From the IMG/VR virus record IMGVR_UViG_3300048636_000153, positions 1-57,504 of that record: a DNA stretch of 57,504 nt. One strand, 5' to 3'. The stretch is from a virus (Duplodnaviria > Caudoviricetes). The position numbers and the translations under genes were made by a program. This document shows positions 1 through 57,504 of this stretch, one piece after another. The notes under the pieces were generated by a model. That model was not told the origin of the DNA. It saw only the letters and a program-made list of their open reading frames with translations, and searched no databases. Within the stretch, counting starts at the first letter, position 1, and each line of letters starts with the position of its first letter.

Positions 1-127
1 GGTCTGCAATTACCTTTCTTAGCAAATCAGCAGCCTCTTGTAATTCTTTCTTAGTTCCATTATCAAGCACGTCTCTGACGTACTCGCCTAGAAACTTATG
101 GTATTGTTCGTTTATAAAGTCGTTTAA
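1..127 (+). repeat. Terminal direct repeat, left copy (circular-contig overlap)
   Basis: 1-127 is identical to 57378-57504, and an ORF reads through the join. Confidence 0.95.
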
Positions 128-544
128 CGTGTCTACGGTTGTTGCGCTACTAAGGCTTTCAAGTATTTCTTTTGGCAGAGAAAAGTACTCTCTACTAGGA
201 TAGTAACCATTGTGTTGATAGTCACTAAGAACACTGTGGAGAAATTTCTCGTATTCGAAGGCCTCTTTACGAGGCATCTCAACACTGTTCATAATGAGGT
301 CAAAGCCAAGTTCTCTGAGGCGTCGCTCAGGTGTATCGCTCACGCCAACCTTGCACACATCCCCGTCGCGCTTGTACATGACATAGACATTGCTCATTGG
401 CCCGTATTGTTCAATCAAGCCACGTACTACGTCATCACATCTTTCAGCCTCATCAAACGCATTGTTGATGTCACGCAGGCGATACCCAACACCTTTTTGA
501 TAGGTGACGATATACCTAACCTCTTCCATCTTGTGCAGGCTCAT
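1..544 (-). CDS. T5orf172/GIY-YIG-like domain protein (about 190 aa) spanning the circular junction (continues 57377 to 57349)
   Basis: Manual translation from the ATG at 544, which overlaps the TGA of 541..1308: MSLHKMEE...NVYVMYKRDGDVCKVGVSDTPERRLREL...AFEYEKFLH...SREYF...LDEAA*. Not in the ORF track. Confidence 0.75.
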   Translation of the reverse strand, partial: MSLHKMEEVRYIVTYQKGVGYRLRDINNAFDEAERCDDVVRGLIEQYGPMSNVYVMYKRDGDVCKVGVSDTPERRLRELGFDLIMNSVEMPRKEAFEYEKFLHSVLSDYQHNGYYPSREYFSLPKEILESLSSATTVDTLNDFINEQYHKFLGEYVRDVLDNGTKKELQEAADLLRKVIAD

Positions 545-1308
545 CTATTTTTCTCCATTAGGTCTTTGGCTTCTTGGATTATTAACTCAAGCGTGCTAAT
601 GTGTTTTTCCAATTCTTCAACTCTCTTGGGCGTCAGTCTCTTAGGCGGGTTCTGTGCTACCCTCAGAATCTTTGCCACTGCTGTTTCGCCGCTGCGCTGG
701 ATAGCACTCTTGCCCTTGCGCTGACTTCCTCTTGACTTCTCTTTACGAATGGCTTCGGATAAGCTCTTTATCGACCACACATGATGAACATTGTTATCAT
801 CATAGTACCCATCAGCGGCCCACTTAAGCCATCGGCGTTGATCTTTTTCTGCCATCGGCGCTATCACCTGATGGTGCCCAAAAGATAGCGCGTCTATACG
901 TATAGACGGCGGGACTTGACGACATACATAAGCGTAGTCCTTAAGTGTATCTGGCTCATACTGAGTGCCTTCCGCCATAACTGCATAAGTCATCTCAAGC
1001 TTGCTATCACCATAAGCAATTGCGTCGCCAATAGCCCACTGCATCGTGGTGTCAAGCGCAAACAAAACACCCTTCAGCTTGCCCCATTCTTCGGACGTTG
1101 TATCTTCTGGAATGACCACACCAGTAGGAGTGAACTTGAAGCGACCAAGCGCCATTGTGTTATCGCCATAAATAACAATAGCATTATTGGGATCGATCTT
1201 GTTATGGTTATCGATGGCGCGCTTCATATCCCTTGGCAGGTTTACCCGCAATTGCCCCATGCCACTCTCAAGCTCGTTATCGTCCATCTGTCGCTTTAAG
1301 CTACTCAT
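541..1308 (-). CDS. LmbU-like DNA-binding protein, possible ParA partner
   Basis: FTPTGVVIP..EEW...QWAIGD.IAYG...TLKDYAYVCR...LSFGHHQVIA...QRRWL..WS pattern recalls the LmbU family; translationally coupled to parA. Confidence 0.65.
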   Translation of the reverse strand: MSSLKRQMDDNELESGMGQLRVNLPRDMKRAIDNHNKIDPNNAIVIYGDNTMALGRFKFTPTGVVIPEDTTSEEWGKLKGVLFALDTTMQWAIGDAIAYGDSKLEMTYAVMAEGTQYEPDTLKDYAYVCRQVPPSIRIDALSFGHHQVIAPMAEKDQRRWLKWAADGYYDDNNVHHVWSIKSLSEAIRKEKSRGSQRKGKSAIQRSGETAVAKILRVAQNPPKRLTPKRVEELEKHISTLELIIQEAKDLMEKNR

Positions 1309-2120
1309 GCTGCTTTCTCCATTGCTGCGGCTAGTGCGTGAATAATTGGCATCATGTCAGTGCGTGCGCGCTCAATGGCCTCCATCTCGAACGGGTTATT
1401 GCTTGTCAGTGTCCAGATACTTTGACGCGATGCAGCAGCGGCTTCCCATATGTCTAGCTTACGCATCTCAGGGAAGATAGGCGCACGGCCCTTATACTCT
1501 TTATACAGCTTGGCACGAAGGCGGCGCTTGATGGATGTAGCAGCCTCAAACGCTGTAGGCAATACACCCAACACCTGCCCACATTGCAAGCCGTATTCGA
1601 CGCCCTGCACATTGTGTTCGTCCATCGCGTCTAGCGTGTCGCCAATGGCGTCAATGCTGTATGCGCTGTTGATAGTCGGGATAATGATATAGTCACTCGC
1701 ATAAAAGAACGCACTGTGAATATCATCAATGCTTGGGGCCATGTCAGCGACGATCAGGTCGAATGCATCGCGCAGGGTATAGACCGCGTTGTACAGGTTA
1801 CCCAGCGTCTCTGCATGATTCTCAATGTACTTGGTTGTGATGTTGGAAGGCAGCACCATAAACTGCAAGCCCTCAACGCCTGTGAAGCGGTCAGGTACAT
1901 TACGTAAGACATCAGCAAACTCAGCACCCTCAAGCACAAGGCGCTTAAGGCCAGCCAGTCGCCGGACCCTGACGCTATGCGTTGCCGTGCCTTGCTGGTC
2001 GCCGTCGATCAACAACACGCGCAAACCTTGCAGCGCAAACCATGTTGCTATCTCTCTCGATACGGTCGTCTTTCCAACGCCGCCCTTATGGTTGTGTAGA
2101 CTCACTACTAAACTCATCAC
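1305..2120 (-). CDS. parA: ParA/Soj-family partition ATPase
   Basis: Deviant Walker A KGGVGKTT, VLLIDGDQQG, DLIVADMAPS, SDYIIIP. Confidence 0.92.
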   Translation of the reverse strand: MMSLVVSLHNHKGGVGKTTVSREIATWFALQGLRVLLIDGDQQGTATHSVRVRRLAGLKRLVLEGAEFADVLRNVPDRFTGVEGLQFMVLPSNITTKYIENHAETLGNLYNAVYTLRDAFDLIVADMAPSIDDIHSAFFYASDYIIIPTINSAYSIDAIGDTLDAMDEHNVQGVEYGLQCGQVLGVLPTAFEAATSIKRRLRAKLYKEYKGRAPIFPEMRKLDIWEAAAASRQSIWTLTSNNPFEMEAIERARTDMMPIIHALAAAMEKAA

Positions 2121-2344
2121 TCCACCTCGCCTTCACTCTGCCGTGCCCACCACGCTTGCAGCGCGTCGTGGTGCTCTGCTAACCATGTCAACATGCTTGC
2201 ATTGCAGCCTTCGTACAGGCTGTTGGCTGTCTCGTACATCGCCAAGTGGTCACCGTCCCGTGCCTGCATAATTTGCTGCTCAAGGCTTTTGCTGCGTGCA
2301 TAGAGCGCTTGCAGCCTAGCCATTGCCTCATTGCTCAATTCCAT
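2117..2344 (-). CDS. Hypothetical protein
   Basis: AGGAG RBS; overlaps the parA start. Confidence 0.6.
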   Translation of the reverse strand: MELSNEAMARLQALYARSKSLEQQIMQARDGDHLAMYETANSLYEGCNASMLTWLAEHHDALQAWWARQSEGEVE

Positions 2345-2404
2345 GCTATACTCCTATCATCATATGCTTCACTGCACTGCGCGCCTCCGGGCGCGTTTTG
2401 CTTT

Positions 2405-2680
2405 TTAGCTATTGGCTATTGGTGGCATCTCTAATTCTTGCAAGGTGCTTAACCAGTTAAACTTAAAATCCCATACTAGCTTTAGCCCCTGTGCTGTTGG
2501 CGTCACATGATAAATCTCTAGTACAGACTTGCGCTTTTGGTTTACAAGAACTAGGCCGTGCTTTTGCAATGTCTGTGCTTCTGACCAAAAGCTACTAACC
2601 TTTGATATTGTGACAGGCGTGTTTGCTATCACATGCAAAAGATAATCAAACTCTGCCAACGTTATCTGCAATACATCCAT
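2405..2680 (-). CDS. Hypothetical protein
   Basis: Co-oriented ORF in the leftward operon with a GAGGTG RBS. Confidence 0.55.
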   Translation of the reverse strand: MDVLQITLAEFDYLLHVIANTPVTISKVSSFWSEAQTLQKHGLVLVNQKRKSVLEIYHVTPTAQGLKLVWDFKFNWLSTLQELEMPPIANS

Positions 2681-2787
2681 CTCATCACCTCATCATCTCA
2701 CTTATCGCCATACCCACAAGCACGCTCAGCAGCGGCACCAGCACGACCAGCGCGCAAGGCCAGCAGGATAGCGCGTCCGGTGGCGGC

Positions 2788-3150
2788 TCATGCTTGGTCA
2801 TTGCTACTCTCCATTAAGTGACTTGCGAAATGCTTCCGCAAGTATTCACGGTATTCTTCTGTTAGCGCGTTGTTCAATGGCAAGTCAGTCATGTTTGACA
2901 ACTGTTCCCAAAAGTCCCGCGTAGCCTCACCTTCTAGCCTCACACGTTCTGACTCAGCAATAGCCTTCTCTTTTTCAATATCCATAAGGCGGCGACTGTG
3001 CTCAATGTGTAAATCCATCTTGCGCTTCTCGTAGGCCGTTGTAATGCGCTCGTTCTCGGTTAGTTCGCGGTCAATCGGTACACGCTTGGGAATAATCTTG
3101 CGTGTCTTGAAGTCGAACTCATAGATAATGCGATACTCTTGCTCACTCAT
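2788..3150 (-). CDS. Hypothetical protein
   Basis: ATGA-coupled to the upstream ORF. Confidence 0.6.
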   Translation of the reverse strand: MSEQEYRIIYEFDFKTRKIIPKRVPIDRELTENERITTAYEKRKMDLHIEHSRRLMDIEKEKAIAESERVRLEGEATRDFWEQLSNMTDLPLNNALTEEYREYLRKHFASHLMESSNDQA

Positions 3151-3731
3151 GCCACATCCTCCAATATGCTTACTGTGATCTTCACTTGCTTGCCTTCATA
3201 GCGCGTAGGCAGTTCGACCAGCGACACCTTGCCACCGCGCACCACATCGAATGCCACGTATGGCTGTGGCTTAGCAGGCAGGTTGCGTATCTCTCGCTTG
3301 CTATCGCGTAGGAAGTCCCGCTTGCCTTCGACCAGCGCGTTAGCTGTAGACAGTAATTCGTGACGCTGCTCATCGTCCAGGTACTTCACGCTGACTTCCC
3401 GGTAGTGGTCGAAGGCTAAGTTGTCATAAACGCGGCTTTCGGGCGGGAAGGCGTAGCCAACAGGCGCATAGTTATAAATCGTCTGCATGGCATAGTCGCT
3501 TACCTCGAAGGCCTGCGTGTACTTGTCGCCCAACATGGTTTCACCGTAGACAATCAGATCAGCCAGTGCCCAGGATGCCATCGACTTTATGGCTAGTGCG
3601 CTGTGTACTGCCTGCTCGTATTCAGCGTAGGTTAGCTCACGGTCAATGTGCAGGCCAGTGGGCGTCATGCGATAGGGTGTGTCGTATCCCGCTTGCGGTA
3701 AGTCGATAACTGCCAATGCTGCTGTGGTCAT
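3147..3731 (-). CDS. Second LmbU-like protein (paralog of 541..1308)
   Basis: MTPTGLHID...SWALADLIVYGE...YAMQTIYNYA...LAFDHYREV aligns by eye with 541..1308. Confidence 0.6.
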   Translation of the reverse strand: MTTAALAVIDLPQAGYDTPYRMTPTGLHIDRELTYAEYEQAVHSALAIKSMASWALADLIVYGETMLGDKYTQAFEVSDYAMQTIYNYAPVGYAFPPESRVYDNLAFDHYREVSVKYLDDEQRHELLSTANALVEGKRDFLRDSKREIRNLPAKPQPYVAFDVVRGGKVSLVELPTRYEGKQVKITVSILEDVA

Positions 3732-3733
3732 TC

Positions 3734-4135
3734 TTACCTCACATATTTGTTCATTAGGCCGCGTGCGATGATAAAGCCAAGTACGGTGAAGATCGTAAAC
3801 GCAATCAGTGTGGTCTGCTCAACAGTGCGTGCCGCTTCCACACGATCACATACGACAAAGTAGCAGGTATTCATCTGCTCAGACACCACGCTCACCAACT
3901 TGCCACCGACTAAGCCCAGGCCGACAGCTAGTGCCAGTTGCACGAAAGCATAGGCTAGCTGCGTTGGCAGGCCGGGTGCTGGCTTGGCATCCGCTAGCCT
4001 GCGCTGTATCGCCGCACGCGCCTTGTCTGCGCGCTCACCAGTCACGCCTTCCAGCGCACCCAGGGCTTGCTTGTATTCGCCTGCTTTGTAGTGCTTGCTT
4101 GCTTCGATCATCTTCGCTCTCGCGTCGTCGTTCAT
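3734..4135 (-). CDS. Small membrane protein (two hydrophobic helices)
   Basis: Hydrophobic segments LAYAFVQLALAVGLGLVGG and LIAFTIFTVLGFIIA; GAGGA RBS. Confidence 0.6.
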   Translation of the reverse strand: MNDDARAKMIEASKHYKAGEYKQALGALEGVTGERADKARAAIQRRLADAKPAPGLPTQLAYAFVQLALAVGLGLVGGKLVSVVSEQMNTCYFVVCDRVEAARTVEQTTLIAFTIFTVLGFIIARGLMNKYVR

Positions 4136-4182
4136 GGTGCTATCCTCGTATTAATGACTGTTGTGGATAGCTTACCACGAAA

Positions 4183-4401
4183 TCAATACGGTATCTTGCT
4201 TACGATCACATCCCACTCGCCACGCGCTAGCCGCTCGCTGCCATCAGCCATCCTCAGCAGATAGCGACCATCCACTGTGCGCTGCATCCCGGTGACGCGC
4301 TGCCTGCGATACGTGACTACCGTGTCAGCGAGAGCAGGCAGGGACGCGCCTTGCTGCATGTCGTATTCTGCGATGGTCATCGTGTGCTCGGTGTCGGTCA
4401 T
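4183..4401 (-). CDS. Hypothetical protein
   Basis: ATGA-coupled, AGGAG RBS. Confidence 0.55.
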   Translation of the reverse strand: MTDTEHTMTIAEYDMQQGASLPALADTVVTYRRQRVTGMQRTVDGRYLLRMADGSERLARGEWDVIVSKIPY

Positions 4402-5015
4402 GCTGACTCCTGACTAGCGAATAAGTCAAGCTGCACCGGTTCGCTATCGATCACTTCCACGAACACAATACCGTCGCGTGCCATGCGTTCACGTCGCTTG
4501 CCATCAGGCACAAGCGGGCGAGGCTCATCACGGCCAGGCAGTCGCTTGGCTAAAACCTGCCTACCATCTTCTAGTAGTTTGTCACGGTAGCCCTGAAAGC
4601 GCTCATCAGCCTGTGGCACCCTATCCCAAAAGCCTTGAGGTAATGCGTCCGGGTACAACTCACGGAACAGCCCAGCGGTCACAGCCAACCCGTCGCCATT
4701 CATCGGCACTAGCAAGGATGAACCATGCATGACCGTTAGCAACTCAGACTTGGTGACTTGCTGAATATCCTTGCCATCTTCAATTATCTTAAGCAGTTCA
4801 CGGCAGTGAGAACGGAAGGCGTTCTCAGGCATCGACAGGCGTGCGCGCAATGTGCGGAATGACCCAAAGAGCAAGGCGCGCTTATCGATAGGGGCCTTTT
4901 TGCAAGCACGTTCTATCTCGGTTTCAGCGATGCTAACGTTATTGTTCCATGATGTGAATATGTCTCTTGTTAGTACGCCTACTTGCTCTAGCACCAGTTG
5001 TTCAAGCCTGTTCAT
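4398..5015 (-). CDS. Hypothetical protein with C-terminal QLDLF motif
   Basis: 205-aa ORF coupled to its neighbours; QLDLF matches the beta-clamp-binding consensus. Confidence 0.6.
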   Translation of the reverse strand: MNRLEQLVLEQVGVLTRDIFTSWNNNVSIAETEIERACKKAPIDKRALLFGSFRTLRARLSMPENAFRSHCRELLKIIEDGKDIQQVTKSELLTVMHGSSLLVPMNGDGLAVTAGLFRELYPDALPQGFWDRVPQADERFQGYRDKLLEDGRQVLAKRLPGRDEPRPLVPDGKRRERMARDGIVFVEVIDSEPVQLDLFASQESA

Positions 5016-5284
5016 TGATGCGCTCCGGTAGATTCAATAAGCCGCAACAGCGATTGCATCAAAGGTAAACCGACTTCGGCACGACCGCGCTCAGCCTTGC
5101 TAATGTATGTGGCTGTTACCCCAAGCGCGTCAGCTAATTCTTGTTGCGTCATATTCATCTCAGTTCGAGCATCTTTTAGAAACTCGCTTAAGCCTTCAGA
5201 TGCAATATGCCGATCCTCTCTATAACGAGCCTCAGCATCCAACCTTTTCTTGATAAAACGAACAACTCTACCACTTGCTTTCAT
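5012..5284 (-). CDS. XRE-family HTH regulator
   Basis: LKDARTEMNMTQQELADALGVTATYISKAERG; start reassigned to the ATG at 5284 (GGAGG RBS). Confidence 0.85.
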   Translation of the reverse strand: MKASGRVVRFIKKRLDAEARYREDRHIASEGLSEFLKDARTEMNMTQQELADALGVTATYISKAERGRAEVGLPLMQSLLRLIESTGAHQ

Positions 5285-5523
5285 GTATCTTGATCCTCCC
5301 TTACCCTGACAACTAGATCGCAAACTTCGCAATCAAAATAGTCGCAGAACTTATCCAACACTTCAAAATGCGTTCTCTCTATACGTGATTTCATCCAACT
5401 GCTTATTGTGCGCGGCTGTACTCCAATTTCTTCAGATAGGGCTGTAATTGTGGGCAGGTCTTCATCCTTCCTGTCGGGGAACTTAGCCCTCAGTAACTCC
5501 ATGAATCGCGTCTCTATTGCCAT
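5281..5523 (-). CDS. Cro/CI-type HTH repressor
   Basis: TITALSEEIGVQPRTISSWM...LDKFCDYFDCEVCDLV; first gene of the leftward operon; start reassigned to ATG 5523. Confidence 0.8.
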   Translation of the reverse strand: MAIETRFMELLRAKFPDRKDEDLPTITALSEEIGVQPRTISSWMKSRIERTHFEVLDKFCDYFDCEVCDLVVRVREDQDT

Positions 5524-5631
5524 GATGTATATCCTCTGTGGGGTGAGTGCTAACCACATTGTGACACACATCCTTGTTAGTGCCTAAGCGTTCAGATATT
5601 TTAACAATTTAGGCATTAGGCATTCAAGTAC

Positions 5632-5672
5632 TTGACAATTCATATGATACCTGCTAGTATTGTAAATGTCAA
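5632..5672. promoter_or_regulatory. Overlapping divergent sigma70-type promoters
   Basis: Plus strand TTGACA(5632)-17 nt-TAGTAT(5655); minus strand TTGACA(5672-5667)-17 nt-TATCAT(5649-5644). Confidence 0.75.
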
Positions 5673-5788
5673 GCGTAGTCATGTGCTTAATCACCTGAAT
5701 GCGTTAGATATATAAAAGAAAAAGCCGTGCGGCCTGGACAGCATACACGACTTTCTCTGACCAAAATAGTCGATATAAGGATACCACA

Positions 5789-6103
5789 ATGAATGCAAGA
5801 ATCTTAGTAGAGAACATCACCAACATCATCCCGCTACCAAACCAGCGCACCCAGCCTGTTTGGCAAGTTCACGAAATGCAGGACGAATACAGCGTGCTAG
5901 CGTTGTATCCCGGCGACCGCATCCGCATCCTGGAAGGCGACCGTCGCCTATACGGAACCATCCACCATGCATGGGAAAGCGTAGACGGCGTAGTCGCACA
6001 GGTCACAGTCGATAGCTGCAATGGCAAAGCGCTTCGTCAGGCATTCAACTGGACGCTATCAGCCAGCCGCATCGACGCGGTTATCATTCAGGTGGTGCGC
6101 TAA
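5789..6103 (+). CDS. Hypothetical early protein
   Basis: First gene of the rightward operon, AAGGA RBS. Confidence 0.6.
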   Translation: MNARILVENITNIIPLPNQRTQPVWQVHEMQDEYSVLALYPGDRIRILEGDRRLYGTIHHAWESVDGVVAQVTVDSCNGKALRQAFNWTLSASRIDAVIIQVVR

Positions 6104-6357
6104 TGGAAAATCTGACCCGTTCCCAATACCTACGCAAAAAGCAACTACTTGCCCAACTGCGTGCCACAGTCCAGAACTACACCGCGCAGATATTGGACAT
6201 CGATCACACCGCGCTTGCTGATATTCAAGACGACACCAAGCGCGCCATTGAGCAGGGCAGCTTGGTGTACTGCCAAATGCTAAACCGACAGGGTGCATTC
6301 CGTGTGTACGACCCCGGTAAGACGCCACACGTTGACGACATGGACGGTAACGACTAA
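6103..6357 (+). CDS. Hypothetical protein
   Basis: TAATG coupling. Confidence 0.55.
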   Translation: MENLTRSQYLRKKQLLAQLRATVQNYTAQILDIDHTALADIQDDTKRAIEQGSLVYCQMLNRQGAFRVYDPGKTPHVDDMDGND

Positions 6358-6667
6358 TGGCAACCTACGTCGCAACCAAGGCAAACGAACAGGCGGTGCA
6401 ACAGCCGCCTGCCATCCGCAACGAGCAAGCCGACACGCACAACGACCGTGCGCTTGCAGATAAGCGCGCTAGTAACAAGGTGGTGAAGTCATGATCTTCT
6501 TTGTGATCGTCGTCTACATACCTGTTTACGAGCAGTACGCAATTGATGCTGACACCTACTACATGCCCGGTGGCGCTAGCGACGAAGACGCGCTAGCCAG
6601 CCTGCAAGCTGCTGAGTGGGACGCTTACTGTGACGATATGCAACGTGAATATTGGGGAGGCTAATCA

Positions 6668-7063
6668 ATGAGCGACGAAATGGAACGGTACACAGAAGTA
6701 GCAAACGCAATGGAGGACTGGCTAGACCAATACTACATGTGGGTTGTAGACAGTGCCGCACAGCAAGTATTCAAGCAATATGGTATCGAAAAAGAATACT
6801 TAGAGATCAGGTGGCCTATGCATCCTGCGGACGGGTTCGTGCTTGTTGGTCTGGAAATGGGTATTGCTAATCGCATCAGGGAAATCGTCAGCGAGAAAAT
6901 TCAGGGTGTTCCGCTTGTGCTGTACTACTTTGGCATCAGCCAAGTGCAAGTAGGGCGCACTGCAAGGCCAGACCTACCGCCAGCGGGAACAGGCGACGAA
7001 GGCAACGTGGAAAGCACGCGCATTTTTGGACCGGACTACTTTAGCAAGAAGGCAGGCGACTAA
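6668..7063 (+). CDS. Hypothetical protein
   Basis: GGAGG RBS. Confidence 0.6.
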   Translation: MSDEMERYTEVANAMEDWLDQYYMWVVDSAAQQVFKQYGIEKEYLEIRWPMHPADGFVLVGLEMGIANRIREIVSEKIQGVPLVLYYFGISQVQVGRTARPDLPPAGTGDEGNVESTRIFGPDYFSKKAGD

Positions 7064-7365
7064 TGGGTTGGGAAGCAGACCACAGAACGCAGAATAACAA
7101 GATCGTAGTTCATTTGCAGTCTATTTGGTTTGATGTCGAATTGTGCCGTGATATGGATTACGAGAATTTTGAAGCGCGAGTCGATAAACACGACCGTTTA
7201 GAAATCCAATACTCGCCAGGAGGTGCCTTGGGTTCGTGGCTCATCGAGGGAAGTATTGAAAAGGGCGACGATGTCTCTGTCATGTGCCAAGAATGGGGGA
7301 AATTCCTCAAGAGAGCTATGGCGCTAAGTTTACGTACAAATCGCAAAGCAAAGGCAGGCGACTAA
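7063..7365 (+). CDS. Hypothetical protein flanked by 17-bp direct repeats
   Basis: TAATG coupling at both ends; AAGGCAGGCGACTAATG at 7049 and 7351. Confidence 0.6.
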   Translation: MGWEADHRTQNNKIVVHLQSIWFDVELCRDMDYENFEARVDKHDRLEIQYSPGGALGSWLIEGSIEKGDDVSVMCQEWGKFLKRAMALSLRTNRKAKAGD

Positions 7366-7895
7366 TGAGTAACAACATCTTGAACGCACTAGAGGAAACC
7401 GCACGCGAGTTAGCATGGGCCAAGCGTCAGGCTGAGCAGGCCAAGACCGCATATGACATGCTGCGTATCGTGTGGGAAGAACAGCCAGAGGTAGCAGATG
7501 CTATCGAAGCCAAGGCGAACGCAGCCAGTATCAAGAGCGAGTGCGAAGACAGCGCACGCAAGCTGCTTGACGACCTTCTAAGCGAGCTTCCGAAAGACAA
7601 GGATAACAAGCCGCTCTTGCCAGTTGACTACTTTAGCTATCGCAACACCAAAGGCGTAGAAGTCACCGACGCGCAAGCCGTAGCTTCGTGGCTAGTTGAG
7701 AACATGCCAAGCGCTGCCGTATCGCTGATGGCTGAAATGATCGACAAGAACAGCGGCGCGCTACTGAACCTGCTTAAAGGCAATGCAGATAAGAACGACC
7801 AGCTAAAGAATGGTTATGAGAGCATCGAAGGTGTGGTCTACAGCGTGACGCCTAAAGCCACTGTGAATTGGTCGAAGCTGCCGGAGGTGGACTAA
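7365..7895 (+). CDS. Coiled-coil protein, possibly Gam/Gp157-like
   Basis: Helical N-terminus followed by FSYRNTKGVEVTD; weak resemblance only. Confidence 0.4.
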   Translation: MSNNILNALEETARELAWAKRQAEQAKTAYDMLRIVWEEQPEVADAIEAKANAASIKSECEDSARKLLDDLLSELPKDKDNKPLLPVDYFSYRNTKGVEVTDAQAVASWLVENMPSAAVSLMAEMIDKNSGALLNLLKGNADKNDQLKNGYESIEGVVYSVTPKATVNWSKLPEVD

Positions 7896-8230
7896 TGCTA
7901 CAGTCAACTATTGTGTGGAATATGGGCGCTGACTTCTACGACCCATATTACGATTACGTAGAGATCGAACAGCCAGCACCAAGCGACGACGACATTGACT
8001 GCATCGAATACGACCTTGAATTGCAAGTGCTTGAAGCGTACATCGACGGCGACCTATTCGACGTGGCAGAGCGCTACACGGCGCGCTGGTGGGAGCTATT
8101 CAGAATGGCACTGTCATTCGACTACAGCGAGAACGACGAAGGCCGGATCATCCGTATGCGTGAGGACATCCAGGCTGACGTGATACGCGAAAACTATCCG
8201 CAGTATTTTACCGATACATCAGCAGCCTAG
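7895..8230 (+). CDS. Acidic hypothetical protein
   Basis: GGAGG RBS, TAATG coupling. Confidence 0.55.
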   Translation: MLQSTIVWNMGADFYDPYYDYVEIEQPAPSDDDIDCIEYDLELQVLEAYIDGDLFDVAERYTARWWELFRMALSFDYSENDEGRIIRMREDIQADVIRENYPQYFTDTSAA

Positions 8231-8420
8231 CTCTCAATAGCTATCATGCAAGTTATAGAACGGATATTCGAACCAAGCTATAACTTAGAAACGGTTAGAA
8301 CGGTGATAATATCGTAACAAGTAAGCTGTTCGGTTCATAGAACGTCGCATTGTGAATTACGTAGCAATACGTATGTTTTGGACAAACGTCACAAAAAACA
8401 CAGCGTAATGTGTCAAGTAA

Positions 8421-8449
8421 TAGACAACACGAAATTAACAAACTATACT
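8421..8449 (+). promoter_or_regulatory. sigma70-type promoter
   Basis: TAGACA-17 nt-TATACT. Confidence 0.7.
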
Positions 8450-8455
8450 ATGTAG

Positions 8456-8598
8456 ACTATCCTATTAACAGGGTGGGAGACGCCCCAAGTAGGCGTACAT
8501 GAACTAGGCCAAAGGTGCGGTCACACCTGAAGCTAGCGGTCAGTCAAATTGCAACTTAACCGGGTATGCGTAATGACGTCTCCCGCGCATAGGATAGC
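8456..8598 (+). ncRNA. Candidate structured ncRNA or 5' leader, family unknown
   Basis: Nested stems CTATCCTAT/ATAGGATAG and GGGAGACG/CGTCTCCC, plus an inner AGGTG/CACCT hairpin, starting at the predicted TSS. Confidence 0.55.
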
Positions 8599-8695
8599 AC
8601 ACGAACGAATGAGTATGACATTAAGACTTGGTTATGCAACAAGTAAGCAGGCCATTTGGCCTATATCTGACAGAGACAATGAGCAGGGTAGGGAC

Positions 8696-8887
8696 ATGCA
8701 ATACATACCAGCAAGAGACAACAGTTTTACATGGTTCAGCGTAGGCTTCATTATTGGCCTGCTGATAGCGAAGCTCACATGCACAGATGGCCCACAGACA
8801 CCGTTAGGTCGCGACGACAAGGCTTTAAATAAGGTTAAGGTCTTACCACACCAGAACAAAGAAAAGGGCGCGGAAAAGGCATCCTGA
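8696..8887 (+). CDS. Small single-TM membrane protein
   Basis: WFSVGFIIGLLIA; start reassigned to ATG 8696. Confidence 0.45.
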   Translation: MQYIPARDNSFTWFSVGFIIGLLIAKLTCTDGPQTPLGRDDKALNKVKVLPHQNKEKGAEKAS

Positions 8888-9210
8888 TGGCAAAGCGTAA
8901 CGTATTCGCAGAGTACATCGACAGTGGCGCATGGCAGCCTAGCTGCATCATCGCCAGCCAGATAGCGCGTGACATCGTGGATAACAAGATCGCAACCAGT
9001 CACGACATTGTGCTAATGCTGCATTACATGAGGCGGCAGGCACACGCAGGTGAAGTGTCGCAGGCGACCATGATGAGGCTTGAGAGCCACCTTATGAGCG
9101 AGGACTTCATCAAGGCCGCTGCGGATATTGATAACTGTAAACGTAGTGATATGGCGATATTCGTGGTGGAAGCACTGTACAGCATTTATTTTATGGAGTA
9201 CACGGCATGA
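8887..9210 (+). CDS. Hypothetical protein
   Basis: Coupled ORF. Confidence 0.55.
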   Translation: MAKRNVFAEYIDSGAWQPSCIIASQIARDIVDNKIATSHDIVLMLHYMRRQAHAGEVSQATMMRLESHLMSEDFIKAAADIDNCKRSDMAIFVVEALYSIYFMEYTA

Positions 9211-9437
9211 GTATCAAAGCGGGTGACGTGTTAATTGTGACAGAGGCGTATCCAATTGCCTATCGTCAGCACCATGGATCGTTTGCTTGTTTGGTTGACC
9301 CAGGCGAGCGCTTGGAAGTTGAGGTTGTTCACAGTGACGGTAGCGTAGCGTGGCGTGCCATTGATACGCCTGTAACTTGCTACAAAGAAATGCTAACACG
9401 CTACCTTCGCAAAGAAGGTGAAAGTGGTGCAGTATGA
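9207..9437 (+). CDS. Hypothetical protein
   Basis: ATGA coupling, GGAG RBS. Confidence 0.55.
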   Translation: MSIKAGDVLIVTEAYPIAYRQHHGSFACLVDPGERLEVEVVHSDGSVAWRAIDTPVTCYKEMLTRYLRKEGESGAV

Positions 9438-10192
9438 GCAACCAGAGACGCGATGCCAAGCGCGACGCAAACGAGAAACCCATTATCGAAGCATTGCGCG
9501 ATAAAGGGCTAACCGTATCACAGATAAATGGTGCAGGTGTACCTGACTTGCTAGTTGGTGGCACAGACGTTCATACGGGCGAATTGCGCTGTTGGGCCAT
9601 TGAGGTCAAAGAAGTTGGCAAGCGCAACCAACTTACCGACGCGCAGGTCACATGGCACGGCGCATGGTTGGGTCAAGTCGCCATTGTGGAGACAGTCGAA
9701 GAAGCCTTGCAGGCGGTAGGCCGTGCGGACATTGAGCAAGCCGACACGCCCGAAGGCACAGACCGCACCGATCCAGCCAGCGACATGTGGCTAGAGATCG
9801 ACAGCACATGGATACACCCACAGCCTGCCATTGCCATCGTGCCCAAGCCTGCCGCTGCTGAGACAGACCCGGTAAAGCTTGGCCTAGTGCCGCCTGCATC
9901 GCCATTCAAGCCATTTGTGCTTAGAGGATCATGGCGCAACGTGAATGCACCTATGGAACGCAAAGCGCCCTATGCCAACATTGCTTACGAGGTTGGCGAC
10001 ATGCTGCGTATCCCCTATGGTCAGCAGCCATATCGCGTTGAAGCTGTCGGTATGGTTGGCACTCGCCATACCGTGACGTGCAACATTGGCACCAGCGCAC
10101 CCAACATGCTGACTGTGTTCACAGACCAATGCGCGCCTGTGAGTAAGCCGGAGTCGGTTACGAAGACAGTCGAATTGAAAGAGGCCAGCTAA
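9434..10192 (+). CDS. VRR-NUC-like PD-(D/E)xK endonuclease (resolvase-like) with C-terminal extension
   Basis: RDANE..I.EALR...GVPDLLVG...AIEVK...LTDAQ..WH...VETVEEAL. Confidence 0.75.
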   Translation: MSNQRRDAKRDANEKPIIEALRDKGLTVSQINGAGVPDLLVGGTDVHTGELRCWAIEVKEVGKRNQLTDAQVTWHGAWLGQVAIVETVEEALQAVGRADIEQADTPEGTDRTDPASDMWLEIDSTWIHPQPAIAIVPKPAAAETDPVKLGLVPPASPFKPFVLRGSWRNVNAPMERKAPYANIAYEVGDMLRIPYGQQPYRVEAVGMVGTRHTVTCNIGTSAPNMLTVFTDQCAPVSKPESVTKTVELKEAS

Positions 10193-10389
10193 TGAGCGCT
10201 GTCGAAAAGTACATGGAAACCGTGAAGGCCGAGAACGACGAACTGCGCCGCAAGCTGCTATCTGCCAACGCGCAGATCGAAGCCAAGGACGCCGCGCTTG
10301 CCACTGCGCGCAATGTGATCGTCAAGCAGCAAATGACCATCGCTGAGCAAAAGGCCATCATTACCAGCATGGTAGGCAAGGCCAGCTAA
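10192..10389 (+). CDS. Small coiled-coil protein flanked by 13-bp direct repeats
   Basis: AGGCCAGCTAATG at 10182 and 10379. Confidence 0.55.
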   Translation: MSAVEKYMETVKAENDELRRKLLSANAQIEAKDAALATARNVIVKQQMTIAEQKAIITSMVGKAS

Positions 10390-11189
10390 TGCATTTGCTA
10401 CCGGGTAAACGCTTCACCACGCTAAACACCATATACCACGCTGACGCGATGGACATGTTAGCCTGCCTGCCTGATGGGAGCGTTGATCTAGTGCTGACTG
10501 ACCCGCCATATGGCGTGACGCAAAACAAGTGGGGCGTTATGCCGGACTTGGAGCTATTCTGGCAGCACATCAAGCGCATTGCTAAGCCGCGTGCTGCTAT
10601 CGTCATTACAGCGTGCCAGCCGTTTACTAGCCTGTTGGTGGTGAGCAACCTGGAGATGTTCAGATATGAGTGGGTGTGGCGTAAGGGCAGGGCGAGCAAC
10701 TTCCTAGACGCCCGTCGTAAGCCAATGAGAATACATGAAAGTGCATTGGTGTTTGGCAGTAGTTTACCTGCGTACTACCCACAGATGACTGCAGGTGATC
10801 CATATACGACCACAACGGGTAGCAAGACAACGAACTATGGCAAGTTCAATAATGTCACCATTGTAAACACGGGTGAACGCTACCCGCTAACTGTGATCGA
10901 ATTTGCAAACGAGACAGGTATGCACCCGACACAAAAGCCAGTCGCCTTGTTTGAGTATCTCATCAAGACTTACACGCAAGAGGGCGACGTTGTGCTTGAT
11001 CCATACATGGGCAGCGGTACAACCGCCGTTGCAGCGATGCGCACAGGTCGTCAATTCGTAGGTAGCGAAATGGATGCAACCTATCACGCATTGGCAACCA
11101 AGCGCCTGCAAGATACTGACCCGTACCAACCAACCGTACTTAAGGATGGCAGCAAGCAGCTTAGCCTATTCGCTGAGCAAGCCAGCTAG
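10389..11189 (+). CDS. DNA N6-adenine/N4-cytosine methyltransferase (beta class)
   Basis: DLVLTDPPYG, HPTQKPVAL, VLDPYMGSGTT; C-terminal QLSLF. Confidence 0.93.
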   Translation: MHLLPGKRFTTLNTIYHADAMDMLACLPDGSVDLVLTDPPYGVTQNKWGVMPDLELFWQHIKRIAKPRAAIVITACQPFTSLLVVSNLEMFRYEWVWRKGRASNFLDARRKPMRIHESALVFGSSLPAYYPQMTAGDPYTTTTGSKTTNYGKFNNVTIVNTGERYPLTVIEFANETGMHPTQKPVALFEYLIKTYTQEGDVVLDPYMGSGTTAVAAMRTGRQFVGSEMDATYHALATKRLQDTDPYQPTVLKDGSKQLSLFAEQAS

Positions 11190-11255
11190 CCTACCGCCTG
11201 CGGGAACAGCCTGCGGTAGAATGTGCGTAAACCATATGCACAGGAGTCGCAGGCA

Positions 11256-11483
11256 ATGAGTGAACAAGATAGCAAGAAGGAATTACCGGACATGTTGACC
11301 ACACAGCAAGCAGCAGAATATCTCGGATACAAAACCACGAATTGGGTTACATCCCTTATTCGCCAGGGTAGGCTTAAGGCTGAGAAATTCGGGAATGTGT
11401 GGATGATCAACAAACGCGATCTAGACGACATCAAGGATGTTCGCCAGGGTAGACCGCCAAAGGATGATATAAGCAAAAACTAA
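11256..11483 (+). CDS. Excisionase-like HTH DNA-binding protein
   Basis: LTTQQAAEYLG....VTSLIRQGRLKAEKFGNVWMI. Confidence 0.8.
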   Translation: MSEQDSKKELPDMLTTQQAAEYLGYKTTNWVTSLIRQGRLKAEKFGNVWMINKRDLDDIKDVRQGRPPKDDISKN

Positions 11484-12050
11484 TTGTTTGGACGGTTCTA
11501 TTTATGCTATACTGAAAGCATCGTAGGTATAGATGTGAGTAAGCAGATGTGTCACAAAGAGGGACCACGACCATGTAGAGTTTGTGGTCATGTTTATAAG
11601 CCAGCTAAGCACTTCTTTCGGGAGTGCAGTCCCAAAACAAGTCGGGACTTCTTAACAACTGAATGCAACTTCTGTCAGCAAAGGCGCCTTAAAAAACAAT
11701 TGGCAAAGCGCGCCAATGAGAAGCGCTATGTCTATGCATTGGTTGATCCATCCGAACAGAAGGTGGCATACATCGGTCAAACGAAGTCACCAAAAACACG
11801 GATGTATGCCCACACCAAGATGGGTAATCATTTCGCAGGCATCGACAGAAAGTACGCAAGCAAATTGTTTATGTGGCTATCGGATATGGTTATAAAGGGC
11901 GTAAAACCTGAGATGGTCATAGTCGAAATCACAACGCTAGAGAAGGTGGCAGAACGCGAAATGTGGTGGCTAAGCAAGTTTGAGGAACTAGGTATTGAGC
12001 TTGTAAATGGTGACCACGCAGAGCGCACGTACATAGGCAAGTCGGCCTAA
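11484..12050 (+). CDS. Zn-ribbon plus GIY-YIG nuclease (true start probably downstream, about 11535-11547)
   Basis: CxxC pairs, then YVYALVDP...AYIGQT...R...H...ERE..W...LVN. Confidence 0.75.
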   Translation: MFGRFYLCYTESIVGIDVSKQMCHKEGPRPCRVCGHVYKPAKHFFRECSPKTSRDFLTTECNFCQQRRLKKQLAKRANEKRYVYALVDPSEQKVAYIGQTKSPKTRMYAHTKMGNHFAGIDRKYASKLFMWLSDMVIKGVKPEMVIVEITTLEKVAEREMWWLSKFEELGIELVNGDHAERTYIGKSA

Positions 12051-12087
12051 CATACTGTTGTCGTCGAATAGTAACAAGGTAAACGCG

Positions 12088-12399
12088 ATGATAAAGAAAA
12101 ATTTGCCTAGCCCTGCGGAGATCGTTAGCGCAGTTCAAGATGGCATCGATCTAACAGACTTGAGTGACCTCATTCATAAAAATGCAAAGGCGCTAGCTGG
12201 TGGTCAAGACGTTACGTTTACAGCAAATAACTTGGCTGATGCGTACGCGATGGCACGCGCTTTGGCTGAGCATAATTATGATCGCATCGAAGTCTACTAT
12301 AAGCCGGGTGACTATAAAGATCGCAGCGTTATACAAGTGTCGTTTGGCATAAGTCTTGCTGATATAACCCAGGGGCTAACGGTACACAAGGACAGCTAA
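12088..12399 (+). CDS. Hypothetical protein
   Basis: AAGG RBS before ATG 12088. Confidence 0.5.
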   Translation: MIKKNLPSPAEIVSAVQDGIDLTDLSDLIHKNAKALAGGQDVTFTANNLADAYAMARALAEHNYDRIEVYYKPGDYKDRSVIQVSFGISLADITQGLTVHKDS

Positions 12400-12401
12400 C
12401 C

Positions 12402-12716
12402 ATGACCCGCACATCGCACGCTATCGTATTCCCGCCGCCCGACATGCGCATCAAGCCTGCCTTCGCAAAAGGCGACAGCGTGCTTGTGTACTGGCGCGTG
12501 GAGATAGAGCCGGAGGTCGTGGCCTATGGCAGCGCAAGGCGCATTCGTAGCCGGTACAAGTTCGGCTACATGCCTGCGACGGTCAAGGCGGTCGAATGGT
12601 ACGCGCATGGTGGCAGGTGGTTTGTGCGCGTCAACGAGTATGGCGGTGCTTGCTTTGATGCATCGCCACATTGCAAGAATGTGATCGAAGCGGCTGCGAG
12701 TGACGTGGCTGCGTAG
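12402..12716 (+). CDS. Hypothetical protein
   Basis: Operon-spaced ORF. Confidence 0.55.
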   Translation: MTRTSHAIVFPPPDMRIKPAFAKGDSVLVYWRVEIEPEVVAYGSARRIRSRYKFGYMPATVKAVEWYAHGGRWFVRVNEYGGACFDASPHCKNVIEAAASDVAA

Positions 12717-12721
12717 GAGGA

Positions 12722-12994
12722 ATGATGATAAAGGGCTTCATGCAATTAAAGGACGTAGAGCCGGGCGAGATCGTGCGGTTGAAATCCGGTACATATGCGC
12801 TTATTACCGAATATGTCACCGGCACCGACGCTGTGCTTGATAGTCACTACAATGCATATATCAGCGGTACTGGCGAAGTGCTTAGTGTTCTGCGTGATGA
12901 GTGGGTCGCTGTGATCGACATGGAGGCTTTAGAATTTAACGTCATGGATAGTACGGGTGGTCTAGAGTATCCAACGACCAAGCAAGACAGTTAG
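12722..12994 (+). CDS. Hypothetical protein
   Basis: AGGAGG RBS. Confidence 0.6.
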   Translation: MMIKGFMQLKDVEPGEIVRLKSGTYALITEYVTGTDAVLDSHYNAYISGTGEVLSVLRDEWVAVIDMEALEFNVMDSTGGLEYPTTKQDS

Positions 12995-13042
12995 GAATTG
13001 GTTGCAAAATTCTATGGAACACGGTAATGTTGACGGTACATT

Positions 13043-13172
13043 AAAAGCAAAAACGCCTGTAGCACCAGGCGCGTTTTGCAAGTGTATCGTCAAAAGCCCT
13101 GCGGGATCAGAGGTGGGGCTTTGTGTTCTTACATCACGCCATGAGCATACCGCATGACGCTAACCGTGTCAA
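13043..13172 (-). ncRNA. Candidate antisense RNA (about 95 nt) with promoter and terminator, upstream of the replication genes
   Basis: Minus strand TTGACA(13172-13167)-17 nt-TATGCT(13149-13144); hairpin CGCCTG/CAGGCG (13054-13071) followed by TTTTTGCTTTT. Confidence 0.5.
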
Positions 13173-13205
13173 GCGGCATACTCAATTATCTAACGGAGAC
13201 TTAAC

Positions 13206-13508
13206 ATGAAGGAAGCAAAAACAGAGTTGGTTATGCGTTACTGCATGTCTGCGTCAGCGGAGATAGCAGATCTTTGCGACAATGCGAAGCTTCACCCACA
13301 GCGCTATGACGCAATGGCCATTATCGATATGTGCCATGATATGGCGCGAGTGATTTACAACGCAGCCAGCGACTACTACGACGAAAAACAGACAGATGAT
13401 GTCAGCAGAAACGTAAAGCAATGGTTTGCAGATGGCAAGCGTAAATCATCTGCCATATTCGACAAGGCGCATGAAGCCATCATGAATGATGCGGATGGTG
13501 ATGCATGA
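13206..13508 (+). CDS. Hypothetical protein
   Basis: GGAG RBS; coupled to the replication initiator. Confidence 0.6.
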   Translation: MKEAKTELVMRYCMSASAEIADLCDNAKLHPQRYDAMAIIDMCHDMARVIYNAASDYYDEKQTDDVSRNVKQWFADGKRKSSAIFDKAHEAIMNDADGDA

Positions 13509-14674
13509 GCGACAACGAAGCATTACTATCATTGTTGGATGAAGACAACCGAGTCATCAAATATCGCCCACGTTTTGCCGAGATGCTAGGCAGTGTCACA
13601 GCCGGGATTCTTTTGCAGCAGATTATTTACTGGTCTGGCAAGCAAAAGCACAAGCCATTTTATAAGTACCGCGATGTGTGCAGTGCCAAGGATTACAAGC
13701 CGGGTGAAAGCTGGATCGAAGAACTTGCTTTTAGACCACGCGAATTTGACAACGCGCTCAAGGTTATTGGTACGAAGGTCAAAAAAGGTGACGAGAAAAA
13801 ACCACTACTTGACTATACAGACTTCCCAACGCGTAACGAAGGCGAGTCAGATAAGGACTATTTAGCGCGAGTCGACGACGCATTGAGTCATCTTGTAATC
13901 TATTGGACTGACAGCAACCGTAAGACGTACTACTTACTAAATAGGGAATTACTAGGTAATTGCGTCAGGCGTAATTACCTAGACGATTCCGTCTCGCGTA
14001 AAAACCTACAAATTACGGTGAACGCAAGTACCTTAAAAATACGCAAACCGAAAACGTCTATAAACAGTAGACTACCAGAGACTACCAGAGATAAAGAACA
14101 ACAAAAAAGTAAAACGGCTGAACTGAGAGTCATAGAAAAGAATGCACCTGACGGTGCAGTGCGTCATGAAGGTGACACATCACTTGAAGCAACTAATGAC
14201 GCATTGCCTTATGGCGATGGTCATGGTCAACAAAACGAATGGCTGAATGATGAGACAGGTAATGCGGTTAATGTCGCAGATCCTACCCAAGAAGAAGTAC
14301 AGCAGGATATAGACAAGGCCAATAAAGCTGCACTTCGTGGCGAAGTCTTTACCGTAGTGGCACGCGACTTCTTCGGACTACCTGACACATCGAAGTTAGA
14401 CAAAGGCACAAAAGGGCGTATTGGCAAGGTTGTGTCTAAATTGATGGAGCTTGATCCGGTCATTAGTGTCGATGAACTCGCACAGTTCAAAGCCTATTAT
14501 CAGCATACCTATAAAAACGCCGCTATGCCGCTGAGTGCCGACAAGGTTATGACGCACATTCAGAAGTTCCGGCATGAGACAGCGCAGCGCAAGCAAGCCG
14601 CAGCGACACAGCGCAAGCAACAGCAAGACGATATGCCACCGACCATTGAAGAACTGATGGGGCAGGCGGGCTGA
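13505..14674 (+). CDS. Putative replication initiator / replisome organiser
   Basis: N-terminal YRP.FA..LGSVTAGILLQQIIYW resembles phage O-like initiators; directly upstream of the primase and helicase. Confidence 0.6.
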   Translation: MSDNEALLSLLDEDNRVIKYRPRFAEMLGSVTAGILLQQIIYWSGKQKHKPFYKYRDVCSAKDYKPGESWIEELAFRPREFDNALKVIGTKVKKGDEKKPLLDYTDFPTRNEGESDKDYLARVDDALSHLVIYWTDSNRKTYYLLNRELLGNCVRRNYLDDSVSRKNLQITVNASTLKIRKPKTSINSRLPETTRDKEQQKSKTAELRVIEKNAPDGAVRHEGDTSLEATNDALPYGDGHGQQNEWLNDETGNAVNVADPTQEEVQQDIDKANKAALRGEVFTVVARDFFGLPDTSKLDKGTKGRIGKVVSKLMELDPVISVDELAQFKAYYQHTYKNAAMPLSADKVMTHIQKFRHETAQRKQAAATQRKQQQDDMPPTIEELMGQAG

Positions 14675-15621
14675 TGTTAACTGACTTTTTACAAGCACTC
14701 TACGGCAATGCGCCGGGTGGCTATCTGGAAGTGCGCCTGATGCACGAACATAGCAATGCCATCGAAAAGAAATGGCGCGCCATGCCACTGGCTGAAATTA
14801 AGCAGGCGGGTATTGATAAGCTGTTAGCTGCCAATGAGCAGGGATGGCACGTTTACTTTCGTGTCGCACTGAGCAGTCAGAAGCGCAGTCGCAAGGCTGA
14901 CATCTCGCATATCACGGCGCTGTGGTTTGATGTGGATGCAGAGGATAGCACCGACTTCTTAGACAAGTCAGGCTTTGAGCCACACGTCCTGGTACGCTCC
15001 GGCAGTGGCTATCACGGTTACTTCCTGCTAGATGCACCGCTGGCTGTGCAAGATAACCTGCCTGCTATTGAGCGCACACTTGCAGGTATCGCAGCCTGCT
15101 ATGGTGGTGATGGCAAGGTCAAAGACGTGACGCGCATTTTAAGACTACCCGGTTTCTACAACGTCAAAGAGAAGTATGGCGATAGCAAGCCATTGTGTGA
15201 AGTGGTCTATATCGATACTGAGCCAACTAGTACAGGCATGTGCTTCCCGCCGTACCGCTTCGATGAACTGTATACAGAGTTCGCACACTACGCACAACCG
15301 GCACAGCCACACATCAAACGTGAGCTACCGAGCGTGCAATACGATGGTCAGATCGATGCCTATGTAAAAACCTATTTAGAGACAAGCATAGGGCAAGGGG
15401 AGCGCAATAGCTGGCTGTTCAACACAGCGATGCATTGCAAAGGCCTGGGTATGTCGCAGACGGAGGCTGAGACGACCTTGCTTACCAAAGCCATGAGCGA
15501 CGGCCTGACACAGACAGAGGCAGGTAAGACTATCGCCAGCGCCTACAACCGCAGCGTTGCACCTATTAGCAATAGATACCGTCGCCTGCAAAGCGTGATG
15601 GCAATGGAGGATTCAGCATGA
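14674..15621 (+). CDS. RepB-type primase (AEP-like) with PriCT-like C-terminus
   Basis: ALWFDVD, VRSGSGYHGYF, DVTRILRLPGFYNVK, GERNSWLF...TIASAY. Confidence 0.85.
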   Translation: MLTDFLQALYGNAPGGYLEVRLMHEHSNAIEKKWRAMPLAEIKQAGIDKLLAANEQGWHVYFRVALSSQKRSRKADISHITALWFDVDAEDSTDFLDKSGFEPHVLVRSGSGYHGYFLLDAPLAVQDNLPAIERTLAGIAACYGGDGKVKDVTRILRLPGFYNVKEKYGDSKPLCEVVYIDTEPTSTGMCFPPYRFDELYTEFAHYAQPAQPHIKRELPSVQYDGQIDAYVKTYLETSIGQGERNSWLFNTAMHCKGLGMSQTEAETTLLTKAMSDGLTQTEAGKTIASAYNRSVAPISNRYRRLQSVMAMEDSA

Positions 15622-17132
15622 CAGTACCCAATAGCAGCACGCCGCGCACGCCATTTAGCGAAGACAAATGGGAGAGCTTAGCGCAGGTGGTCCTGCCTGT
15701 GATCGTGGCAGAGGAAGATAAAACAGGCAAGCAAACGCACTATTACACAGGGCTATCAAGGGGCTTGCAAGCGCGCCACTTTCCACGTGGGCCATTGCGT
15801 GACATTTATGCAGCGGTGGTTGCATTGCGAACAGACAAAAAACCTGTGCATTTTACAACCCTGCTTAATGTCTTGGGCAATGATGCTTATACAGGCGACG
15901 TGCAAATGATGTTTGCTGGCTACGACCCGGCAAAGTCCAAGCTGGGCGGCAAGGTTTTTGAAGCGAACCTGGAAGAACTAAAACACATGGGCGACATGCG
16001 GATGCAGATGTACGCCTATGAGAATGCAGCACGACGCACGGCAGCCGGAGAAGATGCGGCAGAGATTACGTCAGAGGCAATGGCAACTATCGCAGGTAGC
16101 ACCGCCCACACGCTGGAAGGTGAGACGGCAGAGGAATTATCGGGCAACTTAACCGCACATCTGGAAAGCCCACCACCGCCCATGATGCTCACAGATGTCG
16201 ATGTGCTGGATCGGTGGAACGACGGTGTGACAGCGGGTGAGTTCATGAGTATTGTTGCCCCTATGAAGATGCGTAAGACAACGCTGCTACTCAATATGCT
16301 GTTAGGGCTATCGCATCGTGACATTAGTTGCGCGCTGTTCATGTTTGAGAGCAACCGAGAAGCCATTACCACGCAACTAACCCTGATGCTTGGCGTGCGC
16401 TGGCTGCATGAGCAAGGTCTGTATGACAAGTGGTGCGATGATAACCCGCGCATAAAGACACACCATGTCAGCGTGAAGCGCTTGCTTCAGATGGGCAGCA
16501 ACTATAGAAACCTGCCTGCTATCCAAAAAGAGATGATCGATGTAGGCAAACAGCAGCTTCATGGCTTTGGTAGTCGCTTGCGTATCTATGATAAGACGCG
16601 CAAAGGCGGGGCGCTGGTATCAGCACATGATTACCACCGCGTGCTGCTGTATGACATGAACCGCTATGGCACGCAGTTTGTAGGCATTGACCACTTGCAG
16701 CGGATGGGCGAAGGCACCGACTACGAGATCATGAACGTGAACGTGCCGCGCATTGAGAATGTGTGTCGTACAGAGAAGATAGCAACCTGCTTATTGTCAC
16801 AGGTCAAGACAGGCGACAGTGACAGCAGTGACAGCAAGCGCCACGATAGTGGTGCGACAGGTGGTAACAAATTAGATAGCGCAGTCGATACCATGTTGTA
16901 TGTGCGCTACAAGCAAAAGAAGCAAGCTGATTCAAACGAGCGCTATCCTGACTACATGATGACAGTCGGTGTGCAGCACAACCGTTATGGCGCAAGCAAC
17001 CGGGGCGCACAGGTCAAGATCGATCCCTGGTCAGGTGTGATGTTGAATGGTGGTAAGGCAATTGAATGGGGAGACTTGAATGATGATGTAGAGGATATGC
17101 CACAGGGTGAAATTAATATGGACTTGCTATAA
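15618..17132 (+). CDS. DnaB-like replicative helicase
   Basis: Walker A-like APMKMRKTT, FMFES, Walker B GIDHLQ, LLSQ, HNRYG. Confidence 0.75.
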   Translation: MTVPNSSTPRTPFSEDKWESLAQVVLPVIVAEEDKTGKQTHYYTGLSRGLQARHFPRGPLRDIYAAVVALRTDKKPVHFTTLLNVLGNDAYTGDVQMMFAGYDPAKSKLGGKVFEANLEELKHMGDMRMQMYAYENAARRTAAGEDAAEITSEAMATIAGSTAHTLEGETAEELSGNLTAHLESPPPPMMLTDVDVLDRWNDGVTAGEFMSIVAPMKMRKTTLLLNMLLGLSHRDISCALFMFESNREAITTQLTLMLGVRWLHEQGLYDKWCDDNPRIKTHHVSVKRLLQMGSNYRNLPAIQKEMIDVGKQQLHGFGSRLRIYDKTRKGGALVSAHDYHRVLLYDMNRYGTQFVGIDHLQRMGEGTDYEIMNVNVPRIENVCRTEKIATCLLSQVKTGDSDSSDSKRHDSGATGGNKLDSAVDTMLYVRYKQKKQADSNERYPDYMMTVGVQHNRYGASNRGAQVKIDPWSGVMLNGGKAIEWGDLNDDVEDMPQGEINMDLL

Positions 17133-17203
17133 GCACAAAACGACCCGAAGGCCGTCTGTGCGCTAATGTTCCCAGGGCAGGGACAACATGAGCAAAGGAG
17201 AGT

Positions 17204-17419
17204 ATGAACGATATGCAAAGACAAGTCAAGCAGTTTGGTCCACAAGATGAGGATATGGCGCAAGTCGTGCGTAACGTGTGCTGGCTTACCAAGCAGCTAA
17301 CAGGCAAGCAGGCATTCGCAGATCAGACAGAGGCCACACTAGGCGCCATCCACAATGTGATCGAAGCGTGGATGCAGCGCAATGGCACATCTCCCGCAGG
17401 CGGGAAGGCTGACACGTAG
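17204..17419 (+). CDS. Hypothetical protein
   Basis: AAGGAG RBS. Confidence 0.5.
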   Translation: MNDMQRQVKQFGPQDEDMAQVVRNVCWLTKQLTGKQAFADQTEATLGAIHNVIEAWMQRNGTSPAGGKADT

Positions 17420-17532
17420 GCGCGCTTGCTGCGTGTTTGTGAACCGTTAGAAGCTGGCATTAAGTTGATCTTCTAACATAGTTTAGACGTAAAGCATGGT
17501 ATAATTTAGCTATATTAATGAGGTGAATTGAC

Positions 17533-18138
17533 ATGGCAAAGTTCAACCCAAAAGACCACATGACCAACCTAAAAGGCAAAGAATACTTAGAGGTGAAGTG
17601 GCGCTTGGTCTGGTTACGTGAAGACAAACCCGCCGCTTGCATTGACACGGAACTGACGCACATCACCGATAGCGTCATTATCATGCGTGCGCGTATCAGC
17701 GTAGGTGGTCAGGTTATTGCTACGGGCTACGGCACGGCACCGCTAGCAGGTCAGGGGTCATGGCGCGGTCGTGAAGTTGAGAAGGCAGAGACAGCCGCTA
17801 TCGGGCGCGCACTAGCACATGCAGGCTACGGCACACAGTTCACAGGTGAAGACGAAGAAGACTATCTTGCTGATAGCTCGGTGCAGCGCAAGCCAAAACA
17901 GAACAATGACAAGCTACAGCGCCAACCTGATGACCTGATTGGCAAGGGCGCATGGTGGACGCGGATGCAGAACGATCGTGAAGTCACTGACCTATACAGC
18001 CACGAGAGCCACCTTATCAACGCCATTAAGAAGGTGGCGACGGACGATGGCATTGATATGGACACGGTGCCATACAGCAAGATCAAACGCATTCTTATCG
18101 ACCGCAAAGCGCTGCAAACGGGTGAGGTGGCAAGCTAA
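17533..18138 (+). CDS. Putative single-strand annealing (Rad52/Sak-like) recombination protein
   Basis: KGKEYLEVKWR...IATGYG...EKAETAAIGRALA.AGYG; next to ssb; extended -10 TGGTATAAT upstream. Confidence 0.55.
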   Translation: MAKFNPKDHMTNLKGKEYLEVKWRLVWLREDKPAACIDTELTHITDSVIIMRARISVGGQVIATGYGTAPLAGQGSWRGREVEKAETAAIGRALAHAGYGTQFTGEDEEDYLADSSVQRKPKQNNDKLQRQPDDLIGKGAWWTRMQNDREVTDLYSHESHLINAIKKVATDDGIDMDTVPYSKIKRILIDRKALQTGEVAS

Positions 18139-18932
18139 TGGCTGGTTACGAGCTAAAAGGCCGCAGTGGCGTGTATAGAGTTTTCTGTGTTGCGAATGGG
18201 CGTCATTACGTTGGTAGCACTAAAAACCTACTGAGGCGGTATCAGGACCACTTCGGCGCACTAAACAGCGGTACTCATCGCGTTGAAGACATGCAAGTTG
18301 ATTATGATTTCTACAGCGAAAGCGCCTTTCAGTTTTCAGTGTATGAATATTGTTCACAAAAGTACCTGCTGAGCCGTGAACAATATTACCTAGATACAGA
18401 CTTTGGTTTTTATAACACGTATACAACGGCTGGAAGTCCACTGGGGCATAAGCCAAGTGAGGAGACACTTAGGGCGATACGCCTAGGCCGTAAGAAATTC
18501 AAGAAACCAGTGGTCGCCATACTGCCTGAGACTGGTGAAGTTGTGGGAGAATTTGACTCGATTACGAGTGCCTCGAAGTCATTGGGCGTACATACCGGAA
18601 CTATATCCAGATTATGTAGGCAAAAGTCTGGATGGGCAAAGTTATATACATTTAGATACCTATCAGAGTGGAACCCCACTGAATTTGAAACATTCAGACG
18701 CATTACACCATCAGAATCAAGCGGTAGGGCCAAGGCGAAAAGCGTAGCACAATTTCTAAGGTTGCCTAAAGGTGGATTGATGGAATTAGCGACCTATCCA
18801 TCAATAGCATCTGCTGAGAAAACAACGGGTGTTCACAATGCGCATATTACCAAGGTATGCAAGGGTGATCGAAAAAGTGCAGGTGGTTATGTATGGCAGT
18901 TCTTAGATACCAATGAGGAGAATGCCGCATGA
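18138..18932 (+). CDS. GIY-YIG homing endonuclease with NUMOD1-like repeats
   Basis: SGVYRV....HYVGST.NL..R...H, REQYYLD; two repeats FDSITSASKSLGV and YPSIASAEKTTGV...SAGGYVW. Confidence 0.85.
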   Translation: MAGYELKGRSGVYRVFCVANGRHYVGSTKNLLRRYQDHFGALNSGTHRVEDMQVDYDFYSESAFQFSVYEYCSQKYLLSREQYYLDTDFGFYNTYTTAGSPLGHKPSEETLRAIRLGRKKFKKPVVAILPETGEVVGEFDSITSASKSLGVHTGTISRLCRQKSGWAKLYTFRYLSEWNPTEFETFRRITPSESSGRAKAKSVAQFLRLPKGGLMELATYPSIASAEKTTGVHNAHITKVCKGDRKSAGGYVWQFLDTNEENAA

Positions 18933-19339
18933 GTGGATGGCAGCAAGCAATTGTAGTCGGTAATGTCGGGCGCGATGCAGAGATGCGTTATACGCAAGGT
19001 GGGCAAGCAGTTGCTAGCTTTAGCGTGGCTTGCACTGAGAAGTGGAACGACCGCGAAAGTGGTGAGCGTCGGGAGAAAACAACTTGGTTTAACGTTTCGT
19101 GTTGGGGTGGACTGGCTGATGTGGCAAGTCAGTACATTGAAAAAGGCATGTCTGTCATGGTAGTTGGTACAGTCACGGCACGCGCATGGAAAAACCAAGC
19201 GGGTGAGCCACAGGCTAGCTTAGACATGCGTGCCACGTCGCTGCAATTACTAGGTGCGAACTTTGAGTATGGCGACGAATACCAAGGCGAACAGGAACAG
19301 CAGCCGCAGCCAACCAAGACAGACGATATTCCGTTCTAG
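18929..19339 (+). CDS. ssb: Single-stranded DNA-binding protein
   Basis: VGNVGRDAEMRYT, TTWFNVSCW, C-terminal DDIPF. Confidence 0.95.
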   Translation: MSGWQQAIVVGNVGRDAEMRYTQGGQAVASFSVACTEKWNDRESGERREKTTWFNVSCWGGLADVASQYIEKGMSVMVVGTVTARAWKNQAGEPQASLDMRATSLQLLGANFEYGDEYQGEQEQQPQPTKTDDIPF

Positions 19340-19397
19340 CAAGCTAAGCAAGCATATCCCAGCCGGCGTGTGCTGGCGGGGGAGGGAGTAAGCGAAG

Positions 19398-19649
19398 ATG
19401 GTGCTTGACCTAACACGCTTCACGACATACACGAACGAACAATTGGCGTCAGTGATAGATGCATTCGCTGATATGTTTGATGATGCATTGGAGTGCAACC
19501 TTCGACTAGAAGTATGCGCGAATGTATTAATGTACCGCGCTGCTGTGAACGAATGGAATAAGCGCACACCGGAGCAAGCGCCTGTATGGCGTGACGATAT
19601 ATACAGCTTCGATGAATGGGCATATTGGATGGAGGATGACGCATCATGA
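19398..19649 (+). CDS. Hypothetical protein
   Basis: GGAG RBS. Confidence 0.55.
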   Translation: MVLDLTRFTTYTNEQLASVIDAFADMFDDALECNLRLEVCANVLMYRAAVNEWNKRTPEQAPVWRDDIYSFDEWAYWMEDDAS

Positions 19650-19861
19650 CAGCGCAAGAATTAGCGGAGGCTGGCTACAAGTTTAGTGAGGTCGACGCTT
19701 GGCTGGGCTACTGCTATTGGCAGGTGCATATGCCTGATGGCAGTCGCTTTGCAGCAAGTGTTATTGGTCCCGATGGCTTAACTGAGTGCTTGCAAATTGC
19801 GAGCGAGCATTATAGCGAACAGCAAATGGGTAGTGAACGAAGATGGCAAGCGCCTTGGTGA
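19646..19861 (+). CDS. Small protein, paralog of 22188..22484 and 56553..56930
   Basis: T.QEL..AGYKF...W.V..PDG...A..HY. Confidence 0.6.
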   Translation: MTAQELAEAGYKFSEVDAWLGYCYWQVHMPDGSRFAASVIGPDGLTECLQIASEHYSEQQMGSERRWQAPW

Positions 19862-19937
19862 TCGATGCGAATGGTAACAAGCATGTGGTGATGCGTCGGT
19901 TCTTGCGGCTGAATAGTAAGTTGCAGGCGGTAAGCTA

Positions 19938-20384
19938 ATGGCTTTCGACTACAGCGAATACCCACCGAATTGGAAAACAGAGATAAGGCCACGCATTCTT
20001 GAGCGCGCCACAGATGAGCATGGTGTACAGCGTTGCGAGTGGTGTGGTGTGGCTAACCATGCTGTCGGTGCGCGTGACTTCAAAGGCAACTGGCACGATG
20101 AAGACAGTATTGACCACATGCAAAGCGACTATGGATGGTCGTTGTTTGGTGAGTATCCAAAGATGATACGCATTGTGCTAACCATCGCGCATATTCACGA
20201 TATGGACAAAATGAACTGTGCAGATGACAACCTTGCTGCGCTGTGCCAGCGGTGTCACCTGAACCATGATCGTGACCATCACATTGCCAACCGCAGGAAG
20301 ACGCTACGCAAAAAGCGTATCGCTGCACAAAAGCAATATGACCAAGAGGTTGGTCAGTTACGGATGTTTGACTATGGCAAGTAG
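19938..20384 (+). CDS. HNH-like Zn-binding nuclease
   Basis: YPPNW..IR..IL.RA...CEWCG...LTIAH...N....NL.ALCQRCHL.HD. Confidence 0.75.
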   Translation: MAFDYSEYPPNWKTEIRPRILERATDEHGVQRCEWCGVANHAVGARDFKGNWHDEDSIDHMQSDYGWSLFGEYPKMIRIVLTIAHIHDMDKMNCADDNLAALCQRCHLNHDRDHHIANRRKTLRKKRIAAQKQYDQEVGQLRMFDYGK

Positions 20385-20754
20385 CCTGATAGCCGTCACC
20401 CGCGCGCAAATGATCGACTGGTTGCAATGGCATGTGGAAGCCTGCGCGTTCTACGCAAGCATATACACGCGTGGCAAACGGAGCGAGGCGGACCTGTCGG
20501 ATAAGGTGCTGGAAGGCAAGCGGCAGAATGAGCACACGCAGTACATGTATTCACGCTGTCTGGCTGTGCTGCAAGGCTATATGGATGCTGACGAGTATGA
20601 CGACATATGGCTAGAGTACGTGCTAGGCCATACGGCAGCAACGCTTAAGTATGGGCATGGGCGGCACGCAGTCGGGGACGCGGTGAAGATGCGGGTGACG
20701 AAGTTGCGGAATGCGCGGATTGCTGCGTACAAGCAGGCACAGGCGGCGGCTTAG
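20374..20754 (+). CDS. Hypothetical protein
   Basis: Start reassigned to ATG 20374; the stop codon forms the start of site A. Confidence 0.55.
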   Translation: MASSLIAVTRAQMIDWLQWHVEACAFYASIYTRGKRSEADLSDKVLEGKRQNEHTQYMYSRCLAVLQGYMDADEYDDIWLEYVLGHTAATLKYGHGRHAVGDAVKMRVTKLRNARIAAYKQAQAAA

Positions 20755-20779
20755 CCTCATGAGAATGTTTATGTGGTAT
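20752..20779 (+). other. Xer/dif-like site A
   Basis: TAGCCTCATGA-GAATGT-TTATGTGGTAT. Confidence 0.6.
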
Positions 20780-20798
20780 AGGGAGTAGGACTTACGAG

Positions 20799-21329
20799 AT
20801 GGGTACGCAGAAGTGGAGAAGGGCGAACATGGAAATCTGCACGATCACAATGATCGAAGTAATGCAGCGCTTGCGTGCAAGCCGGGACGCAGGGCAGCCA
20901 TTCACTTATCTTGACGATGTGCATGGGCGTACTATCTGCTCTCTAATTATGCGTGACTGGATCGTACGCAGCATTGCGCCTAAAGGTGAAGATCGACCAC
21001 GCTACAGCCTCACTGGGCGCGGGTCGAAAGCGCTACAAGTTTATGAGATACCATCAATAGAATACAACGAGCGACGGTTCGATGGCATTTGTAGTCGTTG
21101 TTGCGAGCAACCATTAGGTCAATGGACAACTGGAAGAAAAAAACCATACTGCAATGAATGTATGCGAAAAGTCGCTAATCGTAAGTATGCTTTATTTGGT
21201 CGTCAGACAAAGTTACGCATCTGTCCTGATTGCAATAAGCGCCAAGTGCATATCACAGCGTCAGGCCACATTCGTGGCTACTGTAGAGAATGCGAGCGTG
21301 AGCGGTCAAAAGAGTGGCGTTCCAATTAG
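20799..21329 (+). CDS. Cassette 1: wHTH-like plus Cys-rich (Zn-finger) protein
   Basis: YSLTGRG..AL, then four CxxC motifs. Confidence 0.6.
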   Translation: MGTQKWRRANMEICTITMIEVMQRLRASRDAGQPFTYLDDVHGRTICSLIMRDWIVRSIAPKGEDRPRYSLTGRGSKALQVYEIPSIEYNERRFDGICSRCCEQPLGQWTTGRKKPYCNECMRKVANRKYALFGRQTKLRICPDCNKRQVHITASGHIRGYCRECERERSKEWRSN

Positions 21330-21332
21330 CTA

Positions 21333-21360
21333 TTGCCCGATAACCGTCATTCTGTTCTAT
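21333..21360 (+). other. Xer/dif-like site B
   Basis: TTGCCCGATAA-CCGTCA-TTCTGTTCTAT. Confidence 0.65.
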
Positions 21361-21371
21361 AGGGGTGAGAC

Positions 21372-21674
21372 ATGTTACTAGATGTGAATTATGTACCTGA
21401 AGATGAATATGCCGAAGGACGCTCAGTTCCGGCGCGTATTGAGATCACAATACCAAACAATGACCCGTATTCTGAGACAGGCTTGATGCAATTAGGCATC
21501 AGCATCGAACAAGCGAGGACCTTGCAGGATGCGCTGGAATCTGCGCTGGATGCTTATATGGTTGATGCCACATACTATCCAAACGACTGTGAATACTGCA
21601 AGGACAAGGGCGAGATTGTTGACACGGACACAGGCGAAAAACGTGCTTGCAACCACTGCAATCCAGGCTACTGA
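21372..21674 (+). CDS. Cassette 2, gene 1: small protein with C-terminal CxxC...CxxC
   Basis: CEYCKDKG...CNHC. Confidence 0.6.
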   Translation: MLLDVNYVPEDEYAEGRSVPARIEITIPNNDPYSETGLMQLGISIEQARTLQDALESALDAYMVDATYYPNDCEYCKDKGEIVDTDTGEKRACNHCNPGY

Positions 21675-21690
21675 GAGGGAGCGTTACGAG

Positions 21691-22128
21691 ATGGATGACA
21701 TAGAAGTAGATGATAAGTTCTCCGATATGCAGCGCTGGCTAGATGAGCATGAGGCGGAGTTGCCAATGCCGTACTGGTTGATTGGGGATCGTGGGGGAAT
21801 GGAATACCTTACGCTATGCTTCGACTGCGTGAAGAAGCTTGCGCCTGACGCGGACGACTATGGAGACGATTACGACGGTGGATTTGATTCAGAGCATGAT
21901 GGCTCAGAGCAGTGCTACGAATGCAACCGCATCCTAAGCTACACCTTGACAGATTATGGTGTAGAGAATGAGTTATACAAGCTTTGCGAGGCCGGTGTGA
22001 CAGCAGATGAATTGCAGAATGGCGTGACATGCTTCGAGCTTGCGCGCATTGCTCATGGCGTCTATACCGACGAGCAGAAGCGCCAATTTGTGAATGCCAT
22101 GAGCGCAGCCTTTGAAGCTATCGCCTGA
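21691..22128 (+). CDS. Cassette 2, gene 2: acidic Zn-binding hypothetical protein
   Basis: Start reassigned to ATG 21691 (GGGAG RBS); CFDC and CYEC. Confidence 0.6.
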   Translation: MDDIEVDDKFSDMQRWLDEHEAELPMPYWLIGDRGGMEYLTLCFDCVKKLAPDADDYGDDYDGGFDSEHDGSEQCYECNRILSYTLTDYGVENELYKLCEAGVTADELQNGVTCFELARIAHGVYTDEQKRQFVNAMSAAFEAIA

Positions 22129-22149
22129 TAAGAAGCTATCGCCTGATAA
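22114..22149 (+). repeat. 18-bp tandem duplication containing the left arm of site C
   Basis: GAAGCTATCGCCTGATAA twice. Confidence 0.9.
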
Positions 22150-22166
22150 GCCATTTTATATTCGAT
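22139..22166 (+). other. Xer/dif-like site C
   Basis: TCGCCTGATAA-GCCATT-TTATATTCGAT. Confidence 0.7.
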
Positions 22167-22187
22167 AGAAGTTGGAGGTATTACGAA

Positions 22188-22484
22188 ATGACACAGAGAG
22201 AACTAGAAGACTTAGGGTACGTGTTTGATCTTCGCGCTTTGGATTCATCGCGTTGGCTAAGGGTTACAGCGCCTGATGGTTGGACATATGAAAATGTACC
22301 ATTCAGTAACGTATACGAGGCTGCCACCAAGCACTTTGAACAGATGTCGATGAATAAGGCGATGCTTGCCGATATGAGGCTCATTGTGAAGCAGGCAGAG
22401 CTTGGCTTAGAAAAACGCATTCCGGCATCACAAGCGCTGGCGGCTGTTCGTGGTCTTGCAAAAGAGTATGCTACTGACGTTTAA
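22188..22484 (+). CDS. Cassette 3: small protein, paralog of 19646 and 56553
   Basis: TQRELEDLGYVF...WLRVTAPDGW...AATKHFEQ; GGAGG RBS. Confidence 0.65.
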   Translation: MTQRELEDLGYVFDLRALDSSRWLRVTAPDGWTYENVPFSNVYEAATKHFEQMSMNKAMLADMRLIVKQAELGLEKRIPASQALAAVRGLAKEYATDV

Positions 22485-22509
22485 TTTCGTAATTTACTGT
22501 ATAAGCTAT
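22482..22509 (+). other. Xer/dif-like site D (degenerate)
   Basis: TAATTTCGTAA-TTTACT-GTATAAGCTAT; spacer and right arm nearly match site E. Confidence 0.55.
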
Positions 22510-22599
22510 GGGGAGAAAAGCAATGGACAGCTATGAGATAATAATACCTCACACCGAGAATGACGAGACCACTTCATGTGAAGCGTTTTCGGACGTGTC

Positions 22600-22711
22600 G
22601 TTTCAGTACTCTGTTCGAGTCGATCTTCTTTGAAGCAGGCCAACCGTATATACTGGATCAGGATCATAAAGCGCGTTTCAGTACTCTGTTCGAGTCGATC
22701 TTCTTTGAAGC
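22600..22711. CRISPR. Cas-less CRISPR mini-array: two identical 37-bp repeats and one 38-bp spacer (cassette 4)
   Basis: GTTTCAGTACTCTGTTCGAGTCGATCTTCTTTGAAGC at 22600-22636 and 22675-22711; spacer 22637-22674; on the minus strand the repeat has an ACTC/GAGT hairpin followed by the 8-nt tag ACTGAAAC. Confidence 0.85.
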
Positions 22712-22755
22712 GTATCCGACGTGCTGGCTGGTCAGTATTTATCAAGCCGGACGCT

Positions 22756-22783
22756 TAACCCAATAAGTTACTTTATAAGCTAG
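22756..22783 (+). other. Xer/dif-like site E
   Basis: TAACCCAATAA-GTTACT-TTATAAGCTAG. Confidence 0.65.
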
Positions 22784-22795
22784 AGGGATTTAACC

Positions 22796-23152
22796 ATGAC
22801 AGAAGCACAAGCATTAGCGAAGTGGATATTTGAGCAGTATGGCATTGGGGCGTTGGGCAAAGCGCGTCGATTTGCATCAGAGAAACGCACAGACGTAAAT
22901 GGACCATCAATATTGTTTGTTGATGAGCAGGATGGGCCAGGGCGAAACGGGTTTATCTATGACCGAACCGGCAAGCCAGACGAGCTTAAGCAAGCTGTAA
23001 ACAACTTAGCAGCAATGCCGGCATTCAATCGTGATGTGATCGATGAGAAGTTTATGATGTTTGTTGCGACGCTGCACTCTGAGAATCCGCTCATGACGCT
23101 GGATGAAGTGTTCGAGCGCTGGCAGGCGAAGTTTGCGGACAAGAAGGCATAA
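22796..23152 (+). CDS. Cassette 5, gene 1: hypothetical protein
   Basis: GAGGG RBS immediately after site E. Confidence 0.6.
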   Translation: MTEAQALAKWIFEQYGIGALGKARRFASEKRTDVNGPSILFVDEQDGPGRNGFIYDRTGKPDELKQAVNNLAAMPAFNRDVIDEKFMMFVATLHSENPLMTLDEVFERWQAKFADKKA

Positions 23153-23158
23153 TGCGAT

Positions 23159-23728
23159 ATGGAATCAGCACGCTATTGGTATCAGGTGAAGAAAACAGAT
23201 GTGAGAGCGCGATTGCTGGCAGATCGTCACTATTCACGCCAGACGATAGGGCATCCTGAGTTTTGCGCGCCAGGGCACAACATCGTGCTGATAATTCCGC
23301 GTGGCTGTGCAGCTGCTGCGGTGTGGGTGTCACAGCGACCAGCACCGGGCAACGATCTAGATGTGCGTAAAGATGGCTTTGAATACTGGAATAATGGCAT
23401 CTTCCGCAATGAACAGTCAGGCATACCGAGCAGCGTTCTCATCAAAGAAGCGTTACAAATCACAGCGGCGCTTTGGGGTGATAAACTTCCAGCAGATGGT
23501 ATGCATTCGTTTGTTGATCCTGAAAAGGTCGCAGGGGTTAAAGTGCGTGGTCGACTGGTGCATGGTTGGGTATTTCAAAAAGCAGGCTTCACATTGCATG
23601 ACGAAATAACCAAAGAGCGTAATTTACTCAGATGGATATACAGTGCTGAGAAGCTGCGCCAGATTAAGCCACTACTGCCACGCAAAGAACAATTAGGGTT
23701 ATTCACGGGTAATGAAGCTATTGCCTAA
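23159..23728 (+). CDS. Cassette 5, gene 2: possible Mom/GNAT-like DNA-modification protein
   Basis: LADRHYSRQ...IFRNE...SS.LI..A...SFVDP.KV...GW.F.KAGF; C-terminal QLGLF; family recalled by eye. Confidence 0.45.
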   Translation: MESARYWYQVKKTDVRARLLADRHYSRQTIGHPEFCAPGHNIVLIIPRGCAAAAVWVSQRPAPGNDLDVRKDGFEYWNNGIFRNEQSGIPSSVLIKEALQITAALWGDKLPADGMHSFVDPEKVAGVKVRGRLVHGWVFQKAGFTLHDEITKERNLLRWIYSAEKLRQIKPLLPRKEQLGLFTGNEAIA

Positions 23729-23748
23729 GAACAGCCTTTATGTAGTGA
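23721..23748 (+). other. Xer/dif-like site F
   Basis: TTGCCTAAGAA-CAGCCT-TTATGTAGTGA. Confidence 0.7.
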
Positions 23749-23763
23749 GTTTAGGAGAACCTT

Positions 23764-24327
23764 ATGTCTGAACACAAAAAGACAGATTATACGTCAACAG
23801 CATCAAACACCCCCTTGAGTCAGATGGATCGCAATGTGCTTGATGAGATGCTTGATATGCTCCGCAACTATCAAGACCCGCTTGAGGAATTGGGTATTCC
23901 GAAACATGCACAAGCATTTTGTAATCCAAACACTGCCAAAATCCTTGTAGATGAAAGAGTTGGCGGGGTGGGGCGTCCTTTGTTTGTGGTTGATAATGTG
24001 CCGGATGGTGTTTTTTACACAAGGCCGATGTCGCAGACACAGATGATTAAATCGCAAATTATGGTTCGTACTGAACTTGCCGAGCGGATGCGTGCGCATA
24101 TCGATAGCAGCATGTTATGGGGGCGCTTCAGTCGATATGTGTCGCACGCTGAATACTCAATTCCTGGGTATACATCACGGCCTGTAGAACCCAAGTATCC
24201 AGAGGATTGGCGCGATGATCCAGAGAAACGCTGGAAGTACCAGAAAAGGGTTATGGGTGCCTTCGTCATGGCTCCGGTTCACCTGGTAACAGCGCTGTTT
24301 GGCGCTGTAAAACGTTCTGCCCCATAA
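23764..24327 (+). CDS. Cassette 6: hypothetical protein
   Basis: AGGAG RBS; the stop codon is the TAA of the site G arm. Confidence 0.6.
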   Translation: MSEHKKTDYTSTASNTPLSQMDRNVLDEMLDMLRNYQDPLEELGIPKHAQAFCNPNTAKILVDERVGGVGRPLFVVDNVPDGVFYTRPMSQTQMIKSQIMVRTELAERMRAHIDSSMLWGRFSRYVSHAEYSIPGYTSRPVEPKYPEDWRDDPEKRWKYQKRVMGAFVMAPVHLVTALFGAVKRSAP

Positions 24328-24344
24328 CGGATTTTATGCAGGAG
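24317..24344 (+). other. Xer/dif-like site G
   Basis: CTGCCCCATAA-CGGATT-TTATGCAGGAG. Confidence 0.7.
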
Positions 24345-24353
24345 GTCATACCG

Positions 24354-24572
24354 ATGGACGACAAATTGAGACAGGTCATGTTTTGCCGGGTATGCGGTGA
24401 GCCAAAGATGCATACCCGGCTTGATGGCTATCGCTGCCATAGACCACGCCACCACGACATTGAGCGAGATATACAGGCGCGCGCCATTGACATTGCGGTC
24501 AAAAGCCACCGCGATCTAGATGAAATACTAGACGAATTGTGGGAACAGTACCACAAAGAGCGAGGAGGGTAG
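24354..24572 (+). CDS. Cassette 7, gene 1: small Zn-finger-like protein
   Basis: FCRVCG...H...C; GGAGG RBS overlaps the site G arm. Confidence 0.55.
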   Translation: MDDKLRQVMFCRVCGEPKMHTRLDGYRCHRPRHHDIERDIQARAIDIAVKSHRDLDEILDELWEQYHKERGG

Positions 24573-24578
24573 GGCGAG

Positions 24579-24785
24579 ATGAGTATGAAATGCACACTAT
24601 GCGGTGAGACAATTGATCCTGAGCATCCGCTGACCGTGAGGGGCGTGAACCCTGAGACCAACCGCAAGGGCTGGATGCATGGCTATTGCTTTGTTCAGGC
24701 TCTTGACGAGCTGCGCTCCATGCCTAGCGACTCACCAGCATTTGTAAACCGATGGGATGAATACGAGACAAAGTATCTGAGGTAA
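24579..24785 (+). CDS. Cassette 7, gene 2: small Zn-finger-like protein
   Basis: CTLCG...HGYC. Confidence 0.55.
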   Translation: MSMKCTLCGETIDPEHPLTVRGVNPETNRKGWMHGYCFVQALDELRSMPSDSPAFVNRWDEYETKYLR

Positions 24786-24798
24786 GGAGTAGGGCGAG

Positions 24799-25032
24799 AT
24801 GGTACGGTTAGCAGTATATCAACAAACACCTGTGACAATAACCAAAGGCATGATTAATCATGCAATGTTTCATCGGGTGTGGTGGCCTGGGGATCGAGGA
24901 CGCGCTTACTGGTCAGTAGAGACTGGCTGGATTGTGCGCGCAAAAGGCTTTACAGCGCCAATGCCATACGAGCTGGTGCAAGAGAGTGTATCGCTTATGG
25001 AAATTGACCGACTGATACGCTCTACCTCGTAA
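24799..25032 (+). CDS. Cassette 7, gene 3: hypothetical protein
   Basis: AAGGAG RBS; the stop codon is the TAA of the site H arm. Confidence 0.5.
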   Translation: MVRLAVYQQTPVTITKGMINHAMFHRVWWPGDRGRAYWSVETGWIVRAKGFTAPMPYELVQESVSLMEIDRLIRSTS

Positions 25033-25049
25033 AGGTTTTTGTGCTGCTT
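25022..25049 (+). other. Xer/dif-like site H (degenerate)
   Basis: CTACCTCGTAA-AGGTTT-TTGTGCTGCTT. Confidence 0.5.
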
Positions 25050-25146
25050 GTTAGTGGCATTATTACCGACAAGTTAGAAGATAGGGTTACACAACTACGC
25101 CAGAAGTGGAACCATTGTAACCATGAAGTTTATACAACACTCTAAC

Positions 25147-25258
25147 AGAACATGTGTTTCTAATGTAGTATAATAGAGGGTGAGATAGGGTCGCTCCTGA
25201 TAAGGCGTGGAAGTCCAACACGCTTTCTCACCCTTACATAATTGGACTTAGCGTAAGG
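25147..25258 (+). promoter_or_regulatory. SOS-like box, -10 element and structured 5' leader of the nuclease gene
   Basis: AGAAC-ATGT-GTTTC (25147), TATAAT (25169), stem AGGGTGAGA/TCTCACCCT enclosing two hairpins. Confidence 0.5.
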
Positions 25259-25266
25259 ACAGCGCT

Positions 25267-25911
25267 ATGCGTAAAGCTATACCCGCGTTTAAGAAATGTT
25301 CCGGTAAAAATGGCTGTGGACAAACGCTCCCCGCAACGGCATTCAGCAAGCACCCAACAAACGGCTTGCATACGATGTGTAAGGAATGCCACAATAAATA
25401 CAACAAAGCCCGACGCAATAAGCATAAGACCAATGTACACGAATTGGCATTCGTAGATGAATGTGCAAAGCGTGGTATTGTTGCGTTTCCTGGCGTAACC
25501 ATGACACGTCGCCATGCATGGGCTGATGTGATATGTGGGGGTGTCGTTCGTGTCGAGGTCAAAAATGGTGAGCGCAATGGCGCTAGCTACAACTTCCGCT
25601 TGACATCAAAGCAAACCAAGCAAGGCTTCGATGCCGACTTGGTAGCATTTCGCGTCAAGGATGATTGGTATTTCTTCCCGCCTGACCACACTATATTTCA
25701 TCGTGACAATGGCAGGCGCAAGCAGGCTATTATGTGGAGTCCCGGCAGAATACCCGATGGTCGCACCTATGCCAATGGCAACCCTCTGACAGATGACATC
25801 ATGGCGGCTCACAAAAACCTGTGGTTCACTATAGAACAGTTGCGACTTAGCAAAGCGGCGTCCATACAAGCCGACGCGCTACAGCGTACCGCCCTCCCCG
25901 CCGCAGCCTAA
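25267..25911 (+). CDS. Zn-ribbon plus PD-(D/E)xK endonuclease (homing-endonuclease-like)
   Basis: C....C...F.K.....CKEC, then WADVICG...VEVK. Confidence 0.65.
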   Translation: MRKAIPAFKKCSGKNGCGQTLPATAFSKHPTNGLHTMCKECHNKYNKARRNKHKTNVHELAFVDECAKRGIVAFPGVTMTRRHAWADVICGGVVRVEVKNGERNGASYNFRLTSKQTKQGFDADLVAFRVKDDWYFFPPDHTIFHRDNGRRKQAIMWSPGRIPDGRTYANGNPLTDDIMAAHKNLWFTIEQLRLSKAASIQADALQRTALPAAA

Positions 25912-25984
25912 CCCGATATGCAGGGTAGCCTATGCTGCCCTGCACTATGCAGTAAGGTGATATAAGCGAAGTGAAGGTGACGAG

Positions 25985-26314
25985 ATGAATATCAAAGATA
26001 TATACGGGTTTCTTGAAGTATCTAACGCGCCCGGCGAAATGGTTCAGTGGCTTAAAGAGTATGTCGCTAAGAATGACCGGCTTGAAGAGATGTACAGCGG
26101 CTTGCGTAAGCGGTTTTCTCAGCATGACCCCTGGGATGTGAGCGAACAAGAAAAGAGCGCCTTGTTTTATTTCGATGGTTCAACTCATCCAGATTACAAG
26201 CCAGACGACGATGTTGTTCTTTCGCTTATTAGGCGCGGCTTGGTTCTTCCTCAGGTAGATGGTGCAAAATTGTCAGAGCGCGGCAAAGACTTTATAAAGA
26301 TGCTGATCTCGTAA
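25985..26314 (+). CDS. Hypothetical moron flanked by 12-bp direct repeats
   Basis: GCAGCCTAACCC at 25903 and 26315; cUUCGg hairpin at 26331-26348. Confidence 0.6.
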   Translation: MNIKDIYGFLEVSNAPGEMVQWLKEYVAKNDRLEEMYSGLRKRFSQHDPWDVSEQEKSALFYFDGSTHPDYKPDDDVVLSLIRRGLVLPQVDGAKLSERGKDFIKMLIS

Positions 26315-26455
26315 GCAGCCTAACCCACCTGGGCGGCTTCGGTCGCCCTATCTGCCCTATCCTCTGCAAAACTATAACAATATTCCAACGCGCCATAGCA
26401 AATGTGTGCTACAATGTATGTATATTAATGCGAGCATAGCACAGGAATTAATGCG

Positions 26456-26947
26456 TTGACCATCATATTGTACCCACCCTCCCTAGATGACATTGACGAC
26501 GCCATTGATGCAACATGGTGGACCAACAGCGCGATATGGCGCGTACGCGAAACAGCCGACACGGTAGAACGGCCTTGCGAAGACGAAGCGTTGCGGAACA
26601 TTTACTATGAAGCGCGTGCTATGTCTGGCTCATTACGTAGCATATTGAACCCGCTGGAACAGATCGTCTATGAGTATGACCTGGAATGCAAGCGCAAAGC
26701 CCCGTTTGCCGTGACGACCAAAGAGCGCATAGCCTGGATATTGGAAACGATGCAGCGCAGGCGCATAGGCTTACACCTTAGCTTTTGGCAAGTTAGTGAC
26801 ATTCTTGATGAGATCGACTACGTAAAGCGCAACATGTCAATGCTGGAACACTTCGAGGAACAGCGGTCATACAAGCAAGCACAGGTGGATGCACTCAACG
26901 AACTGAAGCTTGAAGCCCTGCTTGATGCTGTCGATAACGCTGCGTAA
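26456..26947 (+). CDS. Hypothetical protein with its own promoter
   Basis: TTG start, AGGA RBS, TGCTACAAT extended -10 at 26407-26415. Confidence 0.55.
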   Translation: MTIILYPPSLDDIDDAIDATWWTNSAIWRVRETADTVERPCEDEALRNIYYEARAMSGSLRSILNPLEQIVYEYDLECKRKAPFAVTTKERIAWILETMQRRRIGLHLSFWQVSDILDEIDYVKRNMSMLEHFEEQRSYKQAQVDALNELKLEALLDAVDNAA

Positions 26948-26970
26948 GTGCGTAAATAATAAATTGATAC

Positions 26971-27028
26971 TTGACATGCAAAATAGGATGGTACAATTAA
27001 AGTAGATAGGCGCACTTCGCGCCTTTTT
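26971..27028 (+). promoter_or_regulatory. Candidate late promoter followed at once by an intrinsic terminator
   Basis: TTGACA(26971), TGgTACAAT(26989-26997), AGGCGC-ACTTC-GCGCCT-TTTT (27008-27028). Confidence 0.5.
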
Positions 27029-27266
27029 GCATTTAATGCCGGGACTAAATTCGTCTTCATGGCGTGTGGGACACTGATATGTGAGGCTGAGAGGCGTAGC
27101 ATAGGGGTGTCTCCTATATCCCGCATAGGGGCAACGCAGCGGCCTTGCGCTTACAAACGCTAAAACTGATAGCTAGCGCGCTGCGACTTCCCGCCTGCGG
27201 TAGAATGTATGCCCTGGTCTCCCCCACCGCAGGCTTTCTCCTAGTTAATTAGCAATAGAGGCGCGC

Positions 27267-28292
27267 ATGAGGCGGATATTTAAGGCGGCTATGGTCAACG
27301 GTATGCTGGGTGGGCAGGGTGCGAGTGGGCCAACTGAGTTTGCTGACGCCTTTGGGCGTGCAGATGGTGCTGTTGGTAATGGCTGGCAGGGTGATACGTG
27401 GTACATCGAAGGCGGTGTACTGAAGAACAATCCGACGCTGCTCACTGAATTGCTCAACAATCCATCGTTTGAAACGTACACAGGGACCATTGACGACGCC
27501 ACAAGTGATACGTTCGCTGGCTGGACGATCACAAAAGCTGGTAGTGAGTTTGTTGGCGCTGTTAGCGACGCTCAGAGCGGGTCCGTTGCAGCGCGGATGG
27601 CAAATGGTGGTGGCAGCAGACCGGTTCTATCACAAGTGCCAAGTAAGGCTGTAGGTAAATGGTACAAAGCGTCAGTGTATGCAAAAGGAGATGGCGCAAC
27701 AACAGCGCAGCTCTGGTTCACCGGTGCGGATGAGCTTAACCTCAATACACAGAGCGTTACCTATACGCAGTTGAAACTAGCACATCGCATCACGGTCAAC
27801 AATGGTGGATACACGTTGTATCACCAGCAAAATCAGGCCGGTGACGTGTGGTTCGACAATGCCAGTTATAAGGAAATCTCACACGACACCATGTTCAACG
27901 TGCGTGATGTTGGCTTTGTGCCAGCGTCCATCAGATCGAGTGTCGTGCGCTCTCAAACACTGCCAATTGGCATTGCACATTACGCTGATGCAAACAATTA
28001 TGTGCTGGCGTACCTTAATTATCCAAACGAGGTCATACTCCTTAAGCGCGTTGGTGGTGCTAATCCTGTTGAAGTCTCAATAGGGACCTATGTGTACAGC
28101 GCAGGCTCAACGCTGGAACTGATCTACGATAAAGACGCGCAGACCTATGCTGTCAAATACAATGATAGCACGCGCATTACTGCACAGTCCGTGACCGACG
28201 CGGTGTTTGCAACAGCGACGAAGATCGCTGCATTCAGCACCGATAACGCTGGCTCACATGACAATGTGTATGCGCTGAAGGATTTTACGTAG
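27267..28292 (+). CDS. Carbohydrate-binding-module-like virion protein
   Basis: ELLNNPSFE...GW...SGS.AAR...VWFDN.S jelly-roll/CBM-like pattern. Confidence 0.55.
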   Translation: MRRIFKAAMVNGMLGGQGASGPTEFADAFGRADGAVGNGWQGDTWYIEGGVLKNNPTLLTELLNNPSFETYTGTIDDATSDTFAGWTITKAGSEFVGAVSDAQSGSVAARMANGGGSRPVLSQVPSKAVGKWYKASVYAKGDGATTAQLWFTGADELNLNTQSVTYTQLKLAHRITVNNGGYTLYHQQNQAGDVWFDNASYKEISHDTMFNVRDVGFVPASIRSSVVRSQTLPIGIAHYADANNYVLAYLNYPNEVILLKRVGGANPVEVSIGTYVYSAGSTLELIYDKDAQTYAVKYNDSTRITAQSVTDAVFATATKIAAFSTDNAGSHDNVYALKDFT

Positions 28293-29539
28293 GTCCATCC
28301 TGGTACGCCTCGCCAGCAGGATCGGACCTAGCTCCTGGCTCAAAAACACTGCCTATGTCGATAGAGGCAGCACTGACATCAACGAAAGTACAACCAGGAC
28401 ACGAGCTGTATCTTCGTGGTGGTGTGTATGAGGTTGATAGCAATTTTATCAATGCGACGATTGCTGGCAGCGAAGGCCAGCAAAGTACAGTTCGTAATTA
28501 TCCTGGCGAAATAGCTTATTTGCGTTTTGGAGTCTACCAACAAGGCGCGCATGTACGCTGGATGAGCAGTGATTATGGCCTCGTCTTCCAGAGTATTGTG
28601 ACAGACCGAGAGTTTACGTCTGCGCCACACGCAGGTATCGATATTCAAGCAGATGACGTTGACCTGATTAATATCAGGTACGATAACGTGCTGAGCACCG
28701 CTATCACCGCGCACAATAATGCACGTCGCAGGTATTTATATGGCAATATCATCTTCAATAATGGCTATGTTAATTCCAGCACACAAAACCTGCATGGCCC
28801 CGGCATCTACACCAGCAATGAAGATGATGCCATTGACATCACTATCGAAAATACTATTGTCTTAAACTCGTTCCGTAATGCCTTCCAGATTGGCAGCGGT
28901 AACGGTTTAGATGAGGCGCACAATTTCACCATTAAGGATGTCATTACCGCAGGTCCGGGGTTTTATTCAGGCTCGTCACCTGTTGATGACCTACTCATTG
29001 ACCGCCTGTGGTCGCTCATTTTCCATCCACGTATTGGCATAGACGAGTCTACCAGCGGATCGATGGAGATGCGTAACAGCCTGATCGACTCGTCAGCATG
29101 GCCTTATGGCACACCACTGGCATTTCAGATCGAAAACTACCTCAGCGTTAATGTTCATGACAACGAGTTCACGACTGACAATTACTCGCTGGTCGAGCGC
29201 GACGGTGGCACGTATAACATCCAGAGCATCACACCAGTTACAGGCCAGCACACGCTAGTGATACCAAACATCTATGCGCCTGGATTCGCAACGATAGCAG
29301 TGTTCGATTTTGACGACACTGGCAGTGTCGCAGTGGACGTATCTGCACTAGCTAGCAGTGGTACGCTGAGGCTGCGTAATCTTATGTTGTGGAGCGAATA
29401 CGTCGACCTGCCTATCAACAATGGTGAGATCACAATCGACATGACCATCTGGACGACTCCCGCACCAAATGGATTTGAGGAGCCATTGCAGATCGTATTT
29501 AGTGCGCGCTTTGGTGTGTGGATCGCAAAGTTGCTGTAG
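28286..29539 (+). CDS. Right-handed beta-helix (depolymerase-like) protein, probably reached by -1 frameshift from 27267
   Basis: The frame is open upstream of ATG 28355 and gives WYASPAGSDLAPGSKTLP-MSIEAAL...PGHELYLRGGVY, a typical beta-helix N-cap; Asn/Ile-rich repeats. Confidence 0.65.
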   Translation, partial: YVGPSWYASPAGSDLAPGSKTLPMSIEAALTSTKVQPGHELYLRGGVYEVDSNFINATIAGSEGQQSTVRNYPGEIAYLRFGVYQQGAHVRWMSSDYGLVFQSIVTDREFTSAPHAGIDIQADDVDLINIRYDNVLSTAITAHNNARRRYLYGNIIFNNGYVNSSTQNLHGPGIYTSNEDDAIDITIENTIVLNSFRNAFQIGSGNGLDEAHNFTIKDVITAGPGFYSGSSPVDDLLIDRLWSLIFHPRIGIDESTSGSMEMRNSLIDSSAWPYGTPLAFQIENYLSVNVHDNEFTTDNYSLVERDGGTYNIQSITPVTGQHTLVIPNIYAPGFATIAVFDFDDTGSVAVDVSALASSGTLRLRNLMLWSEYVDLPINNGEITIDMTIWTTPAPNGFEEPLQIVFSARFGVWIAKLL

Positions 29540-29650
29540 CACATAATGACGCTTACCACGCACAGAGGCCAACCAAGCACCCCATGCCGCCTGCGCTGCT
29601 AGCTAGCGCGGGATAGCGATACCGCAAATAAGCACAGGAACCTCATACAA

Positions 29651-30331
29651 GTGCCACTACCAAACATTACACAATGCAATGCAACAGCTAAATCGACAGG
29701 CAAACAATGCGAAAACCCGGCTGTAGATGGCAGTAGTAAGTGCCGCGTGCATGGTGGTAAAACGCCAAGGGGTGCCGACTCCCCCAACTTCAAGCATGGG
29801 CGCTATTCCAAACACATGCCGGAGGCACTACTTAGTGCTTACAAAGATGCACAGACAGACCCTGAACTACTCAGTGTGCGGCAGGACATTGCGCTTACTG
29901 ACGCCATTATTAGTAGCTTGCTTCCGAACTTGGACACAGGCGAGAGTGGTAAGGCATGGTCAGATATGGCGAAGATCGTCATGAAGGCGCAAAAAGCTTA
30001 CCACGATGAGAGTATGGGCAACATGTTTGAAGCCTTCCACGATATGGAAGCAATCATTGAGAAACGCTTAAACCATTTTGCTGCACAGCGAGAAATCAGC
30101 GCGCAAATAGATCAGCGCCGCAAGCTTGTAGAGACTGAGCAGAAGATTAGCTTGCAAGGTGAACGCGCTATCAGCGCGGAGCAGTTGGTAACTTTGATGA
30201 GTGCAGTTTTATCGGTGATAAACAATGTCATTACAGACAAGCAACAACGCTATGCCATCGCTAGCCAGATTGACCAACTCATCGGCAGCGGTGCAAGCAT
30301 TGAACGTGCTGAAGAACGGCTTAGCACCTGA
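29651..30331 (+). CDS. terS: Terminase small subunit (HGGxSTG-like)
   Basis: C.A..KSTG.QC..P.......CRVHGG.TP.G....NFKHGRYS; directly upstream of TerL. Confidence 0.75.
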   Translation: MPLPNITQCNATAKSTGKQCENPAVDGSSKCRVHGGKTPRGADSPNFKHGRYSKHMPEALLSAYKDAQTDPELLSVRQDIALTDAIISSLLPNLDTGESGKAWSDMAKIVMKAQKAYHDESMGNMFEAFHDMEAIIEKRLNHFAAQREISAQIDQRRKLVETEQKISLQGERAISAEQLVTLMSAVLSVINNVITDKQQRYAIASQIDQLIGSGASIERAEERLST

Positions 30332-31760
30332 CCTTCATAGCGATTATGACTTACCAACTGACCCCTTCGATTTCGCTCAGCAGGTTATCCGTATACGCAA
30401 TAAACAGCGTCAGCTTGTCGCACTCACCTATAACAAAGCACAACGTCATTTCTTGGCTAACCGAACACAGCGCGACCTTGTTTTGAAGGCGCGGCAACTT
30501 GGCTTTAGTACAGCCATCGGTGCAGAGTTCTTTCACCAATACACGACAGACGCACGCTCTGCACTAATCATGTCCGACAAGGACGAGAACACCGCCATAC
30601 TTCGGCGCATGGTACAGGGCTTCTATGATAATTGGCCTCGTCACTTACCTAAGCCAATACGCAGCATCGATAATGCTAGCGTGGCAGTCTATCCCGGTGT
30701 GGGTAGCGAGGTGGCTATCCGAACCGCAGGCAGCAAGACGTCAGGTCGTGGTACATCATTCACCATGCTACATGGATCAGAGGTTGCCTATTGGCGCGAT
30801 GGCAAGACAACCATAGCAGGCGCGCTGCAAGCCGTGCCGGAACACCTGGATAATACTTGGGTCGTCTTCGAGTCAACAGCCAACGGCGCGCAAGGATGGT
30901 TTTATAACGAGTGCATGGCAGCGCTACAAGGCGATAGCGAATGGAAGCTGCACTTCTATGCATGGTGGTGGGATGATGACTATAAGCTGCCGCTGGAACC
31001 CGGCGAGGTCATTGAGTACACCGACGAAGAACAGGCGCTAGCCGATAAGCACGGTCTGACACCTGAGCAGATCAAATGGCGGCGTAAGAAGATACGCGAC
31101 CTTAAAGGCCGCTTTCAGCAGGAGTACCCTGAGACACCTGAAGCCGCGTTCATTCATAGTGGTCGTGTGGCCTTCCCGCGCATTCGCAGCGCATTCTACA
31201 GCACGCCGGAAGCTTCACCCATTGAGGGTGATGTGTACATTGCTGGTGCGGACTGGGGACAAGACCCCGACTTCACAGCACTCTCTATATTCAACCAAAC
31301 GAAACAGCGTGAAGTCTTTGTCGGTCGCTGGCGTCGTATGTCGCACGGGTCGATGCGCGCAGCCATTATTGAGAAATTGCAATACTGGAATGTCAAGGGC
31401 ATTGTACCGGAGCGAAACAGCCTGGGAGACTTGTCTATTGAGGACTTGTACAACGACTGTGTAACTGCGGGTCTATCTGACATTTTGATGAAGCCGTTTT
31501 GGTCAAGCAATCCAAGCAAGCACAATGTTGTGAAACTGCTTGAAAAAGGCACAGATAGCGAAGGCGTGCAATTGTTGGACGACCCTGTTGCCAACGCCGA
31601 GATTGTATCCTACCAGCAGCGACAACTAGAGTCTGGTGTGTACAAATATACTGCACCCGACACTGGCGATGAAAACAAAGATGAAGAATCGGTCGTGAAT
31701 GATGACACTGTTATCGCAAGACTGCTTGCATGGTACGGCTGCAACTACTTCTATTTCTAA
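30225..31760 (+). CDS. terL: Terminase large subunit (start may be ATG 30252)
   Basis: LKARQLGFST, HGSEVAYW, ESTANG, FQQEYP, GADWG..D, DDTVIA. Confidence 0.93.
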   Translation: MSLQTSNNAMPSLARLTNSSAAVQALNVLKNGLAPDLHSDYDLPTDPFDFAQQVIRIRNKQRQLVALTYNKAQRHFLANRTQRDLVLKARQLGFSTAIGAEFFHQYTTDARSALIMSDKDENTAILRRMVQGFYDNWPRHLPKPIRSIDNASVAVYPGVGSEVAIRTAGSKTSGRGTSFTMLHGSEVAYWRDGKTTIAGALQAVPEHLDNTWVVFESTANGAQGWFYNECMAALQGDSEWKLHFYAWWWDDDYKLPLEPGEVIEYTDEEQALADKHGLTPEQIKWRRKKIRDLKGRFQQEYPETPEAAFIHSGRVAFPRIRSAFYSTPEASPIEGDVYIAGADWGQDPDFTALSIFNQTKQREVFVGRWRRMSHGSMRAAIIEKLQYWNVKGIVPERNSLGDLSIEDLYNDCVTAGLSDILMKPFWSSNPSKHNVVKLLEKGTDSEGVQLLDDPVANAEIVSYQQRQLESGVYKYTAPDTGDENKDEESVVNDDTVIARLLAWYGCNYFYF

Positions 31761-31785
31761 ACACTGAGCCACTAAAGGCTAACTA

Positions 31786-34164
31786 ATGACATCACTCCCT
31801 GCGCGCCTTGGCAATGCTGTTAAGGCTGCTTACCTTGAATTGGTGCCACAACAGAAAAGCGCACAGAAGTTCTATGGCTACGGAATGGGCGGTGATGCAT
31901 CCTACTTTGCAGCGTCATCAAGCCAACGCATGGGGCGCGATAAGTACAGCGCCGCACGCGCATACCTGACAGTTGCCCATGTGCATACTGCCATCCGGCT
32001 GATTCTATCTGCATTTGAAAACGTGCCCTGGATCATCAGCGAATATAGCGTAGGCGAAGCGGGTAAGCAGGAAGGCACCCCCATAGCCGAAAAAGGCGAC
32101 ATTGTGCCGCGTCACCCACTGCAAAAGGTGCTGCGGAATTATAAGCAATATCACAGCATGGCGCTCTTGCAGCGGGTGTGTGCGTCGATGTTGCTACATG
32201 ACGAAACTTACATCGAGCTATTGCGCGTCAATGACAAGATGCCCCCTGGTGATCGCAATAAGGTCACGGGGCTTGAGTGGCTAAACCCCATTGGCATTAG
32301 CAAGCAAACCAGCATGGGGCGCATTGCAGCGTTCCACTATTCCGGCACAGACGGTGATCCAGCGCAAATATTGCAGCCTTATGAAGTAGCCTATGAACAT
32401 GGCTTCAATAGCATGTCTGACCTCAATGGCTACAGCAATGTGCAAGCGCTGATGGATGAGCTAAACATTGGCGTTGAATATCGCCACGCCATTCTGAACT
32501 ATCTGGTCAATGGTCTGCACATGGGTGGTATTATTGCCCCTGCCCCTGGTGAGCTTGGTGCTGGCCCCAAACTCAAAGAACTTCAAGACCTGCTGAACAA
32601 CCAAGCAAAAGGCGTCAGGAATATAGGCCGCTGGCATGTGATGCATAATAATGCACAGGTGACCGACTTCGGTATGCCGGAATTTGATAAGCTGTTTGCG
32701 CCTATGAGCAGCGACATCCGCACGGAGGTGTTTGCTAAATTTAGCATCCCTGAGGCTGCTGTCGGCATTGTGGACAGTGCGTCATTTAAGAGTGGTGATG
32801 AGGTTACCTACCGCTTCTATCAGGCGGCTGTGATCCCGTATGCTAGCCGCATTGCTGAGTTCATCAATGTGCAGCTTATGCCCTACTTTGCGGAGGGTGA
32901 TAACCATCGCCTTGAATATGATACGAGCGAATGGGACAGAGCTAGCGAAGCGGATAAGCTTGAAGCGGAAGTGGCAAAGACGCGCAGCGAGATCATTCCC
33001 ATTGAGTACAATGAGATACGTCAACAGCTACAACTATCACCGCTTGATAAATTCAAAAATATGTGGATCGTTCCCGGTATTGAAGGGCTTGTGCCGGAGT
33101 CGGAACTAGACAAAGTATGGAAGTATCGTTTCCTGGTTGCACCGTCTGTATTCAACTCGCAAGAGCTTACAGGCAAGCCATTACCGCAGCCTGTTGACCC
33201 AACAGAGGTTGTACCCACGCCGGACGGAGCTAAACCACCTGTCACGGTTACTGAAGCGGATGTGGAAGCCGAGAGTGAAGAGCCACTTGCCAACGATACC
33301 AAGGCGCACGCCTGCACCGATGCCTGCGACCACGATCACGCTATCCCGCCTGCGGTAAAAGCACAGCTAGACGAGCTAGAGGCATGGCGTAAAGTGGCCT
33401 TTAAGACAGGCGCAGACGAGCCAGGGCGTTTTGGCTACAGTAAGCTAACCGACTACACAGCCGACTATATCAAGGCGCAATTGGCCTTATGTGCAGGCGA
33501 CAAAGATCGCATGTATGACGTGTTCGCGCAGGCAAGTGATGAGGTGAGTATGCTGGCAGTCTATGACGAAGCGCTAGGCAAGAGTGCTGCTGACTACCGC
33601 CGCAGCGTGCGCGGGCTATCGCGTGGTCTGTGGTCTGGCAGCTTAGACAGGCGCGCCTTTATTGGCGACATGACTACAGCCATACAGCGTTCATTTACGG
33701 ACGCATTCACACGCGGCCTGAAGGCTGAAGGCTTGTCATTTGATGAGACCACACCGGAGGAACGCGACATTTTGCAAGAGCGCGTCAACGGCGAACTGAT
33801 CCACCTAGGACCGCTGGCTGATGACATTATCGCAGCTAGTAAGTCCGAAGGTGGCAACCTGAAGGATGTGAGAGATCGCATTGACCGTTGGGTATCGCGC
33901 TATGACAGCGTGTATGATGTGGGCGTGCTAGTGGGGGCGCGGGACAAGAAGAAGAAGTGGAATACCGACCCGGCTAAAGAGTCGTGCCGCGACTGCCTGC
34001 GCCTAAATGGCAAGGTATATCGCGCTAGCACATGGTTAAAAGCTGGCATTGTGCCGCGTAGTGCTGATCTAGCTTGCTTTGGTACACATTGTGGTTGTGG
34101 CTTCGAGGACACCGACGACCCTGTGACACAAGGTAAGCCGCCTGCATTACGTGGGCCGGGATAG
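31786..34164 (+). CDS. Portal protein fused to a MuF/gp7-like head-morphogenesis domain
   Basis: Position after TerL; portal-like motifs (FSIPEA.VG, NEIRQ.L.L.P); C-terminal SC.DC..LNGKVY...C.G.HCGC. Confidence 0.8.
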   Translation: MTSLPARLGNAVKAAYLELVPQQKSAQKFYGYGMGGDASYFAASSSQRMGRDKYSAARAYLTVAHVHTAIRLILSAFENVPWIISEYSVGEAGKQEGTPIAEKGDIVPRHPLQKVLRNYKQYHSMALLQRVCASMLLHDETYIELLRVNDKMPPGDRNKVTGLEWLNPIGISKQTSMGRIAAFHYSGTDGDPAQILQPYEVAYEHGFNSMSDLNGYSNVQALMDELNIGVEYRHAILNYLVNGLHMGGIIAPAPGELGAGPKLKELQDLLNNQAKGVRNIGRWHVMHNNAQVTDFGMPEFDKLFAPMSSDIRTEVFAKFSIPEAAVGIVDSASFKSGDEVTYRFYQAAVIPYASRIAEFINVQLMPYFAEGDNHRLEYDTSEWDRASEADKLEAEVAKTRSEIIPIEYNEIRQQLQLSPLDKFKNMWIVPGIEGLVPESELDKVWKYRFLVAPSVFNSQELTGKPLPQPVDPTEVVPTPDGAKPPVTVTEADVEAESEEPLANDTKAHACTDACDHDHAIPPAVKAQLDELEAWRKVAFKTGADEPGRFGYSKLTDYTADYIKAQLALCAGDKDRMYDVFAQASDEVSMLAVYDEALGKSAADYRRSVRGLSRGLWSGSLDRRAFIGDMTTAIQRSFTDAFTRGLKAEGLSFDETTPEERDILQERVNGELIHLGPLADDIIAASKSEGGNLKDVRDRIDRWVSRYDSVYDVGVLVGARDKKKKWNTDPAKESCRDCLRLNGKVYRASTWLKAGIVPRSADLACFGTHCGCGFEDTDDPVTQGKPPALRGPG

Positions 34165-34173
34165 GAGACTAAC

Positions 34174-34389
34174 ATGTTAAAACGTATTGTACGTGGTTAT
34201 GGTTCTGACTTTTATTGGCGTGGTCAGTTTATCGGCACGCTATCGAGCAATTACATTATCATCAATACGCCGCGCACAGAAGGCCGTAGGCGCGTACTCA
34301 TTATCACATGGTTGAACGGGCGCATTCGCTTCGGTGTAATGTTTGACGGTAAAACCATCTTTAGGTGGAACGACCCTGACACCTGTTAG
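34174..34389 (+). CDS. Hypothetical protein
   Basis: AGGAG RBS. Confidence 0.45.
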   Translation: MLKRIVRGYGSDFYWRGQFIGTLSSNYIIINTPRTEGRRRVLIITWLNGRIRFGVMFDGKTIFRWNDPDTC

Positions 34390-34469
34390 CAAGCGCATGA
34401 ACTAACGCCATTCTGATACACATGTGCTATGATATGGCATGGTAAAAGTAGCAGGGATGGCAGGGTGAT

Positions 34470-34784
34470 ATGAGTGACACTTACACAGTGCGAGCGACAA
34501 TGCGAGAGGCTTATCGGCGCTATTTCGATAAGCAATTTGAGGGCAATATGACAGAACACATGTTGGAGCAGAAGGCTTATCCCATCGTGCGCGTCACTAC
34601 CCTCTTTGAAGATAAAGAGTATGACATTGTAGCAATTAATCGTATCTCGTTTGTCAATGGACTATATGACACATTCTATACTTCTATCAGAAGCGTGGAA
34701 GCGAACGAAACAGTAGGCAGTCATCCCATCGCACAAGATGGCGAAGTGTGTATCTGTGTGACACAGGAAGGCGGCGACCAATGA
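34470..34784 (+). CDS. Hypothetical moron protein
   Basis: Own extended -10 TGCTATGAT at 34425-34433. Confidence 0.55.
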   Translation: MSDTYTVRATMREAYRRYFDKQFEGNMTEHMLEQKAYPIVRVTTLFEDKEYDIVAINRISFVNGLYDTFYTSIRSVEANETVGSHPIAQDGEVCICVTQEGGDQ

Positions 34785-35035
34785 GTAACCTAAACCTAGA
34801 TGCTGCCAACGTGAATATCACTGTAGACCTAAACCACATCATTGACGACCATGTGCGCTTCCGTGACTTCATAAACTGGCTAGGCATGAAGCATGGCATC
34901 CATGTGAATAACAGCATGAATGGCCAGTGGCGTATAATGTATGGGCCAGAACGCCTTGGCCCGTTCTATAGCTGGCAAGAGACGCTTGATGCTATCTTTG
35001 ACATGCTAGTCAAGGGCGCGGCTGACAATGAGTGA
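34781..35035 (+). CDS. Hypothetical moron protein
   Basis: ATGA-coupled; start reassigned to 34781. Confidence 0.5.
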   Translation: MSNLNLDAANVNITVDLNHIIDDHVRFRDFINWLGMKHGIHVNNSMNGQWRIMYGPERLGPFYSWQETLDAIFDMLVKGAADNE

Positions 35036-35234
35036 CGAACGAAAGCCGGATGATGAGTTGATAATAAGCCCATCTTATCACGCGCTACACCTTGTTGATC
35101 CATCGGTGCTAGAGATGCAAACCATGTTACAGCAGATGCTTGTCGCATGGTTAAATACACAAGCCATTCCACCATTCAATATCAAGGACTACAAGTCACC
35201 TAAGTAGCACCACCCACAACCTACCTACCCTACG

Positions 35235-35257
35235 AAGCGCCCATTGAGGCGCTTTTT
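35235..35257 (+). terminator. Intrinsic terminator-like hairpin
   Basis: AAGCGCC-CATTGA-GGCGCTT-TTT. Confidence 0.6.
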
Positions 35258-35284
35258 GTTTACCTAGTTACGGAAGCGCAACCT

Positions 35285-37606
35285 ATGGAACTCAGAGAAC
35301 TCCTAATCGCTACAGGCAGCGATATAAAGGCCATCGGCAAAAACCGATATGGTGGATACCTCGTACACTTCAACACGCCTGACGAGGCTGACTTGCATGG
35401 AGAGCGCTTTATTCCTGAAACGAACTTCATGCTAAAGACACACCCGCTGGTGGGCAAGCCCGTACTATTCAATCATGGGCTTGACCCAAGCATCGGCGTC
35501 GTACCAATGGGTGTTATCGATAAAGCCTACAAAGATCACAAAGGTGTGTGGGCTGAATTTGCATACAAGTTCTCAGAGAACTACCGAGATTATTTCAAGG
35601 AACTTGCACCATTCAAAGAATGGAAGGAAGAGCAAGAAGACGCACTCCGCCAATACGATGCATACATTCGCAGCCGTTTAGACAATGGCACTCATAAATG
35701 GAGTGGCGGCGCACTACCACAAGGGGTCATTACTGCGGAGGATGGCACGATATTGCAATGGCCCTTCAATGAGGGTTCCGGCACGTTCACACCTGCCGAG
35801 TGGCGCGGTCGCACACGCATTATGCCTGTGAAGGCCCTGCTGCCACACCTCAAACAATTTAGTTCATTACAGGCAATGTACGAAGAAGAGGACAGCGCAG
35901 ATGCCCCCATGCATGACGCTATGCCTGAAGGTACGCCTGATGAAGCAACACAAGCAACACCCATTATCGGTAACAAGATGCATGAGGGAATTAAGATGGA
36001 AATGGAGCAAATGATTGCTGCCATTCGTCAGTTGTTTGAAGAGTACGGCCTAGCCGCACCCGCTGACGAAGAAGCAAAGGCAGCAGCCGAAGAGTTGGAA
36101 GATGACACCATGCGTGCTATGACAGAGGAAGAAGACGAAGAAGGTCAGAAGTCTGTCACGCTTGAACGCTTGGTCCGTCACCTTGACGCTAACTTTGACA
36201 AAGTGGCTAAAGCTGTTGCGGAAGTGCAGGTTAATATCCGCGCACAGAAGGCAGAATCACGCAAGGATGCCTTTGCACGCGCACAGCAGGAAGCACAGCT
36301 TGACAAAGGTCAACCGGAGAATAGCAAGCGCAATAAGGCGGGTGCTGTGCATAACGAGAATGGTGCTAGCCTGGGCCAGATCAAAATGACTGACCGCCGC
36401 TATGCCAACTGGACGCCGGAAGACTTTAGCTTTGCCGCAATGCTGGCGAACAAGTCCCGTTTTACGTCCAATGCCGCGCCGCTGCCTATCAAGCTGGATA
36501 ACGCCTTTATGGGCGCATTCGCTGATGCGGCTACCAAAGCGCATGAGCAAGGTACAGTTCGCCTAAGTAATGCTGCTATCAAGGGCATTAACATGATTAA
36601 GGCGAACGAACTGGACCACAGCACGCAGGTTGGCTTCGGTGACGAGTGGGTGCCTGAATTGTGGAGCGACCAGATTTGGGAACGCGCACGTCAGGATAAC
36701 GTCATTTTGCCGTTGTTCCAGACAACCGAAATGCCGAGTAACCCATTTGTGATGCCTGTCGAAGACGCTGACCCAGATGTGTACTATGTGGCTGAAACCA
36801 CCGCAGAGAACCAGTTGACGCTGGCTGACGGTAATAGCCCCATTCCTGACAGCAAGATCGGTACGAACAACATTACGCTGACCGCGTATAAGTTCGGTAC
36901 GCGCACAGGCATTAGTGCGGAGTTCCAGGAAGACGCTGTGCCTTCATCGGTCCCGATGTTCCGGCGTCAGGCAGAGCGCGCACTGAAAGATACCATTGAC
37001 AATATCCTTGTGAATGGTGACACCAGTAGCAGCAACAACATCAACCTGGACGGCGGTTCACCAGCAGCCAACCTGCCCTATCGCGCATTCGATGGTCTGA
37101 TTCACAACCCGCTTGTGGACGCTACATCAAACGCGATTGATGGCACTGGCGGCGCGCCCACACTAGCCAAGATTCGCCAGGCGCGCTTCGCCTTACAGGC
37201 TGGTAGCATCAACGCCCTGAGCGACCTGGTTATCATCGTGGACAATGCCACCTATGGCAAACTGTTGGGCCTGGATGAGTTCATTACGATGGACAAAGCA
37301 GGCGCACGCGCAACCGCGCAAACGGGTCAAATTGGTTTCATTGACGGCATTCCGGTTTTGGCTACGGCTGAAATGGCGCTGTCTGCAACCAATGGTAAAG
37401 TCAGCAGCACAGGTGGCAACAACCTATATGGTCGCTTGCTTATCGTAGACAAGCGTTTCTGGAAGGTCGGCTATCGTCGCCAGATCACACAGACGCTTGA
37501 CTTCATTCCTTACTACGATAGCTGGCAGTTGACCACGACTGTTCGCCTTGCGTTCAAAAATCAGAACAACGATAGCACAACCCTGCTGTACCATCTGGCT
37601 GTTTAG
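35285..37606 (+). CDS. Prohead protease-scaffold-major capsid protein fusion (HK97 fold)
   Basis: N-terminal GGYLV.F...DLHGE.F...VLFNHG...WSGG...EGS.T.TPAE protease; acidic coiled-coil middle; C-terminal G.EWVPE.WS..I.E, G.IDGIPV, VGYRR capsid motifs. Confidence 0.85.
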   Translation: MELRELLIATGSDIKAIGKNRYGGYLVHFNTPDEADLHGERFIPETNFMLKTHPLVGKPVLFNHGLDPSIGVVPMGVIDKAYKDHKGVWAEFAYKFSENYRDYFKELAPFKEWKEEQEDALRQYDAYIRSRLDNGTHKWSGGALPQGVITAEDGTILQWPFNEGSGTFTPAEWRGRTRIMPVKALLPHLKQFSSLQAMYEEEDSADAPMHDAMPEGTPDEATQATPIIGNKMHEGIKMEMEQMIAAIRQLFEEYGLAAPADEEAKAAAEELEDDTMRAMTEEEDEEGQKSVTLERLVRHLDANFDKVAKAVAEVQVNIRAQKAESRKDAFARAQQEAQLDKGQPENSKRNKAGAVHNENGASLGQIKMTDRRYANWTPEDFSFAAMLANKSRFTSNAAPLPIKLDNAFMGAFADAATKAHEQGTVRLSNAAIKGINMIKANELDHSTQVGFGDEWVPELWSDQIWERARQDNVILPLFQTTEMPSNPFVMPVEDADPDVYYVAETTAENQLTLADGNSPIPDSKIGTNNITLTAYKFGTRTGISAEFQEDAVPSSVPMFRRQAERALKDTIDNILVNGDTSSSNNINLDGGSPAANLPYRAFDGLIHNPLVDATSNAIDGTGGAPTLAKIRQARFALQAGSINALSDLVIIVDNATYGKLLGLDEFITMDKAGARATAQTGQIGFIDGIPVLATAEMALSATNGKVSSTGGNNLYGRLLIVDKRFWKVGYRRQITQTLDFIPYYDSWQLTTTVRLAFKNQNNDSTTLLYHLAV

Positions 37607-37671
37607 TCAGTTGGTTCACAGGTTTAGGGCATGGCTGACGCTGTGCCCTTTGTGCTTACTAGGAGGACTAC

Positions 37672-38091
37672 ATGTCTGGAAAACTACAAAATCGCGCAGG
37701 CACGACATCGCCTATCGTTGCATTCGACTTTGCGCTAGCAAATCTTGCTGCAAGTCAAACCGATACCGCTGTCCCAGTTGTTGGTGGCGTTGCAAATGCA
37801 CACGCTGCTGTGAAGGCGGGTAGCATCGTTGGTTATAGCATCACGCTGAGCGCTGCATTTAGCGATGGTGTTGTATCGGTCGCTTTGCAGTCCGGTGGTA
37901 GCGACGCGGTAGAAGTCAGCATTGACACCGCAGAGACGACAGAGTTTGTTGGCACGTTTGAATATGGTGACTATCCATTCGCAGCGGGTGACACGCTCAG
38001 CGTGACGTATACAAGCGATGGTGATGCAACGCCGACAACGAGCGACATGATCGTGCGCGTGTACGTGATGTTTGAAGACTTTGACGTATAG
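37672..38091 (+). CDS. Putative capsid decoration protein
   Basis: Beta-rich, directly after the MCP, AGGAGG RBS. Confidence 0.5.
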   Translation: MSGKLQNRAGTTSPIVAFDFALANLAASQTDTAVPVVGGVANAHAAVKAGSIVGYSITLSAAFSDGVVSVALQSGGSDAVEVSIDTAETTEFVGTFEYGDYPFAAGDTLSVTYTSDGDATPTTSDMIVRVYVMFEDFDV

Positions 38092-38100
38092 GAGACCGAT

Positions 38101-38469
38101 ATGGGCTTCTATCAAGCCATTCTTTCAACAGATGGTAGTGGCGATGGCACAGGCAATTGGGGCAACTGGCAACCCGAAGGTTGGGTAGAAGGTATCTCGG
38201 TTGAACTGCTCTCAGGCTTATCGACAGTTGATGTAGCGGTAACTGAACCCAACGGCTTGAAGCGTACATTGTTAGATGTCGCTGATATAACAGCCGATGC
38301 AGCCTATTCCCCACAGCAAGAGATACAAGATAACGCGGGTGCAGGCACAGGGTCATACAAGCCGTTTTATATCAACCTGAACAACCTTGCTATCACATTA
38401 GCAAATGGCACAGTAAGCCAAACAGAGAAGTGCATCGTTACCATTAGCATCATAGAGACGAGGGACTAG
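38101..38469 (+). CDS. Putative virion protein
   Basis: Position in the head-tail module. Confidence 0.5.
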   Translation: MGFYQAILSTDGSGDGTGNWGNWQPEGWVEGISVELLSGLSTVDVAVTEPNGLKRTLLDVADITADAAYSPQQEIQDNAGAGTGSYKPFYINLNNLAITLANGTVSQTEKCIVTISIIETRD

Positions 38470-38470
38470 C

Positions 38471-38836
38471 ATGAAGATACGCTTACCCAAAGACTACCGC
38501 AGTGCTGATGGTGTATCCATCGCACCCGGCGAATACGACATCAAAGACAAAGCGCTGCACGGCAAAGGCCGCTATCTGGTCGAAACACGTCACGCGGAAG
38601 TTATCGAAGTTGATGAACCGGAAGTAACCCCACAAGAGTCTGATGAAGACGAAAAACAGCAAAAGTGGACCGTGACACCACACGCACAGAAGGCGCTAGA
38701 AGATGCAGGCTTTGAGCCTGTAGATGTGCTACCTGATGGTGGTCACATTGGTGTTGATGATGTGCGCGACTTCCTTGCTGCACTTGAGGCTGACCCTGAA
38801 GACAGCACCGACGAAGACGACAGCGAAGACGAATAA
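38471..38836 (+). CDS. Acidic protein with an E3-binding-like motif
   Basis: VTPHAQKALEDAG...PDGGHIGVDDVRDFL. Confidence 0.45.
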   Translation: MKIRLPKDYRSADGVSIAPGEYDIKDKALHGKGRYLVETRHAEVIEVDEPEVTPQESDEDEKQQKWTVTPHAQKALEDAGFEPVDVLPDGGHIGVDDVRDFLAALEADPEDSTDEDDSEDE

Positions 38837-39405
38837 TGTTCCTCACACGCTCCACCATAGACACTGCTGTCATCGACAACCAAATAGCATTCATCAACAG
38901 CAATATCGTTGAGCAGGTTGGCACACAGGTAGCGCAGGAGTTCCAGCCACGTATCAGCGACAGGCTGACGGTCGAACCGGGGCCACCTGTGCCGGGTGCA
39001 TTCGCTGAACACGCCACGCCTAAGCAGCGTCGCTATGTTATGGCGAAGATACGCCGGGGCGAGTGGACAGGCCGCACGGGCGCACTACAGAATGCCTGGG
39101 TCATCAGCAGTACGTTCAGTGGCAACAGCTTCACGATGATCGCGCAAAACAACACGCCTTATGGACCATTCGTCTATGGTGGTGCGACGCTCTCCAACGT
39201 GGGCTTTGGTTCACGCGGTGCAGGTCGCTTCCAACAGCGCTTCCATCAGATCACAGGATGGCCTCTGCAAGCACAGGTCGTCAACGAAGAATACGATGCC
39301 ATGCAAGCACGCTTCGCAGAGCTATACAACGCTGCTGTGCAGGATATGGGTCAGGCAGTCGCTAGCAGGCGCGGGTACACGCGCACACCGCCGCGCAGGA
39401 GGTAG
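38836..39405 (+). CDS. HK97 gp10-like neck/tail-completion protein
   Basis: RTGALQNAW...NNTPYGPFVYG...QQRFH..TGW. Confidence 0.6.
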   Translation: MFLTRSTIDTAVIDNQIAFINSNIVEQVGTQVAQEFQPRISDRLTVEPGPPVPGAFAEHATPKQRRYVMAKIRRGEWTGRTGALQNAWVISSTFSGNSFTMIAQNNTPYGPFVYGGATLSNVGFGSRGAGRFQQRFHQITGWPLQAQVVNEEYDAMQARFAELYNAAVQDMGQAVASRRGYTRTPPRRR

Positions 39406-39407
39406 CC

Positions 39408-40283
39408 ATGCAACTCTACACATATGCCACACTGGAACAGGCCAAGACTGAGTTTGATGCGACCAACGAAGCAAACGACGCCTTTACTCTAGGTGTGCTA
39501 CGTCAACTAACAGCGCGCTTTGAGGCTGAGTGCAATCAGGTATTTGCACCTGTCATTAAGACGCGCTACTACGATGCGCGTGGTGACCACAGCATCGACT
39601 ATGGTAAGAAGCGGCTGTTCCTGCGCTATCCCCTGCTTGAAGCAAATGCGGTAACGGATGGCAATGACACAGCGCTTGTAGCTGACACGGACTACCGCCT
39701 ATATCCACGCGATACGGTGGCCTATGCACTGCAAGGCTTGTCTGCCTACGGCGGCTGGCATCAGTACACAGGCGACTGGGTAGAAGCTATATCGGTTGCA
39801 GGTATATGGGGCTATCACGAAGACTATGCTAATGCATGGGTCGCAAGCGGTGACGCGCTAGCTGCCAATGTCAGTGATACCACAGGTACGACGCTAACTG
39901 TTGCCGACGTGGACGCTGTAAACCCGCTGACAGGCTATGCGCGTTTTTCGCCAGGGATGCTCATTCGCATTGACGACGAATACATGACGGTGCTATCAGT
40001 CGATAGTGACGCCAACACACTCACTGTACAGCGCGGGGCCAATGGCAGCACAGCAGCCACGCACGACGAGGAAGCGGCTATCAGCGTATGGCAGGCCATG
40101 CACCAGATACAGCGCGTTGTAGCGCGGTCTGCGGCCTTCCTGGTGAAGCGTCGTTCGCAGTTCGAGCGTGTGCAGTTCGAGACAGCAAGCGGCGTAGTGA
40201 CGCAAGAGTTCCCGGCTGACTTAGAAAAAGAATGGTCAGTCGCAGTGGCGCGCCTCCGTAGATATGAGAGCATAGGCATCTGA
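39408..40283 (+). CDS. Head-tail adaptor/connector
   Basis: YATLEQ.K...E..C...F...TRYYD; ISV.GIWGY; inserted LTVQRGANGSTAATH domain. Confidence 0.7.
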   Translation: MQLYTYATLEQAKTEFDATNEANDAFTLGVLRQLTARFEAECNQVFAPVIKTRYYDARGDHSIDYGKKRLFLRYPLLEANAVTDGNDTALVADTDYRLYPRDTVAYALQGLSAYGGWHQYTGDWVEAISVAGIWGYHEDYANAWVASGDALAANVSDTTGTTLTVADVDAVNPLTGYARFSPGMLIRIDDEYMTVLSVDSDANTLTVQRGANGSTAATHDEEAAISVWQAMHQIQRVVARSAAFLVKRRSQFERVQFETASGVVTQEFPADLEKEWSVAVARLRRYESIGI

Positions 40284-40284
40284 T

Positions 40285-40755
40285 ATGACCTTCACACAAG
40301 GACTTAGCACAGCCAAAGACCGCATCTTTGCAATGCAGCGACTAGCCACGCCTAACGTCACAGTTGCAACCAGCACGGAAGCGATGACTGCTTTGCAACC
40401 TCCCTACTGGAATAACTTCATACGAGTAGTTACACACCGAGAATTTGCGAATGACTACTGGAATATTGAGGTTACATTCCGCGCAGTGATGGTCGCAGGC
40501 ACAATTGCACAGGATATAAATAGTGTGCTGGCGAACAAGATACAGTTTGAGTATGTGCCGGAGTTTATCGAATACTTCCTAGCACATCGGTCATTGAAGC
40601 TAAGCGCAAGCGACGATGTGCCACTGTGGCTAAATGAAGAAGGTGTGACACTAGGCCAAGGTGCGGGGTACGGCGTTATCAACAACCAGTATGTTGGTTT
40701 TGAAGTGCCCATTATCCTGCCATTCGTCGTGCAAATCGAAGAAGCATTTAGCTAA
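40285..40755 (+). CDS. Putative tail terminator
   Basis: Size and position before the major tail protein. Confidence 0.45.
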   Translation: MTFTQGLSTAKDRIFAMQRLATPNVTVATSTEAMTALQPPYWNNFIRVVTHREFANDYWNIEVTFRAVMVAGTIAQDINSVLANKIQFEYVPEFIEYFLAHRSLKLSASDDVPLWLNEEGVTLGQGAGYGVINNQYVGFEVPIILPFVVQIEEAFS

Positions 40756-40764
40756 GGGGTTCAT

Positions 40765-41058
40765 ATGCCTGATGTCTTAGATAAAGCGCTCTACGGCGAA
40801 TACAACGCTAAGGGGCGCATATTCAGAGAGCCGCAGCGATGCATCATTAGTGGTGCATTGATCGATAGCAATACACCGAGATGGCGTGTCAAAGGTACGT
40901 CATTTTTTGTGCGCTACACAAGCACACTCAGGGGTGTAACACAAGACATGCTCATTGAAGCAACCCGGTCGTTGACTGCGAATGCTGCCATAGAGCCTGT
41001 CGTCAGTTCAGAAGACGAGCCATCGCAAGATGAGCTATCACATGATGAGGAGTCATAA
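40765..41058 (+). CDS. Hypothetical protein
   Basis: Operon-spaced ORF. Confidence 0.5.
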   Translation: MPDVLDKALYGEYNAKGRIFREPQRCIISGALIDSNTPRWRVKGTSFFVRYTSTLRGVTQDMLIEATRSLTANAAIEPVVSSEDEPSQDELSHDEES

Positions 41059-41060
41059 TT

Positions 41061-41918
41061 ATGGTAGTAAATGTTAAGCAGTTCATCGCTGCGGGTATCG
41101 ACCGCGCCCAATGGGCTGCATTGGACGGTGATGGGTATGGCGTTGGTACGGCGCTCACGCTAGCCAATGGCAGCACCAGCAACATGGGACGACTATTGGG
41201 CGCTCAGAACTTTGGGCCATCATTCCCTGAGCCGGAATACTTGGATGTGCCGGGTGATGACGTCATTCAGCAGGGTTTTCAGTTCCCTGGGAATGCGCTG
41301 CCTACCTTCAGTGTAGCGGTAGCGCCGTTTGATCTTGACTTCCGGGCGCTGTCAGAGGGCACAACATTGGTAGCTGAGGGCGATCTGACAATGCTCATCA
41401 GCCAGCCGTCCGCACCTGTCTACCCCGACATGTCCGTTCTACTAACACAGAAGGCCAAGCACGCCGTAACGGGTGCGAGTGGTTTTGCACACATGCTGGT
41501 TATGCGTGGTACAGCCGCAGCAATCGACACCGACAGTATGCAGACTGGCGCGAACCATTCTCCAGACCGCTATAGCATTCGCGGCAACCGCACCAACGCC
41601 ACACCCTGGGGCGCGAATGTAGCAACCGCAGGCTTTGGTGTGTCAGACGGTGTAACCATTCGTTTCTGGTCAGAGAACCGCGTTTCAATGTCATTCATGC
41701 GTGGCGATGGTGCGGAAGACGAGATCGCTTTGCAATACCTCCCCGCCGCCGCAACTGGCAATAAGGTACAGGTGTGGGTCGCTGGCACAAAGCAAACCTA
41801 CACAACAGACTACACTGTTGACACAGGCACAGGCGTGCTGACATTCGAGTCTGGAAGCATACCTGCGGCTGGTGAACAGGTCTTTGTTTTGTATGAACAC
41901 CTGGGACTAGCTAGCTAA
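41061..41918 (+). CDS. Major tail tube protein
   Basis: Position, Gly/Ala/Thr-rich, C-terminal Ig-like TDYTVD..TG.LTF. Confidence 0.65.
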   Translation: MVVNVKQFIAAGIDRAQWAALDGDGYGVGTALTLANGSTSNMGRLLGAQNFGPSFPEPEYLDVPGDDVIQQGFQFPGNALPTFSVAVAPFDLDFRALSEGTTLVAEGDLTMLISQPSAPVYPDMSVLLTQKAKHAVTGASGFAHMLVMRGTAAAIDTDSMQTGANHSPDRYSIRGNRTNATPWGANVATAGFGVSDGVTIRFWSENRVSMSFMRGDGAEDEIALQYLPAAATGNKVQVWVAGTKQTYTTDYTVDTGTGVLTFESGSIPAAGEQVFVLYEHLGLAS

Positions 41919-42700
41919 TGAGAACGCACACATTTAAGCATGTGAGCGCTCAGGGTGAGGTCAGTGCAACCGTGCGTTCACTGACCTACCGTGATGAGCT
42001 GGAGCTTGCTTCCCTGCACCACATCCTGAAGGTAGGATCAACGCCTGATAGCACAGGCTTGCACCTTGCAGACTGGACCGAACGCCGGAAGTTTGCAGAG
42101 CTTATGGTGTTCTCTAAGTCCGTCAAAGGCTTGGGCTTTGAATGGCCTAGCACGCGCGCACCATTGGATACATTGCTGACTGCGCTCATTAAGCTGTTTG
42201 ATCGTGAAGACAGCAAAGAGCTAATGAAAGTATGGTTTGATGCCATCGACTTGCTAGACAGCGCAACCACAGACATAGACTTGCTACCGCCTAAGCAATT
42301 ATCTGAAGAACGACTTGAGCTACCATCCGTTGCAAAGAAGCGGGATATATGGCGTCAGAACTGGCTTGATGAGTTCGACAAGCAAATTGCAGAAGAAGCG
42401 GCAATTAAGAAGGCGCTTGACAAAGGCGAGACACCAACGGTTGACTTTAGCGATCTGTCAGACTTTGGTTTGCACTATAACACCAAAGAGGAAATTAACT
42501 TCACGCTAGACTGCATTAGCTTCCTTGAGAACTACGGTATCCTTCCCGGTGTCGGCGGCTTAGAAGACCAAGATCGCAAGCGTGTGCATGACATGACCAT
42601 TTTGCGCCGTGTCATGGGCTGGCGACGCTATTTGCACCAATACGGTGGCCTCTATGAAGTCAGCGAAGACGAAGGCTTTGTCGCGCTAGACACACTCTAA
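41918..42700 (+). CDS. Tail assembly chaperone
   Basis: Between the MTP and TMP; C-terminal LP.VGGLEDQD. Confidence 0.55.
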   Translation: MRTHTFKHVSAQGEVSATVRSLTYRDELELASLHHILKVGSTPDSTGLHLADWTERRKFAELMVFSKSVKGLGFEWPSTRAPLDTLLTALIKLFDREDSKELMKVWFDAIDLLDSATTDIDLLPPKQLSEERLELPSVAKKRDIWRQNWLDEFDKQIAEEAAIKKALDKGETPTVDFSDLSDFGLHYNTKEEINFTLDCISFLENYGILPGVGGLEDQDRKRVHDMTILRRVMGWRRYLHQYGGLYEVSEDEGFVALDTL

Positions 42701-42727
42701 CCCTCAGTATCCCGCAGGCGGTAAACA

Positions 42728-45091
42728 ATGGCTCAGTCCACACCCAATGAAATTATCAACCGCATACGATGGGAAACCGACGACTCAACGCAGAAGCGCG
42801 TCACAAAGGCGTTTAACGAGCTTAAAAAAGACCTGAGAGAAGCGACAGACGATACTCAGGTACAGAAGCTTGGCAAGCGCTTTGCTGAGCTTGCGGCGCG
42901 CATTGGCCTGCCTGATGGCGCGGTGATCGACCTGCAAAACGACCTGCGTAAACTTGGCTTCACTGAAAAAGAAGTCGGTAAGGTTGCTATCGGCTTTGAA
43001 GAAGTCTACAGGGAAGTGCGGCGCGCCAAGGAAGAACTTGAGCGCTTTAAGAAGATTCAACTCAGGCAAGATGAGTTTGACCGGGTTAGTCGAAACGTTG
43101 GACTCGCTGGTGATATTCAATCTAACCTTGGTGCACTGAATGCTCTATCCGGTGGCAGTATTGGCCCTGCTGGTGAAGTATTCGCGCTCATCGAAGAACT
43201 GCCACGCCTAAAGACTGCGCTGTCTGGACTACCGCAAACTATTGCGCAGGCCGCTGCCACGCTGGGTCCTGCGGGCCTGTTGGTTGCTGGGGCACTGGCA
43301 ACTATAGCATTAGCTTTTGCTAATTATGCGCGCGGGGCCGAAGAACAAGCCAAGCAAATGACGGCAACCCTTGAAGCACAGCGCAATGTCTCACAGCAGG
43401 TAATTGATGGCCTAACAACTGAAGACGCTGAGGCCGAGATAGAGCGACTTAATAAGTTGCGTGAAGACGAGCTTCAGAGAATACGCGATATTGAGTCAGC
43501 CTATGATGACAATATCAACAGCCTGGGGTTGCTTGGTACCGCGCTTAAGGTGGTCGACACACGGGAAGAAGCACTCGTTGAGCAAATTAATAAATCCAAA
43601 GACGCTGCCGCCGACTATGAAGCACAGGCGAATGCGCTTACACGGGCTATTGCAAGTGGCGAAACCGCTGCCAACGACGCTGCACAAAGTGAAGAAGAAC
43701 TCGCTGCATCACGCCAACAGGCTGCCTCCGCAGCACAGCAGCTTGCACAGCTAGAGAAGCAAGCGATAGACCTGCGTGCCAGCTATGACCAAGCCGCAGG
43801 CGACCGCCTAGTTGATGAACTCAACAGGCAACGTGATGCGCGTGAGGATGCCTATCGCGCAGAGCAACAGCGTGCTAAGCAGTTCAACAGTGCCATTGAG
43901 AAGGCCAAAGAGGCTTCTAACAAGCGCCTTGCAAAGCTGTTTGATGAACTGAATAACCTACCACTGAAGCGCGCACAGGAACTACGCGCCGCAGAGGTCG
44001 AAGCGCAGGAAGAACGCGCTGATGTCATTCGTGAGTACGGCGAGAAGTCGAAACAGGACGCGGAAGATTTAAACCGTGAACTGAATAAGATCACAGCTAG
44101 CGGCGAAAAAGAACGCAAGCGCATTCTCGAAGATAGTGCCGACAGCATCAATCAAGCGATGGCAACAGGCGATGTGGAAGCATTGCTAAGTGCTGAGCGC
44201 GACCGTGATAAAGCTTTGCGCCGCAGCGTTGAAGATGAGGCTGATACCGCCAAAGAGCGCGCTGATAACTTTGAGGTAGAGCGCAGGCGTGAACAGGAAG
44301 CCTTCCAAAAGCGACTTGCTGATATACAAGCCGGGTTAGCCAAAGAACAGCAGGCTATCCGCGACAGCTATGCACAGCGTCGTGATGAGCTTAAAACAGC
44401 TATTGAAGAAGAAAAGACGGCTATCAAGGCATACATTGACGAAAGTACAGCCGCCTTCTTAGAGCGTGAACGTGAGATCGAAGAAGAACGCCGTAGACAG
44501 CAGCAACGTCGTGAACGTGATGAGGCCATTGCTGAATCGCGCAGACAGCGTGACCTGAACCAACAGCTAACTAACTTACAGCAGCAAGCAAATGCCATCA
44601 CGCAAGTGACATACAGCACACGCGAATTGCAGGTCGCTGCTAGAAGCTTGCAGGCCACTATCAACAGCCTGCGCTCAGCTACAGCCGCAGCAAGTCGCAA
44701 CAGCCGCGATACCGCGCCACGCAATAGTAGTTCACGCAGCACACCGGGACGCGGTGCGAGTGGGCCACGCTTTAGCGCGTTTGCAACGGGCGGTGTTATT
44801 GACGAGCTAACCTATGCACGCATGGGCGAAGACGCACGCAGGGGTGTCTATGAGGCTGTGATCCCATTCCGCAAGAGCGAGGGCATTGGGCCTGCGTTAG
44901 ATCGTATGGGCATTGGCGGTGGTGGCAGTCGTGAGCAATTCGTCTTCAACATCACCGGACAATTCACTGTGGGCGACATTGCAAGCAAGTCAGAGGTCGG
45001 CGCCACATTCAATGAGTTTGGCAGAGAAATTGTAGGTCAGGTTATGGGCGCTGTACGCAACGCACGCCGGAACAGCGGGAGGGTCGCATGA
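42728..45091 (+). CDS. Tape measure protein
   Basis: Long coiled-coil, hydrophobic central helix, FATGG...GE...EAVIP C-terminus. Confidence 0.85.
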   Translation: MAQSTPNEIINRIRWETDDSTQKRVTKAFNELKKDLREATDDTQVQKLGKRFAELAARIGLPDGAVIDLQNDLRKLGFTEKEVGKVAIGFEEVYREVRRAKEELERFKKIQLRQDEFDRVSRNVGLAGDIQSNLGALNALSGGSIGPAGEVFALIEELPRLKTALSGLPQTIAQAAATLGPAGLLVAGALATIALAFANYARGAEEQAKQMTATLEAQRNVSQQVIDGLTTEDAEAEIERLNKLREDELQRIRDIESAYDDNINSLGLLGTALKVVDTREEALVEQINKSKDAAADYEAQANALTRAIASGETAANDAAQSEEELAASRQQAASAAQQLAQLEKQAIDLRASYDQAAGDRLVDELNRQRDAREDAYRAEQQRAKQFNSAIEKAKEASNKRLAKLFDELNNLPLKRAQELRAAEVEAQEERADVIREYGEKSKQDAEDLNRELNKITASGEKERKRILEDSADSINQAMATGDVEALLSAERDRDKALRRSVEDEADTAKERADNFEVERRREQEAFQKRLADIQAGLAKEQQAIRDSYAQRRDELKTAIEEEKTAIKAYIDESTAAFLEREREIEEERRRQQQRRERDEAIAESRRQRDLNQQLTNLQQQANAITQVTYSTRELQVAARSLQATINSLRSATAAASRNSRDTAPRNSSSRSTPGRGASGPRFSAFATGGVIDELTYARMGEDARRGVYEAVIPFRKSEGIGPALDRMGIGGGGSREQFVFNITGQFTVGDIASKSEVGATFNEFGREIVGQVMGAVRNARRNSGRVA

Positions 45092-45558
45092 GCGTCATAC
45101 GATGGGCCGCAGGGCATATCAGCGAAGCGACCCTGCTTGCTGACGACGATAGCATTATCGCAGGTAATCCCGCTGGAGACTTCCCTATCTTGACCGACAT
45201 GGTAGGCCAGTTTGCAAGATGGACAGTCACCGCACGCGATGCAGGCACACGGCCTATTGTGCGCGGCTTCCAGGGTGGCAATTACTATGGTAGTTGGAAG
45301 TATGACCTTGTGTTCCCGGTGCTAACACCTGATATGGTGGCACACTTGTGGACTGAGATATTTGGCGAGTCACCTGTCGCCAATACAACCGCCTACGTGT
45401 TCAGTGGCAACAAAGAACTAGGCACTGACGGTTGGATCACTATTCAGAATGAGGCAAAGTGGTTCTTAGATAGCAATGAAGCAAGCTACCGCCTCACGGG
45501 GAGGCGGGGCTACTTCGGTGAAGTGGTTATTCCATTGCGTAATGGTAGGTTGGGTTAA
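45088..45558 (+). CDS. Distal tail protein (putative)
   Basis: Directly after the TMP. Confidence 0.5.
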   Translation: MSVIRWAAGHISEATLLADDDSIIAGNPAGDFPILTDMVGQFARWTVTARDAGTRPIVRGFQGGNYYGSWKYDLVFPVLTPDMVAHLWTEIFGESPVANTTAYVFSGNKELGTDGWITIQNEAKWFLDSNEASYRLTGRRGYFGEVVIPLRNGRLG

Positions 45559-48500
45559 TGGCAACGTCAGCAATTGATAGCGCAGACCTGCTTAAATTGC
45601 GCGGGTCACAACAGGTCGAACGCCTGGACATATACGCTGTGAAGGCTGAAACCGTTGCCACTGCGACCATTACTGCTGTGCCTGCTAGCTTCCCATTCGT
45701 GCAGGTCACAGTGGGCAGCACAAGCAACTGGTCAGACGTTGAGGTCGGTATGCTGGTGCATATCCACAACAGTGGCACGACACGCTGCTATGCTGTGGTC
45801 AGGAAGTCGCCGTTATCAGACACGCTGTATATATCGACCACCTATTCAGGCTCACCGGGCTACCCGCAGCTTATCGAAAGCGTCGTGCAGGTAGGTGATA
45901 GCGTAACGATCTATAAGCATCTGCCGCCCTGGGGTATGTATTCCACCATTCAGGAACGGGTATTCTACATGCAGTGGGATGTGCCCTACACTGACCAGAA
46001 CATTAGTCCACCACCTGTTGCCAATGCTGGTCCCTGGCAGGGGGCGAAAATTGCAGTGGGCGGTAGTGCCAGCTTCACGCTACCTAAAGGCAGCAGCAAC
46101 ACGTCCTATTCAATCAACGACGCCTCCATTGTGGGTGGCTATCAGTGGGAACTGCCAACGGGTGTGACGCTCACCAGCGGAATGCTCACAAGCGCAGTCA
46201 TAGGCGTGAGTGCAACCGCAGGCCAGCACCTTATCAAGCTGACCATTACCGACGAGAACAGCAAAGTCAGCGTAGCTTACACATGGCTATTCGTTGCTGA
46301 CGGTGTGAATTATACGTCGCTGGATCAGGACTACACACTCACAGGCGCTAGCATATCCCGCACGCGGGAAGGCCACGAGGCCACATTGAATATCGTGTGC
46401 AATGACTACGACCTGCTACCTAGCACAGGCGTGCTTATTCAGGAGGTCGCGCACTTCGACGGCGGCGCGCTGACAGCAGGCGTGCTGCTAGACACGTTCA
46501 TTGGCTATGTGTCCGAACTGGACATCTCGCACGATAGCGAGATAGGCGAGATAGAGCTAACCGTCTTGGGGCCAAAGCCATACGCCAAGCATGTGGTACA
46601 TGTGGCGCAATATGTGGAAGGCGTCAACAGCACACCCACTAATTGGGCAGAGGTCAACTATATCATCAGCAATAATGAGTTCACGCTCTATCATTGCATG
46701 AAGTGGCTGTGTCCGAACATGCTTGCTATGCATGACTTCGATGCAGGCAACCATGCCTACAATGAACCGTATGTTGGTATCCACAACTATGAAGGCACAA
46801 ACTTAGCCGCCGCGATGGACTTAGCCGCACGCAACCTGCTGGGCAACGTGGGCAGCGCTGCAGATGGTACGATAGTGCTGCGTAAAAACCCAATTTACAG
46901 GGACACCACTACACGCAACGCTGTCGCAGTGCTGATGACCATTGATGCACGCGACCTTCTGAAGGGCGTTATTAGGTGGCTAAAGCGCCAAACAAGCGCC
47001 ATGATGGAGGTCAAGACAAGCTGCATAAATTGGTCTGGTGAGAACACCACAAAGGGTTGGCTGGGCTGGAAGCGCTGGTATCAGGGCACGGCCTCTGATG
47101 AATTACCATCCTTTTATGTGACACCCGCAGAGGGACTTGCAGAGCTACTTCGTGTCACAGGCCACTTTATGGCAGAGAAGAACAGCCCATACGGGCCAAC
47201 ACCCACGCCCTATGCCTACAACCTGGACGTATTCGACCCGGTATACCTGCTGTGGTCGCGTTATGACTATGATGCCTCATTCGATCCAACGGGCATAGGC
47301 TTTGACAGCAACCGTATTCAACATCAGTCAGTGAGTGTAGAGTATGGCCTGGATGATGGAGATATTACCAAGTTCGTCACAGGCACCATTGTTCATGAGA
47401 CGTTTGGGCTACCGGGTGAAGAGCGTATCATTGGTAGCAGTAGCCTGCTCAGCAACCCTGACTATGAGCCTTACAGTCCTGGTAACGACAAACTGCCCAC
47501 CGCCATGCACATCGTCAACGATGCAGGCGCATGGGCCAACACCTACACCGCACAGTCTGCATCGCCACAATGGAACAACCTGAGCAGCAAAGTTACAGGC
47601 ACCGTCTGCGACATTTGCATTGACTGGGGCAGTCCGGGCTTCACAGGCAGCAACGACAGCCTAGCCATTGGCATGTATGTGGTTAGCATCAGCGGTACGA
47701 CTGTTTACCTGTATTGCGTGTACGACATCTATGCTGCGAACATCGTGGTAAGTGAGGTCGAAACGTGGACGATGGCAGATACCACAGCCACCACGAACGC
47801 ACAGGTGCGCGTGAGTAAGTATGCGCCGGAGCACATCGCAGTGGGTGTGAAGGATGGCACGGGCATTAAGGTGGCGCGGTCGTCAAATAGTGGTAGCACA
47901 TTTGGATCACTGACGCAAATTGGCAGCAGTATCACCGACGACAGCTATAACAACAATGCGCCATTTGGCATGGCTTATGACCTAGAATTTTTGTACGTGC
48001 CGGGACCAGACGGCACAGGCGAGTATGGCATCTATATGGCAGAGGGTACAGGCAGCTTTAGCGCACTGTCTTCAACGCCACGCTATCAGTCACCACCAAC
48101 AGCTATTGCGATAGATGGCAATGGCGACCTATATGTCAGCTTCACAACCTATGCAGAGGAAACCATAAGCATCCCGTTTGGTGGTGTTGGGCATACCAAC
48201 TACTCACTAGATAGCACTATAGCGCAGATCACAACCACCGAAGAAACCACAGGTGGCAACCCATCAGATCACATGCAGGTTGATGTGACAGCCGACTACA
48301 CCAGCCCTACCGTGCAGCGTGGGCGCATTGACATCGACGGCTTTCCAAACGGCGCGTATATCAAGCGTATTGAATTGGATGCAAAGTGGGATAGCGCAGG
48401 CGGCACGCGCAATATCATCGCAAGCGGCCTTAATGGTGGCAATGTAACCATCGCTGACGTCACAGGTGCAGCGCCTTCTATATGGACAGAATACGGTGCA

Positions 48501-48998
48501 AATGTTCGCCGCACACTGTCGTCAACTGATCTTATCATCGCCATTGCACCGGGTATCACCGCAGCCAGCGACGCGGCCTATATTGACAATATCGTTGTCA
48601 CCTATCGATCGCAAACGCCTGCTATCTACTACTGCGAATTGCCAAGCAGTTCGCCTTCGTGGACGAATGTAAGCCCATACACAGGCGCATATTGTAAGTA
48701 TCCTGGTGGCCTTGCAGTAGACCGCGCAAACAATGACAACATCGAATGCATGACCTACGACGACGATACCGAGGTAGGTGAATGGTGGTACAGCACAGAC
48801 GCCGCGCAAACGTGGTCACAAGAGAGCGATGACACCGACTACCGCTTCGTTGAGCGCAGTGCTGAGTTTATCCTACTCGCAGGCGATGACGCGCTAGCCA
48901 CTACAACCGACGATGGCACAGTCATTGACAGCCGCATTGGCAACCTAGGCAGCGTCATTACCGTAAGCGAGATCAAGCGCGTCGTGCATACGCAATAG
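45558..48998 (+). CDS. Tail tip/hub protein with PKD-like and propeller-like domains
   Basis: 1146 aa; PPVANAG...YQW PKD-like segment; S.D.G.TW/F Asp-box motifs. Confidence 0.65.
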   Translation: MATSAIDSADLLKLRGSQQVERLDIYAVKAETVATATITAVPASFPFVQVTVGSTSNWSDVEVGMLVHIHNSGTTRCYAVVRKSPLSDTLYISTTYSGSPGYPQLIESVVQVGDSVTIYKHLPPWGMYSTIQERVFYMQWDVPYTDQNISPPPVANAGPWQGAKIAVGGSASFTLPKGSSNTSYSINDASIVGGYQWELPTGVTLTSGMLTSAVIGVSATAGQHLIKLTITDENSKVSVAYTWLFVADGVNYTSLDQDYTLTGASISRTREGHEATLNIVCNDYDLLPSTGVLIQEVAHFDGGALTAGVLLDTFIGYVSELDISHDSEIGEIELTVLGPKPYAKHVVHVAQYVEGVNSTPTNWAEVNYIISNNEFTLYHCMKWLCPNMLAMHDFDAGNHAYNEPYVGIHNYEGTNLAAAMDLAARNLLGNVGSAADGTIVLRKNPIYRDTTTRNAVAVLMTIDARDLLKGVIRWLKRQTSAMMEVKTSCINWSGENTTKGWLGWKRWYQGTASDELPSFYVTPAEGLAELLRVTGHFMAEKNSPYGPTPTPYAYNLDVFDPVYLLWSRYDYDASFDPTGIGFDSNRIQHQSVSVEYGLDDGDITKFVTGTIVHETFGLPGEERIIGSSSLLSNPDYEPYSPGNDKLPTAMHIVNDAGAWANTYTAQSASPQWNNLSSKVTGTVCDICIDWGSPGFTGSNDSLAIGMYVVSISGTTVYLYCVYDIYAANIVVSEVETWTMADTTATTNAQVRVSKYAPEHIAVGVKDGTGIKVARSSNSGSTFGSLTQIGSSITDDSYNNNAPFGMAYDLEFLYVPGPDGTGEYGIYMAEGTGSFSALSSTPRYQSPPTAIAIDGNGDLYVSFTTYAEETISIPFGGVGHTNYSLDSTIAQITTTEETTGGNPSDHMQVDVTADYTSPTVQRGRIDIDGFPNGAYIKRIELDAKWDSAGGTRNIIASGLNGGNVTIADVTGAAPSIWTEYGANVRRTLSSTDLIIAIAPGITAASDAAYIDNIVVTYRSQTPAIYYCELPSSSPSWTNVSPYTGAYCKYPGGLAVDRANNDNIECMTYDDDTEVGEWWYSTDAAQTWSQESDDTDYRFVERSAEFILLAGDDALATTTDDGTVIDSRIGNLGSVITVSEIKRVVHTQ

Positions 48999-49005
48999 GT
49001 GAACC

Positions 49006-50520
49006 ATGACCATATCGTACAAACTGCCCGACTTCCAAAAAGATCTTGAGATCGAACTAGGCGACAGCGTGCGCCAGTCCGTGACCCGCGTGGTTGGCAA
49101 CCCCTTGACCCGCGATGTCTACACAGATCAGACGCGCACAGAACTGTATATCCGTGAACCGGGCAGCGATGCGGTTGTGATCGCTGCCAATGGCAGGCTT
49201 GGCTTCAACTTCGAGTATGATAATGTGGTCGAAGTCAAGTACCTGAGCATCGGGCCAATGGTCGTTGGTATCGATCCAACCGCCGCAAAGCCGTTCTATC
49301 AGTCAAGGCCACCTATCCCGCCGCAGATCGTCAACATGAGCGACATCCGCTATGGTGGCATGGTGAAGCCCACCAACCCGCCTTCGATGCGTGTGTACGT
49401 GACCGGGTTCACCTATTGGTACAACGGTGCTTGGCACTACCAAAAACCCATGCTGACAGACTTCTTTAACACGTCACCATTGGACACCGAGAGCAGCGCT
49501 ATCGATGTGCCAACCACGCCCAACCAAGCTATCGCGGTACTGATCCAGTATGACCCATCTGACAACACGCTGAGCTATAAGCAGACCAGCAGCGCTTACG
49601 ATGCATCCAACCTGCTTGAAGACATGTTTGGCAGTGTGCCCGTCCCTGATACGCAGCACATCCCGCTAGACATCATCGCGCTATCCAATGGCATGACCGC
49701 TATCACACAAGACCCGCACAAAATGTTCAACAAGGCGGCATGGGCTTGGATACCGGGCCTACAAGACATCGTAGGCGTAGGCGACATATCAGCAGCTACC
49801 GAAGGCGACGTGCTTGTATTCGACTCAGGCGGTAATGTCGTGCCGGGTGCAGCAAGTGGCGGTGCAGAGAACTACGCTGACCTGGGTGATGTGGATACAA
49901 CCAACATCGAAGATGGCACGCTTGCTGTGTATCGGTCAGGCACAGGCAATTGGGAGATGCTCACGCCGGGCAATGAGTCAGATACGTTGGCTATTAGCAG
50001 TGGTATACCATCATGGCAACCAACAGGTGAACTAGGCGGTTGGGAAGCCTACATGCCTGCGGGTATCTTCTCTGTTGAGGATCAGAGCATTAGCGCAGGT
50101 AGTCAAAATGTGATTGTACCGTCGCCAATTGAAGACGATTGGGACATGTGGGACTCAGGCGGTCAGTTTATTGGCTTCAAAGGCGTCGATGATGACCGTG
50201 TGGGTTACTACTACACTTTGACAGCAACAATAACCTATAAGCAAGACTTCACCACACCGCAGGCAGGTGCAGGTTTTCGTGGTTGGGCAGCATGGCGTGT
50301 GGATGGTGGTTCGGTCGTTGAGGTAGATAAGGTACATACAGGGTATTTGTTCAAAGAAGACCCAACCACATTTACAGTATCCAAGCTATTGACAACGGGC
50401 GCAAGCAAGTACGCCGAGCTTGTTGTCTTTTACGACAGCGCCTACACAGGCGTGACACTAACAGTAGACGTAAAGATAGAAGTGGTCGCGCAGCTGGGCG
50501 GCATTATCTCAACGTCATAA
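49006..50520 (+). CDS. Tail fibre / receptor-binding protein
   Basis: GDVLVFD...G and DLGDVD...DG.L.VY....GNW fibre repeats. Confidence 0.6.
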   Translation: MTISYKLPDFQKDLEIELGDSVRQSVTRVVGNPLTRDVYTDQTRTELYIREPGSDAVVIAANGRLGFNFEYDNVVEVKYLSIGPMVVGIDPTAAKPFYQSRPPIPPQIVNMSDIRYGGMVKPTNPPSMRVYVTGFTYWYNGAWHYQKPMLTDFFNTSPLDTESSAIDVPTTPNQAIAVLIQYDPSDNTLSYKQTSSAYDASNLLEDMFGSVPVPDTQHIPLDIIALSNGMTAITQDPHKMFNKAAWAWIPGLQDIVGVGDISAATEGDVLVFDSGGNVVPGAASGGAENYADLGDVDTTNIEDGTLAVYRSGTGNWEMLTPGNESDTLAISSGIPSWQPTGELGGWEAYMPAGIFSVEDQSISAGSQNVIVPSPIEDDWDMWDSGGQFIGFKGVDDDRVGYYYTLTATITYKQDFTTPQAGAGFRGWAAWRVDGGSVVEVDKVHTGYLFKEDPTTFTVSKLLTTGASKYAELVVFYDSAYTGVTLTVDVKIEVVAQLGGIISTS

Positions 50521-50700
50521 CACATAACAACTTGTAAACAATTAATAAGCATCAACAAAATGATGCTATCATAAGATGAGCGCTTGCTAGCGATGTGGTT
50601 GCTCCCGTAACCCGCCACGTTGGTAAGCGCTTTTCAATTGGCGAATACGGGAGATTTTCGCATGTACTATCAACTGTTGGATCAAGCATTGGAGCAATTC

Positions 50701-51318
50701 ATGGACGCGGAAACCATAAGCGCATTCCAGAAGCTTCTGGAAACGGGCAGCGTGGCAGTAGTTGCTGTGGTGCTTGGCATTGCAATTATACAGCTACTAC
50801 GTATCGGCTGGCGCGTTGTGGAGCAAGGGCGCACAGCACAGAACCAGAACGCAGAGTCATTGCAACAGAATGCAAAGGCCATCGAAATATTAGACCGTCA
50901 GCAAAAAAGTATTGACACATTGGTCGATACCGCTGCGCGTATCGAAGGCCAAGCCTCAAGCGCAGCCACCTACTCTTTCAAGAGCGTTGAGAGTGGCGAA
51001 GCCGTGCTGCGTGAGCTTGATGTTATCAAGCAGCTTATCAAGGTTAGCACGCAAGACATCCTCAACGCACAGCACGACCACGAAGGCAAGGCCATGAATC
51101 GCCAGACAGGCACAACATCTGTGCTTGATAACATGAAGTCCGAAGTGCTGCGTATCAATCAGGCGCTATCTGAAACCAAGCAATTCTTTTCAGGCGAAAC
51201 AGAAGACTTGCGCGGATACATGCGACAGATCAAGCGCTATACGATGCCTGCCGACACATCAGAGCTTGCCGCACCGCAGAAACCGTCCGACGCAGAGGAT
51301 ATGCCCAAGGCATCCTAG
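50701..51318 (+). CDS. Single-TM coiled-coil membrane protein (lysis module)
   Basis: SVAVVAVVLGIAIIQLL; GGAG RBS before ATG 50701. Confidence 0.55.
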   Translation: MDAETISAFQKLLETGSVAVVAVVLGIAIIQLLRIGWRVVEQGRTAQNQNAESLQQNAKAIEILDRQQKSIDTLVDTAARIEGQASSAATYSFKSVESGEAVLRELDVIKQLIKVSTQDILNAQHDHEGKAMNRQTGTTSVLDNMKSEVLRINQALSETKQFFSGETEDLRGYMRQIKRYTMPADTSELAAPQKPSDAEDMPKAS

Positions 51319-51556
51319 CTAGCATTCCCGACACGGTAGCGGTGGCCCCCTATCCCCGCCGCTTACCGTATATAAATACAAACATTAACAGTACGTTTTC
51401 TAATATAATTTATAGAATAAACGTGCTATAATATTCGCAACATAGGAGTCCCCTTCAGGACTACACTCACCCAAGCCCCCTACCCCCACAGGGGGCTTCT
51501 CTATTTAATGCGTTATTACGAAGGCTTAAGCCAAACTGTATACAGGAGAACACAAC

Positions 51557-52051
51557 ATGGATATTATCGGTGCTGTAAGTCAAGCAGAAGCATTGCTTCT
51601 AATCGCTATTGGTTTGTCAGGCGCGGTCACTGGTCTGATCGACACATTGAAGCCCACCCTGTTCGATCCCATTGGTGAGATGTTGTCAGAGGGTGCGCGC
51701 CTTGTCTTCATGTATATTTCGCGCTTCTTTATCAGCATTATCTTCGTGTCAATGTCTACGCAAATCGCGGAAGTGCGCGATGCAGCGCCCATCCTGGCTG
51801 AAGTGGACAATGCCATCATCGTCATTGCGATGTCGCTGTTTGTCATCCTTGGTAGCGAAGTGCTGCACCAATTCGCTGATATTCTGCGTGCTTTCAAGGA
51901 ATCATTGGAAGGTGTGCAGGGTGGTGACAGTGATGAACAGGAAGTTACTGTATTACGTGCTGAGATCGAAGGTTTGAAGGAAGCACGCAAGACAGACATT
52001 GTGTCTCTGAAACGCGCTATTGAAGATGCACGTAGACCACAGGCGGGTTGA
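51557..52051 (+). CDS. Holin-like protein
   Basis: Three hydrophobic segments, charged C-terminus, upstream of the putative endolysin. Confidence 0.55.
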   Translation: MDIIGAVSQAEALLLIAIGLSGAVTGLIDTLKPTLFDPIGEMLSEGARLVFMYISRFFISIIFVSMSTQIAEVRDAAPILAEVDNAIIVIAMSLFVILGSEVLHQFADILRAFKESLEGVQGGDSDEQEVTVLRAEIEGLKEARKTDIVSLKRAIEDARRPQAG

Positions 52052-52052
52052 T

Positions 52053-52304
52053 ATGCCTATCTATGACTCTTGGCCTGCTAAGCAGGGATCGTTAACCATC
52101 ACTTCACCTCAAATGCACTTATGCCCTAAGTGCGGCGTTTGGTATGGTTACCATGACTCACATACATGCTGGAAGCCTGACCCTGTAGAAGACCCTGTGA
52201 CTGCATTTGACTACATCCACAACCAAGCGCTAATTAACAGCATCAACAGGCTTGCTGACAGCATAGATAAGTTGTGCAAGCTACTTGAGGACAAAGGTGC
52301 ATAA
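52053..52304 (+). CDS. Small Zn-finger-like protein
   Basis: CPKCG.......H.C. Confidence 0.5.
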   Translation: MPIYDSWPAKQGSLTITSPQMHLCPKCGVWYGYHDSHTCWKPDPVEDPVTAFDYIHNQALINSINRLADSIDKLCKLLEDKGA

Positions 52305-54040
52305 TGCTCACCTTCCCCGACTATGGCATGGGCCGCGTCATTCGCGGCTCACGCTTCCATTGGAATGTGAACGGTCTAGCAATAAAAGATATGGGCCGTT
52401 TTCTTGCTCATGCTGATGCCACCAAGCCAACGCTCATCACCTTGATGGATAACTCCGCGCTGTCGCATCAGTTGCAAGAGCGCTTGCCTGATAGCATCAT
52501 CATCGACCGCCATTACTTTCCTGAAGACACGCAACTATGGCGCTCATGGTCAGTCAAGAAAGCCGCTGACTACATCCGCAGCACCACGCCCAAGAACTGG
52601 AAGGGCTTTAGGCTGCTGAGTAATGAGCCTAGCACCGATGACCCACGCGTTCCGGGCTTTGACGCTGAATTATTTGACGAGGCTGCGCGCTGGCATCTGG
52701 ACTTGCAAGAGGAACTAGGCACAGACTACCGACAGATCACAGGCTTTGCTGTCACTAAGTCCTATGATCTGGGTAAGATCAGTAGCGGCGATATGGACTT
52801 CTTTGTGCGCGGCCTGGATAAATGGCGCGGCTATTTGCTGCATGGCGTGACTGATTATGTATTTGGTCATGCGCCTGCATACTTCATGCATGACTTCCCC
52901 GCAAACCTATTCGACAAGGATCGTCTGCAAAAAAGCAACTGGCCTGAGTCAATAGACTTAGGTGGCCCGGGTAATTATCCTGAGTTATGGAACTTGCTAC
53001 GCTGGCACTGGATCGATATTCGCAGGCAGGAGCTAGGCATTGAGACACCTATACCGCTGGTCATCATTGAGTGCGTGCATGACAAGATCGAAGCCAACAG
53101 GTCATACAGTGGCACGACATTAGAACAGGCATTCCGCGCTAAGTATGGCGGTGATAGCGAAGGCTTCTGGACGCTTAAGAACTTCCTTGAAAAGACGTAT
53201 CCATATCAGTCATGGGAGCATAGCCTTGCTGACCAGTTCGAGTATATGGATAAGGTCTATCCCGACTACTGCTTAGGCATGAATATCTTTACGTGGTCAG
53301 CGCATGACCGATGGGCTGCATTCAATGGTGACAGCCTATTCACTTTGCAGGCGCGCATTGAAGCGCTGCCGGAACGTGTCTATGATCCTGCATATAAGGA
53401 CGATGAACCTATGCCATTACCGACATTCCCCACCTACCCTAGCGACAAGTGGCAAGCGGTGACGGTGCGACCACTAGACACCAATGACTTCTTCAATGTT
53501 CGCAGTGAGCCTAGCACACGTGGCGGTGGTAGCAAGCCCGGTGAAGGCACAATTATTCGTCGCGTTGAGGTCGAAACGCTTGTCAAGCTAAACCACCAAG
53601 AGAAACATACGCGCACGGAGCCAAACGGCATTACCTACACATGGGCCTGTATGCGCTTCAGTGATGGCACGTTTGGATGGGCCGCTGACACGGTATTCAC
53701 AACTGTTGTTGAGGCTGAGCCGGAACCAGAGCCAACACCGGACCCAGACCCGACGCCCGGACCCACGCCGCCTGTGATCGACTTCATGCCATTAGAGATC
53801 ATGATGAACCTGCCTGTGAACTACTGGACACCAGAGCAGCGCAAGGAAGTCGGCAAGCAAATGGTGCTAGAAGGCTATGCTAAGGTAGCGCTTGGTTATG
53901 CGCTGCAAGATAAGCTGTATAGCCCGACCATCATCGATAATGCATCGGTTGTAGATAAAGTCGTCGCGCAGGCAAGGAAGAAGATCACACAGACGATGTA
54001 TGGCATCAAGGCTGACGATGTGGAGGATGACATAGCATGA
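52304..54040 (+). CDS. Putative endolysin: glycoside-hydrolase-like domain, SH3-like domain and Pro-rich linker
   Basis: SNEP and LVIIEC (GH-A-like glutamates), FNVRSEPST...TW.......FGWAA SH3b-like segment, PEPEPEPTPDPDPTP linker. Confidence 0.5.
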   Translation: MLTFPDYGMGRVIRGSRFHWNVNGLAIKDMGRFLAHADATKPTLITLMDNSALSHQLQERLPDSIIIDRHYFPEDTQLWRSWSVKKAADYIRSTTPKNWKGFRLLSNEPSTDDPRVPGFDAELFDEAARWHLDLQEELGTDYRQITGFAVTKSYDLGKISSGDMDFFVRGLDKWRGYLLHGVTDYVFGHAPAYFMHDFPANLFDKDRLQKSNWPESIDLGGPGNYPELWNLLRWHWIDIRRQELGIETPIPLVIIECVHDKIEANRSYSGTTLEQAFRAKYGGDSEGFWTLKNFLEKTYPYQSWEHSLADQFEYMDKVYPDYCLGMNIFTWSAHDRWAAFNGDSLFTLQARIEALPERVYDPAYKDDEPMPLPTFPTYPSDKWQAVTVRPLDTNDFFNVRSEPSTRGGGSKPGEGTIIRRVEVETLVKLNHQEKHTRTEPNGITYTWACMRFSDGTFGWAADTVFTTVVEAEPEPEPTPDPDPTPGPTPPVIDFMPLEIMMNLPVNYWTPEQRKEVGKQMVLEGYAKVALGYALQDKLYSPTIIDNASVVDKVVAQARKKITQTMYGIKADDVEDDIA

Positions 54041-54258
54041 GTATGTACGTTGACCCGCAGCACTACGCAGACGCGCTTGCAAATGCCAAGTCTTGTTACG
54101 ATTGGCTGCCGGAACGCATTGAACCCTGTGCTTACGAGACAGCGTACTACATGACCTATGGCGAACTGCCTGAGAACCACAGCGTCATTGAGTATGTGAT
54201 CGCAGAGGAAGGCGCTGACTTGGTATTCGTACACTATGGCACAGGTGACGACGCATGA
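54037..54258 (+). CDS. Hypothetical protein
   Basis: ATGA coupling. Confidence 0.5.
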   Translation: MSMYVDPQHYADALANAKSCYDWLPERIEPCAYETAYYMTYGELPENHSVIEYVIAEEGADLVFVHYGTGDDA

Positions 54259-54470
54259 ATGATAACGTAGCAAAGGCCGCTTGCGGTGCTGAGTACGACA
54301 GCGAAACAGACACCATACAAATATGGACAACGTGCGCTGTCTCTACTCTCCAAGATGGCACAGGTGGTTGGTTCTCACTATCCAGGAATGACGCAATACA
54401 CCTTAAATACCTCATTGAGGAAGCGGTAGAAGAACAGCGCATACATAGAACAGGCGGACACATACAATGA
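54255..54470 (+). CDS. Hypothetical protein
   Basis: ATGA coupling. Confidence 0.5.
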   Translation: MNDNVAKAACGAEYDSETDTIQIWTTCAVSTLQDGTGGWFSLSRNDAIHLKYLIEEAVEEQRIHRTGGHIQ

Positions 54471-54622
54471 TAGCCTTCCTACTCGCATGGTTCGCTATCA
54501 GCCTGCCCGTGAGCCTGCTCATTGGCGCGTGGTTCGCACGTCTCCCGCAGGCGGGATATTAATTTGGTTTGATTGTTGTGGAGTTGGCTTAGAGGAATAG
54601 CTGACAGTGACACAACTATATC

Positions 54623-54651
54623 GCCCCGGTCATCATGACCGGGGCTTTTTT
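54623..54651 (+). terminator. Intrinsic terminator at the convergence of the late and leftward blocks
   Basis: Perfect inverted repeat GCCCCGGTCAT-C-ATGACCGGGGC followed by TTTTTT. Confidence 0.85.
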
Positions 54652-54668
54652 GTGTTTTAGGAGGCGAC

Positions 54669-55229
54669 CTATTTGGCAATAGCTTCCAAGTACAACACGT
54701 TATTCAGTTCATCGTGCCCAATGAGGAAGTAGCGACCTTGCAAATACCACTTGCGAACAACCACTGTAAATTCTTCGCGGGATGGCACGAATAAAGGATG
54801 CTCAGATATTGGTTGATCCCATACGTTAAGGCTATATGGCGTCGTAACTGTGAATTGCCCCGACTGCATCACAATGTTTTTGTAATGTTTAAATTCACTG
54901 ATCTTGGTATCGTTGTTCACCGGATGGTGTGTGATAAGTTCATCGTACATATCCCATCCGAATTGACGAACAACGGGCCATAGGATTTGATTGTACTCAG
55001 CCAGAGCGTGCATACCTTGTGCCTTGATGACTTCTAGGCTCTCTAGCTTTTTCGTCCATGAATCTTGCGCGTCGGGGTTCATAACGGCAACAATGTCAAC
55101 GTCCTGCCTCATGCTTGTGATCTCGGCCTGCGCGTTGTCCATTGCCTTCTTCACATCAATAGACGTCTGTGTCGCATGTGCTGGCGACTTTCTATAGAAT
55201 GCGTTGTGTTTAATATCCACACTTTTCAT
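54669..55229 (-). CDS. Hypothetical protein
   Basis: Start reassigned to ATG 55229 (AGGAG RBS). Confidence 0.6.
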   Translation of the reverse strand: MKSVDIKHNAFYRKSPAHATQTSIDVKKAMDNAQAEITSMRQDVDIVAVMNPDAQDSWTKKLESLEVIKAQGMHALAEYNQILWPVVRQFGWDMYDELITHHPVNNDTKISEFKHYKNIVMQSGQFTVTTPYSLNVWDQPISEHPLFVPSREEFTVVVRKWYLQGRYFLIGHDELNNVLYLEAIAK

Positions 55230-55286
55230 TCTAGCAGTTCTCCTGCTCACTATGCCCATTCATACCTAAACGTCACTTAAAACGCG

Positions 55287-56492
55287 CTATGCCGCCTGTA
55301 CACCCGTTTGTGTGCCTTCTGTGGCAGCTTCCTGCGCGATACGGTCTAGCAATGCGTCTGCACTGACTGTGAAGCGCATGTCTTCGCCCCACTGCTTGTG
55401 ATGCACAATGGCTAGCATGTCGCGCCCACTGCGATAACCTGATGCAAAGTGCCATGTATCTTTAGCCGCTAGCGTTCGCACCGACTCCACAACCACGCCT
55501 CTAAACTCTTGCTTGCTCGTATGATGGATGTGGCCTGTGTACCAGTAGCGCTTTGCCGTGCGTCCCCATGCCTGCGCTTGGTCTGACGCCATGATGCTTT
55601 CAAGGTCTTTTGTCTTGTAGGTGTGTCCGTGCGTCGCGCCAATGAGCACGCTGCCCCATTCCAGGTAGTCAGCAGGCGCAGGGTTCACAGGCACATCAAC
55701 GCGCTTGTCATTGCGATAGTACGCAGATAGAGCCACAGCCAGCATGATCGATGTATGGTCATCATGGTTGCCCAGCCTGTTCCAGACTGTGACGCTTGCA
55801 TGATGCTCCAGGCAGCGGTCGATATGGTAAACCATGAGCTCCATACCTGCCTGCAAAATGTCATAGTAGCGCCCATCCACGTCCAACGCGTTGTTGCTAC
55901 GCAGCGTGCGGTTGTCGATGTTGTCAGAGTGGAAGAAGTCACCAAGGTTGATGACAAGCGCTTGTGGTGTGGGTGGTGTGCGTGCTGTGAGGTCGTCTAT
56001 CGCTGATTGCATCACCGCGATAGCGCTTTGCAGGTTCCATACTTCGCCCGTCTCATTGCGCGATGCGTATAGCCCCAAGTGCGGGTCGCCCATCGGGTAC
56101 ACCGTCAGCAGGTCTGCATCAGCGTCGGCCTTCGATGTGCGCTTGACTGCTGTGAGGCGTGGCGTCACTTTACGTGGTAGCTCTGCAAGGATGCGCTCTA
56201 GTATCTGCTCACGGCTTTCGCGCACACGGTCAGTCTTCACCCACTGCGGAACCTCTGTGCCATCGGCAAGCTTTACTGTTGCATATGTGGATAAGCCCTT
56301 AACGCGGTGACCCGGTGGCACGATAGCCGGGTCATACTCCGGTGCTTGCTGCTTGCGATAGTCCTTTACCGCATTGTGTACCTTGCGCGCATCAATGCCT
56401 AGCTGGCGCGCTGTCTCTGCTTGCGAGATGTCATTAGCCTCGTTAGCGATGGCTATCTTGGCTATCTCAATGCGTTCTTTGCTAATTGCCAT
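55287..56492 (-). CDS. HTH plus calcineurin-like metallophosphoesterase
   Basis: GDPHLG, GDFFH, GNHD, THGH, GHIHH; N-terminal SQAETARQLGI. Confidence 0.85.
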   Translation of the reverse strand: MAISKERIEIAKIAIANEANDISQAETARQLGIDARKVHNAVKDYRKQQAPEYDPAIVPPGHRVKGLSTYATVKLADGTEVPQWVKTDRVRESREQILERILAELPRKVTPRLTAVKRTSKADADADLLTVYPMGDPHLGLYASRNETGEVWNLQSAIAVMQSAIDDLTARTPPTPQALVINLGDFFHSDNIDNRTLRSNNALDVDGRYYDILQAGMELMVYHIDRCLEHHASVTVWNRLGNHDDHTSIMLAVALSAYYRNDKRVDVPVNPAPADYLEWGSVLIGATHGHTYKTKDLESIMASDQAQAWGRTAKRYWYTGHIHHTSKQEFRGVVVESVRTLAAKDTWHFASGYRSGRDMLAIVHHKQWGEDMRFTVSADALLDRIAQEAATEGTQTGVQAA

Positions 56493-56535
56493 GTCGTCAC
56501 CTGTCACCCTGCCCTGTCTGCATTAATATACCGAT

Positions 56536-56554
56536 ATTATAGCACGGTTGTGCT
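56536..56554 (-). promoter_or_regulatory. Palindromic operator fused to an extended -10
   Basis: Minus strand AGCAC-AACC-GTGCT-ATAAT. Confidence 0.6.
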
Positions 56555-56930
56555 AGTCGGTTTGTTCGGCTTTGCTAACGGTATCCATGAATGGCACTTC
56601 CGTTGCTGCGGCGTGAATGTCATGTAGCGCTTCCTCAAATTCATGCGACTCTGCACGCCCAACGCGGTTGGCGATATACTTCAATGCACCATGTGCTACA
56701 TGCAAGGCATGACGCAAGCGCGCCAACTCCTGTGCTTGCTCGTAGTGCGCGTTGGCTGCTTGGATGCATTCTTGCAAAGCTTGGTCATAGCCTTCTTTGC
56801 CAACGCGATATTTCTCGTAAGCGACATACTCCCAACCGCTTGGCTCATATACGGTCCAGATATTAGGATGCGTGTCTCCGTCACGAAACTTGTACCCGTG
56901 CTGCTCTAATTCCGGTTGTGTCAGTGCCAT
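56553..56930 (-). CDS. Small protein, paralog of 19646 and 22188
   Basis: TQPELEQHGYKF...WTVYEPSGW...AANAHYEQ. Confidence 0.65.
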   Translation of the reverse strand: MALTQPELEQHGYKFRDGDTHPNIWTVYEPSGWEYVAYEKYRVGKEGYDQALQECIQAANAHYEQAQELARLRHALHVAHGALKYIANRVGRAESHEFEEALHDIHAAATEVPFMDTVSKAEQTD

Positions 56931-56935
56931 CTTGT

Positions 56936-57160
56936 TTACTCCTGTGTTAGCGCAGCAATACTTGCCTGCACAGCGTTCTTGATGCGGATAACATCGTCAG
57001 CAGCCTGACCAATGTGCGCGCTGTCTTCCAGCATACCTAACATGTGCAATGCGTCTGCCATCTGCACCAATGCTGTGTTCGCTGCGAGCGCTGATGCTTC
57101 GACGCGACCTATGTTGCGCAACTTCTTTTCGTGTGCCATCTTGTATAACCTTTCCTTCAT
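56936..57160 (-). CDS. Hypothetical protein
   Basis: Co-oriented ORF; start may be the second Met. Confidence 0.5.
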   Translation of the reverse strand: MKERLYKMAHEKKLRNIGRVEASALAANTALVQMADALHMLGMLEDSAHIGQAADDVIRIKNAVQASIAALTQE

Positions 57161-57377
57161 TCATGATAAGCTATCCGGTCGATCTGATATTACTCTTGAT
57201 AATTCGCAAGTTTGTTCTACGCTATCCCAACCTGCGATATATGCTAACCTGCCCTACCGACACCCGCCCCATATGCGCGTTTTATGGCCTAAAAACGGCC
57301 TTTTTACGCGATTGCAGGGGCATCGGGCATGGTGGGGTAGGTGGCTACTTAGGCGGCCTCGTCTAGGGACGCCTCTA

Positions 57378-57504
57378 GGTCTGCAATTACCTTTCTTAGC
57401 AAATCAGCAGCCTCTTGTAATTCTTTCTTAGTTCCATTATCAAGCACGTCTCTGACGTACTCGCCTAGAAACTTATGGTATTGTTCGTTTATAAAGTCGT
57501 TTAA
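57378..57504 (+). repeat. Terminal direct repeat, right copy
   Basis: Identical to 1-127. Confidence 0.95.

What the first reader, a model, noticed from the sequence alone, without database searches (positions are those of the whole stretch)
20752..25049. Array of gene cassettes bounded by eight co-oriented Xer/dif-like sites (candidate integron-like system in a phage)
Seen: eight 28-bp sites with 11-6-11 architecture, all in the same orientation. A 20752 TAGCCTCATGA-GAATGT-TTATGTGGTAT; B 21333 TTGCCCGATAA-CCGTCA-TTCTGTTCTAT; C 22139 TCGCCTGATAA-GCCATT-TTATATTCGAT; D 22482 TAATTTCGTAA-TTTACT-GTATAAGCTAT; E 22756 TAACCCAATAA-GTTACT-TTATAAGCTAG; F 23721 TTGCCTAAGAA-CAGCCT-TTATGTAGTGA; G 24317 CTGCCCCATAA-CGGATT-TTATGCAGGAG; H 25022 CTACCTCGTAA-AGGTTT-TTGTGCTGCTT. 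All sit at cargo boundaries. The upstream stop codon lies in or next to the left arm (in the duplicated arm for C). Where a gene follows, its ATG is 9-21 nt after the right arm. The sites define seven cassettes of 1-3 small genes or a CRISPR mini-array. Every 6-bp spacer differs. Known: this is the layout of XerC/XerD dif sites (E. coli GGTGCGCATAA-TGTATA-TTATGTTAAAT; B. subtilis ACTTCCTAGAA-TATATA-TTATGTAAACT). Plasmid pdif modules use similar sites but usually in alternating orientation. Inference: this is a tandem cassette-acquisition array run by a host Xer-type tyrosine recombinase, since none is recognisable in the genome. Differing spacers would limit excision. I do not know of a described phage system like this.
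Basis: partly seen in the sequence, partly recalled or inferred. Interest (0 to 1): 0.92.

Follow-up and report, generated by a model that had tools for sequence, protein, structure and literature searches.

The report
Repeated junction elements between phage cassettes
A 4.3-kb run of small accessory genes in an uncultured phage is punctuated by eight copies of one conserved gene-junction sequence, which behaves like a shared linker at cassette boundaries but shows none of the tested hallmarks of a Xer recombinase site.

Summary
The eight sites are in the sequence exactly as written, and they are not chance. In leave-one-out scoring, five sites reach 19-21 bits. Only 1-2 positions in about 6 million control positions score that high, and the motif occurs nowhere else in the phage as an array.

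The 11-6-11 Xer parse does not fit the conservation:
- The conserved block runs 6 nt further left, into the last codons of unrelated genes.
- The last "spacer" base is T in 7 of 8 sites.
- The outer "XerD" half-arm is not conserved.
- Site H has a left half only.
- Left and right halves assort independently.

Two junctions coincide with changed gene ends relative to homologues. One gene is cut about 50 aa short at B, and one is extended by 6-7 aa at F.

Several searches for a recombination system came back empty. The phage record holds no tyrosine or serine recombinase. Three DNA metagenome runs show no deletion or joint at any site. Five Anaerolineae genomes hold no dif-like match.

My reading is that these are composite junction linkers, with a gene-3' module and a gene-5' module. 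They most resemble T4 PeSLs or "boundary sequences", but they lack a sigma-70 promoter and a stem-loop. Mechanism remains inferred, because closer relatives exist but could not be fetched.

The parts
20746..20782 (+). Weak left module, strong right module. The stop of g20266 is at site positions 1-3, and the SD and ATG (20799) follow.
   Evidence: (leave-one-out: left 10.3, right 13.0)
21327..21363 (+). Junction B (28-mer 21333-21360). The left module AGCTATTGCCCGATAA holds the TAG stop that ends g20799.
22114..22169 (+). Junction C (28-mer 22139-22166), with an exact tandem duplicate of the 18-bp left module (22114-22131 and 22132-22149). The first copy encodes the last residues EAIA and the stop of g21691.
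22476..22514 (+). Junction D (28-mer 22482-22509). It is 74% identical to E over 39 bp, and its spacer differs from E's at 1 of 6 bases.
22750..22788 (+). Junction E (28-mer 22756-22783).
23715..23751 (+). Junction F (28-mer 23721-23748). The left module encodes the C-terminal extension ...NEAIA* of g23159, which the L002 homologue lacks.
24311..24347 (+). Junction G (28-mer 24317-24344). It has the best dyad (CATAA/TTATG). The left module encodes ...RSAP* of g23764, and the right arm runs straight into the SD AGGAGG.
25016..25049 (+). Junction H. Only the left module (25016-25032, encoding ...RSTS* of g24799) is present. There is no conserved right module and no gene directly downstream.
   Evidence: (leave-one-out: left 12.9, right 3.2)
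20799..21329 (+). Unit A-B: g20799, 176 aa. It has an N-terminal MarR/PadR-like winged helix followed by CxxC zinc-ribbon repeats. It lacks about 50 C-terminal residues that its three homologues have.
21372..22128 (+). Unit B-C: two ORFs, 21372-21674 (100 aa) and 21691-22128 (145 aa, CxxC motifs). Neither has a Pfam family.
22188..22484 (+). Unit C-D: ORF of 98 aa with no family.
22599..22711 (.). Unit D-E: two exact 38-bp direct repeats (22599-22636 and 22674-22711) around a 37-bp spacer. The shape is CRISPR-like, but no match to any repeat family, host array or target was found.
22796..23728 (+). Unit E-F: ORFs 22796-23152 (118 aa) and 23159-23728 (189 aa, phrog_24928). The second has a 59%-identical homologue in L002.
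23764..24327 (+). Unit F-G: ORF of 187 aa. An 83%-identical relative, P0128, exists in a Logan contig.
24354..25032 (+). Unit G-H: three ORFs (24354-24572, 24579-24785, 24799-25032). They are joined by short SD-only gaps and have no junction element between them.

Best explanation
The eight sites are copies of one composite junction linker that separates expression units in the phage's accessory, hyperplastic region.

Each linker has two modules:
- A gene-3' module of about 17-18 nt (ACGYT or AGCTA, then T-YRCCY-N-RTAA). It supplies the last codons and the stop of whatever gene lies upstream.
- A gene-5' module (T-TTATRT, often followed by N2-3-TATA). It runs into the Shine-Dalgarno sequence and start codon of the next gene.
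- About 5 variable bases separate the two modules.

I infer two functions. First, the linker acts as a shared expression signal bound by a phage or host factor. The weak ATAA-N6-TTAT dyad fits a dimeric helix-turn-helix protein, and the first gene of the array encodes a MarR/PadR-like winged-helix protein. Second, the linkers act as patches of homology between which general or illegitimate recombination swaps, inserts and deletes gene units, as shown for T4-type PeSLs and proposed for phage "boundary sequences".

Shown here: the repeat, its confinement to the array, its two independently assorting halves, and changed gene ends at B and F. Inferred: factor binding, the expression role and recombination at the linkers.
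For: - The motif is real and confined to 20.7-25.0 kb.
- The ungapped alignment shows conservation from 6 nt left of the 28-mer through to TATAGGG on the right. The last "spacer" base is T in 7 of 8 sites.
- The left module with its 6-nt extension is the better conserved half in 6 of 8 sites. Its leave-one-out scores are 8.4-16.3, against a maximum of 12.9 elsewhere in the genome. H has only this half.
- Left-half and right-half similarities are uncorrelated over 28 pairs (Spearman -0.03).
- Unrelated proteins end in tails encoded by the module: EAIA* at C and F, RSAP*/RSTS* at G and H.
- g20799 stops inside junction B, about 50 aa before the end of its 3 homologues.
- g23159 runs 6-7 aa past the end of its L002 homologue, into junction F. 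L002 has no such motif there.
- The rest of the genome is tightly packed, with gaps of -4 to +9 nt. Within the array, the unit boundaries have 35-59 nt gaps.
- PeSLs have the same layout: upstream stop, then signal, then SD and start, sitting in front of ORFans in hyperplastic regions. They recombine with each other (PMC2839356, abstract and section 13).
- g20799 folds as a MarR/PadR-type winged helix. All listed Foldseek PDB rows are such regulators, with E from 5.5e-3 to 4e-2 (Atlas lead).
Against: - No sigma-70-type promoter coincides with any site. None of the 10 promoter-like hits in 18-28 kb falls on a site, and the count is below the shuffle mean. By eye, the sites lack TAnnnT, whereas promoter-like TGnTAnnAT boxes stand elsewhere in the phage.
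- There is no stem-loop. RNA folds have z-scores from -1.4 to +1.3.
- No recombination between linkers was observed. There are no joints or indels in 3 DNA runs, and the 2 loose ends (18975, 24069) are not at sites. Depth was only about 1-10x and the runs were laid as contigs.
- No relative with the same linkers could be examined. None of 240 distant loci holds an array.
- The Foldseek matches for g20799 are all above E = 1e-3, and the model is mediocre (pLDDT 70, pTM 0.41).
- Nothing links that protein to the sites.
Confidence: 0.45

Rival explanations
1. The sites are targets of site-specific recombination. The enzyme would be host XerC/D-type tyrosine recombinases or an unrecognised recombinase, making the array an integron-like or dif-module-like cassette store.
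For: - The sites have the 11-6-11 shape with an inner ATAA/TTAT dyad, matching 2-5 of 5 inner pairs (mean 3.5).
- All sites are in direct orientation at unit boundaries.
- The halves assort independently, as expected if cassettes carry their own ends.
- D and E flank a 274-bp unit. They are alike in both arms, and their spacers differ at 1 of 6 bases. The dif-module rules would allow excision in that case.
- The 18-bp tandem duplication at C ends exactly at the arm/spacer border.
- The phage encodes ParA and RepB-primase and no integrase. It may therefore live as a plasmid and meet host Xer.
Against: - The outer right arm is not conserved, and H has no right arm. In pdif sites the XerD arm is nearly invariant, and one changed conserved base is taken to inactivate a site (PMC13141974, passages).
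- Conservation extends 6 nt beyond the left arm and into the spacer.
- 26 of 28 spacer pairs share 3 of 6 bases or fewer.
- No tyrosine or serine recombinase was found in a six-frame search of the whole record, nor in the 87 ORFs scanned with Pfam.
- There are no joints in 3 DNA runs.
- The pattern CCYNRTAA-N6-TTATRT gives 2 hits in 1 of 5 Anaerolineae genomes, against 1 control hit.
- There is no attC-like fold.
- Genes are truncated or extended to the left of the left arm, which a crossover inside the spacer would not produce.
Confidence: 0.15
2. The sites are stoperator-like or operator sites. A phage repressor or regulator would bind each junction, oriented with transcription, to silence or time expression of the accessory units. 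Recombination would play no part.
For: - The sites are intergenic and co-oriented with transcription, and they overlap stop codons, as described for Cluster A mycobacteriophage stoperators (PMC3029335 and PMC6550527, passages).
- The phage has a lysogeny-type switch: an HTH_3 gene at 5012-5332 (-) beside a divergent region with TTGACA-17-TAGTAT. It also has ParA.
- A winged-helix gene opens the array.
Against: - Stoperators are spread over the whole genome (24-34 copies) and share their consensus with the operator at the early promoter. Here the motif is confined to 4.3 kb.
- The PWM has no hit of 7 bits or more in the switch region 5332-5789.
- This reading does not explain why the left module forms the ends of unrelated genes, or why H is half a site.
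Confidence: 0.15
3. The elements have no present function. The array grew by serial duplication of one intergenic region plus gene replacement, and the similarity is decaying common descent.
For: - Similarity is graded. B/C/F, D/E and G/H form sub-families.
- The exact tandem 18-bp duplicate at C shows that local duplication happens.
- No function could be shown.
Against: - Under pure descent, left and right halves should share one genealogy, yet they are uncorrelated.
- Conservation is concentrated at discrete columns (CC, TAA, T-TTAT) and is not uniform.
- The genes between the elements are unrelated to each other (sequences; no shared families).
Confidence: 0.15
4. The element is an RNA-level signal in a polycistronic transcript. 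It would be an endoribonuclease processing site or an A/U-rich translation enhancer placed before each SD.
For: - The right module is A/U-rich and sits directly before the SD.
- The sites are unstructured, as single-strand-specific RNases and ribosomal protein S1 prefer.
- The sites are co-oriented with the genes.
Against: - Other intergenic regions with an SD in the same phage lack the motif.
- The three genes of unit G-H do without it.
- H has no downstream gene.
- Only 5 RNA contigs from one run were laid, and they show nothing about RNA ends.
Confidence: 0.1

Closest known systems
PeSL (promoter-early stem-loop) regulatory cassettes of T4-type phages (Arbiol et al. 2010, PMC2839356; Comeau et al. 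2014, PMC4122927, search listing only)
   Same: - A repeated composite intergenic motif in a hyperplastic region of small ORFans.
- It starts at the upstream gene's stop codon and ends with the SD and start of the next gene.
- The copies flank gene units.
- In T4-type phages, recombination between copies shuffles the units and releases mini-circles.
   Different: - PeSLs contain a consensus sigma-70 promoter and a stable stem-loop terminator. Neither is present here.
- The phage is an unrelated, uncultured virus of about 57 kb, possibly temperate and plasmid-like. It has an HK97-type capsid hit and distant terminase relatives in Anaerolineae assemblies.
- Shuffling was not observed here.
pdif sites and dif modules of Acinetobacter plasmids; chromosomal dif and plasmid cer/psi Xer sites
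   Same: - A 28-bp 11-6-11 shape with an inner ATAA/TTAT dyad.
- The sites bound small accessory modules.
- The spacers are variable.
   Different: - pdif sites alternate in orientation (C and D modules) and have nearly invariant XerD arms. Here all sites are direct and the outer right arm varies.
- Here conservation spills outside the 28 bp.
- One site here is a half-site.
- No Xer link has been shown.
Integron attC cassette arrays
   Same: A tandem, co-oriented array of promoterless-looking small gene units, each ending in a related recombination-site-like element that can overlap the gene's 3' end.
   Different: - There is no integrase (PF00589 absent).
- No attI/Pc platform is recognised.
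- The elements are about 40 nt and unstructured. By recall, attC sites are imperfect-palindrome hairpins of 60-140 nt.
Stoperators of Cluster A mycobacteriophages
   Same: Asymmetric, intergenic sites oriented with transcription that often overlap stop codons, in phages some of which carry parABS in place of an integrase.
   Different: Stoperators are 13 bp, spread genome-wide (24-34 copies), and match the operator of the early lytic promoter. Here the sites are confined to one region, and the switch region holds no matching site.
Short conserved 'boundary sequences' at module junctions of lambdoid phages (cited in PMC3029335, passages)
   Same: Short conserved sequences at gene boundaries, proposed to guide homologous recombination that creates mosaics.
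   Different: Those were seen between genomes at single junctions. Here eight copies stand in tandem within one genome, and each has a two-module structure.

Membership tests
Xer/dif-type site (dif, cer/psi, pdif) | Two 11-bp arms around a 6-8-bp spacer, with the XerD-side arm strongly conserved among the sites used by one host | tested here: not met
   Right-half leave-one-out scores are 3.2-13.0. The outer 5 nt are GGTAT, TCTAT, TCGAT, GCTAT, GCTAG, AGTGA, AGGAG and TGCTT. For comparison, the XerD arms in pdif Table 1 are nearly invariant.
Xer/dif-type site (dif, cer/psi, pdif) | Inner dyad ATAA / TTAT | tested here: inconclusive
   The inner 5-nt arms pair at 2-5 of 5 positions (mean 3.5). 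All 11 pairs match at 4-8 positions. Both arms are A/T-rich and include stop codons.
Xer/dif-type site (dif, cer/psi, pdif) | Resemblance to the host's chromosomal dif | tested here: inconclusive
   The host is unknown. In 5 Anaerolineae genomes the core pattern hit twice in one genome, against 1 control hit.
Xer/dif-type site (dif, cer/psi, pdif) | Partner sites share identical or near-identical spacers, with the crossover inside the spacer | tested here: not met
   Only D/E (5 of 6) and G/H (4 of 6) are close; 26 of 28 pairs share 3 bases or fewer. No joint appears in 3 DNA runs, at low depth. The gene-end changes lie left of the left arm.
Xer/dif-type site (dif, cer/psi, pdif) | Binding and strand exchange by XerC/XerD | not testable with these tools
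   This needs EMSA and recombination assays with the host's enzymes. The phage itself encodes none.
Integron | An IntI tyrosine recombinase gene beside the array | tested here: not met
   A six-frame PF00589 search of the whole 57.5-kb record gave 0 matches at E <= 1, while the control rang in 14 of 14 genomes.
Integron | attC sites fold as single-stranded imperfect hairpins | tested here: not met
   Eight junction folds have z-scores from -1.43 to +1.31 against shuffles.
PeSL regulatory cassette | Upstream stop codon at the 5' edge and SD plus start at the 3' edge, in front of ORFans in a plastic region | tested here: met
   Of the array ORFs scanned, 9 of 9 have no Pfam family at or above its cut-off, and one matches a PHROG of unknown function.
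PeSL regulatory cassette | Consensus sigma-70 promoter | tested here: not met
   No promoter-like hit falls at any site. By eye, 7 of 8 sites lack a consistent TAnnnT hexamer.
PeSL regulatory cassette | Stable stem-loop terminator | tested here: not met
   None of the 8 terminator-like hits in 18-28 kb falls at a site.
PeSL regulatory cassette | Recombination between copies (indels between close relatives, mini-circles) | tested here: inconclusive
   The runs hold a nearly clonal population (99% identity or more), laid as low-depth contigs, with no joints. Closer relatives could not be fetched.
Stoperator system | Sites spread over the genome that share the consensus of the operator at the early lytic promoter | tested here: not met
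   The 8 sites lie within 4.3 kb, and there is no PWM hit of 7 bits or more in the switch region 5332-5789.
CRISPR mini-array (unit D-E) | Repeat belongs to a known CRISPR repeat family or matches a host array; spacer matches a target | tested here: not met
   - Rfam: no match at the gathering score or at E <= 1.
- A 25-mer and a 20-mer of the repeat were searched in genome contigs. They gave 0 hits and 1 coding-region hit.
- The repeat and the spacer both gave 0 hits in viral contigs.
- There is no array in 5 Anaerolineae genomes.
- Only the geometry (38/37/38) fits.

The most novel reading that the evidence does not exclude
The array is a true cassette-capture system in a tailed phage-plasmid. 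Each unit would be a mobile cassette ending in the left module and beginning with the right module. It would be inserted and excised at the about 5-nt variable joint by a host Xer-type or a still unrecognised recombinase. That would make this an integron-like store of accessory genes, and of a CRISPR-like mini-array, carried by a virus.
Probability: 0.12. Interest if true: 0.85.

Novelty: new variant of a known kind. Interest (0 to 1): 0.42.

Why it matters
How phages gain and reshuffle their many small accessory genes is largely unexplained outside T4-type phages. A second, unrelated linker system in an uncultured vent and marine phage would suggest that dedicated junction elements are a general device for phage gene shuffling. 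This one is bipartite, lacks a promoter and a hairpin, and supplies the 3' ends of its cargo genes. It would also give a concrete sequence to test. If instead the sites prove to be recombinase targets, this would be the first integron-like array in a tailed phage.

Tried and rejected
Looking for relatives
- blastn of 20-26 kb against 50,697 phage records gave no match.
- Single-protein locus searches with g20266, g23159 and the terminase in viral contigs found no relatives.
- Terminase-profile searches returned only distant loci: 49% identity or less in viral contigs, genome contigs and metagenome contigs. None holds the motif as an array. The apparent cluster in L175 was made of unrelated coding-strand hits.
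- The repeat finder on the 10 kb upstream of the terminase in 7 relatives showed no analogous junction family among the 5 largest families listed for each.
- The pattern GAAGCTATYGCCYRAKAA in viral contigs gave 43 single hits. None had a protein match to the window and none continued like the window's sites. Many sat in one recurring sequence that reads as coding.
- P0126 lies on a 56-kb JGI contig, but it was not found in viral contigs.

Reads and transcripts
- Runs X8, X14 and X16 (DNA) and X19 (RNA) were laid as Logan contigs at about 1-10x. They showed no joints, indels or variants at sites. This cannot exclude rare excision.
- One RNA contig from X19 starts at 24346, just after site G, with adaptor sequence at its end. 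A single fragment is not evidence of a transcript start.

Other readings tested
- A T7-like promoter reading (TATAGGGAG) was dropped, because none of the 87 ORFs scanned has an RNA polymerase family hit.
- Rfam found nothing in the window, and there are no tRNAs.

Host
- Repeat and spacer searches failed to identify a host.

Literature
- Searches for phage Xer/dif cassette arrays found only work on Xer-integrating filamentous and DJR prophages.

Not available
- Supplementary files were not consulted. Published lists of predicted dif sites by phylum would sit there and could bear on the host-dif comparison.

Full report
WHAT THE WINDOW IS
The window is a complete-looking virus record of 57,504 bp with an exact 127-bp terminal repeat and 51% G+C. 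CheckV estimates only 66% completeness.

Gene content:
- Structural genes are the large terminase (30225-31760), the portal (31786-34164) and a protein with an HK97-type capsid hit (35285-37606).
- The replication block holds an O-like initiator, a RepB-type primase, a DnaB-like helicase and SSB.
- On the minus strand are ParA (1305-2120) and an HTH_3 protein (5012-5332), beside a divergent region with TTGACA-17-TAGTAT.
- Homing-endonuclease-type genes stand at 18138 (GIY-YIG), 19938 (HNH) and 25267 (HNH/EndoVII-like).
- No tyrosine or serine recombinase is present, either in the 87 ORFs scanned with Pfam or in six-frame searches of the whole record.

Relatives and hosts:
- There is no cultivated relative.
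- The nearest terminases are 65-67% identical and occur only in Logan assemblies.
- Among genome assemblies, 7 of the 11 best loci come from Anaerolineae/Chloroflexota MAGs or strains, at about 40% identity. This is only a weak hint at the host.
- Nearly identical DNA occurs in many hydrothermal-vent runs and one marine-plankton run.

A PWM built from seven sites scores the eighth at 19.2, 20.0, 19.7, 9.4, 20.8, 14.2, 20.5 and 10.5 bits for A-H. Elsewhere in the phage the best scores are 17.4 (twice), then 13.2. Two controls set the background:
- 240 loci of distant relatives, 3.04 Mb on both strands and with some duplicates, give 2 hits at 18 bits or more, 33 at 14 or more and 320 at 10 or more.
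- 100 dinucleotide shuffles of the window give 0.04, 0.98 and 8.9 hits per genome at those same three thresholds.

Five sites are therefore far beyond chance. F is marginal but credible. D and H are at background as 28-mers. D is rescued by a 39-bp, 74% match to E, and H by its left half.

Among 37 upstream regions, the 21 within-array pairs share 18.2 of 30 letters in their best window, against 15.1-15.2 for the other 645 pairs.

The genome is otherwise tightly packed, and the 35-59-nt gaps that carry the motif stand out.

THE 11-6-11 PARSE DOES NOT FIT THE CONSERVATION
- The eight junctions align without gaps. Conservation starts 6 nt left of the 28-mer, as ACGYT in D, E, G and H and as AGCTA in B, C and F. 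It includes the last "spacer" base, which is T in 7 of 8 sites. In A-E it continues into TAT(A)GGG, which merges with the SD.
- The left module with its extension is the better conserved half in 6 of 8 sites. Its leave-one-out scores are 8.4-16.3, against a maximum of 12.9 elsewhere in the genome.
- The right module scores 3.2-13.0, and its outer five bases are not conserved. H is a left module only, and A has the weakest but one left module.
- Left-half and right-half similarities are uncorrelated over the 28 pairs (Spearman -0.03). The left sub-families are B/C/F, D/E and G/H. The right groupings, read by eye from the sequences, are A/F/G, D/E and B/C.
- The dyad is weak, with 2-5 of 5 inner pairs matching.

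THE LEFT MODULE IS THE END OF THE UPSTREAM GENE
- Unrelated proteins end in tails encoded by the module...FEAIA* (g21691, at C) and ...NEAIA* (g23159, at F) in one frame, and ...KRSAP* (g23764, at G) and ...IRSTS* (g24799, at H) in one frame. At B the same module is read in another frame and supplies a TAG.
- Three homologues of g20799 (52-59% identical) continue for about 50 residues, a further zinc-ribbon repeat, beyond the point where the window's gene stops inside junction B.
- The 59%-identical homologue of g23159 in L002 ends at ...EQLRLFA*, whereas the window's protein runs on as ...EQLGLFTGNEAIA* into junction F. L002 has no such motif downstream.
- An 83%-identical relative of g23764 ends ...AAQRS*, compared with ...AVKRSAP* in the window.
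- The g21691 homologues have the same length but different tails.
- At C the 18-bp left module is duplicated exactly in tandem.
Gene ends have therefore been joined to a resident linker. In the two clear cases the change lies to the left of the "left arm", not in the spacer.

TESTS OF THE XER/INTEGRON READING
- Published pdif sites have nearly invariant XerD arms and alternate in orientation. They recombine only when directly oriented with identical or near-identical spacers (PMC13141974, passages).
- Here the right arm varies, and 26 of 28 spacer pairs share 3 of 6 bases or fewer. Only D/E (5 of 6) would qualify.
- Three DNA runs and one RNA run were laid on 18-28 kb. All but one of the 80 contigs laid are at least 99% identical to the window. 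There are no joints and no indels, and the two loose ends, at 18975 and 24069, are not at sites. Depth was only about 1-10x and the runs were kept as contigs.
- The core pattern has no single-copy counterpart in five Anaerolineae genomes, but the host is unknown.
- The junctions do not fold: z-scores run from -1.4 to +1.3.
- Literature searches found no described Xer-bounded cassette array in a tailed phage.

TESTS OF REGULATORY READINGS
- No sigma-70-type promoter or intrinsic terminator coincides with a site. Boxes that look like extended -10 elements (TGnTAnnAT) stand upstream of 17533, 26456, 34470 and 50620 and in the switch region.
- No phage RNA polymerase or sigma factor was detected.
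- The switch region holds no copy of the motif. A stoperator system of the L5 type, which is genome-wide and shares its consensus with the operator, therefore does not fit.
- The first gene of the array, g20799, models as a winged helix followed by zinc ribbons (pLDDT 70.4). Every listed Foldseek PDB row is a MarR/PadR-type regulator, but all have E between 5.5e-3 and 4e-2. The Atlas gives the same lead at TM 0.36-0.42. This makes it a candidate binder, not a demonstrated one.

BEST READING
The sites are bipartite junction linkers of a hyperplastic accessory region. Their layout matches T4-type PeSLs: upstream stop, then signal, then SD and start, placed before ORFans (PMC2839356, abstract and section 13). 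They also recall the "boundary sequences" proposed for lambdoid mosaics (PMC3029335, passage). Unlike PeSLs, they lack a consensus promoter and a stem-loop.

I put 0.45 on this reading: a shared expression or binding signal that doubles as a homology patch for unit shuffling. The rivals are site-specific recombination at 0.15, a pure operator at 0.15, decaying duplication at 0.15 and an RNA-level signal at 0.10. Closer relatives, which exist but could not be fetched, would decide between these.

THE D-E UNIT
Two exact 38-bp repeats flank a 37-bp spacer. The reverse strand ends in ...CTGAAAC, which by recall resembles the 3' end of many CRISPR repeats. No family, host array or target was found. 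"CRISPR mini-array" therefore remains a description of shape only.

Noticed in passing
window 17470-17532 and 26395-26455: A second repeated upstream element. The regions before the genes at 17533 and 26456 share 22 of 30 letters (TGnTAyAAT...TATATTAATG). They look like extended -10 promoters with a common downstream box.
   Followed up: partly
window 25160-25266: Between junction H and the HNH-like gene there is a TATAAT box (about 25167), followed by an inverted repeat with 15-nt arms (25177-25191 / 25220-25234, 87% complementary). Its loop contains CCTGATAAG, the core of the left module of site C. It may be a leader structure or a stray half-site.
   Followed up: no
window 57285-57312 (+) and 29536-29563 (-): Two lone PWM hits of 17.4 bits outside the array. 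About 0.25 hits at 16 bits or more are expected per genome from the 3-Mb control. The first overlaps a GGCC...GGCC plus T-run that looks like a small terminator near the terminal repeat. The second lies on the opposite strand at the end of gene 28355-29539.
   Followed up: partly
window 1305-2120 (-), 5012-5789, 14674-17132: The record has ParA, a CI/Cro-type switch region, a RepB-type primase and a DnaB-like helicase, but no integrase. This gene set suggests a temperate phage maintained as a plasmid.
   Followed up: partly
window 18975: One DNA contig of run X16 departs from the window at 18975, just past the GIY-YIG endonuclease gene (18138-18932), and runs on for 255 unlike letters. This may be a presence/absence polymorphism of the homing endonuclease in the population.
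   Followed up: no
window 22523-22633: A 36-codon ORF with a good SD starts right after junction D and reads into the first 38-bp repeat. It may be the stump of a displaced gene or may be fortuitous.
   Followed up: no
L087 8642-8689 and 9797-9844: A distant relative on an Anaerolineae MAG contig carries two 85%-identical 48-bp copies of an element containing TTGACA and TATAAT. Repeated upstream elements therefore occur in this wider phage group, but with a different sequence.
   Followed up: no
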